Positions 1-64,000 of a DNA stretch of 64,000 bases are shown in pieces (the first letter of the stretch is position 1; each line of letters opens with the position of its first letter). Below the pieces are notes generated by a model. That model was not told the origin of the DNA. It saw only the letters and a program-made list of their open reading frames with translations, and did not search any database. Source of the stretch: Caerostris extrusa. Lineage: Eukaryota. The stretch lies in contig BPLR01000781.1 in assembly GCA_021605095.1 (NCBI GenBank), positions 66,414-130,413 on the forward strand, written 5' to 3'. A program made the translations under genes and the position numbers.

Positions 1-3000
1 AGAAAGTAAATAAAGTTGAATGCATATAGTTATTAAAGTCATTTTTATAAGCAATATTTATTATATTGAATGTATCAGCACCATTCAAATCTATTTGAAC
101 ATATAAAATATGCTGAATGCTTATTATGTTATTTATCCTTTCTCTCTTTTGTCCTAAACAGTTTCCTGCATCTTTTCAAGAAACTTCAATGTTGTCACTC
201 TTGTGACTTTTCCATTATAAAAGTTGTCTTTATCATAGTTTACAAAGTAATATCTGTGTTCTATGATCTTATTTAAGTTTTGTGGTGCATTTTTAAACTT
301 TTTTATAACAGCTGGAAAGAAAAACATGTTAAAGCCAAGAAAATGTTCATTACAAAATTGATAAATTTTATATAACCATCTTTTTTAGTTTAAAACCTTA
401 ATAGCCTGAATGCCAATCAAAGTGCCATAAAACAGCAGCTATTAATATTTACTCTGTTAATGATGAATTATGCCACAACTTTGGTACATATTTTAGTAAA
501 GTTCTATAAATTTTTAATATGGTAGAAAAAATACTGTACACACTTTCAGTTCCTATAATAATTTACAATTGAAAAGAAACTAAAACTTAATGGATGATTA
601 GAATCTTTACAAAAATTTGCAGAATACTTTGTTAGTGTTCTTTTATAGGAATTCAGCTAGCAATACAGTAGAATTTTTATTCATATAAATTCAAAATAAA
701 GAAATTAAAAAATTTTATATTACAAGGTGAGGCGATTGAAGTATTTTAAATTGTTTTTGCAGTTTGTTGAAGCTTTATTTTAATACATTTATGTATGTGA
801 TTGAAAAATACACATAAAACTTGGGACTGAAAATTAGGTAATTGTAATTGAAAAGCAATATAGTCAAGCAGGTAATTAAATTCTATAATGTTTAAATAAT
901 CATTGCTGGATTGTATAGTAAATAAATTATATTATGTGAATTCTAATTTATGGCATTTTGAGTCCTCATTTATTGCTTTAATTTTTTTTGTTATTAAATA
1001 TTGTTTTACATTAATAATTTTGATAAAGGAATTTTTTTCATAAATGTACTATTTAAACATCTAATATAAATTCATAAATATGATGAATTTTTGGTCATAA
1101 AATGCAATAAATAAATAAATATCTTTAATAAACTATAAAATTCTGTACACATGTATGTTTCTGTTTGAAATTTTAAAACTATGTTTTTCCTCTTACAAAA
1201 GTTTTTAATTACATTTTTTTTTTAAAAATATTTGGAAAACTTCATGTATATATATAGAGAGAGAGAGATTAAAAGCAATGTAATTATTTCTCAACTAAAT
1301 TTTAAAAAAACAAAAATTATTTTTTTTTCCCCCAATTATTTCTGATAGTTCAAGTTATATGGTATACTGTACTGTTTTAAATTGTATCACAAATTTTAAA
1401 AACGATTTATCTCAGATTTTGAAAAATTTCAAGAGAAACAGAAATTCTTTCCAAAATTTCTGATGCATTACATCCATTAGAACATTAAAATGGCTTCCTT
1501 GAATGAAATTGTATTGAGGGAAACATCTGTTGAACCAGATGAGTCCTTTTTCAATTCTTTCTATTAGCTCACACTCTCCTATATATATCTTGTTCAAATT
1601 TTCAATCGTTCATAAAATACTTTTTATTCATCCACTCAAGTTCAAATACATTTTTTTTTTTTAACTTGTGGTGGATGACAATACATGAGAATTAATGTTA
1701 ATACAGTTTTTCAAATATTAATTCAGTCATTAAATTTAATTAATTAATTTTAGTTTTTTAGATTTAAGTTACATCTATCTACCAATAGATGGCACCAGAT
1801 ACTTAAAAAATGAATGAAAATTATTTATAAAGGTCTGCAAATATAAAATAATATGTTATGTTATAAAGGTCTGCAATATAAAAAAAGTAAGAATTATGTT
1901 TTTATATTACTTGTTTTAAATTCATCCTAGGACTTCCTAAAGATGCTCAACAGATCATCAAAAGAACTCATCTTAGGTGGGTTTAGTAACAAAATAACAT
2001 TTTTATTTTTCCATTTTTTACAAATAACTTTCTCTTTTTAATCTTCCTCTTCCTGCAATTATACTTCTGCTATTTAATTCTATGGTTATGTACTGTTTCT
2101 ACTTTAGTGAGTCATTTATTTTTAAAGGACCGATTGGTATTTTCTAGTGGTGGGTTAAAAATTCTTCATAGAAATGTTTTGTTACCAGTGTAGAAAAATT
2201 ATTCCAGCTTATCAGGATAAATCATGAACTTAATAATAAAAAAAAAGATAAAGTTTCCTTCCAATAGTTTGATTTTTTTTCTTATGTAACATCTTTTTCT
2301 CAATGATTTCACTTAGAAGATAGCTTTATGACACATTCTGGTTCATTATGATATTAAGTATTAAATATGCATATTATTGCTGAGAGAACAGACAACTTTC
2401 ACTTTGTATTTTAAATTTTACCATCTTAAAAAAAATGGCATCTTGGAATATAAAATGTTTTAAAAGCAATTACTTATATGGTATATATCAAAGCTTGCAT
2501 CATAATGTAATATGTCAAATAATGAATTTTTTTTTTAAGAAATAGCTATAATTCTTATCTAGTGATTAAAAAAAAAAAAATTTGAATTTTTATACATGCA
2601 TTTTAGGATTTATAGCTTAACATATACGATGGTAGTCTAGTGAATTTTTTTATTATTTACTATATTGGCAATAAGGGAAAAAATAGTCTCATCTGACAAT
2701 AATTTTTTTAACTCTAAATATGTAAATTTTTAATACTTCTATATATTTGTAATTTTTAATATCATTTAATAAAATTATTTTTTGATATTTTGTAATTTTT
2801 AAAAATTTATTCTTTGTTAATTATATATTTACTTGTATATTTTATCCAGTGTATTTATGAAAGGTAGAATTTATTTTTGTATAATTGCATATTTTTATTA
2901 ATAAATATATATAATTATTCTTTTGAGGAGATCCCCATGGTAAAGAAGCCAATTGAAAATAGAGTGCTAACTCTGAACAAAAAGGACCAATATATGTCTT

Positions 3001-6000
3001 ATCACAGTTTTAGCAAATCTACGAGGTTACACGTGAAAATTCTTATTTTTATGCTGTTGAACATGTATTAACAGTAACTGTTTCAAGTTTACAACAAAGA
3101 GTTTAATGAGATAATCTGCATTACATACAGGCCACCAATGTAAATGGTAAATTAATTTAACTTAAAATATTTATTATTTAAAAGTCACTATGAAGCAGTA
3201 TACATTAAATGTTCGCTGGAATAGAAATGCGTTCAATACAACTGACATAGCCGAAATTCTTAAATGTATCTTTGCAATCTGATAATTCATCAACAGTAGT
3301 TCTATGTTCGAGTTGAGGAATAAATAGCACATGGAATGGCAAATTCCACGAGGCTTATGCTCTAGAACCCTCACAGTACCAAAAATCATGCCTACTAATT
3401 TTAGATTCAAAAATATGCACATGCATTACCTATAAATAATATTTAATATTTAAGTATGAGGAATTTTATAACCTAAAATTTTTGTTTATACTTTTTCTAT
3501 TGTTAAATTAATTTATTTTTATAACTAATGAAGGTTATAAATATACAAAGTCCATGTATCTAGAATAGAAAATACTCATTTATTTACCGTAAGATATTGA
3601 TTTCATCTAACAATTATTTAGATACCTTATTGCTCTTCCATCTACAAACATAATTGATTAGTTCACTTTATTATCGATTCAGAATTATTTAAGCATAACT
3701 ACCACACATTATCACTTAATATTAAAAAAATTATTTTAAATGTTTATTTATATATAATAGTTACATATTTTTTTAAATATACCTAATGAGAAATTATAAC
3801 TTGATAAGCAACCATTTTCAATAATTTAATATCTGTATAATGAACAAAATTAATAGTCTTAGTTAAATAATTTTCTTAAAAGATATTTAAGTTAAAAAAA
3901 AAAAGCCTAGCTGTTCTTTACCTTTTACACTTCATTAGGTATTTACTATAAAAGATCAATAAAAAAAAAAAATAGATAGAATTAAGGGACATTGTGGGAA
4001 TTTGTAAAATCATAAAGTTTAATTTAATTAAACATATTCTACAAATAATTTTGTTGGTAGAAACATTAATGTATATCATAAAAATTTATTACAGTAAAAT
4101 TATCATAAACTAGTAGTAAATTTTGATTTACAAGAAATAAGTCCCACAGTATGAAAGGATCAACTATCATATTGAATTACATTTATAAAAAGCAATCTTG
4201 ATATAATATTAACATAATTTGATTATAACAAAAAGCAAGCTTTTTGTTTGAACGAATTTAATACTGGTTAAAAAAAACCATAAATGTAAAGGATATTTTA
4301 CTTTTGATAAAACTGCTTAAAAAAAATTTTATTTCATAATAAAGTTGTTTTTTTACACTAATTTTTCCTACAAGTTTGTTTATATCATTTTCAATGTCAT
4401 GTTAAACACAAAAACAAAAACTATAGCTATTTAAAATCGTGCAATTAAATAATCTCAATTTATTAAATAGATTATAGCAAAAATATGTTATCACCTTCTC
4501 TTTTACAAAAAAAAAATATCAAACAGATAGCAATACAATACTTCTTCCACTAGTCAGTTTTGTTTATATTCCTTGTCAGTGAGATCAATACTACAACTAT
4601 ATATTTAATGTACTACACAGTAAATGTTCTTAAATTTTGATGACATATTTAATCATTTATATTATATAAGCATGCTTTAATACAATTTGTACATTTTAAT
4701 CATTCCATTTCTATCTAGAATGCTTTTATCTTTGAAATTTCTTAAAACTACATCAATGTTTGATAATCTATTATTGTCATGGTCTTGAACATGATTTAAG
4801 AGGTTACTGTAACAAAAAATGATTCCAGTTTTGTATTTTAAGAGGCTAAACACAACATGCCCCATCTATACAAACAAGCCTCTTTTGCAAGGATCACATA
4901 ATTTTTTACAAATCAGGTTGATTTACCTCATCCATGTCTGTAGCAAAATATAAAAATGTTAGAAGTACTATATTTAAATACTATTTTGATTTGAATTATA
5001 TCAGAAAAATTTAAGTAAAACTACTCCACTGATGTATTCAGAAATATATATAAATTTTATGAAGCATCACACAAAAATATAACATGTAATTTTCGAGAAA
5101 TAAATTTTTGTACGTAAAAAAAGATGGTTATTATTCATTATAGGAATTTAACAGATATATAATATAAGTTATCCCTTCCTATTAAACCTACCGCTTCTCT
5201 TTGTCTTTCCAGCAAAAATACGAAATTTATCAAGAAAATCCATCTTGATTTGCTAGATATTTTAACAATTTATTTTGCAGATAGAAAAATGAAAGAATTG
5301 AACCAGTAATATTTTCATGACAAAATCCTCTATGGTGTTTCATTAAAACTTCAATACTGTTATCAAGAGTAACCACAAATTCTTATTAAAAAAATAAATG
5401 CATTACGTTATACACAGATGAATGAAATACAGAAACAAATTTTATATCTAATTTTTCTTTTAAAAAATTTAAGGACTCTCCAGCTTAATTACATGTCAAT
5501 AAAATGGTTAACATGTTCTCATAAATACAGAAATTTAAAACAATGGATTAGTTGATTTAAATCAGTAACAATTAAATATTTTTTATAAAATTGATCTATT
5601 TTTACAATGCTAATTTAGATAACTATTTCCATTCATCAAATTTATTGTACAATTTAAACATTCCAAGATTAAATTTTTAATAAATCTTTTTTTCCCCTTC
5701 CCCTAACTATTCTTCAAGTTTTTGAACCAGTCCATAGTAATATATTTATTAAGTTAAAAATTGTTTTCATTCCTATTAATGTAGGAAATTTTTATACCAT
5801 TTCTGCCCGGAACTTGAAATAATCCTTTAAATAGTAATAAAATGGACACATTAATAGTATATTGAAAAATTTTCGTGTAAAATACAGCCCTTTTTACAAC
5901 TGAACAAAAAAAAAAAACATTATATATCAGATATTGTATGTTTGTAAAAATAAATTTCAAATATTTATACTTGTTATCCATAGTAATTAGATTATCTTAA

Positions 6001-6156
6001 AATTTCAATTTCAGGTTAATATTTTGTAAAATTGAGTTTATGTAAGCTTTTTAAGAACGAATTCCTATATATCATTGAAAGGGTTTTTCTTAAAAACTCT
6101 TAATAACAGTAAATTATAAATAAAATTAAAGAAGAGGCATTTAAGAATTTTTTTAT

Positions 6157-6162
6157 TTTATT
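6157..6162 (-). terminator. RPL23A: AATAAA polyadenylation signal about 25 nt downstream of the RPL23A stop codon.
   Basis: Reverse complement of tttatt at 6157-6162 reads AATAAA on the minus strand. Confidence 0.5.
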
Positions 6163-6185
6163 AAAGTTCATACAGATTGATCCAT

Positions 6186-6200
6186 TTATATAATTCCAAT
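6186..6200 (-). CDS. RPL23A: RPL23A terminal coding exon (IGII plus stop TAA).
   Basis: Acceptor tttacag at 6203-6201; uL23 proteins end in KIGII; stop at 6188-6186. Confidence 0.85.
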   Translation of the reverse strand: MGII

Positions 6201-6381
6201 CTGTAAAGAAAAAAAGAAAACAGAATTACTATATTAATAAACCAATAAAAGAATCTAGTAATATAATTCTGTAAAAATAAATGATTAAATTTAAATGTAC
6301 ATGCTGTATGGCTTGTCATAATATTATTTAATTTGTTTCTTAAGACAGTAGTTAAAAATTAACTAATAGAATACAACTTAC

Positions 6382-6451
6382 CTTGTTAGCTACATCCAAT
6401 GCATCATAGTCTGCAGCTAAGCGTACATAAGCCTTTTTCTGTCCATCAGGT
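6382..6451 (-). CDS. RPL23A: RPL23A exon 4 ([24 protein letters not shown]).
   Basis: Conserved uL23 C-terminal region ([23 protein letters not shown]). Acceptor ttgacag; donor GTAAGTT at 6381. Confidence 0.9.
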
Positions 6452-7275
6452 CTGTCAAAAAATAAATTTAATTAGGTAAAGTAAAATCAACTATGTTCTC
6501 AAGTGAACTTCAAAATGATCTTCTACCCATTTAAATAAATACGTGCAGTTTCAGAAAATTCACAAGTAACAACCTCAACAAAAAAAATTTTAAAAGGTCA
6601 TTACATATTTATGCAATGACATTGAAGCTTGATAATATACTAGTTTCAATAAAAAATATATATATATTGTATAAGTAAAATTAAAGGTGGCATAAATATT
6701 CACATCATATGAATTAACAATATCAAATAAACTTATAGAATTAAGCAATAAAAATTGTAATCAAGTTAAACTTTTTTTCCAATTGCATTGAAAGGAACTG
6801 AAAAATGGATGTTTTTTTTTATTTAAATAGTTTGTTAATTATAATTAAATCCATAACTATATAAGAAACATTAAAGTTTTTTGCTTGATACAAATTATAC
6901 CCAACAAATAAAATCCATATTTCAACACAATAAATTAAGTTATAAAAAAGCACATATTTTAAAGTAAAATTCAGGTTTCTCACTAATCAATATCTTTTAT
7001 TAGTCAAAGCTAGATTCAAGATTCTACAGAATTTGTTTCATACCAAATTAATCAGATAACATTATCTAAGTGACATTTTATTACATAAGGGCCAGTTATC
7101 CATATCAGGTCAATGGATTTACAAACTTGTAAAAAAAAAACTTTCGATAACACAAGTTGTGCCAAATTTCCAGGTCCTAAAATTTCTATTCAACTACTAA
7201 TAAAGAATTATATTTTGTGATAACTTTTTTAAATTAACACAATACAAAAATGACAAGTAAACATGAAATTCTTAC

Positions 7276-7452
7276 CTAATTAAGGTATTGACTTTCTGGA
7301 CATCAATGTTGTAAAGTTTTTTAACTGCATATCTAATTTGTGGCTTATTTGCCCTTTTGTGTACAATAAAAACTAAGGTGTTATTATCTTCAATTTTCTT
7401 CATAGCCGACTCAGTTGTAAGAGGATGCTTAATTGTAGACCATTGATCAAAT
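7276..7452 (-). CDS. RPL23A: RPL23A exon 3 ([59 protein letters not shown]).
   Basis: Conserved uL23 core ([22 protein letters not shown]). Acceptor tttcag at 7455-7453; donor GTAAGA at 7275. Confidence 0.9.
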
Positions 7453-7618
7453 CTGAAAATAAAATTTTTCGGCTAAAATTTTATGTATTTTAAAAATAGA
7501 AAAATTATTCCATAAAGAAAGATTCTTTAATTACTTAAAACTGACTAATGAGAATATAAGAATAGGCAAGCATTTATTAAATAAATTATATAATCAAATT
7601 AATATTAGAACAAATTAC

Positions 7619-7970
7619 CTAGGTCTCTTGGGACAACTCTTCCTGGGATATTTGGGATTTCGTTTCAGTGACAGAGTGGTAGGTCTTCTAAATTGAACAG
7701 TTGTTCTAATTTTCCTGACCCTGGTTCCATGAGCTCCTTTAACTACTCTCTTCTTTGCAGCTAAAGCCTTTGCTTTAGCAGGACCACTCTTGCCCTTTTG
7801 TTTAGGAGCAACTTTTTCGGGCTTCTCAGCTTTAGCTGGTGAAGCAGCCTTGGGTGCTGCAGGGGGTACATTCTCTTTCTTGGCTTCCTTGGGCTTCTCA
7901 GCTTTAGTTGCCTTTGCAGGAGCAGCTGCAGCTGTCGCTGGTGGTGGAGATGAAGGTGCAGCACCTTTAG
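7619..7970 (-). CDS. RPL23A: RPL23A exon 2. Ala/Pro/Lys-rich (H1-like) N-terminal extension, then [52 protein letters not shown].
   Basis: Six-frame ORF 7615-7986 matches the uL23 N-terminal region (KIRTS..FRRPKTL..PKYPRKS). Acceptor ttttaatag ending at 7971; donor GTAATT at 7618. Confidence 0.85.
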
Positions 7971-8651
7971 CTATTAAAATAAGCATTTAACATTTTAAAA
8001 GTTATTGCATAATTATTTTTAAGACCGCTATTTTTAGAGCAAGGATGATTAATAAAAAATAATCCGATACTAAAAATTTTTAAAGGTAAAAGCAATAAAA
8101 AATTAATCCATTTTCTAAATAATAAATTGTTATTTAACCGAAAATCTAAACACTCGTATAATTTTTTTTTTTTTTAAATATATCAAATTGAATATAAAAG
8201 TGATGTGATTAGCTCGATCTGAATTTAAAATATCTAATCGTAACAAAACAGACAATTTCATTTCAACAGATTTTCTTAGAAATAACTTATTAACGATACA
8301 TGAACTTAAGTTTAATGAGGTAACATAAATATGATCAACAAATATGTGTTCAAAATTGAAAAAAGAAAAAGTAGGCTTAAGTTTCTACACGCATGCATCA
8401 TTTACTTCTAAACAGATAACACAAATGTATCAATGAAATGGAATATGAATATAAAAATAATACCACAAGTACAAAGATATAAGAGTTACATCCCAAAAAG
8501 TATACAAATTAATACACGAGAATATAAAAAACGTCAACATATGAAGCCGCCATATCAGACATGAGGAATGAAGTATTCCAACATTTAATATATCTACATA
8601 AAATATAATCTTATTTGATTTTATACACAAATACAATATAAAATTAATAAC

Positions 8652-8688
8652 CTTTATCAGAAGCTCCTTTCTTTGATTTTGGACCCAT
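8652..8688 (-). CDS. RPL23A: Ribosomal protein L23a (uL23) exon 1. ATG at 8688. Encodes MGPKSKKGASDK plus one base, then a GTTATT donor.
   Basis: ATG followed by a Lys-rich start; donor gt at 8651-8650; joins in frame to exon 2. Confidence 0.7.
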
Positions 8689-9399
8689 TTCTAATTATTC
8701 TTTACCAACCCGAATTAAACTTAAGTGAAAACCACGTTTCTTATTCTTGCAGTTAGACCCTTGCCAGTTTCCAATCTTAAACATTAAAAATATTATTGAA
8801 AACAACTAAACTCTAATCTGACTCTTATTTAATTTTGTCCAACTAGTACAGTGAATTTTTAATTTAGCGTTTTAAACCATATTTTGGTGGTTTTTCGCAA
8901 AAAAATCTTTTTTATGCTGGTTAATAAATAATGTGTTATATAAATATTTTATTTAATTTTTAAGTATTTCAAACAAAGAAATCCATTCAAAATTTTCCGA
9001 TTACTTATAAGTTTAATTTATTTTGCTATATATTTTTATTTTTATTTTTGAGTATGTTAAAATACAAACAAGAAATATATACAATATATTACAGTTTTTA
9101 CATTAATTCAAACTTTGGGACAATCTAAAAGGACTAAGTTATTTTTACTAGAAGAATGATGAAACGTTGAATACTATAGTTTTCAGATAACCCAGATTTA
9201 CGGCTAACAAAAAATTTTTGAACAATATATTCAAAAATGGTTAATGCTATTCAACTATTTATATAGATGTTATCAATTTTTCAGTTCTTATTTTAACGTA
9301 ATTTTCTTAAAAGTTCCTTAAATTTACGACATAAGGCTAGGAGCTAACAGGGGCGCTCTATGACTGTCTTTTACATTTGGAATAGTAGCCCTAAATGCT

Positions 9400-11610
9400 G
9401 GATTGAGGAAAAAAAAATCCAAAGATAATTCTCTCTTCAAAATTAACAAACATTTTACCAAAAAATATCCCAAAATTCCTCACTGGTTGGATCCACAGGT
9501 CTTATATTCTCATCTTCTGATAAAGCGAACTCTTTTGCTGAAAACCTTGAACTCTCCTTTCAAGAAAACACTGAACCTTGCGATTACTCACAAATTGAGC
9601 ATGTTGAAGATACAGTAACTTCCTTTCTAGCTGATCATCAAAATTATCATAACAATATTTTTTTCCTCCATCTGACATAGTTAACTTAATCAAGAATCTC
9701 AACATTCGGAAATCTTCTGGACCTGACAACATTCCAAATAAAGCCTTAATGTGTCTCCCCATTAATGCCATTACTCATCTTGCAAAAATCTACAACAGCT
9801 GTACTAAATATCACTACTTTCCTATCTGGAAAAAAAAAAAATATCATCATGTTTCCTAAACCTGGTCAAGATAGGGAAATTTCCTCAAAATTAAAAGGCC
9901 CATCAGTCTCCTTAGCTGTGTAGGAAAACTTTACGAAAAACTCTTAGTGAGACATATTACTTCTTTTTCGATAAAAATTCCATAATTCCAGCAGAACAAT
10001 TTGGATTCCGTCAACAACTCAACTTGTCATCAACTTCTACGTGTCACCAATATCATCACTGAAGGATATAACTATAAATTTTTACAGGAGGTGTCTTTCT
10101 AGATGTCAAAAAAGCTTTCGATCGACTGTGGCACAATGGACTGATCTACAAAATGATCAAACTTCAATTTCCAACTTGGATCACACTTATTAAAGAAAAT
10201 TATCTTAAAAATAGAACCTTTCAAGTTCGACTTCATAATGAATTCTCCAAAATCGGTCGTATTAGTGCTGGTACACCTCAAGGAAGCGTGCTAAGTCCTA
10301 TTCTCTGCAATATCTTTACCTACGACTTTCCTCAATGCACTAACATTTCCACTTGCCTATATTTGCTGACGATTCTGCTGCTGTGGCCCAAGGCGCTTCT
10401 ATTCTTTATGTTCAATACTCTTCAAAATTTTCTGAATATCCTAGAGGATTGGCTAACTAAATGGCGCATCACAATTAATGTCTCTAAATCTCAAGCTATC
10501 ATTTTTCCAAAAAGGACACTCCAGACAACCATATATTAATCTCTCCCTTTTTGATCAACAAATTGAATGGGTGACTAATATTAAATATCTCGGTTTTAAT
10601 TATAGACAATAAACTTATAGTTTCGAGCTCATATTCAAAGAATCAAAGAAAAATGTTGGAAAAATTTTTATTCCTCTACCACTCATTAATAAATTTTCTA
10701 AATTTTCTGAATATCCTAGAGGATTGGCTAACTAAATGGCGCATCGCAATTAATGTCTCTAAATCTCAAGCTATCATTTTCCGAAAAGGACACGCCAGAC
10801 AACCATATATTAATCTCTCCCTTTTTGATCAACAAATTGAATGGGCGACTAATATTAAATATCTCGGTTTAATTATAGACAATAAACTTATAGTTTCGAG
10901 CTCATATTCAAAAAGAATCAAAGAAAAATGTTGGAAAAAATTTTTATCTCACTCTACCACTCATTAATAAATTTTCTAAATTAACTTTGTCAAACAAACT
11001 TCTTTTACAAACAAGTTCTCAGGCCTATCCTTACCTATGCTGCCCCAATCTGGGGTCTAGCTGCACAATCTAACAAGAAATCTGTACAAATTATTCAAAA
11101 CAAACTCCTTCGTATTATCACTGGAGCACCCTGGTTTGTCCGCAACTCTACAATTCATCAAGATTTAAAAAATTGACTCTATTGACAACTATATTACTAA
11201 ACTTTCTAGAAATTTCTTCAATACCATTGCTACTCACGAAAATCCTCTCATCAAGGCACAAACTATATTTACGCAATTGAATGGAAAATACAAGTATCCT
11301 TTCTCTACTTCTAAATGGAATCGAAGCCTCAAACCACCATAATTTCCTGCTCACTTATCGCTTTTTTAGATATTTTACTTCAACGCATATTTACTGATCA
11401 TAAATTTCTTGTTACGTTTCCATACCGATGATTTACATTTTCTTACTTTCTTCTTTTTTTTTTCTCTCATCATACGATTACTATTATCTATTTATCATGA
11501 CTTTTCTTTCCTACTGCCTTCACATACCATTGAGTAGATGAACGCTTCGCGTTCAGGCACTCGACATCTTTATTCAACAATGATGATGAGGAAAAAAAAA
11601 AAAAAAATCT
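9400..11610 (+). mobile_element. Degraded non-LTR (LINE) retrotransposon fragment, copy A. Reverse-transcriptase region and 3' end, terminating in an A16 tract at 11593-11608. The 10428-10977 segment is duplicated (see repeat feature).
   Basis: Frameshifted RT motifs: ..GPDNIPNKAL.., GVFLDVKKAFDRLWHNGLIYKM, GTPQGSVLSPILCNIFTYDFP, ..TCLY(A)DDSAA.., WRITINVSKSQAIIF. More than 90 percent identical to the copy at 36.5-38.4 kb. Confidence 0.8.
10428..10977 (+). repeat. Internal tandem duplication inside LINE copy A: two units of about 275 bp (about 10428-10702 and 10703-10977). Each unit starts ttctgaatatcctagaggattggctaactaaatggcgcatc.
   Basis: Near-identical 275-bp units seen directly; ORFs 10153-10539 and 10653-10967 share the peptide NILEDWLTKWRI[TA]INVSKSQAIIF. 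Copy B has only one unit. Confidence 0.85.
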
Positions 11611-12059
11611 TCAATTTGCATAATATACTAATTTGTCTGTGAATGCTTTTTTATTTATTATTTATTCTTCTTGCTGCTTGTAGAACGCCTGGAATTTTTT
11701 GACTTTTCATAATTTTTCTGCTCTTTTTAAATTCACACAAATAGAACAAATTTATATGAATTCTGAATACATTAGAAATATGGTTTCATTTTTTTTTTGA
11801 CTATAAGCAGAAAAGTTCAGCTACCAAAATGACAAAAGTTTTGAATAAGAGAGAACTACCGAATCTAAACATCAGAACAATTAGAATTAATGACTTAGAT
11901 TTCGTTGTTTGGAAATGACTTAGATTTCTAGTATTAATCCACGTTTTAATGCGGTGACGTTGATTTAAGGTAAAGTAGCGTTGCAGTTCTGAAGATACTT
12001 AAATTTATTATAGATGAGATATGAATAAACTTTGCCCATACTGAAACAACAATACAGTA

Positions 12060-12450
12060 AAAACATCCAAACAAGCATTTTTATCTCGTATATCGACTGA
12101 TTTAAAGGTCCTGCAGGGAAATGATAACTAACGCAGGAAATAAAAATAACATTTATTTCCAAATTTTGGAAATTTTCAAAGAAAATAATAGTAGCAATGG
12201 TGATTATCATTCCGAAATGAATGGAGCACATTTTGAGAAGGGGTTTCAGGAAATTCTGCCCTTCATAAATGCTAACAACATTTTTGTCATGGATAATGAG
12301 CTATACCACAGCGCTTTTTTTATGAAACCAGTCCGAATGAGTTAATAAAAAGTGGACACATTCAAACAGGCCTGACTATTTCTTGGAAAATTGATATGTT
12401 GAAAAATGAACTTCAATTGGTAGTATCCAATATCCGTAAATAAATATGAA
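12060..12450 (+). mobile_element. Tc1/IS630-family (DDE_3) transposase remnant.
   Basis: ORF 12121-12345 contains ..ANNIFVMDNELYHSAFFMKPVRMS, resembling the D-D-E core (I.VMDNASIH ... LPPYSPDLNPIE) of Tc1-like transposases; no intact ORF. Confidence 0.5.
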
Positions 12451-15400
12451 TCATATAAGATAGACGTTTTGAAACTATTCATGGTCACACAATTCTTTGA
12501 TTATTTTCATATCACTGAAAATTGATTCCAATTGGAGGACAAATAAGAGGACATGTCGTATCAGAAATAAAACTTTCAAAAATGATGAGGTGATGAATCT
12601 GACCAAAAATGCTGTGAAAAGTAATTGCTACACATTTGAGTAAATGTCTTCAAAGAAGAAACCCGTATATAGTAATTAGACGTAATGACAGAAACAACAT
12701 TAACAATTGAAATTCCTCATTGATTCTGAATCAACGGAAGTTGCAAATTCAGTAAGTGATTAAGGTGAAATGGAAATTTAGTAATCAACATAAAACATTT
12801 GCACATTTCTTTTATAACGTATAAATTTTTAAAATTCAAATAATAATACCTAATTAAAAATTCAAACCACTTTCAAACGAAATTTTTGAATGAAATGGAA
12901 AATGTGTTGCATTAAAATCAAACTTTTCATACTCATATTCTTTTCATTTTAAACGAGTATGAATTTAATGAAAACCATGCAAACATCAACAGTACAAAAA
13001 AAAAAATTGCAATTGATGTATATTTTTACAAATAATAATAATAAAAATAATAAATAAAATGCTGAACTTTTTTACGTCGTAAAAAAAAAAAAAACCCATC
13101 TCGCATCGACAGTCCAGATATCTGGGGGGACATACGACAGGCAAATGCAGGCACTAACTCTAAAAATTCTCCCTTCATCAACTATCGATTGCTGTTCGTA
13201 GTATACATAAATAGAACATGACCTTGTTGTCATTGACAAAAATCATATTTAAAAGTTTCAATTTTTTCAAATCTCTTTTTTTACCCATACTTTCTTTTTA
13301 GAACTTAAAAACATTTTCTAAAGCCATTCCCATCAATAGCTCATAATGCTACTATTAGTATATTTCAATTTGCTTACCTGATTTTAAAAAAAGTAAAATA
13401 TAATTTATTTTTAAAACTTGAAATAATTTTTATTATTTTTATTAGAAACATATTGATAACTGCCGTTTAATATTTTTCGTCTAATCATGAGATAAAATAT
13501 ATTTATCTTTTAAATATCATTTTTTTATTTTTATTAAATGCTATTTCTTCCTACACATATATTTCTAAAGAATCATACATAATTGTAGCAGCCGGAACAT
13601 ATATATATATAAGATGAAAGAAAACTAACGCAGGCTTGATCGGGATCCAAAATTTCAGAAAATTGCGAAAATTTGAACTATCCATTCCGAAAATTTGGGG
13701 CTTCCCAGTTCCATAAATTTCGTTCTACATATTACCAAAATATGCCTATCTTTTTCAAAGAATATTACATTTTCCAGGGTGCGCAGAAGATCTACCTCCC
13801 CGTGGTGCGCCTGGTAACACTTTTAGTGGCTAAATGATCTGCAACTTGGCATTATTGTTAGATTAATGAACTCTGTTTCAGCATGCATGTTTTGTTGTAT
13901 TATTTTGTTGTTGTTGCATGTTGTTTTTTTTTTTTTCGTTGTTATTTTTTTGCTGTAACTGTTCATAATCTGTCAATGGAAATAAAAAAAAAATATTTTC
14001 CATCTTTGAAATGAGTATGCTTAAAATGTTCGTATAATTTTGTAGGCAATGGTGAAAAACAATATATTTGGGATATATATTGTTTTATACCATTAGCGGC
14101 CCCTATGATGCTTTCTTCCTAATTTTATGGATGGAATTTCGGTTGGAAAGTAGCAGGAGTGGGGGAGATGGATCTTTGTTTCATGCGCAATTTCACAAAA
14201 TTCGACATATAGTTCACAGAACTTCAGTGCTAACCACCGTCTCTGAGAGGAGGTGAATATGTGCCGAAATATTTGATAATTCGAAAAACGTGGTGCTGCC
14301 AGTTCAGAAAATATCACTGTCACCCACAATCTCCTCCCCCTCCCCCTTCTAGACAATTTTCTCCTCGGGAAAAAAAAACCCCTCTTTTCACTAAGTTCTG
14401 ATAATTTTAAGCACCAAAAATTACAATCTTCATGGTTACTTTAATATCTTTTGAGAGAAGTACACGGCGTCGTATTCACGACACGAATTCATTCTTGGCG
14501 AATCAAAATGTCGCATTTTTTTCATTTGCATTTTTTCTCATCTGTTGGATATTGCACACTTCAACGTAGGAAGTCCCAAATTATAACGTTAATTTGGTGA
14601 GTATAGCATTATTTTTTAATATAAAAAGTCCCCTTTTACTTTTACTGTAAGGTACAAACTAAATTAAAACAATAAATGATCACCAATTTTGCTATCTTAC
14701 AGTGGATAAAATGTGAGTAAATTTTTTTTGCCTATTTCTTTAACCAGAATTTGTGGGCACTTTTACACAATGGAAACGAAGTATCGTGTTCCACAAGAAT
14801 ACTCATTAATATGTTAGAAATGAATGAAATCATAAGAAGTTTTTAAGAAGCGATGCAGTATTAAAACAGGTGCTCATATATTTAAAATAATGTAGAAAAG
14901 CATTACATTATGTGAGACTGGCAAGAAGATAAGAAGGAGACTACAATGCTGTTTAGATACATAAAATTTAATTTTTAATAAGCGAGAGAAACAGCTAGGT
15001 ATTAAAAGACGTTGCAAATGACAATAATAATAATAATCTCGTACAAATTTTTTTATAAATTCAATTTAGACTGAGTATAAAACATCTGTCTTCCATATCA
15101 ATTTGATGAAAATATTTGTAAAAGTTATTCATTTCAGGGAAAACGATTTTTTCATAATTTCCCAAATACAGTGAAATAAAGGTTGAAGGAATTAAAGGAT
15201 TTATGAACTAATGTGAACTGAAGAAGGTTTGAAAAGGCAAACAATAGTGATAATAACGCTCATGAGTTGTTTTCATGAATTAAGTGAAAAACAAATATAT
15301 TTTTTTTTAATCTTTACGGAGTAGAGAAAAACGGTTTTGATTTTCATATTCAGAGTGACAAATACTATAGATATTAACAAAATTCTACTAGATAAAATTT

Positions 15401-15479
15401 GTTTTCATAAACCAGCATTGTTGGATTTGGAAAAGTGTTTGGATCACAAAAATCCGGAGAAAGTTCAGATATATTTAGG

Positions 15480-16150
15480 TATTACCTAGTTTAACATATA
15501 CTGCCAGACAGAAAATGCAACACCATGAATATGAGGCCATATAAATATGCAAATTTTGAGGGATACGCCAGTGAAGGATGCAGATCTGAAATTATCGAGA
15601 TGATGTCAAGAACGAGCCACTTGGTGTGATAAGTCTCGATTCTACTTATTTGATGACAGTCGCAGGGTGAGATTCTGACTGATAGAGTCAATCGGATCAT
15701 TATTGAACATCATACCATAAGTCAATGTGGCATAATGGTTTCGATGCCGATAGACATTATAAAAGGTCAGCCCTCATATGCACCAAAAGTACATTGGCAG
15801 CACAATGATACATTGATGAAGTGCTGCAGTCGGTTGAAGTACCTTACATTCAGCAACTGAAAAATGGTATATTCCTTCAGGATAATGTGAGATCACACAT
15901 GGCATTCATCAGCAGACAAGCCTTGCAGCATATCCAGCTTCTTCCTTCGCCTGAAATGTTACCTCTTCTCTCATCGTGGCCTTGTATGTGATTGGTCTTT
16001 ATTTGTCTACTCTGCCCTAAGCTCAATCAAAGGACAAACTATGGAGAATATATGAGCTTCCATCCCTTAGGACACTATCTGTACAGTAACTGAATCTGTA
16101 CCTCGTAGGATGGCAGCTTGCATCCTACTTCCAATGATCCCCTATACATT
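15480..16150 (+). mobile_element. Degenerate Tc1/mariner-family transposase pseudogene fragment.
   Basis: Plus-strand frames give ..WSDESRFYLFDDS.., ..DEVLQ..VPYIQQLKNG.FLQDNVRSHMAFISRQALQHIQLLPSPEM.. This resembles the FQQDNARPH...LPWPARSPDLSPIE signature and is interrupted by stops. Confidence 0.6.
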
Positions 16151-19100
16151 TCATCGCTGTATAAATTATTTTCTTGTAAACAAAATCTTATTTACCTATG
16201 CATTCTCTGTTTATGTATCAATTTTCATCCTCATTTCAATTTTTTTCCACATGCATTATTTGAAGAGTAATATGTAAAAGCAGATTGGAAGACATGCTCA
16301 ATTAATGTAAAATATTGTTTATAAATACTATAAAAGAGAATAATGCAGTCCTTGTTAGAATGTAACTTCTTTCACTCCACAAACTAACATTTGACAAAAA
16401 GTGCTAAGCCATCACATCACAGAAAGGATAATTGAATGCTTCATTCTCCAAATTTGACTTATGGTTTTCAATTGAGGGGTAATATTCAAATGCCTCACAA
16501 TTAACTAATTGTTTTACCATAGTAATAAATTTCTTACATCAATTCAAATACAGTATAAAATACACTTAACTGAGATGCTACATGTTTAAAAAAATTATTT
16601 TATTTTTACATGTGAATATAAAGAAAATATTGGTACATGTTTACCATATTTGTCTGAAAGTAAAGAATTGAAGCATTTCATAGAACATTACTAATTTCAG
16701 TTGAACTAGTAACAGTAAATGTAATTAACTAAAACTAAAAAAATTCATCTTTTATGAACCAAATTTCTTTTTCATTTTTACAAATTTTGTAAAGTATCAC
16801 GAATTCATAGAAAATCTAATGTACTTAAATTATTTTTTAACATTTATATTATTTACTTAAATGCATCTTAGTTTTCCTATTATGATCAACATCTTTTTTA
16901 TCAGTTAATTAAGCAATGCCGATATATATCTTCCCTTTATAAAAATCCCAAATGATATTTTTAAATAATTCAGAAACACGGTTTTACTTTTTATGTTTAT
17001 ATAATATTAAAATATTAACGATATACATTGTAAACATTTTGAATCAAATCTGTTTGATCTCGATTTACAATTATTTATCATTATCCATGTATATCTGCTA
17101 TAAAAATTTTTAATATCTAACAAATTGTATAATCAGTTTATTGTAAAGAATTATGATAAACATATCTATGTGATGCTATTTGTTTTTAATACATAAAATT
17201 TGATTATGTTTTTGACCTGCATTTATGACTGGACAAACTGTTAACAATTTCTTATGAGAATTATACAATATAATATGCATAATCTGATTTTACTTGTAAT
17301 TCACTAATTTAACGATATATTTCAAAACTCTTGAGACTGATTTAAAATACACTTTTATCATTAAAAATAATCTTAAATTAACTTAAATAAGCTTATTTGA
17401 ATGTATCTAATGATTACTTTTATAAATGCCTTAGCAAACTTATTAAATTATTGAAAATGTTTAATCTAATTTTGGGTTATAACTTAATTGAAATGTATGT
17501 GCATTTAAATTCAACAACAGTATAATTCCATTTTTGTTAACTAATTTTAAATTTAGTTAATAATATTGTTTGGTAGCTTACAGAAAATGTACCAAATAAA
17601 AATCAAGTTCACCAATAAATAAATTGATATAATAAATTTCACTCACATTAAAAATACATTATAACGCTATATTAGATGTTCCATTCAGTAAAAGAAATGA
17701 AATATTTTTTATATGGTACAACAGAAATATTCTTTTTATATCAATAAGTTAAATTATGATAATTTAGTGAAAACCATTTTATCTATTTAACAAAAATAAA
17801 AAATCACAAGTTGTCAATTTAAAAAAAAAAAAATTGAATGTCTTTTCAAATGGAATTTTTTTGTTTAGTTTTATATACATTGGTTTGTATTTCCATAGAC
17901 ATCCAGTAAATGCTTCTTCTATTCAATGTAATTTCATCATCCTCAGTATAATTTTTTTTTTTTTTTTTTTTTTAATATTGTAGAATCAAAGTTGTTCTTA
18001 AAATCAGAAAAATGTTATGCCAGTTTAAGATTTTGAAGGATGCAAAACAGAAAATTTATAGGTTCATGGGAAGTCAAAGGAAGTATTGTACATTAACAAA
18101 TAATCCGTGGAATACATCAGAACAATTTGTTTTATACTACTCAAAATTATGACTGCAGATCAGAGTAGAATATGGTAGTTAAAAATAGTATTCATGTATA
18201 CCTTCAAATTCATCAACATAACAAATTTTTGATAAAAACTGAATTAACACAAAATAAATATTTATTAAACTTTTAATTAGGATTTGATTTAATGCATTTA
18301 AATTACAATGTCATGATATAACAATCAATATATTATAAAAAGGAACAACAACAAATACAAAAACATATGTATAGATTGAATAAACTTAGTAAATAGACAG
18401 TAATAATAACAATTTACAATTAGAAAAAAAAATAATATATTTAAAATAAATCAAACATATTAACAGTATAGATTTTTAAGCAGAATGAGAACAAAATTTT
18501 TAATACTGTATAGTTGGCAGGTTACATAAGTTATTTAATATGAACAGTAAATAGTATATTAACTGTATTCTATAACAATCTTTGAGGAACATAATTCTTC
18601 TTGTTGCATTTATAATATAAATGCAATATAATGCCTTATGACTAAAGAATAAATATTTCAATCTTCATAAAAATAATTATCCAAGTTTGATGTAAAATTT
18701 ATAAACAACAACAAAAAAAGAAAGAAAGAAATCAGAATGGATGAAAAATAAGCAAATAATAGCAAATTTAAATGAAAATTTAAGATTGTGTTCAATACAG
18801 TAAAATAATTATAAAATAAAAATATATAATTATTTAATAAATAAAATTGAAAGAGATTTCATTGTTCATGAAACATATTAAAACTGATCAACATATTATA
18901 ATGCTAGTTTAAGAACAGTAAAAGTTTAATAAAGAAACATTTAAACAAAAAAAAAATTTCAATGAAAATAATTATATCATTTTTTTAAAATAAGAAAATA
19001 GTTAATTAATAATTTATTCATAATTTTTAATGTGTAATAAGTTTTATTATACATTAAAAAGAAGGCCTACTGCATAAAAAGCATAGTTCTTTCTTAGAAC

Positions 19101-20555
19101 CGTAATCACATTTATAACTAATAGAAAAATACATTTCATAAATGTTTCATGTATCATACTTCTATCCCAACAAAAAAATATATATATTATTTTATATCAC
19201 ATTTAGAAGCGACCTGCAATGTTATCTATCACAATAACTTCCCTGATTAGCTAATATAAAAATAACAAGGAAGAGAAAAAATTAGTACTGGCTACTTCCA
19301 AGTACTCGCAACTTCCAAAAGGTGAAATTTATTAATTATATTCATATGCATATCTTGAAGAAAACAAGATAACAACAACTATAGAGACTAGCACCAAAAT
19401 AGTAGATTTTAAAAGCTAAATTTAGTTACAGAAAATGCATTACCAAATTAAAAATGGTAATAAATTTAATAGAGTTCAGTAAAACAATAACAAGTCATGC
19501 TAGGATTCAATGAAATGCGTGTATAAAATTTTTTTAATTGATAAAGAATATAAACATCTAAAAATTTTGTCTGATATGAAGTAATAATAAAACACCCCTT
19601 ATTTATTCATATCACAAGACAAGTAAGTACATGAACTCAGAAATAAGGATTATAAATATTAAATTTAATCTATAAAATATAAAAATTTGATAAATAAGAT
19701 TGATTGAGAAAGATAGTTAAATAAATTCATCTTTATATAATCTCTGAAAGCTTAAAAAAAAGTAACTATATTGTTTCAACACTAAATTTGCTTTCAATTT
19801 CATGAGTAAAAAAATATTGTTTTAGTGCATTTTTTGCAACTATTTTTATAGTAGATAGTTACAGAAAACATTTTAAAATACAAATATTGATTTCAACAGT
19901 ATGATTTTCAAAATTATATTTTAACAGAAAAAATGATTATATATATAAATATATATATATATGAAATAAAAAATGAAGTGAAAACTGCTTTAAGTTTCCT
20001 TTTTTATCAAATTTGTATCATTTAGAAGATGTATGTATTATGTGTAGATTATATGTAGAAATTGAAATTAATGAGAATGGTGATGCTAAAATATGTTATT
20101 ACAAAGATTAACTGTTTAAACCTCTGTTTAATAAAATATATTAAAATATGATAAATTAAATATTTTTTTAATTATAACAATTACGATGAATTTTACTTAG
20201 TGTTATAAGAAAGAAATAATAAATAATAATTAATAATAAAAGAAATTTCTTTTTATAAGAAATTTCTTTTATCTTAAATATAATCAATTTGTGTTATTCC
20301 TTTAGAATAAGAATTTACATCTAAACCATTTAAGCCTGTAAGTGCTACTGAGTTAAAGCATATGTTTCATTCCATCAATAACCAATTAAACCAATACAAA
20401 TCATACAAAATTGCTAATTATAGTTCATTGTGCAATTGAAAAAGCAAACATGTAAGTATCCACCATAAGATAAATGAAGCTTCTGTAAATAATCTTTCTT
20501 TAAGCATTGCAAAAGAAAGGGCAAGACAGAATAATGTGCACTTGACAGTAAGAGC

Positions 20556-20708
20556 TTATGAAGCATCACTATCTAAACGCTGTCTCTTTGGTGACAAAGA
20601 AGACATTGCACCTCCAAGGAAACCCTGAGCAGTTGAAAACAAATTGATAGGTGTATTACCATCCGTAATAAGAGCAGACTGAATTCCAAGGCCTTGAAGC
20701 AGCTTAAC
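20556..20708 (-). CDS. MVP: MVP exon 14 (terminal): [50 protein letters not shown] plus stop TAA at 20558-20556.
   Basis: Matches the vault protein C-terminus ([32 protein letters not shown]); acceptor ttgttgcag. Confidence 0.85.
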
Positions 20709-20835
20709 CTGCAACAAAATGAATTGAATATAGTAATTTGCATATAAACATAATTTTTAATGAATTAATGTATTCACAACTGTAAAATTTAAAACATGAA
20801 AATTTTTGTACTAAATAAATAATTATAAATTGTAC

Positions 20836-21024
20836 CTGGAAATCTTGTCCAGCAGATGCCACAGTCTGGATTGTTTCACGGCCAAGACTTTCAACAAGAG
20901 TTTTGAATTTTTCTGTTTCAATATCAGCAATTTCTCTCAACTTGGAAACTTCTAAATCATTTTGATCTTTTAAGTATTTCAATTCGTCTTCCCTAGCTTT
21001 ACGTAGACGTTCTAATTCAGTTTC
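20836..21024 (-). CDS. MVP: MVP exon 13 (ETELERLRKAREDELKYLKDQNDLEVSKLREIADIETEKFKTLVESLGRETIQTVASAGQDFQ).
   Basis: Conserved MVP coiled-coil/cap region (..[42 protein letters not shown]); acceptor ttttgtag; donor GTACAA. Confidence 0.85.
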
Positions 21025-21585
21025 CTACAAAAGCATACTAATATTAAAATCATATAAAATTTTAATTAACATTATCCTTATTGAGACGTTTTTTTACATA
21101 TATTTTGCAATAAAAAAACCCCCATAAAATAAATTGTTTGAATGAAATTATGTAAAAATTGAAGAACAATTTTGTTTGCTGCCACATTTAATTATTAATT
21201 TAGACTACTAGAACATATTTATAAATTTTATCTAATTTCCCTTAAGCTTTATTTTCTATCAATTCCACATAATGGCATATGACAAACATCATAAATGTTT
21301 TTGCTTGTTTTTTAAAAATGCAACTCACATAGATGACTTTATTTTAAAAATATCTATATTTTTCCCCTCCCATTTAACTATTATATATTATGTTTATAGA
21401 GGAAAACAGTATTTTATTTAGAAATTTTTTAAAAATTAGTAAAATTATTAACAAAAATCCAGAGATTATAAACAATGATTCAAAATTCACCAAAATTCAA
21501 GATTTGAATGTACAGATCTAAATTATCAGTTGAAAATAAAAAAATAATAATTAACATAATGAAAATAATAATAATAAAAACATAC

Positions 21586-21829
21586 AGCTTCAATTTTCAT
21601 GGCTTCTGCTTTTGATCTTGCTTGTTCTACAGCAGCTTCAGCTTCAATTCTTTGAGCTTCTGCACGACTCAAAGCTTCTGCTTTAGCCTGACCACAATTC
21701 TCAATTGCTATGCTACTGGCCTTTAATTCAAGCAAGTTCTTTTTCGATTTCTCAGCCTCTACTTCATCAGATATGCGCTGACGCTCAAGTCGTCCACGAG
21801 CTTCTTGTTCTCTTCGTTCAGCTTCATGC
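21586..21829 (-). CDS. MVP: MVP exon 12 ([82 protein letters not shown]).
   Basis: Matches [55 protein letters not shown]; acceptor tttgaatacag; donor GTATGT. Confidence 0.85.
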
Positions 21830-22465
21830 CTGTATTCAAAAATTTTTTATTCCATCACTTTCAATAATTTTTTAAAGAAAGTAATACCAATATAAATAAA
21901 TATTGCACTAAGGAATATCAAGATTCCATACTATGAGTATACTATTTGTTCTGCTAATTTGCAGAACAAATACTTGGGGTATAAGTTTGATTTACTTCAA
22001 CATGGATACTCAATATATATAGCAGAGGTGATTTTAGGTAATACTGAAAGTTTCTGAACCACATGTTAAATTTTCAGAAATTGAGAAAAAAAAATCTCTT
22101 CACTTTATTCCTGCAAAATTGCAATATAAAATTTGAAAAAGAAAGCAATATATGGTCAGCTTTTGCTTAATATGTATTGTATTTTACCATTATCTACACA
22201 TATTACAAGCATATTTATTTCAGAGATGGAGAAGTCAACATTTTGAGATTGTGTAACAGGAAATTTTCAGAAATGGTAGTATCAATTTTTCACAATCAAT
22301 CAAACTTTTGAGCTTAGTCATCCCTGATATATAGCATTATAATTAAAAACTATACATATTTATTAAATTGTTAAGAGATTCAAATAAGTTAAGCAACAAC
22401 TGAATCAATTATTATTTTGTGCATATAAGTTTTTTAGATAGGTTTGAAATAAATAAGACTTTTAC

Positions 22466-22677
22466 CTTGCAGTGGCTTCTTGACTCTGGGTGGTTATTTC
22501 TATAGCAAGCTGAACTGATTTTTGTAAAGAATCCCTAGTGCGTTGATCTACTGGTTCAACACTTTGAATATCCACACTGGTAATATTAAGGTTATTTTGA
22601 GGAAAATTGAAAGTTTTTCTGATCTTTTTATTATCATCCAAACCAAAAACAGCAGTACGTATGATTTTGGCAGAATT
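22466..22677 (-). CDS. MVP: MVP exon 11 ([70 protein letters not shown]).
   Basis: Near-identical to the MVP shoulder region ([12 protein letters not shown]....[37 protein letters not shown]); acceptor ttttcttttcag; donor GTAAAAG. Confidence 0.9.
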
Positions 22678-23165
22678 CTGAAAAGAAAATTTTATAAACA
22701 TAGAGTAATAATTTCAATTTTCTCTAACTACTATTTTGAATGTGGAATAAATATAAGTATATATAAAACTTAAAATGTAATGATTAAGAATAAAATTGAA
22801 AAGCATTATGAATGATTCTGTGTATCATCATTCTATTTTAAAATATCACATCTAATAAAAAGTAAATTAATACATATTACATATAAAAGCTTACACATAA
22901 ATTAAGCTAAAGAATAAATATTTATAGATAAAACTACTAAATAGCACTTGATAAAATAATAATTTAAAATGTATATAATGTAAGTTTCTTAATTGGCTTT
23001 ACTACAGTAGTATGTGACAAACTATGATTTTGTATGAAAGTTCTAATAATAAAATAGTATATATGTAATAACATTAATCTTATTTTGAACTTGGTTATTG
23101 CTTTCATTAAAAAGTTTCATACTGATTTGTCGTTAATTAATGATATATGAAGTTACAGTACATAC

Positions 23166-23307
23166 TTTATGAAAATCATCAAAATTTGTCCCAGCTACAG
23201 TACCACGAATTCTTGAAGCTACTGCCTTGCAAAGATCACCAATAAAATCAGGAACACTAAATAATTTAGCAGCTGCTACAGGACCTTTGTCACCAATATC
23301 AAAATAC
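23166..23307 (-). CDS. MVP: MVP exon 10 ([48 protein letters not shown]).
   Basis: Matches MVP ..[36 protein letters not shown]; acceptor aattatag; donor GTATGTA. Confidence 0.9.
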
Positions 23308-24045
23308 CTATAATTAATGATTAAATGTTTTTTTTTTATACAATTTAATTTTGTGAAATACTTTGCAAGAAACAATCCTTATGTAATACAAAAGAAAATT
23401 TACTAAAATATATGATTATTTTCATTGCTAGCAACAATTTTTTGTATTAAACTTGTAATAATTTTGCTACTTTTTAAAAAGACAAATAAATGGGAGAGGG
23501 CAAAAAAAAATGTTAATGAAATACTCAAAATGTAAGTATTTTAAATAAACATAAAAATTCTGATACAATAATTATTTCTTACTGTTATAATACGCCAATT
23601 ACAAAACTGCCAGATTCTTAGTCAATGAGCTCAGCCATTTAATTTAATCATTATGACATAGATATCATATCATAAGATGATTAGTTAATAGTTCTACAAA
23701 ATAATTATTTAAAAAAAAGAAAGGAATTCTAAAAAAGATTTACTTAATTCTACACATTTATAATGCAAAATAATTAAAAATATTATTCATTTTATCATTT
23801 AATATGTTTTTTTGTTTATCTCTTTAAATGACTAAGGAACTTTTTCTTTTAATTAAATAACAAAGATGGAAAACATGTCATTTAAAAACTAAGTATTTTG
23901 AAAAGTGAAATCTTTTTGTACAATGATTTATGTAAATTATATATAAATTTTTAATAAATAAAAAGTATTATTAAAATCAATCAAAATAATTTATGATTAA
24001 ATATAGATAAAATGATCAGTAAAAGTAACTATATTAAAAACTAAC

Positions 24046-24243
24046 CAATTATATGACAGCTGTAGCGATAGTCGAGCATGATCAGCAGTTTCAACTGTGA
24101 TAATATCTGTACAGAAATCAGGCCCCAATAACAAGCAAAGAGTTTTGATAACACTGGGTCTCTTTGGTTTATCACCAGATAAACTGAGTTGTGTAAACTG
24201 TTCATCAGGTGCTAACATTACAAGATCTGGACCGAATGTAACT
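24046..24243 (-). CDS. MVP: MVP exon 9 ([67 protein letters not shown]).
   Basis: Matches [69 protein letters not shown]; donor GTTAGT. Confidence 0.9.
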
Positions 24244-24511
24244 CTATTAAATAAAAATAAACAACTTTTAGTGTATAAAAGAAAAATTGGTTCAATTATT
24301 AAAATTAATGCAGATATATTAATTTGTACAAACAAAACATTCTTGAACCAATAAAAATTATAAGTGATTTTTTAAAAAAATATATACAAAGATTAAAAAA
24401 ATAGATAAATGAAATATTTTAAAATTCATTAATGAAAATTAGATAATTCATTATTTATACTTATAAATTTTTAAAGATTATCTAGTAAATAAAATATTAA
24501 AAATTCCTTAC

Positions 24512-24777
24512 CTCGATTTCTTTTGTTTATAATCGTATATCTGCACAGCAGCATTATGTGGAACTCTGAGAGTTATTGCTCTAGCCCCACCCTCTTCAGA
24601 TTTAGATTTTTGCTTCACTTGTGCAGCAGCAACTCCTCTAGCCATTCTCCAAGAACCTCGATCACTTAAAGGGTCAAGTCCCTGATTCAGAAGTTCTTCT
24701 ACCTGAGGTGGTAAGTCTTTGTCCCACAATTCCTCATCTTGGTTAAGCATATAAGTAGATCCAGATATAAGACGAAT
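24512..24777 (-). CDS. MVP: MVP exon 8 ([41 protein letters not shown]...[19 protein letters not shown]).
   Basis: Matches MVP [41 protein letters not shown]...[20 protein letters not shown]; acceptor ttgccag; donor GTAAGG. Confidence 0.9.
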
Positions 24778-24879
24778 CTGGCAAAAGCATTTCAAAATTA
24801 AACTATTTGTACTTTTATTACTTATGATTAACAAATAAAGTGAAAATAAAATTAAAATATTCAAATCATATGTACTTAC

Positions 24880-25029
24880 TTGACCAGTTTTAATATTTCT
24901 CACATATATTCCTTCATTTTCATCCAAAGCAATAGCATATCTTTTAGTTATTATTTCTACTTGAGTTGGTGGAATGTACTCAGTTGGTCCTTTGATCATC
25001 CAGCGATCTCCAGGATTTCGGTTAACAGC
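24880..25029 (-). CDS. MVP: MVP exon 7 ([50 protein letters not shown]).
   Basis: Matches [48 protein letters not shown]; acceptor ctttttcag; donor GTAAGTA. Confidence 0.9.
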
Positions 25030-25414
25030 CTGAAAAAGATATTCAAATATTAATGAAAATTAACTCAATACAAAAATGTAGCGTTTTCCTATAAATCTAT
25101 GAAATAGAAAATGAAAAATTTTGATTAAATTAGTACTTAAAAACAGAGGGAATATTAGTTTGATATTAGAAATATTACTATATTATAAACTTAAAATTAA
25201 ATTTTCTGTCAATATATTTATAACTAATACAATATTGTAATATCAAAAGAAGTAATAAATAATATGATCAAATCAAATAGTGTTGACAATATTCAGCTTT
25301 ATTTTTTAGATAAAGAAATATTACAGATTTTCAAACTAAAAATGGAAATTAACTGAAACAGTATTATTGATTAATTTCAATCAAAAATTTTATTAAAAAA
25401 AGACAATTCAGTAC

Positions 25415-25552
25415 ACCTACAGGTGTTTCACTATTATCTTGGAATGCTTCTCTTGCTTTTAAAATAAGTCCTTCATTTTCACTTAGAATATGTATATCTT
25501 GGATTCCTGCTTCCAGCTTTTCACCAGGTTGTAAAAAGAAAGATTTCTCACC
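25415..25552 (-). CDS. MVP: MVP exon 6 ([46 protein letters not shown]).
   Basis: Matches [38 protein letters not shown]; strong acceptor ttcttcccccttag. The GTACTG donor was chosen so that exon 7 is in frame; the alternative GTGTAC donor 2 nt upstream would shift the frame. Confidence 0.75.
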
Positions 25553-26935
25553 CTAAGGGGGAAGAAAATAATAATGCAGAAAACTCTAATTAGGTTTTCT
25601 AAGCTCAAATAAAATATTGTTCTATTAATTTTTAATTTCATATGCAATCAGTTTCTAACATAGAGTTTAATATTTTTCTATTTCAAAAACGTTCTATGCA
25701 TAAATTTCAAAATATGACAAAGAAGAGATATTTAAACTTAATAATAAACAAAAATCTTTAATTAAATATTAAGTTAAGAAAACTGTTTGCTTAACATTTT
25801 TTTTAAATAGTTTCCTTCTCTGGAATTTTCTTTTTTATTGCTTAAAAAAAAAGTCAAATTTATTAATATTATTTCAATGAAATTTATTATGATATTTTTA
25901 AATACTTTTCAGTAATTATTTTAAAATAAATATTTTTAAGATTTTCCTAAAAGACCATTTTTATAATATATGAAATTAGTATAATTTAAACAATGTATGC
26001 AAAATTGACAACTGTCGGTTAGATTAAAAATAGAGCAGTGCAATATGAGAGAAAGTTAATTTCTAAGGCTCATTTAATTACAATAAAATAATTTTAATAT
26101 GTAAAAATTAAAATTAAAATTTCACAATATCAAAAGATATTAGATGAAAAAAATTTCACAATAACTAATGAACTTTTGTTCTTTCAAAACTATATTTGAC
26201 AACCATATCTAATAAAGGTATTGATTAATCTATTTTTGCTTTTAAATCAGATGTTTGCCTTTCCACACAATCTATGGTCGAACTATACATAATTGATTTT
26301 AGACTGATGGAACAATCTGAAGACTGGCACTTTAAAGCTACTAATTTTGAATTGCTAATACATTTATAACTTGATATGAGTTCCTACAATTATTCAATTT
26401 AAAAAAATTACAATTATTTTATAAAAGTTATTAATTTCTTAATTAACACATAAGAGTTAAATTAATTAATTGAACAATTATACATACATAAAGAACGAAA
26501 AGAAATATATAGCATTTATTGATTTTAACCTTTAAAATTAATAAAACTTGATTTACAATAGAATAAAATGAAAATTGTATTTTATTAACCATATACTATA
26601 GTTTGGATTAAGCATTAGTAAAGATATCACATTGAAATTATAATGCTAAAAATGTTTTTTTTAACAAAAGAATTCATGTGCAAATATAATTCACCTTCTC
26701 TAATCTCTTATAATAATGAGTTAAGTTTTGAATATCTAATATAAATTATTAATAAATTTACTAAAAAATTCACAACTACTATAATTATTAATCATTATAT
26801 TTTAACTTAATTACATCAATGAGATTAAGTTTTTATTAAAAATATGTTTATTAACATTTCAATTAATTCGAGTTAAGCTTTTTTCAGTTATTATACAAAC
26901 AAAATATCTTAAATCAAAACAGATGTATATCAAAA

Positions 26936-27172
26936 CTTAATCAGCTTCTTTCTTCCTAATTGAGGTTTACCATTTTCACCAATAGGATCCAGAATAACAC
27001 AGTACTGACGATTTGAAAGTGTAGTAATTTTGATGATTCCCATTACATCTTCATAAACACCAGGAATGTAAGTTTCAGTGTCTTTAAGTGTAATTAACCA
27101 CTCCTCTCCATTTTTTCTTGTTTTACCAAATTCATCAACAAATGTCTTCTTTGCTTTAACATGGACAGCTTC
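26936..27172 (-). CDS. MVP: MVP exon 5 ([79 protein letters not shown]). The 3' end is uncertain because no canonical GT donor is in phase.
   Basis: Matches MVP [79 protein letters not shown]; acceptor ttttatag. An in-frame junction to exon 6 needs the exon to end on AAG at 26936, which is followed by tt, not gt. Confidence 0.65.
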
Positions 27173-28493
27173 CTATAAAAAAAAAAAAATCATAACAGCA
27201 TAAAATATTTTTACATTTTCAACATAAGTTAAAAAACGGGAACAAATATAATTTTATATTTTAATAATTATTATGGTAGAGTTGACACTGACAAATCTGA
27301 GATATATTCTTTTTTAATGATGAATTACTTATGATATTTAAACTTCAATTTGAAAGAAACTGAAAGACAGCAAATTACAATTTTGCATCATAATTATATG
27401 AAATAATTCTGTAAAACTGTCTCAAAATGCTATTTTTTTTTTTTAACTAATTCAAATTTACTAAAAACCATTGATATAACAGAACTTATAATATTAGAAA
27501 ACCCTATATTTTATTGCTTGAAAGTATAAAAAAATAATAGTCTATCCTAAAAACATAAAATTTATATTATTCCATGTTTGAGGATGCAAAGGAAATAATA
27601 AAGCTTTTACTTTAAAATCCATTTATTTAGAAAAATATGAAAAATGCATTATACTTTGATACTTATTGAATTGTTTCAAAAGATTAATTACATTTCATTT
27701 ATTAAAAAAAAATTAAATTAGTGTAAAATTTATTTTACTTCAATAATTAAATGATTAAATTAATATTATAAAAGACAGCATCAAATATTTTATAAACATT
27801 CATTTATTTTTATTATTAAATTACTTCCTATACTAAAAATCAATAAGTAAAAATATTTTTTAACTTCTTAATGAATCAATTTTTTTGATAGTTCAGTTTC
27901 AGAACTTTTTTTTTTTATCAATATTTATTTTTTATTATACAAAATCTCAAGTACAAATTTATTATGTGGATTAAAATGAGAATCAGAACTATATTCTTCT
28001 GATTCATCACCAGATCTTTACTTATGCTTATTTAAAAACATAATGGAAAACAAATGTAAGTGGTAATAAGTAATAAATAACATGCAGTCCTTGCCAATTT
28101 TTGGGAACTGAAGAAAATCAAGTTAAATGCCAGTAAAATATGAAATAGTAATATAATGACTACTGCCAGAAGTACAATATCGTGAGTGAACTCATGTTGG
28201 CCTCAGAATAATCCAAGGTATACCAAAATACTTATTTCAGTCCAGAATTAAAATTATTGTTCATACTAGTTAACTAGTAATGTATGTGTGAGAATATATT
28301 TTGTATATTCATGTTAGTCAACTAGTAATGCATTTATTTGTTTAGCAAAAATACAATATCAGATAAAAAAAAATAAGTAGAATGATTTGTTAAGGAATAT
28401 ACAAAATTTTGAAAAGCATATTTTTTTTAAATTTGAAATACACATTTTACATTTTCAACTTAACCAGCATAAAATTTATTTAAAACAACTTAC

Positions 28494-28720
28494 TTTATCA
28501 GTCAACACATAAGCATTGACTACATCCATTATTTCTTCATAAGCTCCAGGTAAATAAGCCCCTGTTTTTTTCACAATCCATTCTTCTCCAGTCACTCTGT
28601 CCTTTCCATCTCTATCTTTAGTTTCAGCTTTGGCACTTAACTTAAGAGCTTGGTTCGGATTAATTACAGTAGCCAAAATTGTTTCCACAACCTCTACTTC
28701 TTTACGAGGAATAAAAGTAG
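28494..28720 (-). CDS. MVP: MVP exon 4 ([76 protein letters not shown]).
   Basis: Matches the MVP repeat region [76 protein letters not shown]; acceptor tttcag; donor GTAAGTTG. Confidence 0.9.
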
Positions 28721-28989
28721 CTGAAACAGAAAAAAAAATTTATAATAATTATAAATAACAATATCTATAAATAAATTTCTTTTGTTTTAAAAAGTTGCAT
28801 GTTATAGGCATGAATAACTTTATGGAAGAATCAGTATTGCTATTAAATCTAACAGTTAGGAAAAACCTTTTATGTAAATCCTAAGTTTTAAAATTTTACT
28901 TTATATTATCTATATATTACAAAAAATAATTTATTAAACAACAATGCAAATAAATTTCGTGAGTATGCATACTTAATAATTTAACATAC

Positions 28990-29110
28990 CTGGACCTTCA
29001 AATAACCATTCATCACCAGCAGTTCGTTTAACCTCGCCATCTTCAAAGTCTCGAACTGCTTTAAGCCTGAGAGCACAATTAGATGAAACAACTGTCAAGG
29101 GAGTAATATC
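28990..29110 (-). CDS. MVP: MVP exon 3 ([41 protein letters not shown]).
   Basis: Matches [45 protein letters not shown]; acceptor tgaatttcag; donor GTATGTT. Confidence 0.9.
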
Positions 29111-30270
29111 CTGAAATTCAAATAGTTAAGTAAATGAATGAATAATGAAAATCACATAACATTTCTAAACATTTTTGTATCTTCCAAATCCTTTAGCTTG
29201 CTAAAAATAAAACATATGATAAATAATTTATTTTCTGATGAATGCAAATTATTCCTTGTACTTTAAAAACAACTACATATACTCACATGAACATTCTTGA
29301 TTTAACATGCATATAAATCATGAATTAAAAAAAAAAAAAAGTATTTGCCACATTGTTCAAGTAAATGTACTTTTATGTCAATTTGCAATTTTTATATGGA
29401 ACAATTTTTTTTTAAAAATATATAAAACCAAAATTTCTGATATGAAATTTGAACCCTATTATATTGTAAGATTTATTGAATGACAGAAAACCATCAAGAT
29501 ATCTAATTTTTAATAGTTTTTCACATCCAGCTTCTTGATTGTTTCTAGATATTCATCTGATTTGAGAATTTATTTACGGTAAGAAAACATTTTTTCCCCT
29601 TCTTTTTTGCAATGAATCAAGTATTTTATATTTTTACTAGAAACAATTAAAAATATTTAGAGTTGAAAAAAATTTTTTTTAATTATATTTATAAATTAAT
29701 TATGTACTTTGCCATCTGGATTATTTTAATTAACAGACATATAACATAAGGCATAAGGAGCAAAAATCTATTCATAGATTATATTAAAGGGAGGGGAAAT
29801 AAAATTAAATTATATTTTTCTTTTCTAGATAACAGATAAGATATGTTTCTTTATACTAAAATTATAACAAAGTAGCAAAGAATTTTTTTTGTTATCAAAT
29901 ATACTATAACATAATACATATTTTTATATTACAGAAAAGCTCTTTACAATATACTTCAAAAATTAACTAAGCAAACTTTTCATATTAAACATTCTTGAAC
30001 AGCTTGAAATCTGAAATCTTGAACAAATAATTTGATTATATTTATTTTTTTTTACTGACATTAACATTCAATGGATAATAATTCATATATTGTTAATTAA
30101 ATCAGCTGAAACTCTCAACTTAAAAATTACAAAAAGGAAAGAAATTTTGGAAAATTTAAATAATCAAAATTATTTGAAGGATTAAAAGAATGATTCAAAA
30201 ATAACCATTCACATTTTATTAAAAATATCTATTATATGGTTAATTTAATATGTGCAAAAATAATACATAC

Positions 30271-30466
30271 TGTATCAATAATTTCACCAGGATATAAAGG
30301 AAATGGATCTTGCTCTAATCTAACTTCCAAATCACCATGCTTCAATTTAATTTGACCAATTTTATCATACACTAAAGCACTTTCTTCATTTTTTACTACT
30401 GGATTACGAATAACACAATAATGACATGGAGGAATGATAACCATATCCTGTGGTCCATGGATGACG
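30271..30466 (-). CDS. MVP: MVP exon 2 ([66 protein letters not shown]).
   Basis: Matches MVP ..VTVPPRHYCTVANPV....[30 protein letters not shown]; acceptor tttttatag; donor GTATGT. Confidence 0.9.
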
Positions 30467-30633
30467 CTATAAAAATATCCCAATAATATTATAAAAAAAT
30501 TAAAACAATTTCTTAATTTTTTTATGAACTTGCAATAATTAATTGTGGTTAACAATAAATAATATATTCCCACTATACATAATATATATAAAAATAAGAA
30601 AAAGATTAATAATATTAGTGCAAATAAAAATAC

Positions 30634-30785
30634 CAGCCATTTTCTTGACGAATATAAGTTTTTGGTCCAACTTCAACTCTGGTAATATTAGAAGTCTGAT
30701 CCAAAACATGCATATATTTATAGGGCGGTATGCGAAAGATGCTTTGCTCCTTCGAGCTCCTGTCCGATTCTTTAATTGGTGCCAT
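30634..30785 (-). CDS. MVP: MVP coding exon 1. ATG at 30785: [50 protein letters not shown].
   Basis: Matches the MVP N-terminus (..[34 protein letters not shown]). The ATG lies 2 nt after an acceptor (T24 tract plus gcag), implying an upstream 5'UTR exon; donor GTATTT. Confidence 0.85.
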
Positions 30786-32605
30786 ATCTGCAAAAAAAAA
30801 AAAAAAAAAAAAAAAGTTCTATCAGTAAAAATCATACTTCTAGACAAAATATACTTCCATGTGACAAAAAAAAACTTCCAACATAATTTACAAAAATCCA
30901 TGCAGTAGTTAGGAGGATAGGAGTTAAAAAGATTTATCCCTTCTAATAAATTGATACAAAGTAATTTTTATAAATTACTTTAATAAATTCTGTAATTTTT
31001 TAAAAAAATACAGAATTTATTTTTTATAAATTCTGTATTTTTTTTTTAGACTAAGTAGTTATTACATAATATTATAATTTATTTAATAATGAATATTGAA
31101 AAAGTTGCAATATTGTAATTTATAATACAAATATAAAATGTACACCTCTAAAACATTTTTAAAAATAATGATTAGATAGTTTATGTAATTCTTTAAATAA
31201 CTACTCCTTTTGTAAATTATTTCTAAAGACAAATGAAAATTAGAATTAGCTTTTTTTTTTAAATATGCAAGTTGATTTCTTTTCCAATTTTAAAAAATAA
31301 AGCAAAGCAGGCAACGTTACTAAAGACACAAAATGTATAAAATTTGAGCCTTAATTACTAATTTATAAAGACTAAAAAATATATCTCTCAAAACATAAAA
31401 CCTTCATTAAATAAAATTAGATATTCAAGAGCAGAATATTTAGTTCTATTAAATAGCCAACATGAAAATGAAAGATTTTTTCTTTTTAAAATTTAAAAAT
31501 AAAAAAAAAGATAGCCTTATAAAATATATCTTAATATCTTGGCTTATAAATTACATGATTTAACAAGAAAAACATGAAATTTTTTTTTTTTTTTGAAAAA
31601 CAGCATATGATAGGCTGGTGTTCAGGAATAAGCACTAAACTATAATAATTGCTCATAAACTCTTCTTCATCAATTATAAATGCATTGAAACAAATTTTGA
31701 ATAATATGAGGGCACTATAAAAATTAAAAGTAACAATATTGTATATTGAATCAATTTATAACTCTTAATAAAAAAAATATAAAGAAACTAAAATTAAAAA
31801 TTTATACTTCTATTCTTGTTTACAACAGCATGAAAATTTTGAATGGCAGTCTGAATTTAATAATTAATCATCAATAACTGTAGAAGTTTCAAAGAAAGAC
31901 AACTTAATCAGAAGAAAAATACAAAGATAATCAGAAGACAGTTTTACATGACCATTTTTGTGGGATTAATAAATGATTTTCAGCAAATTGTTTTTTCCTT
32001 TATGAAGCTTGTTGATAAAAATGTTTTGAATATTTCTTACGAAGGCATAATCCGATTCAAACTTATTTTAAATAGTAGCAAAGCATAGTGAACTTGGATC
32101 ACTGTGAAAATTTGTTCTTCCTTGCTTTTAAATTATAAAAGTATATTGAATAAATATATAATAAAAGTATATTGAAATAAGTTTGCTTTTGTTAAAAATG
32201 TAACAGTACTTCTGCAATTATTAATTTCATTATGCCATTATTATCGTTTATTTTTTTAACATTTTGATTTAATGTGTTTACTTAATGAATATTAATTTTT
32301 TTTCATAATTTGACTTCTACACTTTTATTTGTCTATTAAATATTATATAAATCAATGTCTTTTTAAAATTGTTTAGTTTAGATATAATTAAACTTAATAT
32401 CTATGTAAAGTTTAATTAACATTCTAGAAACTGAATTCTACTGAAATTTTGATAAACTTGATAGCATTTAATGCTTAGAAGAATGATTTATTTTGCAAAT
32501 ATAAATAATTTTTCTGAATTTTAATTTTTAAACATCTTTTGTATGCGTGTTCGTAATTATTATTATTACTTATTTATTTATTACTATTTTTTTTTTTTGT
32601 ATGGT

Positions 32606-32640
<35 letters not shown>

Positions 32641-33829
32641 TTTCTGTAGTTAATAACTTGTATAACTTTACCAAAATAATTGAAAAGAGTAGTATACCTT
32701 TATAATTATTTAATAAGTAATTTTAAGATGATTTTTTTAAATACTTAGCTATGAATGCATGAAATATTTCAATAGATTGTTACACCTTTATTCATAAATT
32801 TCACTTTGACAGATAAAATTTTTAATCATCTGTATGTATTCTTATCTTCTTTGAATGAAGACTTGTAGATGATTAAATTTTGTTGTTCTTTGAATGAGCA
32901 CACTTATCACTTTCAAACAAAAATATCTCTCTGTAACTGATAATAATATTGCATTATCTTAAAAATAAATCAATATTCCATTAAAGTTGTTTTAGAGCAG
33001 TTATTTTATCTATATCATATTGTGTTAACGCCTACAAGATTTAATTTACGCCTACATGATTTAATGGTTTTTAAAACAATTTTAATTGTAATTATAATTA
33101 AAAAAGGATTATAAATAAAATAATAATTATGTTTTTAAACAAGATTACCTTTAATAATATTATTAAAATAATAATAAAAATTTTATTCAAAACTGAATAA
33201 AAGTATTTTAGTGCAAGAGGTTTGAATTTCAGTGATCATATCTGGAATCTAACCTAATTATATAACAATTTCCCCCTATGGCAATCTAAAATAACTTACA
33301 AAAAGAAAGATTATATTTTTAGAAATTAATTATTTTCTATAACATGATAAATAAAAATATTCATTTGACACCTTCCTAAAACAATAAACTATTTGGGGAA
33401 GAAGAGGTATGGGAAAATGCTAATCCATAATCTGAAGTTCGGATAAATATAACAAACACATAATATGCCAGATTCTAAATTATTTTTTTTAATAAAATTA
33501 GACAACTATAACTTTATATCTTTGCGCATTTTTTTTTTTTTATCATGAACAAAAATAAATAAATTTGCACTTTATTTTTCAAGATTAGAAGTACGAAATA
33601 ATTTTTCTTACTTAGGAATTTTATTTTTTTCCCCACCATGGGGAATAAATAAACTAGTTTAAAAAGTTAAGCAACAAACTAAAAACTAATTATAACTTGC
33701 AAAGTTCTGAAGCTAATTGGACGAAACTTGGTGAAAATATGCAACTTAAACATACCAGAAAATTCTGAATATAGAATTTATATTTTGTGATTTCAACAGG
33801 AATATAAAATGACCTAAATTCAAACAAAA

Positions 33830-34500
33830 AAATTTGCCAATAGTGAGTATGGTCCTCTTGAACAATAATACGGGCCTCACAGAGATGTCTTAAGCTGTTT
33901 ATAATGTAGTCCATGAGGTGCATGGCATCACTCCTCTCAAAAGTACCCTACACATGCTCAATGGGATTAAGGTTGGGACAGTCCCAATAGAATGGCCCCA
34001 TTGGTAAATGAGGTGAGCACTGTGAGGAACAGACATCATCTGCTCGCAAAATAAGGATATTACCAACAGAGGCAGCATACGAATGAACAATAAGATCTAG
34101 GATGTTGTCTCTATATCTTTGAGTATTGACAGACCTTGGCAACACATAGGTCTGTGCAGTCACCTAACTCCTTATGTTAGCCTTCCACACTTTTCTTCCT
34201 ATTACACATTACTTCCTTCATAGATGCCACTTTCTCACATGTTAGACAGAAGATACATCAAGTGATTCTCTCCATATGTAAACACATTGAGAATCACAAA
34301 ACAAAGCGTGGGTCTTGCCAGTGAATAGAACACCTACCCACTGATTTTCAGTTCAATTTACATAATTATGTGCCCAATGTTTCCTGATGTGGCAAGAAGA
34401 AAGTGGGACATACAATACTAGTCACCTAACATACATAGCTCTTTCATGCAGCCCTTCTGTGTACTACCCTTCCTATAACAGAGATAAGAGCAAATCTAAG
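33830..34500 (-). mobile_element. Tc1/mariner-family transposase remnant.
   Basis: Minus-strand ORF 33948-34163: ..GNILILRADDV....LPMGPFYWDCPNLNPIEHV, resembling FQQDNA...LPWPARSPDLNPIEHVW; fragmented by frameshifts. Confidence 0.55.
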
Positions 34501-36519
34501 CAGTGATGAAGTTGAAGTACTGTTACACCATGCACTTCCTCAAAAGTACTGTTATCTGAGGAAGTTTCACTTCCGCAGGTCTTTGAAAAATTTAACAGCA
34601 ATTAGAAACTAGTTCTACAACCAATTTGCAACAGAACGGTCAACATTTAGTCATATTGCAATGTTGATGCTTCAAATTGACCTATAGCTCTTAAACACCA
34701 TTCATTTGCCTCCAACTCATTTTTACATTTTGGCCATAATGAAATTGATTGATATATCACTATTCCTTGAATAGCAACTCCCTCCCTAACCAGCTAGTTT
34801 TAAGCTATATCAAATTTATGTAAAACAATGGCAGTGCTTTTTATATTGTTATTTAATCAGCTTACTATTATTTGTAATATAACAAAATTTTAAGAATTAT
34901 AAAATACTTTTAGCCAATTTAAAATAATTTTTCAATTAGTTGCTTAACTTTTTGAATCCAATGTAGTTTAAATTGGCAATTGTAGAATTTATAATTAATT
35001 GTTGAAATACTTTTTAAAAATTACACATGCAGTTCAAAAAAGTAAACTAGCATATAGCAAACACTTTTTAAAAATGACAAATATCAAAATAATGAATTTA
35101 AATAGTAACTTCATTATAAAATTATTAAAAATTCTACATTAAAAGAAATATTATATTTACACGCTGCATAATATTTTACAAATTCAATTATGTACATAAA
35201 ACATTAATAAACTACTCTAAATATAGAAATTTTTTCATCCTAAATGTGCCTTTTTATGAGTTACAATAACATCACAAAATTTAATAAAACTTCAGTCAAT
35301 TCATACAATGTTAATAGGAAATATAGACTTACCATGGCATAGAATACTGTTCCAAAATTCAAAAGAAATATAGTAAGAATTTCTCTTTCAATGACATAAA
35401 TACATATACAATATGTATGAAAAAGAATTAAGATATAATTTGCTGCTTATAATGACTATAATTCAAAAGTATAATTTGCAGAATCATTAAGTTGCTTAAT
35501 GCATTGCAATTATTCGTTTTTTAAAAAATTGTAATAACTATAGACAATATTCAATATTTAAAGGAAGATCTCACATAAAACAAACATTTGCAAATCTAAT
35601 CAAAGGAATTAGAACATAGTAATTATACATAACTAAAAAAAAAAATTATAATCCATAAATAACTTTGTACGAACAAACAAAATGTATAATTTTAAAACTG
35701 TTCCTTTGTAGATAATGAATAGATAGGCTGTTTAAAAAAGATAAAATGGATAGGCTGTTTAAAAAGAAAGCAAAACAGTTTAACCAAAAATTGCTATATA
35801 ACAATATTTTGCATTTTATGTGCAAATTTCAGTTGATTGGGATTTTTTAAAAGTTAATTAAAAATATTAATAAAAGATAAACATAATTATATAAATATAT
35901 CTTATTAATATTTTTAATATACATAAAAATAACTCTCTTTATATATATATATAGAGAGAGAGAGATTTTAAATACTTTTGGAAATTTTCCCATATATATT
36001 TATTTGTAAATATGAAAAAAAAATTCATTTTTTATAAATACTACTTTTAAAATTCGTAAAATTGTGATTAGCTACATAATTTTTCAATAAAATTTATATG
36101 TTTGTTATTTTTATTATTATATATGTATTCATACAAAAGATTATTTAAATATGAACTTAATCTCTAAAGTAAATAAAATGTAAAAGAATATTACTTTCAG
36201 ATGAGGAGGCAAGAGGTGGCCAATCAACGTTATATAAATCCAGAATTTTATGAAAATGACTATTGCAGTACAATTAAAATATTACAATACTGCATAAAAT
36301 CCTAATCATATAATGATTACACTTGATCAGCCGGTATTGCACCAAATTACCGGCAGTCATGCAATCAAGTGACGCCCTATGTTTTCAAAGAAATACCAAT
36401 GATTTGACTTGACTTGACTTGCTTGTTAATGTTTCGATTTGTTTTATTTGGTTGTGAACAAAAATTTCTAACAATCTTCTGACGGTTTTTTTTTTTTCCC
36501 CTTAGTGCAAAGAAATTAA

Positions 36520-38380
36520 ATACCAAAAATATCCCAAAATTCCTCCACTGGTTGGATCCTCAGGTCTTATATTCTCATCTTCTGATAAAGCGAACTCTTT
36601 TGCTGAAAACCTTGAACTCTCCTTTCAAGAAAACACTGAACCTTGCGATTACTCACAAATTGAGCATGTTGAAGATACAGTAACTTCCTTTCTAGCTGAT
36701 TCATCAAAATTATCATAACAATATTTTTTTTCTCCATCTGACATAATTAACTTAATCAAGAATCTCAACATTCGGAAATATTCTGGACCTGACAACATTC
36801 CAAATAAAGCCTTAACGTGTCTCCCCTTAATGCCATTACTCATCTTGCAAAAAAATCTACAACAGCTGTACAAAATATCACTACTTCCCTCATATCTGGA
36901 AAAAAAGCAAATATTATCATGTTCCCTAAACCTTGCAAAGATAGAAAATTTCCTTAAAATTATCGGCCCATCAGTCTCCTTAGCTGTGTAGGAAAACATT
37001 ACGAAAAACTCTTAGTGAAACATATTACTTCTTTTTGCGATAAAAAGTTCATACTTCCAGAAAAGAATTTGGATTCTGTCAACATCACTCAACTTGTCAT
37101 CAACTTCTACGTGTCACCAATATCATCACTGAAGGATATAACTATAAATTTTTTACAGGAGGTGTCTTTCTAGATGTCAAAAAGCTTTCGATCGACTGTG
37201 GCACAATGGACTGATCTACAAAATGATCAAACTTCAATTTCCAACTTGGATCACACTTATCATTACAAATTATCTTATAGAACCTTTCAAGTTCGACTTC
37301 ATAATGAATTCTCCAAAAATCGGTCGCATTAGTGCTGATACACCTCAAGGAAGCGTAATAAGTCCTATTCTTTACAATATCTTTACCTACGAGTTTCCTC
37401 AATGCACTAACATTTCCACTTGCCTAATTGCTGACGATTCTGCTGCTCTTGTCCAAGGTGCTTCTATTCTTTATGTCATCAATACTCTTCAAAATTTTCC
37501 TAATATCCTAGAGGATGGGCTAACTAAATGGCGCATCGCAATTAACGTCTCTAAATCTCAAGCTATCTTTTTCTGAAAAGGACACGCCAGACAATCATAT
37601 ATTAATCTCTCCCTTTTGATCAACAAATTGAATGGGCAACTAATATTAAATATCTCGGCTTAATTATAGACAATAAACTTACGTTTCGAGCTCATATTCA
37701 AAAATCAAAGAAAAATTTTGGAACAAATTTTATCTCACTCTACCACTCATTAATAAATTTTCTAAATTAACTTTGTGAAACAAACTTCTTCTACAAACAA
37801 ATTCTTAGGCCTATCGTTACCTATGCTGCTCCAATCTGGGGTCTAGCTGCACAATCTAACAAGAAATCTGTACAAATTATTCAAAACAAACTTCTTCGTA
37901 TTATCACTGGTGCACCCTGGTTTGTCCGCAACTATACAATTCATCAAGATTTAAAAATTGATTCTATTGACAACTATATTACTAAACTTTCTAGAAATTT
38001 CTTCAATACCATTGCTACTCACGAAAACCCTCTCATCAAGGCACAAACTATATTTGCGCAATTGAATGGAAAATACAAGTATCCTTTCTCTTCTTCTAAA
38101 TGGAATCGAAGCCTCAAAACCACCATAATTTCCTACTCGCTTATCGCTTTTAGATATTTTACTTCAACGCATATTTACTGATCATAAATTTCTTGTTACG
38201 TTTCCATCACCGATGATTTACATTTTTCTTACTTTCTTTTTTTTTTTCTCTCAAATCATACGATTACTATTATCTATTTATCATGACTTTTCTTTCCTAC
38301 TGCTTTCACATACCATTGAGTAGATAAACGCTTCATGTTCAGGCACTCGACGTCTTTATTCAACAATGATGAAGAAATTG
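36520..38380 (+). mobile_element. Degraded non-LTR (LINE) retrotransposon fragment, copy B. Same 5' boundary and orientation as copy A; single copy of the 275-bp segment.
   Basis: RT motifs better preserved here: GVFLDVKKAFDRLWHNGLIYKMIKLQFP, ADTPQGSVISPILYNIFTYEFPQCTNISTCLIADDSAALVQGASILYVINTLQNFPNILEDGLTKWRIAINVSKSQAIFF (the F/YADD box); collinear with 9.4-11.6 kb. Confidence 0.8.
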
Positions 38381-39899
38381 AAGAGAAAATTCTAATAAAA
38401 AATTTTTCTGAATAAAATTTCTTCCTCCTCCTTTATTTATTTTTGCTGTTTCTCATGTGAAATGCTACTATTATTTTAAAAGTAGCACATATGGCACATT
38501 AAAAGCACTGCTTGTCAATCGAAGCATGCCTACAATACATGATTAAATGATTGAGGATTCGGGGCTGCTGTCCAGTAGATCGCGTAACATCGGCAGCTTA
38601 TCCTTTTCCCAGTTTCCTAATTTCCAAGCAAATACGTCTAACAGAAGCCTTTCATAGATATCATTTTTATTCCTATTTTTGACCAATGTGTATCTTTTAG
38701 ACCTTGCAAAAAATATTTGTGCTATAGCTGTTATACTAACCATTTCTTATACAAGTAAGTTTAATAGACCTAATTTCCTAATCCTTTTACATCAACATTC
38801 AATGCATCCCGTAGCGTTTAATTTAATGTTTATTGCCAATATTTTGGTTTGGGTTTATTTAATTTGTTAATTAGAGAAGCAAATATGTAATTCATGTAAA
38901 AATTGAGGGGGGTGGAAGTGTGGCCTCTTAAATGTAATATTAGAACGTGAGCATTAACAAAATTGTCTAAGTTAAATTTTTAAATATCAGCATTTGCAGA
39001 CGAAGAAAACCGGATAAAAGACGAGTATGAAGTGAGTATTTGTTTATCTGTTTTCGAAGCTGATGGCCCTGGGTACTGAAACGAGTAAGCAGTGAAGGGG
39101 AGAGACTTCGAAAACCGCAAAAAAAGGGGAAGAGAAGAGTGCAGTCTTTGCGAAAAAAAAAGGTGAGGAAATTATTAGAGGAAAATTCCTAAAAACAGGA
39201 CCATAAGATCATGAAACTCCCGTATTTACTAGATCAAAAAATTGCGAAGGTAAAAGGCAATGAAATGGAGTCAAATATCACAAACAGACTAAAAGTTTGT
39301 AGACTACGTTTTCTACCTCGGAGCCTGGATTCGTTTGGCGCTTTCTTTAGAAAAGAAATAACAGGTCTATGCTGCTCACTAACCTCATGCGAATGTCTTA
39401 TCTTTTTTGATGCTGCTTTATCTTAATTTATCCAAATATTGTTAAACCTAAATAATGTCTAGTTATCCTTAATTAACTAAACTTTTCTGTAATATATTTT
39501 TATTCACATTTTTGTTTGATTTATTTTCATTATATTTTTCATGCTTATTCTATAACATTTTTTATATACTACTTCTTCAGAAATATTTGTAGTTTATTTA
39601 AATGCAGCTTTTATTCAACTGAAGGAAAACTAGGAATATCTCATTTATGAAAAAAGTGTTCATAGTGACAGAGGTTTCAGAGGTTCATATTTGTATCTCC
39701 ATTCTCCCTCATGCTCAATCTCTTTTGACTGTATAATCACTAATTATCAAACTTAAAAAAAATAAAATAAAATAAAACACACACATATATATATATTCAT
39801 TAAAAGACTTTAGTATAGAAATGTATTAATTTAATTTTCAATACAAAAATAATTTCTTATATAACTGTTACATTTTTTAAATTTATAAAATTTTACACT

Positions 39900-40206
39900 T
39901 GTAAAAATTGGGGCCTGAATGACCGAGTTGCTAGCGCTCTGGCGCTCGGTACCACAGGTTTCGGGTTAGAGTCCCGGCGGTGCCATGGATGTTTGTAGTG
40001 GTTCGAATCCACTTCAAACCGTAGGTCCCGGTCTAATATGATCGTAGAGCGTTGCAGGGGCATTGTTACTCCGCGTCCGTGGCTTATCTTCAAGTTACAG
40101 GCCCCCTGGGTAATGCAAAGTGAGTAACGTCTGTGCAGCGCTTGCCTTAAGGCATCCAAGACCAAGCTGTCTAAGTGTTTGCCAGATGCATTAGAAAAAA
40201 AAAAAC
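39900..40206 (+). mobile_element. tRNA-derived SINE-like element (GC-rich island with a pol III B-box and an A-rich tail).
   Basis: The T-arm-like stem-loop gtggTTCGAATCCac matches the B-box consensus GGTTCGAATCC at about 40000-40012. The local GC-rich 270 bp contrasts with the AT-rich flanks, and an A12 tail follows at 40195-40206. Confidence 0.45.
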
Positions 40207-41009
40207 CTTGTAAAATTTTTCTTAGTCATCAGAAAAGAATAATAAAACTAAACGAAATATACCGCTTTAAAATTGTAAGTCTTAAATTTCATACAAAAAA
40301 ATATTTTAGACAAATGATTCCGTGGCTACTTTACAAAGTAGCTTATATCAATCTTCTATATTAATATAAAGTATATAATCTGTAACTTTAAACAACTCAG
40401 TAGCTGGCTGTATCATAATGCATATTTGCATTATGCAAATTTAATATTAAATAAATATTCAAAATTGTATTAAATTTTTTTTTTTCAGAACTCTGCGATA
40501 CAAATAAAAAATACATTTCTAAACAAAATTAAATTTTGCAATGTTTTTTAAGTACCATAGTTTCCTGCTTTATAATTTGCAGCACTGTAATATAAAGGTG
40601 TATTTTTGGCCTGAAAGGAATACGTCTTGCATAATCTGCAGGTGATTCGCATCTGCTCTTTGACCTATCATAACCAGGAGTGGACAGACGCCAACAGGAA
40701 TCTCATACTGATTCCACATTTCTTTTGGGAACCTTGTCATTAGATACATTAGCCAATATTTATTTAACGTTATTATAAATCAATTAGACAATATCAAATA
40801 AAACAATATAACCAATAATTTTTATAGAATAAATACGATATTGTCTATAACCTAATAACAAGCCTTATTCATCTACTAGTACAAGCATGATGTGCAATCA
40901 CAATTAGTATATTTTTATAAAAATTCGGTTTCCTTACATCATCCACTGCTGCGTATCTTTGTGTTAAGAAGATTGATCATTTTTTTTTTTTTCCTCATAC
41001 AAAAGTTAT

Positions 41010-41042
<33 letters not shown>

Positions 41043-42399
41043 GTCGTTTATTTAAAAAATTATTCTTAGAGATGATATTTAAAATAAATTGAATTTTAAA
41101 AAACTCCGTTCCCCAAAAAATTTCCACAATTTTCAAGCAAATATAAAAAATACAGTAAAAGAACATTCAATTTAAACTTTTCAAGAGGCAAGCATTGCTT
41201 CATCCAATCAATACTCTCCATAGATAACATGAAAGCTCAAACGAAAATGAATAACTCCCCTCAACATAATAGAGGAATCCCTCTCTCAAGCTCGTGGAAT
41301 TCTTGATGTTTCTACCAACACTACAGTTTCATCAAGTCCAGCATTTCTCCTTCTTGATATGGATTCTTTATATATGTGTATTGTATCTCCTTCTCTTTTC
41401 GTTATTCCCCCCCTTTTTATTTAAATTGTTTCATTCAATTACCAATATTAATGCTCTTTCTGTCATAATTTTGATTCAGAGTAGAAAATTCGGAACATTA
41501 ACTCTAGTCTCTCACATTCAAACTTGTCGTCGACCTCATGTTCAACTAGCCACTTTACAGGGGGAAAAACTTGCATTTAAAAAAGACAGCCTGGAAATCT
41601 TTAGTCTTTCAGATTTCGAGGAAGGATTAAAAAAAAAAAAAAAAAATACCCATCAGCCTCTAGTTTTGAAAAAATTTTATCGTCATTCTAGTAAGTACAA
41701 AATTAAATTCATGCATTGAATATTAATTTCTTTGAACATTCTTACATTGATAAAAACACAGCATAAAAGAAAATTAATGCCGAACAATGATTACGAAATG
41801 AAAAAATACAATGAAAAAATACACATGAGCATTAATGTGTAAAAAGTATCAAATACTGAGTTGTCTCCGTGATTCAGATCTCTTAAAAACCGTTAAGAAT
41901 TACGAATGTGTTTATTTTACTGAAGGTAACTAGATTTCAATTAAGCTGTGTCCATTCTCGAGAGCAAATGGAATGAATGACGCATAAAGTACCGGCTGGT
42001 TCTCTGAAATCTGGACGAGACATAGATTCATGTTACCTCATATTTCGGTAGTTGGGACAGGTAAACCCCAGCTGCTATATAGAGTAGCGATAAATAAAAT
42101 GCACACGTCGGTGCAGTAATGTAAACTTTCGGTGTACAATATTAATGTTTAAAGTTACGTCAACACACTTTATATTTAGATTGCCTTTAGATTAAAAGGC
42201 ATCCTTTTAAAATATGCAATTAATCAGATGTGCAGTAAAAAATAGTAAAATGATTGTATATCGTAACATGATTATCACTCAAATTGATTATTTTTCTGCT
42301 AAATAAATATTCAACCTTCCCATTACATTTTTACACAGGTTTTATGTATACAAGATTTAAAGTTATTGTACATTACCTGTAACATATTTAATAATAAAG

Positions 42400-43400
42400 T
42401 TAATGCCATTAATTCCCAGAACTTCTGAAGTGCAGTCTTTGTCGCCTAGTAGTAAAGATATTTTCTTTAAAACTGTCGAATCTGTTTATTTCTACAGCAG
42501 TGTGAAGTGACACCTCAATCAGAAACTCTTCCAAACTTATAACTTCAGCTGTTGTAATGACAATATTTATGTCAGCCGAGAATATTATTCTTTCTTCTTG
42601 ATTCTGCGATTCCTTGCTCAGTTAAGTTTTTCTGAAGCATTCGTCTTCGGAATGTCCCGATTTTCTGCAGCATCCGCATAGTTCCAGACGAGAAGCTATG
42701 CCGCTTAATTTATGCGATACTTGTTTCAAGTCCAACACGCGTTCACTATACTCCGATTTCCTAATGCACTCTTTCTTATGTGATGCGGCATTTTACTTTT
42801 CGAAGTATAGGCCTCTTCAACTATTGTGAAATCGTTATCTTCGTCTTATTCTCCCAGATTCTATCAATTGCTCAGTATCATTTCTTACAGTAAAGTCTTC
42901 ATCTTCAAGATACTAAAAAATCTGTATCAAATTATCATATTTTGGAGAGCAGTCGATGACTGATCTGGAAAAATACGAGTAGTTCAGGAATAATAAAAAC
43001 TGTATCAAATTTGTATTTTTTCTGACTATTCTGCTACTAAATATTCCAAGAGTTTCTTCTTTAGCATTGGATATCATATCAAAGAATGACCGCAAACTTG
43101 GTTCAAAATGTAGCTTCAATGTGTCCCACGCTGCTTTTCCTTCCTCTGTATCTGCTGTCATTGGTATAAACTTTTCGATGCATTGAACGTATATGTTAGT
43201 TGTTTACGCCATAGGAACGAACATTTATGTTTTTCTGATAAACTGTCAGGATATGAAAAGGCTGTTCCATATTTGAACTCCCAGCATACCACGATGTCCC
43301 CACGAGGATTACTTTCATGTTCACTTTCCGAGATTCGTAGTTTAAGTCTGAAAAATTGAAGAATTTAAATATGAGGTTCCACCAACTTGACAAATTAAAA
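42400..43400 (-). mobile_element. Ty1/copia-like LTR-retrotransposon gag remnant (UBN2-like gag plus CCHC zinc knuckle), interrupted by stops.
   Basis: Minus-strand ORFs: ..DLNYESRKVNMKVILVG.. and MTADTEEGKAAWDTLKLHFEPS.. (copia gag signature ..NYs.Wk.rM...L.. and aKeaWd.Lk..fe). Downstream is CGCCRKSGHSEDECFRK (CX2CX4HX4C knuckle). Confidence 0.55.
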
Positions 43401-44449
43401 CTTCTCTGATCAAACGAATTAATTTCTTACGTTAGATAACAAGCCATCAATTACGCATTAATCCTTGAACCCATAACATCGTTTCTTTGGATAAAAACAT
43501 AAATGAGAACGTTTACGGCATTCAATATTTTTCATTAAGTAAATCACCAACCCTGGTAATTGGATTCAAGTTATACAAGACTATAAATTTATCCAGCGTT
43601 CTGCAGGCCACTCGTAAAAATATTTCCACAAACTCCTTCGAGTGATCCATGTAAACCGATTTTATATACTTTACAATTTGCCTAATCCATACAAGATAAC
43701 GGTTGCAATAAAGTACGGTCAGTGATCCTGTACGGCACTTTTTTTTTTTTTTTTTTTTGGGGGGGGTTGAAGTTCGAAATATTCTCTAGAAAATTCAACA
43801 GTTCTAAAGACTGTAATCCAACAGTTCTCTGCACTCTCGAAGATTTTCAGGTGTTCCCATGTGATAGAAATAAAAATAAATATGGTTACTCTTATTCTTA
43901 TTAGTTCATTGACAACTATATTTTTTTTCCACAATGATTTATTATCGTAATGTGAATCACAATATATAAATAAACAGAAAAGAATAAAAGTTTTAATTTA
44001 AAAAAATTTCTCATTACGTAGAAAGATTGGGCATTTGATAAATTATCTATAATATGAATAATAATTAATAAATTTTAAATAATTCTCATAAAACACAAAA
44101 GCAATTTTATTTTTTGATAGAACAAAATAATAAATATTTAGAGACATTAAATTTGCATTCATTTAAATTAAAAATAACAACAACCTAAGCCTTTGATTTA
44201 CAAACAGTTACATAATAGAACTCTTCTCTTTTCTCATCCCGCCAATAATACAGAATGTCGCCAAAAAAAAAAAAAAAAATCATCATTGCATACAAGTTAC
44301 ACTTGAGAATGTGTTATATATTCTCTAAAAATTACAATGCCGCTATCAACATTTCTCCGACTACTGTCATTTTTCTCCATAGATTTTTTCTCTTCATAAA
44401 TTTCTTTGCATAACTAACTCCATTATTTTGGTCACGCATCCAAGAGTTT

Positions 44450-45000
44450 ACAACATTCTAAAAACGACTGGAGTCTTGCTGCAAAGAGGTTTATTTCTTG
44501 TGGTCACACTGACCATGGGTATACGAATAAAGGGAAATATTTTAAATGTGGTAAATTAAAGGAATTCCCACCAAAAATGGACTTGAGCGAGTGCATGATA
44601 GAACTTACTTTTTGTACTTTGTAGCCTAATTTTTTAATGTGCTTGTAGCATAAATATTCTCATCCCAAAATAAACTTCGTATTGGTTAAAGGCCCTCTTT
44701 CTGCAGAGACTTGGTGTTCAGAAGTTGAATGAAATTCAAGTCAAAAGCTATCTTGAAAGAAAGGAAAGGAGGCTAAACTTCCGATTGCTGGCATTCTAAG
44801 TCTTACGAATTTGGTATCTGGTGGAAACCAGCATTTACAATTTTAGTTCTAATGCACTTTAGGCAAACAAATTCGCTAAGTTTTCTTTTATTCTACGATT
44901 CAATTAATAAAATGGATTAGCGTTTATCAGATTTCTACGAAAATGTGTACGACATTTTTTAATTATATTTGGGAATGAAAAGGGAATAACTTACATGCGA
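44450..45000 (+). mobile_element. Possible copia-like integrase-core fragment (frameshifted).
   Basis: Plus-strand frames give GHTDHGYTNKG..FKCGKL.., GIPTKNGLERVHDRT, SYEFGIWWKP, loosely matching the integrase core (HTDNGTEF..FC...GI.H..T.PYTPQQNGVAER.NRT ... tPyElw.gkkP). Confidence 0.35.
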
Positions 45001-46289
45001 ATAGAATTAACCACTGTTATTAATAACTAAGTAAGGAAACTTCAAAATTCAACAATATATCTATTCATGCTTAATTACAATCTGAACTCACAGATTACGA
45101 AAATAATATAAATTTCTTGAGAAATTGAAATAAAAATTGCTTTTCATCGAAAAGAAGACATACTCTTTTAATTCTAAACTCCATAAATATGGCCTGATTT
45201 CATCACCTTTATGTTTAATCTGCAATGCGTCTTTTGTTTCAATGCGTGAAATATGAAGAACCAAAGAACAAGTCACAAAGTGCTTTTGGATCATTCTTAC
45301 TCTTGGATATTTGATATGTCGGTGGATGCATCTTATAAGAAAGCAATCATTCTTCAATTTCTACGAAATGTCTGTTAACCTTGTCAGCAAAGAGATACCT
45401 CACTTTTTTCATCCTAGGGATTATTACTTTTTATTTCTAGTACAAGTTGTACCTCTTATTTTCTTATTATTGTTCCTCTGTTAAAATATTATGGCGTATT
45501 TGATCTGCTGTTTTATCCATTTCTTTCATTTTCAGATCCATCCATCTTATTCATTTTCTTTTGGTTTCCGGAAAATAAGTGCAAGGATTCGTTTCTTTTT
45601 TTTTAAAAATGAATCTATGATCAATCATAGGCAATGAAATCAAGAATTTCGAGTACTTCCTTTATAAATGTTTAATTTCTTTTTCTCTAGTATTTTGGAT
45701 AAAATGAGATAAAGCAGCAGCAACGAGCATAAATCTCAAAGCATCTGCTCAAATCAACCTGTTCCCGAAAATAAAACCGATATATTTTATGGGTAAAAAA
45801 AAAAAAACTTGACAATTAACAAACTTCAATTTTACCTCTCTACCTTAAATGGCCATTTCTTTTAACTGTCATCAAGAAAACTTTATTTTTAATAGAATCC
45901 TTTCAAAACATTTTTTTTTTATATTTATACATTTTTCAGAATGCATCATAAGTTTTTCGTTATATTCACTTACTTTTTCATAATCATAAACAAAAGCATA
46001 TATATACATTTAATACTTTTGAGGACTGCTATAAATTTAATGTTGGTTTATTTTAAAACACACACACATAAACATATGTATATATATATAATAGGAGTTC
46101 TACACATGAACTTTGTAATATTAGCTAACGTTCTGTAAAATATATATCTAACAATATTAAATTAGGTAAATACATTTTGTTGCTTATTCTATGCTCTTTT
46201 TAATAATATATTTTGCCTGCATATAGTAAAAATATTTAAGAAATCTTAGACAAAAAGAAACATGGATCATTTTTCTGTATGAATATAAA

Positions 46290-46850
46290 CTTGGACATTC
46301 TGTTACCCAAGAAACTCGACACAATAATGCTCCACTTGGAAATCATACAGTTACTGTTTACACAGTGAGATGATGGTTTGAGAAGTTTAAATAAGGATAT
46401 ATAAATTTACAAATTTAATCTGTGGAAGACTTGAAAATGCCCTTTATAATAAGTATTATGCCCTTTATATTAAGTTAAAAATTAAAGCTAACCCTACAAT
46501 AGCTGTTGATATTGGAGTAAGCATAGTAAGTTTTGAGACATTTTGCAGTATTTGGAAAGGCTAAAACATTTGACAAATGGGTTGACAGATATGCAAAAAT
46601 TGCAGAATTGTATATTATTGAGCATTCAGCAAAAGAAATTGTTCCCTATTGTACTGTACCCATACTTGTGATGAAAATTGGATAATGTACGATTGTCATA
46701 AACACTCAGCAATATGGCTGGATACAGAGGAAAAGGCCTAAACATGTACCGAAACCCAAAAAAGAAGACATTGTTGACAGTTTGGCTAAATCAAAAGGAA
46801 TTATCTGTTACAGTTTCCCAAGAATTATTTAATTAAAATACTTTAAAGGA
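46290..46850 (+). mobile_element. Mariner-family transposase fragment (central part), degenerate.
   Basis: Frames give ..HTVTVYTVR**FEKFK.. and ..GWIQRKRPKHVPKPKKEDIVDSLAKSKGIICYSFPR.., resembling the mariner ..KK.MLSVWWD.KGIIYYELL.. region. Confidence 0.4.
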
Positions 46851-49476
46851 ATTTATATTTTTGGTTATGCAGCACATAGTGACTAAAGTAAAACTTTTAG
46901 TGATAAAAAAAATACTACCCTGTAATTTTTTTGAATTACTGTTGATTCTACAAATTTTGGCAGAGAGGGAATTTTTTCTTAACAAGTTTAGTTTTATGTT
47001 GTAGATTTAATTTAATATCCATTTTTATCTTTATAAAATAGAAAGACAAAAAACATTTAAGTGTCATGGAAGCCTAATATATTATAATTAATTTTTAAAG
47101 CAAATATTTTAATATCTCACTTTTTTTTTGTGGTTTATTAAGTTCGGTTGTTTTTTTTTTTTTCATTTTCAGCTAAACAGTGAAAAACAAAATCAATGAA
47201 AATGACCTTATTTTTGATATGCAAATAAATAATAGTAATAAATCAAGACAAAAATATATGAAGCAATACTTTCTAAACTATAGATTTTTGATAATACATT
47301 TATTTTTAAGAATTATAACCAATTAAAAACTTTTAAAGATATTGTGAAAACTTTTTTTTTTTTTTTTTACATCTTAAAATCATTTTTAAAAAAAAAAAAA
47401 ATACTTTTATTAAATTATATTATTTTAATGAGAAAAATAATTTTATTTTTTATTTAATAATAAAAAATTCCAATTAAGCATAACTAGATATAAAATTCTA
47501 AAAAGAATTTTTTTCAGCGAACAAGTATTGCAAAAATGTGTTCATTATAAGGTTTATTATTGATAATGGGTGTATCTTACCATTATCTTTAAATGATTCA
47601 TAGTAATTAACATTAAAAAACAAAATTTCAAATTGTTTTTGAACTATTTTTTTAAAAATTGATTTAAATAAATTTTAATATTGCGAGAATAACTTTGTTT
47701 TTTAATTCTATTCTCGCATAGAATCTATGAATGTAAGAAGGCACAGGAAAAAACATTTTAAACACTTTCCTGCTTACTAGAATAAGTTAAAAGTAGCATT
47801 ATCTAATAGTACAAATAAATTTTTTTTTAACTGTGAAATATCGTGTATAAAACAAATTTGCAGGATTAAATTTTTTTAAAAAATCATATATCCGTTCATA
47901 TTATTTTATGATCCTTACAGATACTCTGCAAACGTTTATTTTGGAGAAGTCAGCATTGATAAATTTTTGATAAGTGTAAAATATGATTTTTGGAATACAA
48001 TGCCCCTTGATCATTATTTCCTTTCTATAATGCATACATGAAAGATACCAATAAACTGTTGTTAACCACATTAAACTAATGTTTTTTTTTTAACTGAAGG
48101 ATGTAATATATGAAAATATTTATTCACTGTTCTTAAAATGTAATGAATCAAAACTAAATAATCCTAAAATGTCCCCACCTTCTGAATTGGACTCATCTTG
48201 GGTATATCCCATAAATCAAAGATCGAAATAGAAGCTTAAGTTAATGATCTTAATAATCTTAAGTTAATGATATTGGACATATCATTATGTTCCTAACCTA
48301 TAAATAGTTCCATTAATAACATACTTAAAAATTTACTTTTATTAGAAAATCTATTTTGATATTAAAATAGAACTTAAATAAAATTGGCAGAAATTGAAAC
48401 ACCATACTGTATTTTACCTGTAGCTAGAGAATTTTCTGTCTTCCATTTCGATAAAGTTTCTCTATTATTTACTACTGTATCGTTATATCAAAAAAAAATT
48501 TTTGTTACTTTTTAGCTACAAAATCTGTATTTTTTTAGTTAGTTTACCCCAACAGATGATGCCAGCCATCTTTTACATATCTTTGCTTCTAATGTTTTGG
48601 GAGATATCAAATCTTTAAATTTCCTTTAGATTTGGAAAAAAAAAAAATTAACCTTGTTTTCACAAACTGCAACATAAATTTTGAAATAAAGTATAATGCA
48701 TTACTTTTAATATCTGCTTACAAAAATAATAATCTTTTAAAATAAAATATTTCAGGGATATAAAAAAATAGCCATTTTCAAAACTGGTAGGTTCAAATTT
48801 TATGAACAAAATTACCTCTACTAAATACCTCAATTTTAAACATAAAAAACAAATTCTAATGACAACTTAAATCATTTAATTACCTTGATATATCCTTTGA
48901 AAAGCTTTTTTTTTTAAGAAATGAAAATATTAACTGAAGTTCTTCAAGCTGAGTTATCTGTTATTAATCATACTTAAATAACTCACTTTTTAAGAAAACA
49001 GAGCAGTATGATGGTTTTATTACAAAAATATTAATTTAATATCCCAATAAAATATTATATTTCCATAGCTTAGTGATAATTAAATTTTGTCTTTACTTTA
49101 TCAGTTTTATAATTAACCCTAATAATTAATGACATATTTAAACACTACAACCTCAAAACGCATACTTAATTTAATGAGCAATATAAGTTAATAAGAATAA
49201 ATTCATTTAAGAATATACAACCATTGTTCAAAAATTACAATCACTCTAACTTACTATGTAATTATGCAGATCTTCACTTCTTTCACTTACATGCAAAGGA
49301 AACAGAAATAACCACAAAAATTGTCTTTAACATTTTTATTGAACTGAAATGACAAAAACAGTGTAACTAGTAAGTTCTGATTATAACATAGGATTTCATA
49401 GATGTTAAATATTAGTGTTCAAAATTTAAAAGAGAAACCACTTTGTATGCATGCTTCGCTTTTACACTGCTCGTCA

Positions 49477-50768
<1,292 letters not shown>

Positions 50769-53513
50769 ATGACACAATCTCGTTATTTTACTTTCCTGGT
50801 TAACTTAATAATTGTTTTAATTTTCATTGCTATCGCTCACTGTTTGTACGAGGATCAAGTAGGGAAATTTGATTGGAGACAGCAGTACATTGGAAAGGTA
50901 AAGTTTACATATATAGATCCTACGATCGGAGGTTCTCAAAAATTTGTAGTCGCAACAGAAGAAAATGTTATAGCATGTTTAAGTACACGTACTGGTAGTA
51001 TTATATGGAGACAAATTCTAGAAAGTGGAGATACAGGTTCAATTGATGCCATGTCTGAAGATGGGGATTTAATAACAATAAGTGGTGGAGGACGTTTCTT
51101 GCGTAGTTGGGATCCTAACACAGGCGTTTTGTTGTGGGAAACTTCATTTCCTAATGCACCTATTGAGGATGCCCTAAATTACTTTCAGATAAGCTCATCA
51201 ACGAAGGAAATTATCAAAATAGAAGCATTACCTAAACAACATGCAAAAATATTATTATATAGTTATACACGAGGATCATTAAAAACATCAAATATAATTC
51301 CCATACCTTGGTATGATAAAGCATCAGATTGTTCTTTTATTTCTAGTACCTACTTTATTTGCATTGAAAGTAGTAAAAAAGTTTTGCAACTTTTGTCTGT
51401 TAAAGATAGTGGAGCATTTATACCTGTTACATTACAAAGTCTTGGCATTGAAATTGAAGAAAGTATTAAAGAAGTTAAAGCCATTTCTTTACCTTATCAA
51501 GGATCATCAGACAAGCCAATGCTAGCTCTTCAACTTGAAGATAGTGGGATGCTCTTGCAAATTCTTCCCCCAGGAATAAAACTTATCAAACTTCTGTCTA
51601 AGATGAATAAAATTACATCAACTCTCATTGATGATAAATTAGTAATATTTACTTTGATACAATCCAGCAATACTTATAAAATAAAAACTCTTGATGTTGA
51701 ATCTAAAACTGAGGTGGAATATTTAGATGGTACATTTTCTTTGTCAGAAGATCATGGGGAACTAGAGTTATTCTTCATCCTTCCTTACATCAAGAAAGAT
51801 CATGGTGTTAGTTATAAAATGTTTTTGTTATTTGAAGATCATTCCATTCTTGTGATTCATCAACAAGGAAGATTAGTATGGACCCGAGAAGAAGCCTTAT
51901 CTAATATTGTAGCTTCTGAAATCATAGATTTGCCACTCTCCGATACAGATGCAAATATTGAACAAGAATTTGGACAACCAGATGCAAATCCTCTCACAAT
52001 GTTTTTAACTAGATTAAAATCTCAAGTGTTTTTATTACAATCATACCTTTTGCATGTCCTTGTTGGTTTCAAAGGTGATAGTAATAATGTTGGCATCGAC
52101 AAAAAGACCCTGACACGAGATACATTTGGATTGCATAAAATAATTGTTGTTATCACAAAACCTGGTAAAGCATTTGGAATTGATAATCTTTCTGGTTTAA
52201 TTATCTGGAGTCATTTTGAGAAAAAATTTTCTCCTTTTGTTTCAAAAGAAAAATCACACTTTCCATTATTTGTCCAAAGAACAACAGCTCATTTTCCTTA
52301 TCCCCCTGTTTGTACTGCTCTAGGAAAACACAGAAATACTCAACAAAGTCATATTTACTCTTTTGATCCAATTACTGGTGTTACTATAGAATCAAAAACA
52401 TTATCTTATAATGTAGTACAGATTATGCCAGTTGGAACTCTTACTCATTATCTAAGAGGAATTCTTTTGTTAGATTCAAATTTAAATGTTCATATATATC
52501 CAGAAACTCATGATATAGCAAAACATAAAAATTCACACTTCATGTTTACTGCAGAATCTGACTCTGGTAGTCTGATAGGTTATTCTCTTGCTGAAGGAGA
52601 AGGAAATAGTTTAAAAGCTGTAGAAGTTTGGAAAATCAAATTACCTCAACCAATCATTCATGTAGCTACAAAACGACCATCAGAGCATGTCCATTCTCAA
52701 GGTAGAGTCATGGGAGATAGAAGTGTTTTATACAAATACTTGAATCCTAATTTGGCAGCAGCGTTTACTGAGGGAATGGACTCGATTCAAAAACCATTCT
52801 GTAACATTTATCTTATTGATGTGGTTTCTGGTTTGGTAGTCTACTCAGCGTCACATAAAAGAAGCAAAAGCCCAATACATGTAGTTCATTCTGAAAACTG
52901 GGTTATTTATAGTTACTACAATGAAAAATCCAGAAGAATTGAAGTATCATCTATTGAATTATTTGAAGGAAAATCCCAGAGTAATACAACAGCATTCTCT
53001 TCATTTGCACCTCCTCCTTTACCTCTTGTTGAACATCAGACATTTATATTTCCTTCTACAATTATAACAATGGCCGACACAATTACTGAAAGAGGGATGA
53101 CTAATAAGCATCTTCTAATTGCATTGCCTTCTGGTGGAATTTTAGAATTGCCCAAGACATTTTTGGATCCTAGACGTCCCATTACACCTCTACCTGAACA
53201 CCGTGAAGAAGGTCTCATTCCCTACCTTCCAGAATTACCTGTTATGTCTGAAGGTATTATAAATTATAACCAAAGTGTTTTACGAGTTCAAGGTATAGTA
53301 ACAGCCCCATCAGGACTAGAATCAACCTGTTTAGTATTTGTTCATGGACTTGATTTGTTTTATACTAGGGTCACTCCATCAAAAACATTTGATATATTAA
53401 AAGATGATTTTGATCATTATTTAATTAGTGTGGTACTTTTAGGACTGGTGGTTTTGTCTTATACCACGAAAAGGTTAGCTGCCCGTAAAACACTAAGGGC
53501 TGCTTGGAAATGA
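50769..53513 (+). CDS. EMC1: ER membrane protein complex subunit 1 (EMC1, KIAA0090 family). Complete 914-aa CDS in one uninterrupted exon.
   Basis: N-terminal signal peptide and YEDQVGKFDWRQQYIGKVKF match the EMC1 N-terminus. RTTAHFPYPPVCT, EHVHSQGRVMGDRSVLYKYLNPNL, IHVVHSENWVIYSYYN, TITERGMTNKHLLIALPSGGILELPKTFLDPRRP and the C-terminal TM plus basic tail are all conserved EMC1 blocks. Confidence 0.9.
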   Translation: MTQSRYFTFLVNLIIVLIFIAIAHCLYEDQVGKFDWRQQYIGKVKFTYIDPTIGGSQKFVVATEENVIACLSTRTGSIIWRQILESGDTGSIDAMSEDGDLITISGGGRFLRSWDPNTGVLLWETSFPNAPIEDALNYFQISSSTKEIIKIEALPKQHAKILLYSYTRGSLKTSNIIPIPWYDKASDCSFISSTYFICIESSKKVLQLLSVKDSGAFIPVTLQSLGIEIEESIKEVKAISLPYQGSSDKPMLALQLEDSGMLLQILPPGIKLIKLLSKMNKITSTLIDDKLVIFTLIQSSNTYKIKTLDVESKTEVEYLDGTFSLSEDHGELELFFILPYIKKDHGVSYKMFLLFEDHSILVIHQQGRLVWTREEALSNIVASEIIDLPLSDTDANIEQEFGQPDANPLTMFLTRLKSQVFLLQSYLLHVLVGFKGDSNNVGIDKKTLTRDTFGLHKIIVVITKPGKAFGIDNLSGLIIWSHFEKKFSPFVSKEKSHFPLFVQRTTAHFPYPPVCTALGKHRNTQQSHIYSFDPITGVTIESKTLSYNVVQIMPVGTLTHYLRGILLLDSNLNVHIYPETHDIAKHKNSHFMFTAESDSGSLIGYSLAEGEGNSLKAVEVWKIKLPQPIIHVATKRPSEHVHSQGRVMGDRSVLYKYLNPNLAAAFTEGMDSIQKPFCNIYLIDVVSGLVVYSASHKRSKSPIHVVHSENWVIYSYYNEKSRRIEVSSIELFEGKSQSNTTAFSSFAPPPLPLVEHQTFIFPSTIITMADTITERGMTNKHLLIALPSGGILELPKTFLDPRRPITPLPEHREEGLIPYLPELPVMSEGIINYNQSVLRVQGIVTAPSGLESTCLVFVHGLDLFYTRVTPSKTFDILKDDFDHYLISVVLLGLVVLSYTTKRLAARKTLRAAWK

Positions 53514-54020
53514 TGAAAATAGGTTTATTATAATTACTATAAATACAGAACTGTATTAAAAAACTGTATAAATTATTGTTGAAAATTATTTATTTCTATA
53601 GTATGTTTATAAGATTCATTTTTGCATTATTTATTTTGGAATTACAACGTATAAATTTATAGCTAGGATTTTTTGAACTTCACATTTATATTTTGATGCC
53701 CTTTTTTTTTTTTGCATTGTCTTTTCCTGCATGTTATATTTGTTAGCAGGAAAATAAATACAGTATTGGTAATTAGATGAATTTGTCTTTTCAGATTATT
53801 GTTTAAGTAATTATTGAATTACTCATCATATTACTTATGCTCATATTGTCTAAATCTATTGAATTATTTCATCTTGTACTTTTTTTTTTCTTAAAAAGGT
53901 ATGATAATCAATGTAAAAAATTATTTTAAAGTAATGATGAGAAATTTCATTAAACTGTGATAATGCTCATATTGTCTAAATCTATTTAGTATAATTTTTT
54001 TTTTTAATTTTTAAAAATAT

Positions 54021-54054
<34 letters not shown>

Positions 54055-57000
54055 CATAATTTAAAAAAAAATTAAATATAATTTTAAATTGTTTATCATA
54101 GAAGGCAGTATAATATTTATTTTAATCACAAGTATGTTTAATGTTTATATTAAATCAGTTTATTGTAAATTATAAAATATATAAGCATTGAAATCAAAAA
54201 ATAATTATTAAAATTATGATTAACATATTATTCTTTATTTTTAATATTTCTAAAGAGTTAATCAAACAATTTAACATATATCTTTTTCACATATTTAAAA
54301 GAATTATTTACTATAATTTGATATTCAATTGATATTTTTTAGCTTATAGAAATTTTTTTCAGATGTATTTCATATAAATGCATTAATTTCTGTTCATGTT
54401 ATTTTAAAGCAATTATTATGTTTGTCTTTTTTTATAATAAAGCAATAATGTTTTCATAAAATTTTTAAACTCTTTTTAAACTTTCAATTTAATTATATTT
54501 CAAAAGAACATTTTGAAATATAATTAAATTGAATAAGACAATAGTATAAATTTTGAACTATAATTAATATTCCTTATTTATTATGGTATCATTTTTTTTC
54601 TGAAATTATCTAGTATTCATTCAACTTAAAAAGAAAACTGTCATTAAAATACCATGAAAATTTTTTTAGATACTTTCCTGTATAGTAATTTTGGCAAATT
54701 AAGCATGTAAAAAATGTACAAGATAATTTGTTTTATTTTTCAACCAACTTAATTTTAGTGACGCATGAATACTCATACATGATTTTTTTTTTTTTTTACT
54801 TGAATGAAAATATAATGTATCTTCTGTTGGAACTAGAATTTCAGATTTATTAGCTCTTCATGTCAAGCAATAAAAAATGTCATTATGATAAAAGAAACAA
54901 TTGAATTTTTCAGAAAAAAAGGACTTATTTTCATGATTGAAAATATATTGAATAATAGCTGTCTTGCATAATATTGGTCAAATTGATGAATTTATGTTTT
55001 GACAATATATGCATCAAGGCAACTCTTCATTGCTATAATAAACTTTTATAGAAGTTGAATTTTATGTAAACTTTTTATTGTTTCATTTATTTCTGCAATT
55101 TCTTGTAAGTAAATGAATAATATAGCATTTAATATTGTCAAAGTCACTATCATTCAATGTTTTCTAAAAGATTTCTGAAGGCTGCTGTAGCAAAATATTT
55201 TTTATAATATATTTTGGTCATTTATTAGGCATTATAGTTTATTCAATGTAATTTAACCCTTTCAACTTCTTAAAAATAACAATTATATTTATTTAACTAA
55301 TGAACTTTTATTTTGGATTGTTAAGAAAAATTCTTACATGAAAAACAAGTTGATCAAATGGAGAAAGGTTGTTTTTGTGTGTGTATGTGTTTAAATATAA
55401 AAAGCATCCTACATATATTGCCATTAAAAAAAAAAAAAAAAAAACTGCAAAAATATTTTATTTTTTTCATATTAACTGAATGCATCATAGCAGTTTCTGA
55501 AACAAATGAAAATATTGGATTTCATATTGCTGTAAAAGCTGAAATAAATAATCACAGATTTGTATTGATTTACGAAATTCTGATTTTACTCAGAAATAAC
55601 TGTTATTTGCTCAGGAGAGATTCCGTTTTTTATGTATTCTATAATTTTTATACTTGTTTCTTCTAATAAATATAAGTGTGTCATAGTTTATAAGTTAACA
55701 TTACATTTTAATTAAAATGTGTAATTTAGTTTTTATATATGTTTGACAGACTATTCTGTGATTAGAAATCAGCAGTAATTGTCAAGCATTAAATTTTGCT
55801 TTTATAGAATCTATACATTGCTACAAAATCTAAATATTCATAAATAAGACAGCTTTATATTCACTTTCACTAAGAATTTAAAAATTGTTAGAATTATTTA
55901 ATGAATGTCAATATGTTTATTGGTCTTGCCTATAAATAATAAAGGACTTAATCTTAACAGTTGATATAAAACTTGCCTTTCTATGTTCTTAGGAACTATT
56001 GCTGGTTGTATGTTCTATGAAAACTTACCTAGAACTTTAAATTTGTAAAATTTTGTCAGTAGATTTTATAGGATGCAGATCATTTTGCAATACTTTTTTA
56101 TAATGATAAAATGTGTATACACAAAATATTTTATACTATACATGCATTTCAGTGTGGAAAATAGTTGAGTTAAGAATTAATGTAACATGGGAAGACAGTT
56201 AAAATAAAATAGCATTACGATGCAATAATTTTAAAAATGTTATCTTTGCATACCTAGAATAATAAATGCTAAACATACAATAATCTTGCAACTTATAGTC
56301 TAGTTATCATGACAGTTGTAAAATAATTGTGCAGTTATGTGCATCAATGTTGTACTGCTTATTGATTGCATAACTACTGTGGTTTGTTGGTTGTTTTATT
56401 ATTTTACTTATAAAATTTTTTCTTGCTTTTATTTTTTAAATTTTTCATATATGATAATGTAAATTTAAGATAAAAAATAATTTAAACCTAAGAAATTCAT
56501 TATATATACTACATGATGAAAATTCCAGGGGTAATAATGCTCTGAATTTTTAAAAAGTTTCTTGTTGAGTAATTTTTCTCTAAAATGTTTGCTTTTCCAT
56601 CTCTGAAACAAATATGCTTACATTTTCACATTATTAATATTTTTCACGTGTCTCAATTATCAGTATGATTTAACAAAATATGTATATTTTTCTGCATTTT
56701 TTAATTTATAATAGTAAATGGTTTTATGTTAAACATCAATGAGAATGTGATATAGTCTTCAACTTGAAACTCTGTCAAATCTTATATTGCAGTTTTGCTT
56801 GTAAAAAGGGGGCCTTAATTTATTTGATATATAATTCAGTAAGTTTTAATGGCACACATCCTTATTATTACTCCTGGATAAATTAAAAAGTGAATTTATT
56901 GTAAAATTATTTTAAATGTTGAACCATTTACAACAAAATTGTTTAATATTAAAAATTTTTTTTATATTTATAAATCTATATACTATTGTACTTATTTTTC

Positions 57001-58129
57001 AATACAATAGCAAACTTACATTTCTTCTCATAGTAAGTACATTCATATAAATTGGTTTGTTGTTGCATTAAAAAATAAGTAAATTAGTAATTCTTTTTAC
57101 TGCAAATGAAAAATTATATTTAAACAACAATTATCTCCTGTTTAATAATTTTTATTACTGTCAATTCTACAACACTGAAAAGGTTGATTGCAAACATTCC
57201 CCTTGTACATGACAAATGTTTTTTTTAGTTTTTTGAAAGATGAAAAACTATAATGTATTTAAATTTAAACTCATTTAGCCACTACTGCCTTATAGCTCAT
57301 AATGTGCTAAATTAATAAATAGAAGTATTGCATATATTGTTACATTTTTATTATGAACATTTATCTTGTAAATTAAACATATCTATGTTAGCAAAATTTG
57401 TAATAAGTAGTTAATTGATTAGAATATCGATGCTTTCAATAAATTGTATTATCTTTCATAATAAATGTGCACTCAACTCAACTAATCTTCACAATATTAA
57501 AAAAAATTTATTATTAACTTTATTTTATAATAATTTTTTATTTTGAAATTGAAAAGTTAATATTTATATACAATACTCTGAAGTAAAGGAAGTGCTTCTT
57601 CGATGCAATAACATAATTATGAATCGTTAAATTTTCACTTTTTGTGTTATTTTAATGTCTGGTAATCACATTCTATTGAAGAATATAGTTTCACAAGACA
57701 AATATTTTACTTTATTTCAAAATTAAGTACTTAAAATTATTTGTTACTAGATATACACAATATTCTTTATTTGATGTCAATTTTGTAGTATTTTATTTAC
57801 AATAAGTGCATGCAATTTTTTTCCCCCTTTACAGAAGAATTATTTTAGAAGGAACCTCTAAATTTTTTAAAAATTTTGCTTTCAAATTAATGTAGTTTAT
57901 CATAGGTTTTAAAAAAGAATGGTTTTGTAATAATTCATTAAAAAACAATTAATGCAAAAAAAATAAATTATAATTTAGATAAATTGATAATTTCTTGTTC
58001 AAGAAAAAAAATTTAATATTGCATTGATAGTATTTGAATGCAAAAATTTTAATGTTTGAAATATATATTTGGTTAAGTGAAAAATGACTGACCAATGAAT
58101 CTAAATGAAATATATATATTTAAAAAAAA

Positions 58130-58516
58130 TTAATTAACAGAAGATAAATTAAAACAATATACATAATTATCACGACAACCTATAATTAAAAAACCATTTG
58201 AAACTATTGGTGAGGAAAATATTTCTCCTGGACACCTCCAAAACTGTATAACTTCTCCTGTATTTTGACTCAGAATATATATTATACCGACAGTAGATGC
58301 TACTGCTACATATTTATTTTCCTTCCATTGAAATGCAAATGGTGTTGCATAGATTGGAGAATCACCATTAAATTTCCAAATATTTTTTTTTCCATTGGTT
58401 GTTACACAGTATATAATAGAATCATGACAACCAAATACCAATTGATGTTTATATTGTGCTGATGTAATGCATGTTGCAGATGAAAATACAGGTCCATTAG
58501 TATTATATTCTGATAT
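58130..58516 (-). CDS. AASDH: AASDH-like gene, terminal coding exon (PQQ/beta-propeller repeats, ..LVFGCHDSIIYCV...GFLIIGCRDNYVYCFNLSSVN, stop TAA 58132-58130).
   Basis: Repeated G(S/C)HD..LY(A/C) PQQ-like blades; acceptor tttcaatag at 58518-58517. Confidence 0.7.
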   Translation of the reverse strand: MSEYNTNGPVFSSATCITSAQYKHQLVFGCHDSIIYCVTTNGKKNIWKFNGDSPIYATPFAFQWKENKYVAVASTVGIIYILSQNTGEVIQFWRCPGEIFSSPIVSNGFLIIGCRDNYVYCFNLSSVN

Positions 58517-59329
58517 CTATTGAAAAATATTGCAATTAATAAAATAATACAGCTTTATACAAAATAAATATTTTATAACGTTTTCTCATTGATGAAGAAA
58601 TTAAACAAGATTAGTATATTTTTCTTATTAATAAATAATTTTTTAAACAAATAAAACATTATAAAAAATCAAAGCAGAATATGATATATTAATGTAAAAA
58701 TGCATAAAACAGATGATTTTTAATGTTTGTAGTAACTTAAAAACCATATCACTGAAAAAATCTTCACTTTTCTCAAAATAAAGGATTATTCTGTTATTTT
58801 CACTCACCTTTCTGATGGAATAGAGCTAAACCAACAAAGCAAACAATTTAATATATATATATTAATAGTCTAAGTTAGAAAAGACTAAAAAAATTTTTTT
58901 TTTTCTCTTTATTCATTTGGGCATTTTATAACTTTTCATTATAGAGACATTACAAATAGAAATAATATTTCAAAATAAGATTATGCATTTTATAAAATCC
59001 TTCTTTCAAATTACTATGCAAATTTTATTTTATATTCGTCAATTACACTTTTCATATTGAAACTTATCACAGTGTAATATTTGTTGAAACCTGATCTAGG
59101 TTAGGTCTTAGCTAGAATTATGTTATATAGCATAAAGAAGGAACTAAAACAATGATTCTAAATTTACATAATGTTGTTACATGTTGGGTTTTTGGAATAA
59201 TGGAATATATATGAAATTTAAAGAAATAATTAAAAGCTGATAGTTGTAAAATTAATTTTGAAATATATGTCATGATGATGAATGAACATACTGAATTGAT
59301 GTATTTATAATAATATCTGACATACTTAC

Positions 59330-59461
59330 CAATGTGCCTGACAAATTAAAATGTAGAAAGCAATTATTTGTAGCACCAATAAAAAGATCTGTAGAAATAA
59401 ACAAAGGTGAAAAAAAAATTGGTTTTCCATAATTATAAGTCCAGACTGAAACACCAGTATC
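59330..59461 (-). CDS. AASDH: AASDH-like exon (DTGVSVWTYNYGKPIFFSPLFISTDLFIGATNNCFLHFNLSGTL).
   Basis: PQQ-repeat-like blade; acceptor tgtctttag; donor GTAAGTATG; phase 0 to 0. Confidence 0.7.
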
Positions 59462-60530
59462 CTAAAGACACAGAATAAAAAGAAACATTAAAACAAAAAT
59501 AAATAATCAATATAAAAATATATGGTCGAATAAAACTAGTTAAAATTAAATTTTTTTAAATTCCTTTATCTTGAGAAGAATTTTCATTTCTAAATTACAA
59601 ACCTGGTTTTTTAATTAATTTTTTTCTTCATATAATGGCAGATTAATTTAAAATTTTTTTTATATATATTTGAGTTACAAAACATACTCCATTTTTAAGA
59701 GGAAAAGAAATTTTAAAAATTTACATATTTAGAAAAAAAAGAAAGAAAAGGCACTTAAACAGAATTTTAGATAATAAACAATATGTTTGAAACATTCTCT
59801 TATTATTAAAAAATAATTTTTTTGCAGGAGCTATTTTGCTCAACATTCATTCAAAAAATTTGAAAAAGATAAACATATAAAAATTTTTAGTCATGACAAG
59901 TTATGTATATTTATTATCCTCCATCACGGTAGAGCAACTTATTTCTACTCCATATTTTATAACAAAAAATATTAAATTGCTTAATTTAGATCACATTTGG
60001 ATAGCCCTTGGTTCTCTGCTTCTTTTGATCCAATCCTGATGTGTTCGTTACAGCAAAGATAATAGCATGCATGTTGGGAGAAAACTTGGATGTTCTACTA
60101 ATTTTCACTAAGAAAATCATTTAGCATTTCAGCAGCATGTAACGTGCATGAAAATTTTTATCTATCCAGGATAAAGATGAAATGCAATAAATAATTTGGA
60201 CAAGAATATTGGATGAAAATCTCAAAATGAATCTCAAGTAACACAAATGTTCACATTGATTAATATAGTTGAAGGCCAATTTTCACACTAAATATGTTGT
60301 TCATTATATTATAAATATATGAAACCATAACTTGTCTTAATTTATTTAATGTTAATTTAATAATTTGGTCCAGTCCTTAACTCAGAGACAGAATGATAAT
60401 TTGGTCACTAAACAGAAGAAGGTTGCATATACCTGGTTTGGTTTGGTTTAGATAGTCTGCATTATTTTTGATAGTTTAATATACTAAAATGAATGAAAAA
60501 GGCAAGCATTTTAAAATAAGATGTACTGAC

Positions 60531-60656
60531 CATTTCCAAAGAAGCAATAATACCATCTAAAGTTGCAACTGAAACAATTTTATGTTCTTCAAGTAATGCT
60601 GGAGAAGAATAAATACTTCCTTTACCAATCATCTTTTTCCATAAAAGTTCTCCATT
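60531..60656 (-). CDS. AASDH: AASDH-like exon (NGELLWKKMIGKGSIYSSPALLEEHKIVSVATLDGIIASLEM).
   Basis: PQQ-repeat-like (G.LLW......I.SSP); acceptor tttttgcag; donor GTCAGT. Confidence 0.7.
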
Positions 60657-61058
60657 CTGCAAAAATAATAATGAATATGATAAAAAATATACTCCATACA
60701 CAAATATGAAATCAAGCAATTCAACTTATGAATTTTTCCTAAGCCTTTCATTAATTAATGAAAACAAATTAATATTTTTAAAAAGGCAGGATTTAAAGCT
60801 TCTGGTGAATGAGAGATATTCATTGAAATTAATAATATACAAATTTTAATAAATTATTACTACCATTAATAGAAAAATGTCAATTACATAATTTATTAGT
60901 ATGATGATTACATGAAAATATAACATGGTATAGCCTTTCTTAATTATAATTTCTTTAATTTTGTATAGTACAATCTTTTATTTAAATCTTTTAAAGAACA
61001 GATACACACAAAATACCTAAACTTAATAAATTAAATTAAATAAAAGAAATATATTTAC

Positions 61059-61219
61059 ATTGCCATTTATAGCATATAAGTGTTTATCATGGGAACCCAC
61101 AAATACTATATTTTGAGAAGACACAACAGGGGAACTTTTAACTTCTGCATTTGTATTAAACTTCCACCAAATACTTCCATCTTTGATATTCAAACAATAC
61201 AGATTATGATCATAACATC
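61059..61219 (-). CDS. AASDH: AASDH-like exon (GCYDHNLYCLNIKDGSIWWKFNTNAEVKSSPVVSSQNIVFVGSHDKHLYAINGN).
   Basis: PQQ-repeat-like; acceptor tatttttag; donor GTAAAT; the phase-1 entry matches the previous exon. Confidence 0.7.
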
Positions 61220-62271
61220 CTAAAAATATTACGGAATTAAGTAAATATTACTATTTATTGAATTAATATGCTTAAAATTTTAATAAAACTAATTAAACAG
61301 CACAAAGATTTACTATATAACGAAAAAAAAATAATTAATTGATTTTGCAAATTAAAAAGTAATCTGAAAAAGAAATTAGCACAAATATTACAATAAAATT
61401 CTATTACTCTTGAATTTAAAAAAATTATGCAGAACAGCTGAAAATATTTCATACATTTAGATGCAAAGACCTGTTTTTCAAGTAAAAATAAAATTTAGTA
61501 TTCAAATCGGACTCTTATACATTTCTTTAATCTGCAGTTGAAAGAACAGTCTATGTCAACAATAAATAGCAATTGATAAAAAGAAAACCAAACAGGCAAA
61601 TTTGTACTATAAAATATCATGAAATATAGAACTTTAATTAGCTAGACATCCATAAATGCTGAATTAAGGAAGAAATATCATGTATTGGTTTTAGTATCAA
61701 GTTTCTGTTTTCAATCTTTTCCCCCTCAAGTATTTATATTTAAACTACATTATTAATTATAATGTGTCTCTATCTAACAGCAAATCAGAATTCTTCAGCT
61801 CCTAATTGCCAAGATTATATAATTTTAAATATGAAAAAGTTAGAATGGCTTACTTTGGTGTTTATCATTTGACTACTAAAATTTTTCATCAAAAAAGAAT
61901 TTGCTCCAAATCAGAAGCACATAAACAATTTTAATCAAAGAATATTTTTATCTCTAATAACATCTTTTATAGAACTTAATCTTTTAACCATTTTGATACA
62001 CAACAATTTGTATGAACTTTTTTTCCTTATAAATCTAATATAAGTTGGTATAGAGAAATATTTAAAAGGTACTTAATTACAATCTTGAAAACATAATTTC
62101 CTTATTAAGCTAATTTCATATTAATATTTGAAAAATAAATATTTTCAGTAACTGAAAGTAAAACACAAAGAATGATTTTATACCCATTTTAATTATTCAA
62201 AAGAAAGATATAACACTTATATAGACAAAAACATGAAATTAAGTAAACTTAATATATCTAAACACACTCAC

Positions 62272-62423
62272 CAACATATACATAATTTCCACAACTTGAT
62301 AAATATGAAGATGATTCAATCCTATTAGGAAGGCAAGTAGTCCACTTAAGAGATCTCTCCAAAACATTGAAGCAACAAAATAGCCCAGAATGTGATCCAA
62401 TAAAAGCTAGAAAGTCATTGGAC
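62272..62423 (-). CDS. AASDH: AASDH-like exon (E SNDFLAFIGSHSGLFCCFNVLERSLKWTTCLPNRIESSSYLSSCGNYVYVG).
   Basis: PQQ-repeat-like (GSHSG.L.C.N...G..W); acceptor tattttag; donor GTGAGTG. Confidence 0.65.
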
Positions 62424-62589
62424 CTAAAATATTAAGTACAAATAATAGAGATACTAATTCCAAATGACACTTTTCCATAGTATCTCAGATAATTTTCTGT
62501 AGTTTCGAATACCAATGCTAAACTTTTCGAATAAATTCCAATTTTTTTTTTTTATGTAAAACATTAGTTTTAGTTTTAATAGTTTAGGA

Positions 62590-62960
62590 TAATGTACATA
62601 GCTGTATTGCAAATGTCGTAACGCAGAAGTTACACTCACTGAAATGGGACACATTGGAGCACCTGCCTTACAATCCTGATCTCTCCCCATTCGATTTTCA
62701 CAACTTTGGTTCTTAAAAAGTTCTTGAAAGGCCAACGGTTCCTGTTGAATGTAGAAGTGCAACAGGCAGTTTTAAACTTCTTCAAGCAACAGGAAGAGGA
62801 GTTTTACCACAAGAGTATAACTCCACAACCTGGTGAAGCAGTGGGATGATTGCCTAAATGCTGAAATATGTTTTGCATGACTGGCATATGAAATCTGGAC
62901 TGTACAACCTTCAAATTAAAACGTTTTGATCGCCTCTAATACATTCGATTATTTAAATAA
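62590..62960 (+). mobile_element. Mariner transposase C-terminal fragment, lying inside an AASDH intron.
   Basis: Plus-strand frame gives ..WDTLEHLPYNPDLSPFDFHNFGSLK.. and ..VQQAVLNFFKQQEEEFYHKSITPQ.. (mariner ..LPHPPYSPDLAPSDYHLF.SL.. and ..F..K...FYE.GI). GC-richer than the surrounding intron. Confidence 0.6.
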
Positions 62961-63315
62961 TATAAATAAAAAATAATCAAAATTTATAAAATTCTTTTTT
63001 AAAATTTATAAAATTTTTTATTCTTTTATAAAAGCCATCTTAAATTTATCAGTAAAATACAGATTTTAATATATTTCTAAGATAAAGTATATGTTCATTT
63101 TACACCTTTAAAGGCTAGTTTGATCAAATAAAAATTGAATAGTTTATCCTCAAAATTTTTTTTATAATTTCATATTAATGATACCAATTTCTTTTCATTT
63201 AAGTCAATTATGAAATTTAAAAATCTTGCAAGGAAAGAAAAAAGAGCATTTATTAAATACTAAAACAAAAAATGCAAATAACTTTTTATTGTAAATGAAA
63301 TACAAAAATACTTAC

Positions 63316-63794
63316 TCAAAATAATAACCACAACAAGGAGATGAATCTATGCATTTCTTTAAGTCAAATTTACAATGCAATGTCAAAGATAACTCATTAT
63401 TATTATTCAGTAATTCACTACTGCATTGTTTTTTATTACAAGTCAGTTCTTTTGAATGATTACATATCAAAGAATAGCCTCTTCTAGATACAATTTCAAA
63501 ACATTTTAAATGAGAGATGCAAATTTTCTTTAATGAAGGTTGTGTTGATGGTTCTTCAATGTCATGAAACACAATATCTTGTTTAATATTAGTAGTCTGC
63601 AATCCTTGCAAATGGGTCCTTAAGAGTTCACAAATATGTTTAAAAGAATAATTTAAAACTGTGTCTACTAATTCAGGAACTTGTACTTGTAAATCCCATT
63701 CAATATCTGATACAAACTGTAAAGCTTTAATGGAATCACCACCTTTCAGAACGAAATTATCATTTTCAGACTCTGGCTCTTGATTTGTGTAGTC
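63316..63794 (-). CDS. AASDH: AASDH-like exon encoding the phosphopantetheine-attachment (carrier) domain and linker (DYTNQEPESENDNFVLKGGDSIKALQFVSDIEWDLQVQVPELVD ... CCGYYF).
   Basis: Carrier-protein signature F.L.GGDSI.A (serine attachment site); acceptor ttttggcag at 63797-63795; perfect donor GA|GTAAGTA at 63315. Confidence 0.7.
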
Positions 63795-63883
63795 CTGCCA
63801 AAATAAAAATGCAATTTATTACAAAAAAATAAATAAATTACCACATAAATTTTTTAAAGTAGAAATACATACAAATATCTAAC

Positions 63884-64000
63884 CTTCCACAACTTAGAAA
63901 TAACTTTTACAAAATCAGAATCTGGGAATTGCTTTTTCAATTGATTTCTGTTGCTTTTTAACAAAAGTATTTTTTTATAATCTGCTTTGCCTGGAAGGTA
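63884..64000 (-). CDS. AASDH: AASDH-like exon, partial (runs off the window edge): YLPGKADYKKILLLKSNRNQLKKQFPDSDFVKVISKLWK.
   Basis: In frame with the next exon via the GTTAGA donor at 63883. LPGKADYKKIL resembles the C-terminal A10 motif of adenylation domains (LP.T.NGK.DR..L) that precedes carrier domains. Confidence 0.5.

Follow-up and report, generated by a model that had tools for sequence, protein, structure and literature searches.

The 64-kb stretch of Caerostris extrusa DNA analysed here (the window) carries on its minus strand what is very probably an intact, single-locus and vertically inherited major vault protein (MVP) orthologue, for which we infer vault assembly and a direct join of exon 5 to exon 6, and whose two local anomalies are most likely errors or rare alleles. 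The identity as an MVP orthologue, taken alone, is close to certain, and the intactness of the gene, considered by itself, is quite probable. GenBank already contains a named MVP gene for both C. extrusa and its sister species C. darwini. The unusual feature of the locus is one odd splice-site base, together with residues 50–51; the gene is otherwise ordinary.

Gene structure and domain organization

The first-pass annotation had proposed a complete MVP gene of about 874 aa in 14 coding exons, with the repeat, shoulder and cap-helix regions conserved; the splice model, Pfam and phmmer agree with it at that place, except that the product has 872 aa. The coding exons extend from 30785 to 20556 on the minus strand, and the spliced coding sequence (CDS) has 2619 nt (872 aa and a stop). 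All 14 exons are open, the phases close across all junctions, and the introns are GT-AG in 12 of 13 cases, the exception being intron 5, with a TT donor, which is indeed the one junction that had been singled out as not closing. The proposed lower bound (20556) is exact, being the last base of the stop codon, whereas the upper bound (30830) lies 45 nt beyond the ATG and spans a poly-T tract and an acceptor site.

Coding exon 1 (30634..30785, minus strand, as are all features below) starts with the ATG at 30785, encodes residues 1–51 with codon 51 split, and is followed by the donor GTATTT; an acceptor (gcag) is located 2 nt upstream of this ATG, so that at least one further 5′ exon is implied. 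Exon 2 (30271..30466) is flanked by AG and GT and shows 1 mismatch with respect to C. darwini. The splice model and the comparison with C. darwini define exons 3 (28990..29110), 4 (28494..28720), 7 (24880..25029), 8 (24512..24777), 9 (24046..24243), 10 (23166..23307), 11 (22466..22677) and 13 (20836..21024). Exon 5 (26936..27172) contains 79 codons, from phase 0 to phase 0, and encodes at its 3′ end a near-invariant segment of 12 residues, while exon 6 (25421..25552) is directly preceded by an in-frame TAG, which fixes the position of its acceptor. The cap-helix region begins in exon 12 (21586..21829), as indicated by the splice model, the PDB alignment and the C. darwini comparison, and the TAA stop of exon 14 (20556..20708), placed by the splice model, ends at 20556.

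In the 872-aa product, Pfam recognizes four stretches of Vault (E 1e-68), two of Vault_2, and Vault_3, Vault_4 and MVP_shoulder, all of them far over the gathering scores. The shoulder domain (PF11978) occupies residues 534–651 and covers positions 1–118 of the 118 of the profile (E 1e-51). A phmmer comparison with PDB sequences aligns residues 12–858 to mammalian MVP chains with 1135–1150 bits, and the join between exons 5 and 6 is crossed without a gap. The repeat region can be aligned with residues 3 to about 520 of solved MVPs, and no large gaps interrupt it. Residues ~652–858, corresponding to the cap-helix and cap-ring region, align continuously with the C-terminal part of solved MVPs, and residues 756–855 are also matched by a separate PDB chain of 140 aa that bears the name major vault protein (9z5n_B). 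These domain and PDB matches cannot be chance.

Orthology, host and sister species

The best 120 of 2595 protein matches each contain the five Pfam domains of MVP, and wherever the source name is informative it reads MVP; the comparison with MVP orthologues suggested in the first-pass annotation therefore returns MVPs as best matches, and a non-MVP best match is excluded. Among the matches listed, the MVPs annotated in C. darwini and C. extrusa stand at the top, followed by those of Argiope (88% identity), Trichonephila (85%), Oedothorax (82%), Uloborus (81%), Parasteatoda (78%), Limulus (72%) and a scorpion (69%), so that identity drops with phylogenetic distance from spiders to other chelicerates and then to other metazoans. 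Annotated MVP orthologues exist in spiders, horseshoe crabs, scorpions and myriapods alike. The host genome, previously described as insect-like, is that of an araneid orb-weaving spider, and the deposited C. extrusa protein GIY97456.1 can be rebuilt from the window at 945 of 945 residues; an AT-rich genome with an extended RPL23A is not sufficient to diagnose an insect.

In C. darwini, the MVP gene (GIY56201.1, locus BPLQ01011166.1) has 14 coding exons equal in length and phase to those of C. extrusa, introns that are GT-AG in 13 of 13 cases, and a product identical at 868 of 872 residues of the shared region. The two loci are collinear, with ~94% DNA identity, over about 29 kb, and differ in two retroelement insertions that are present in the C. 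extrusa window and absent from C. darwini. The exons show 35 mismatches, 4 amino-acid differences and a net indel in none of the 14; dS is 0.055 and dN/dS is 0.04, and the gene is under strong purifying selection in this comparison.

The intron 5 donor and residues 50–51

Intron 5 (26935..25553) starts with TTTTGA, and its first two bases (26934..26935) are therefore TT in C. extrusa instead of the GT of C. darwini, a G-to-T difference at donor position +1 (AAG/GTTTGA in C. darwini versus AAG/TTTTGA in C. extrusa). Upstream of it, the 3′ end of exon 5 keeps the 12-residue segment, in which 11 of 12 columns are conserved in at least 25 of the 32 sequences aligned. Several ways around this donor have been considered. 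Splicing from the GT one base upstream shifts the frame and meets a stop about 25 codons later, intron read-through yields K-F-stop (TGA at once), and an upstream extension of exon 6 is blocked by the TAG. Among the GT or GC donors and AG acceptors near the exon 5/6 junction, none retains both the frame and the conserved sequence; no canonical splice yields the conserved product from the sequence as it stands.

The second anomaly is found at the end of exon 1, whose last five bases, GGCTG (30634..30638), encode G50-C51 together with the C at 30466. In C. darwini, the corresponding bases are GAGCG and encode E-R, and position 50 is E in 30 of 30 other MVPs, the next residue being R or K in most of them. 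The TT donor and G50-C51 may be errors of a Nanopore-based draft, or real variants. Each of them can also be viewed as the loss of one base plus the gain of one T within 4 nt, a pattern that would fit a consensus error of long reads. The assembly of C. extrusa, annotated with BRAKER, is a lower-quality draft based on Nanopore reads, with a BUSCO of 82.7% (PMC8692038). On the other hand, the 2619-nt CDS is free of net indels and the coding sequences of the neighbouring RPL23A and NACA look intact, so that the local error rate is not apparently high, which weakens the reading as assembly errors. The true mRNA would join exon 5 straight to exon 6 (K311/G312), and, with such a direct join, the draft would most likely contain a base error, or a rare allele, at the TT donor and at the G50-C51 codons.

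The deposited gene model and alternative explanations

The deposited GIY97456.1 (945 aa) comprises 18 exons, all GT-AG and in frame. It differs from the 872-aa model by a micro-exon peptide in the place of the conserved 12-residue segment and by 71 additional N-terminal residues, whereas the homology-guided 872-aa model regains the segment and requires a donor that is either non-canonical or miscalled. The 41-nt micro-exon (26695..26735; peptide DIQNLTHYYKRLEK) occurs only in the deposited C. extrusa model, which splices into it from a GT donor within the Gly300 codon. Further upstream, the exon HFHKILDLYNVDWPPLASSSE (36195..36259) of the deposited models splices to the acceptor 2 nt before the ATG and is likely either 5′ UTR or an N-terminal extension restricted to related orb-weaver gene models. 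Whether the first two exons of the deposited C. extrusa model (43447-43431 and 43347-43219) are coding is doubtful, since the C. darwini model starts differently.

That this 18-exon model, with its Gly300 donor, its micro-exon and its 71-aa N-terminal extension, represents the true transcript is very unlikely. It is exactly reproduced from the window with canonical introns and an open frame, and its annotation drew on cDNA-seq hints (PMC8692038); but the micro-exon peptide has a match in no other MVP and displaces a segment that the 32-sequence alignment shows to be highly conserved. In C. darwini, the micro-exon is not conserved, the matching stretch having 45 nt instead of 41, with indels and a broken frame, as an intron would behave, and the C. 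darwini model takes the direct K/G join. AUGUSTUS and BRAKER accept canonical introns only, and a workaround is thus expected wherever a donor base is wrong; the micro-exon is probably such a workaround of the gene predictor, outside the true mRNA. The N-terminal extension is probably spurious as well, the extensions being unlike between the two Caerostris models and absent from the sequences catalogued as isoform X2 in Argiope, Uloborus and Parasteatoda.

A different explanation accepts both anomalies as real: the C. extrusa MVP, or the allele sequenced, would have been freshly inactivated by the G-to-T change at donor +1, with E50R51-to-GC as a second lesion, leading to intron retention (K-F-stop), to a frameshift via the upstream GT or to in-frame skipping of the 79-codon exon 5. 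Such an inactivation is unlikely. The assembly and its deposited annotation share the TT donor and GGCTG, both of which strike features that are otherwise invariant, and the rest of the CDS gives no sign of a high error rate; however, a dN/dS of 0.04, the lack of any frameshift or stop in the 14 exons and the integrity of all remaining splice sites argue for a functional gene. MVP loss is recurrent in ecdysozoans (PMC11219742), which would be in line with an inactivation, but the deposited model appears to be expressed, given that the functional gene set admitted only genes with expression above 0.1, and the pattern of a lost base and a gained T would be consistent with consensus error in a draft of lower quality (PMC8692038). 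It is correspondingly improbable that the donor change and the loss of the invariant E50 are real in C. extrusa; if both were, they might mark the onset of MVP loss within one spider lineage, or a functional non-canonical splice, and would add one more datable case to the repeated vault losses of ecdysozoans. As for foreign origin, some MVP matches in winged-insect assemblies belong to contaminants or other organisms, such as a protist symbiont (PMC11219742), and the first-pass annotation had raised contamination for this locus too. A contaminant or horizontally acquired gene is extremely improbable here, because the nearest relatives among the matches listed are spiders, with identity tracking phylogeny, the 13 AT-rich introns have the composition of the host (CDS GC3 of 0.22, close to the intron GC of 0.20), the locus is collinear with that of the sister species, and the housekeeping genes RPL23A and NACA flank MVP on the same contig.

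Significance of the locus

The vertically inherited, intact MVP orthologue that is preferred here fits a distribution that has already been published. MVP orthologues have been reported in most ecdysozoan lineages, including Chelicerata, with repeated losses, among them those in Acari and in winged insects; arachnids outside Acari (mites and ticks) retain the gene, and the spider Parasteatoda was already part of the alignment in that study (PMC11219742, 2024). The expectation that an MVP at this locus would be phylogenetically informative is therefore not sustained: MVP is routinely annotated in spiders, its retention in arachnids is in print (PMC11219742), and the locus brings no new information and leaves the picture of vault distribution unchanged. 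Its value is curatorial, as the deposited protein probably contains a spurious micro-exon peptide and a probably spurious N-terminal extension, and the draft assembly is questionable at two bases or codons of the MVP locus.

Vault partners and comparison with known vault systems

In the 64-kb window, Rfam gives no match at gathering thresholds and no Vault RNA at E≤1, the two sub-threshold matches obtained at E≤1 being at chance level, and a tRNA scan with ARAGORN is negative. Coarse ORF screens of the window recognized a single MVP copy and, together with Pfam on the neighbours, no TEP1- or PARP-like ORF. A literature search on spider vaults and spider TEP1 returned nothing relevant, with no vault particle reported in any spider. 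The arthropod MVPs described so far, including those of the salmon louse (LsMvp1-3), Parasteatoda and other chelicerates, belong to the same family as the C. extrusa protein (PMC11219742). The salmon louse differs in having three MVP paralogues, LsMvp1-3, with Tep1 located beside Mvp2 on the opposite strand (PMC11219742), in contrast to the one MVP and no TEP1-like gene recognized in the C. extrusa window.

The closest structural reference is provided by the rat and human MVPs (e.g., PDB 4V60, 4HL8, 7PKZ, and 9Z4W), with which the spider protein is collinear over its full length (query 12–858 versus chain 3–854) and shares the same order of repeats, shoulder, cap-helix and cap-ring. In rat MVP, the N-terminal region consists of nine repeat domains. 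MVP alone suffices for the formation of the shell, TEP1, vPARP and vault RNA being accessory components. The 872-aa product, with its N-terminal repeats, shoulder, long cap-helix and cap-ring, has the full MVP architecture. Its homology to the rat and human proteins of solved particles predicts that 78 copies would self-assemble into a hollow 13-MDa vault shell, with the N-termini in contact at the waist and each 39-mer half bundled by the coiled coils of the cap-helix. The differences from the mammalian proteins include a short stretch of about 9 additional N-terminal residues, a loop longer by about 7 residues at about residues 450–470, a shorter linker at about residues 622–630, and a short C-terminal tail that is basic and acidic.

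Gene Model and Protein Identity

Major vault protein (MVP) peptides are unmistakable in minus-strand stop-free segments between 20.5 and 30.8 kb, and the exon model was built by anchoring each of these segments and reading the bases at its flanks. The resulting gene comprises 14 exons on the minus strand, from an ATG at 30785 to a TAA ending at 20556, with a coding sequence (CDS) of 2619 nt that specifies 872 aa. Phases close throughout, introns measure 102–1383 nt, and 12 of the 13 follow the GT–AG rule; the lone exception, intron 5 (26935..25553), begins TTTTGA. The first-pass annotation, which had put the gene at 14 coding exons and about 874 aa with one unclosed junction, agrees with this model, except that the upper coordinate of its span (20556–30830) lies 45 nt beyond the ATG. 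Its identification of the gene as MVP has been confirmed by Pfam domains, by alignment with solved chains and by the best protein matches, all of MVP type. Pfam recognizes Vault (four stretches, E 1e-68), Vault_2 (two stretches), Vault_4, Vault_3 and MVP_shoulder, the last covering its full profile at residues 534–651. Residues 12–858 align with residues 3–854 of solved MVP chains from rat, human and others (PDB sequences, 1135–1150 bits), and the exon 5/6 join (…QLGRKKLIK/…) is crossed without a gap.

Host and Conservation within Caerostris

A large protein search with the spider MVP returned 2595 matches at E ≤ 1e-50, the best being "major vault protein [Caerostris darwini]" (100% after rounding), whose 90% cluster consists of GIY56201.1 (C. 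darwini) and GIY97456.1 (C. extrusa). Among the matches listed, Argiope bruennichi (88%), Trichonephila clavata (85%), Oedothorax (82%), Uloborus (81%) and Parasteatoda (78%) come next, and Limulus (70–72%), Centruroides (69%), myriapods and then other metazoans (65–68%) are more distant. Every piece of the deposited C. extrusa protein is encoded in the window, from which an 18-exon, all-GT–AG model reproduces it at 945/945 residues, and residues G50, C51, T403 and E797, otherwise private to the window, are common to it. The host, described earlier as having an insect-like genome, is thus the spider Caerostris extrusa (Araneae, Araneidae). Likewise, the Ala/Pro/Lys-rich N-terminal extension of RPL23A/uL23 (minus strand, 7618–7986, further exons downstream at about 7440–7275 and 6459–6370), previously labeled insect-type, occurs here in a spider. 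On the other side of MVP lies an uninterrupted NACA-like ORF of 233 aa (49480–50178, minus) with NAC and HYPK-UBA domains. The region from 9.1 to 38.5 kb is collinear with the C. darwini locus BPLQ01011166.1 (about 85–96% identity, mostly about 94%), which marks the DNA as that of a sister species, and the GC3 of the MVP CDS (0.22) mirrors intron GC (0.20). A contaminant origin was rejected on this synteny, the housekeeping neighbors RPL23A and NACA, the matching composition and identities that track phylogeny.

All 14 exons align to C. darwini without net indel. The 35 mismatches in 2619 nt (30.5 synonymous, 4.5 non-synonymous) give a dS of 0.055, a dN of 0.0022 and a dN/dS of 0.04, with four amino-acid differences, and introns differ by ~6% with many indels. 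These values show strong purifying selection on the gene.

The Intron 5 Donor and the End of Exon 1

At the exon 5 donor, C. darwini reads ATTAAG/GTTTGA and the window ATTAAG/TTTTGA, a G-to-T change at intron position +1. A near-invariant 12-residue segment of the repeat domain, highly conserved in a 32-sequence metazoan alignment, is still encoded at the 3′ end of this exon. Other ways of joining the two exons fail: a TAG precedes exon 6 and rules out its upstream extension, the alternative donor GT one base upstream shifts the frame to a stop after about 25 codons, and read-through of intron 5 gives K-F-stop. The deposited model bypasses the TT donor: it splices from a GT within the codon for Gly300 (26971) to a 41-nt micro-exon (26735–26695, minus), and DIQNLTHYYKRLEK thereby takes the place of the near-invariant segment. 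It is highly improbable that this isoform is real, given that the C. darwini counterpart of the micro-exon (45 nt, two indels that would break the frame) behaves like intron and that DIQNLTHYYKRLEK has no match in any other MVP of the 32-sequence alignment. BRAKER/AUGUSTUS accepts canonical introns only, so that the best reading of the micro-exon is a workaround by the gene predictor; with its cryptic donor it is probably an annotation artefact of GIY97456.1 forced by the TT donor. This pipeline was the one used for C. extrusa (PMC8692038).

A second anomaly lies at the end of exon 1 (30634–30638, minus), where the window has GGCTG and C. darwini GAGCG, so that E50-R51 becomes G50-C51; the other MVPs all have E50 (30/30) and carry R, K or H at position 51. 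The change may be a true variant or an error of the draft assembly. For both anomalies, a real change is favored by the 2619-nt CDS free of net indels and by the apparently intact RPL23A and NACA, which make the local error rate not obviously high. Assembly error, on the other hand, is favored by the nature of the C. extrusa assembly, a Nanopore-based draft with a scaffold N50 of 98 kb and a BUSCO score of 82.7%, 10x/Illumina data being described for C. darwini (PMC8692038). The form of both anomalies points the same way: each can be described as the loss of one base and the gain of one T inside 4 nt (GGTTT to GTTTT; GAGCGG to GGCTGG), a pattern that seems to resemble long-read consensus error. 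Real inactivation of MVP in C. extrusa is unlikely, and the most likely reading is that the gene is intact and the bases are miscalled or come from a rare allele.

The 5′ End and Repeats in the Window

The ATG at 30785 is preceded, 2 nt away, by an acceptor (gcag), to which an upstream exon (36259–36195, minus) is spliced in the deposited Caerostris models. Only the C. extrusa model has a further exon at 43347–43219 and a 17-nt first exon at 43447–43431 (both minus). A 26-aa N-terminal extension results in C. darwini and a 71-aa one in C. extrusa; the two are unlike each other, and neither is related to the N-termini of the sequences from Argiope, Uloborus and Parasteatoda (NCBI: isoform X2). 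The conserved protein starts at MAPIKE, and the putative upstream exons are probably 5′ UTR.

Two reverse-transcriptase (Pfam RVT_1) retroelement fragments of ~2 kb, 92–94% identical, were found at 9456–11586 (+) and 36521–38372 (+), the latter antisense within the deposited MVP model's long 5′ intron. The C. darwini locus contains no counterpart of either, and for this reason both look like lineage-specific insertions. A frequent location of HDV-like ribozymes is the 5′ end of a non-LTR retrotransposon; the sub-threshold Rfam match to such a model, RF02682, at 13778–13841 (+) (28.7 bits, gathering score 44, E 0.26) may well be chance. Short ORFs resembling remnants of Tc1/mariner-type transposases were seen by eye at about 12106–12342 (+), 15809–15988 (+) and 33951–34163 (-), with no significant match in Pfam.

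Vault Partners and Assembly

The phylogenetic weight first given to this gene echoes the view of Daly et al. (2013), who did not find MVP in arthropods and inferred its loss (PMC3762200). This loss was overturned in 2024 by MVP orthologues in 41 ecdysozoan taxa, Chelicerata included; among arachnids, loss is reported only for Acari, and the gene is also lost in Pterygota, Malacostraca and others (PMC11219742). The claimed significance is therefore wrong: the gene was already annotated, and MVP in spiders already published, Parasteatoda being part of the published alignment (PMC11219742). What remains of interest is the likely mis-modeled junction in the deposited protein, together with the two suspicious bases. 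As for vault partners, a Tep1 homologue adjoins Mvp2 on the opposite strand in the salmon louse, which yielded neither vPARP nor vault RNA (PMC11219742). Within the 64-kb window, ORF and Pfam screens showed no TEP1-like gene and Rfam no Vault match, neither result bearing on the rest of the genome; no tRNA was found in the window either.

By the scheme known from rat and human vaults and from PMC11219742, 78 MVP chains would assemble as two 39-mer halves into a hollow barrel, its body made of the N-terminal repeats, which would join at the waist. The shoulder would close the body, and cap-helix coiled coils would drive association within each half; MVP is sufficient by itself for particle formation, with TEP1, vPARP and vault RNA as accessories. 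The spider protein is expected to assemble as rat and human vaults do. All its regions are collinear with those of the solved proteins, and its differences from mammalian MVP are limited to the termini, one short indel in repeat 3, a loop extended by about 7 residues (at about 450–470) and a shortened linker (at about 622–630).
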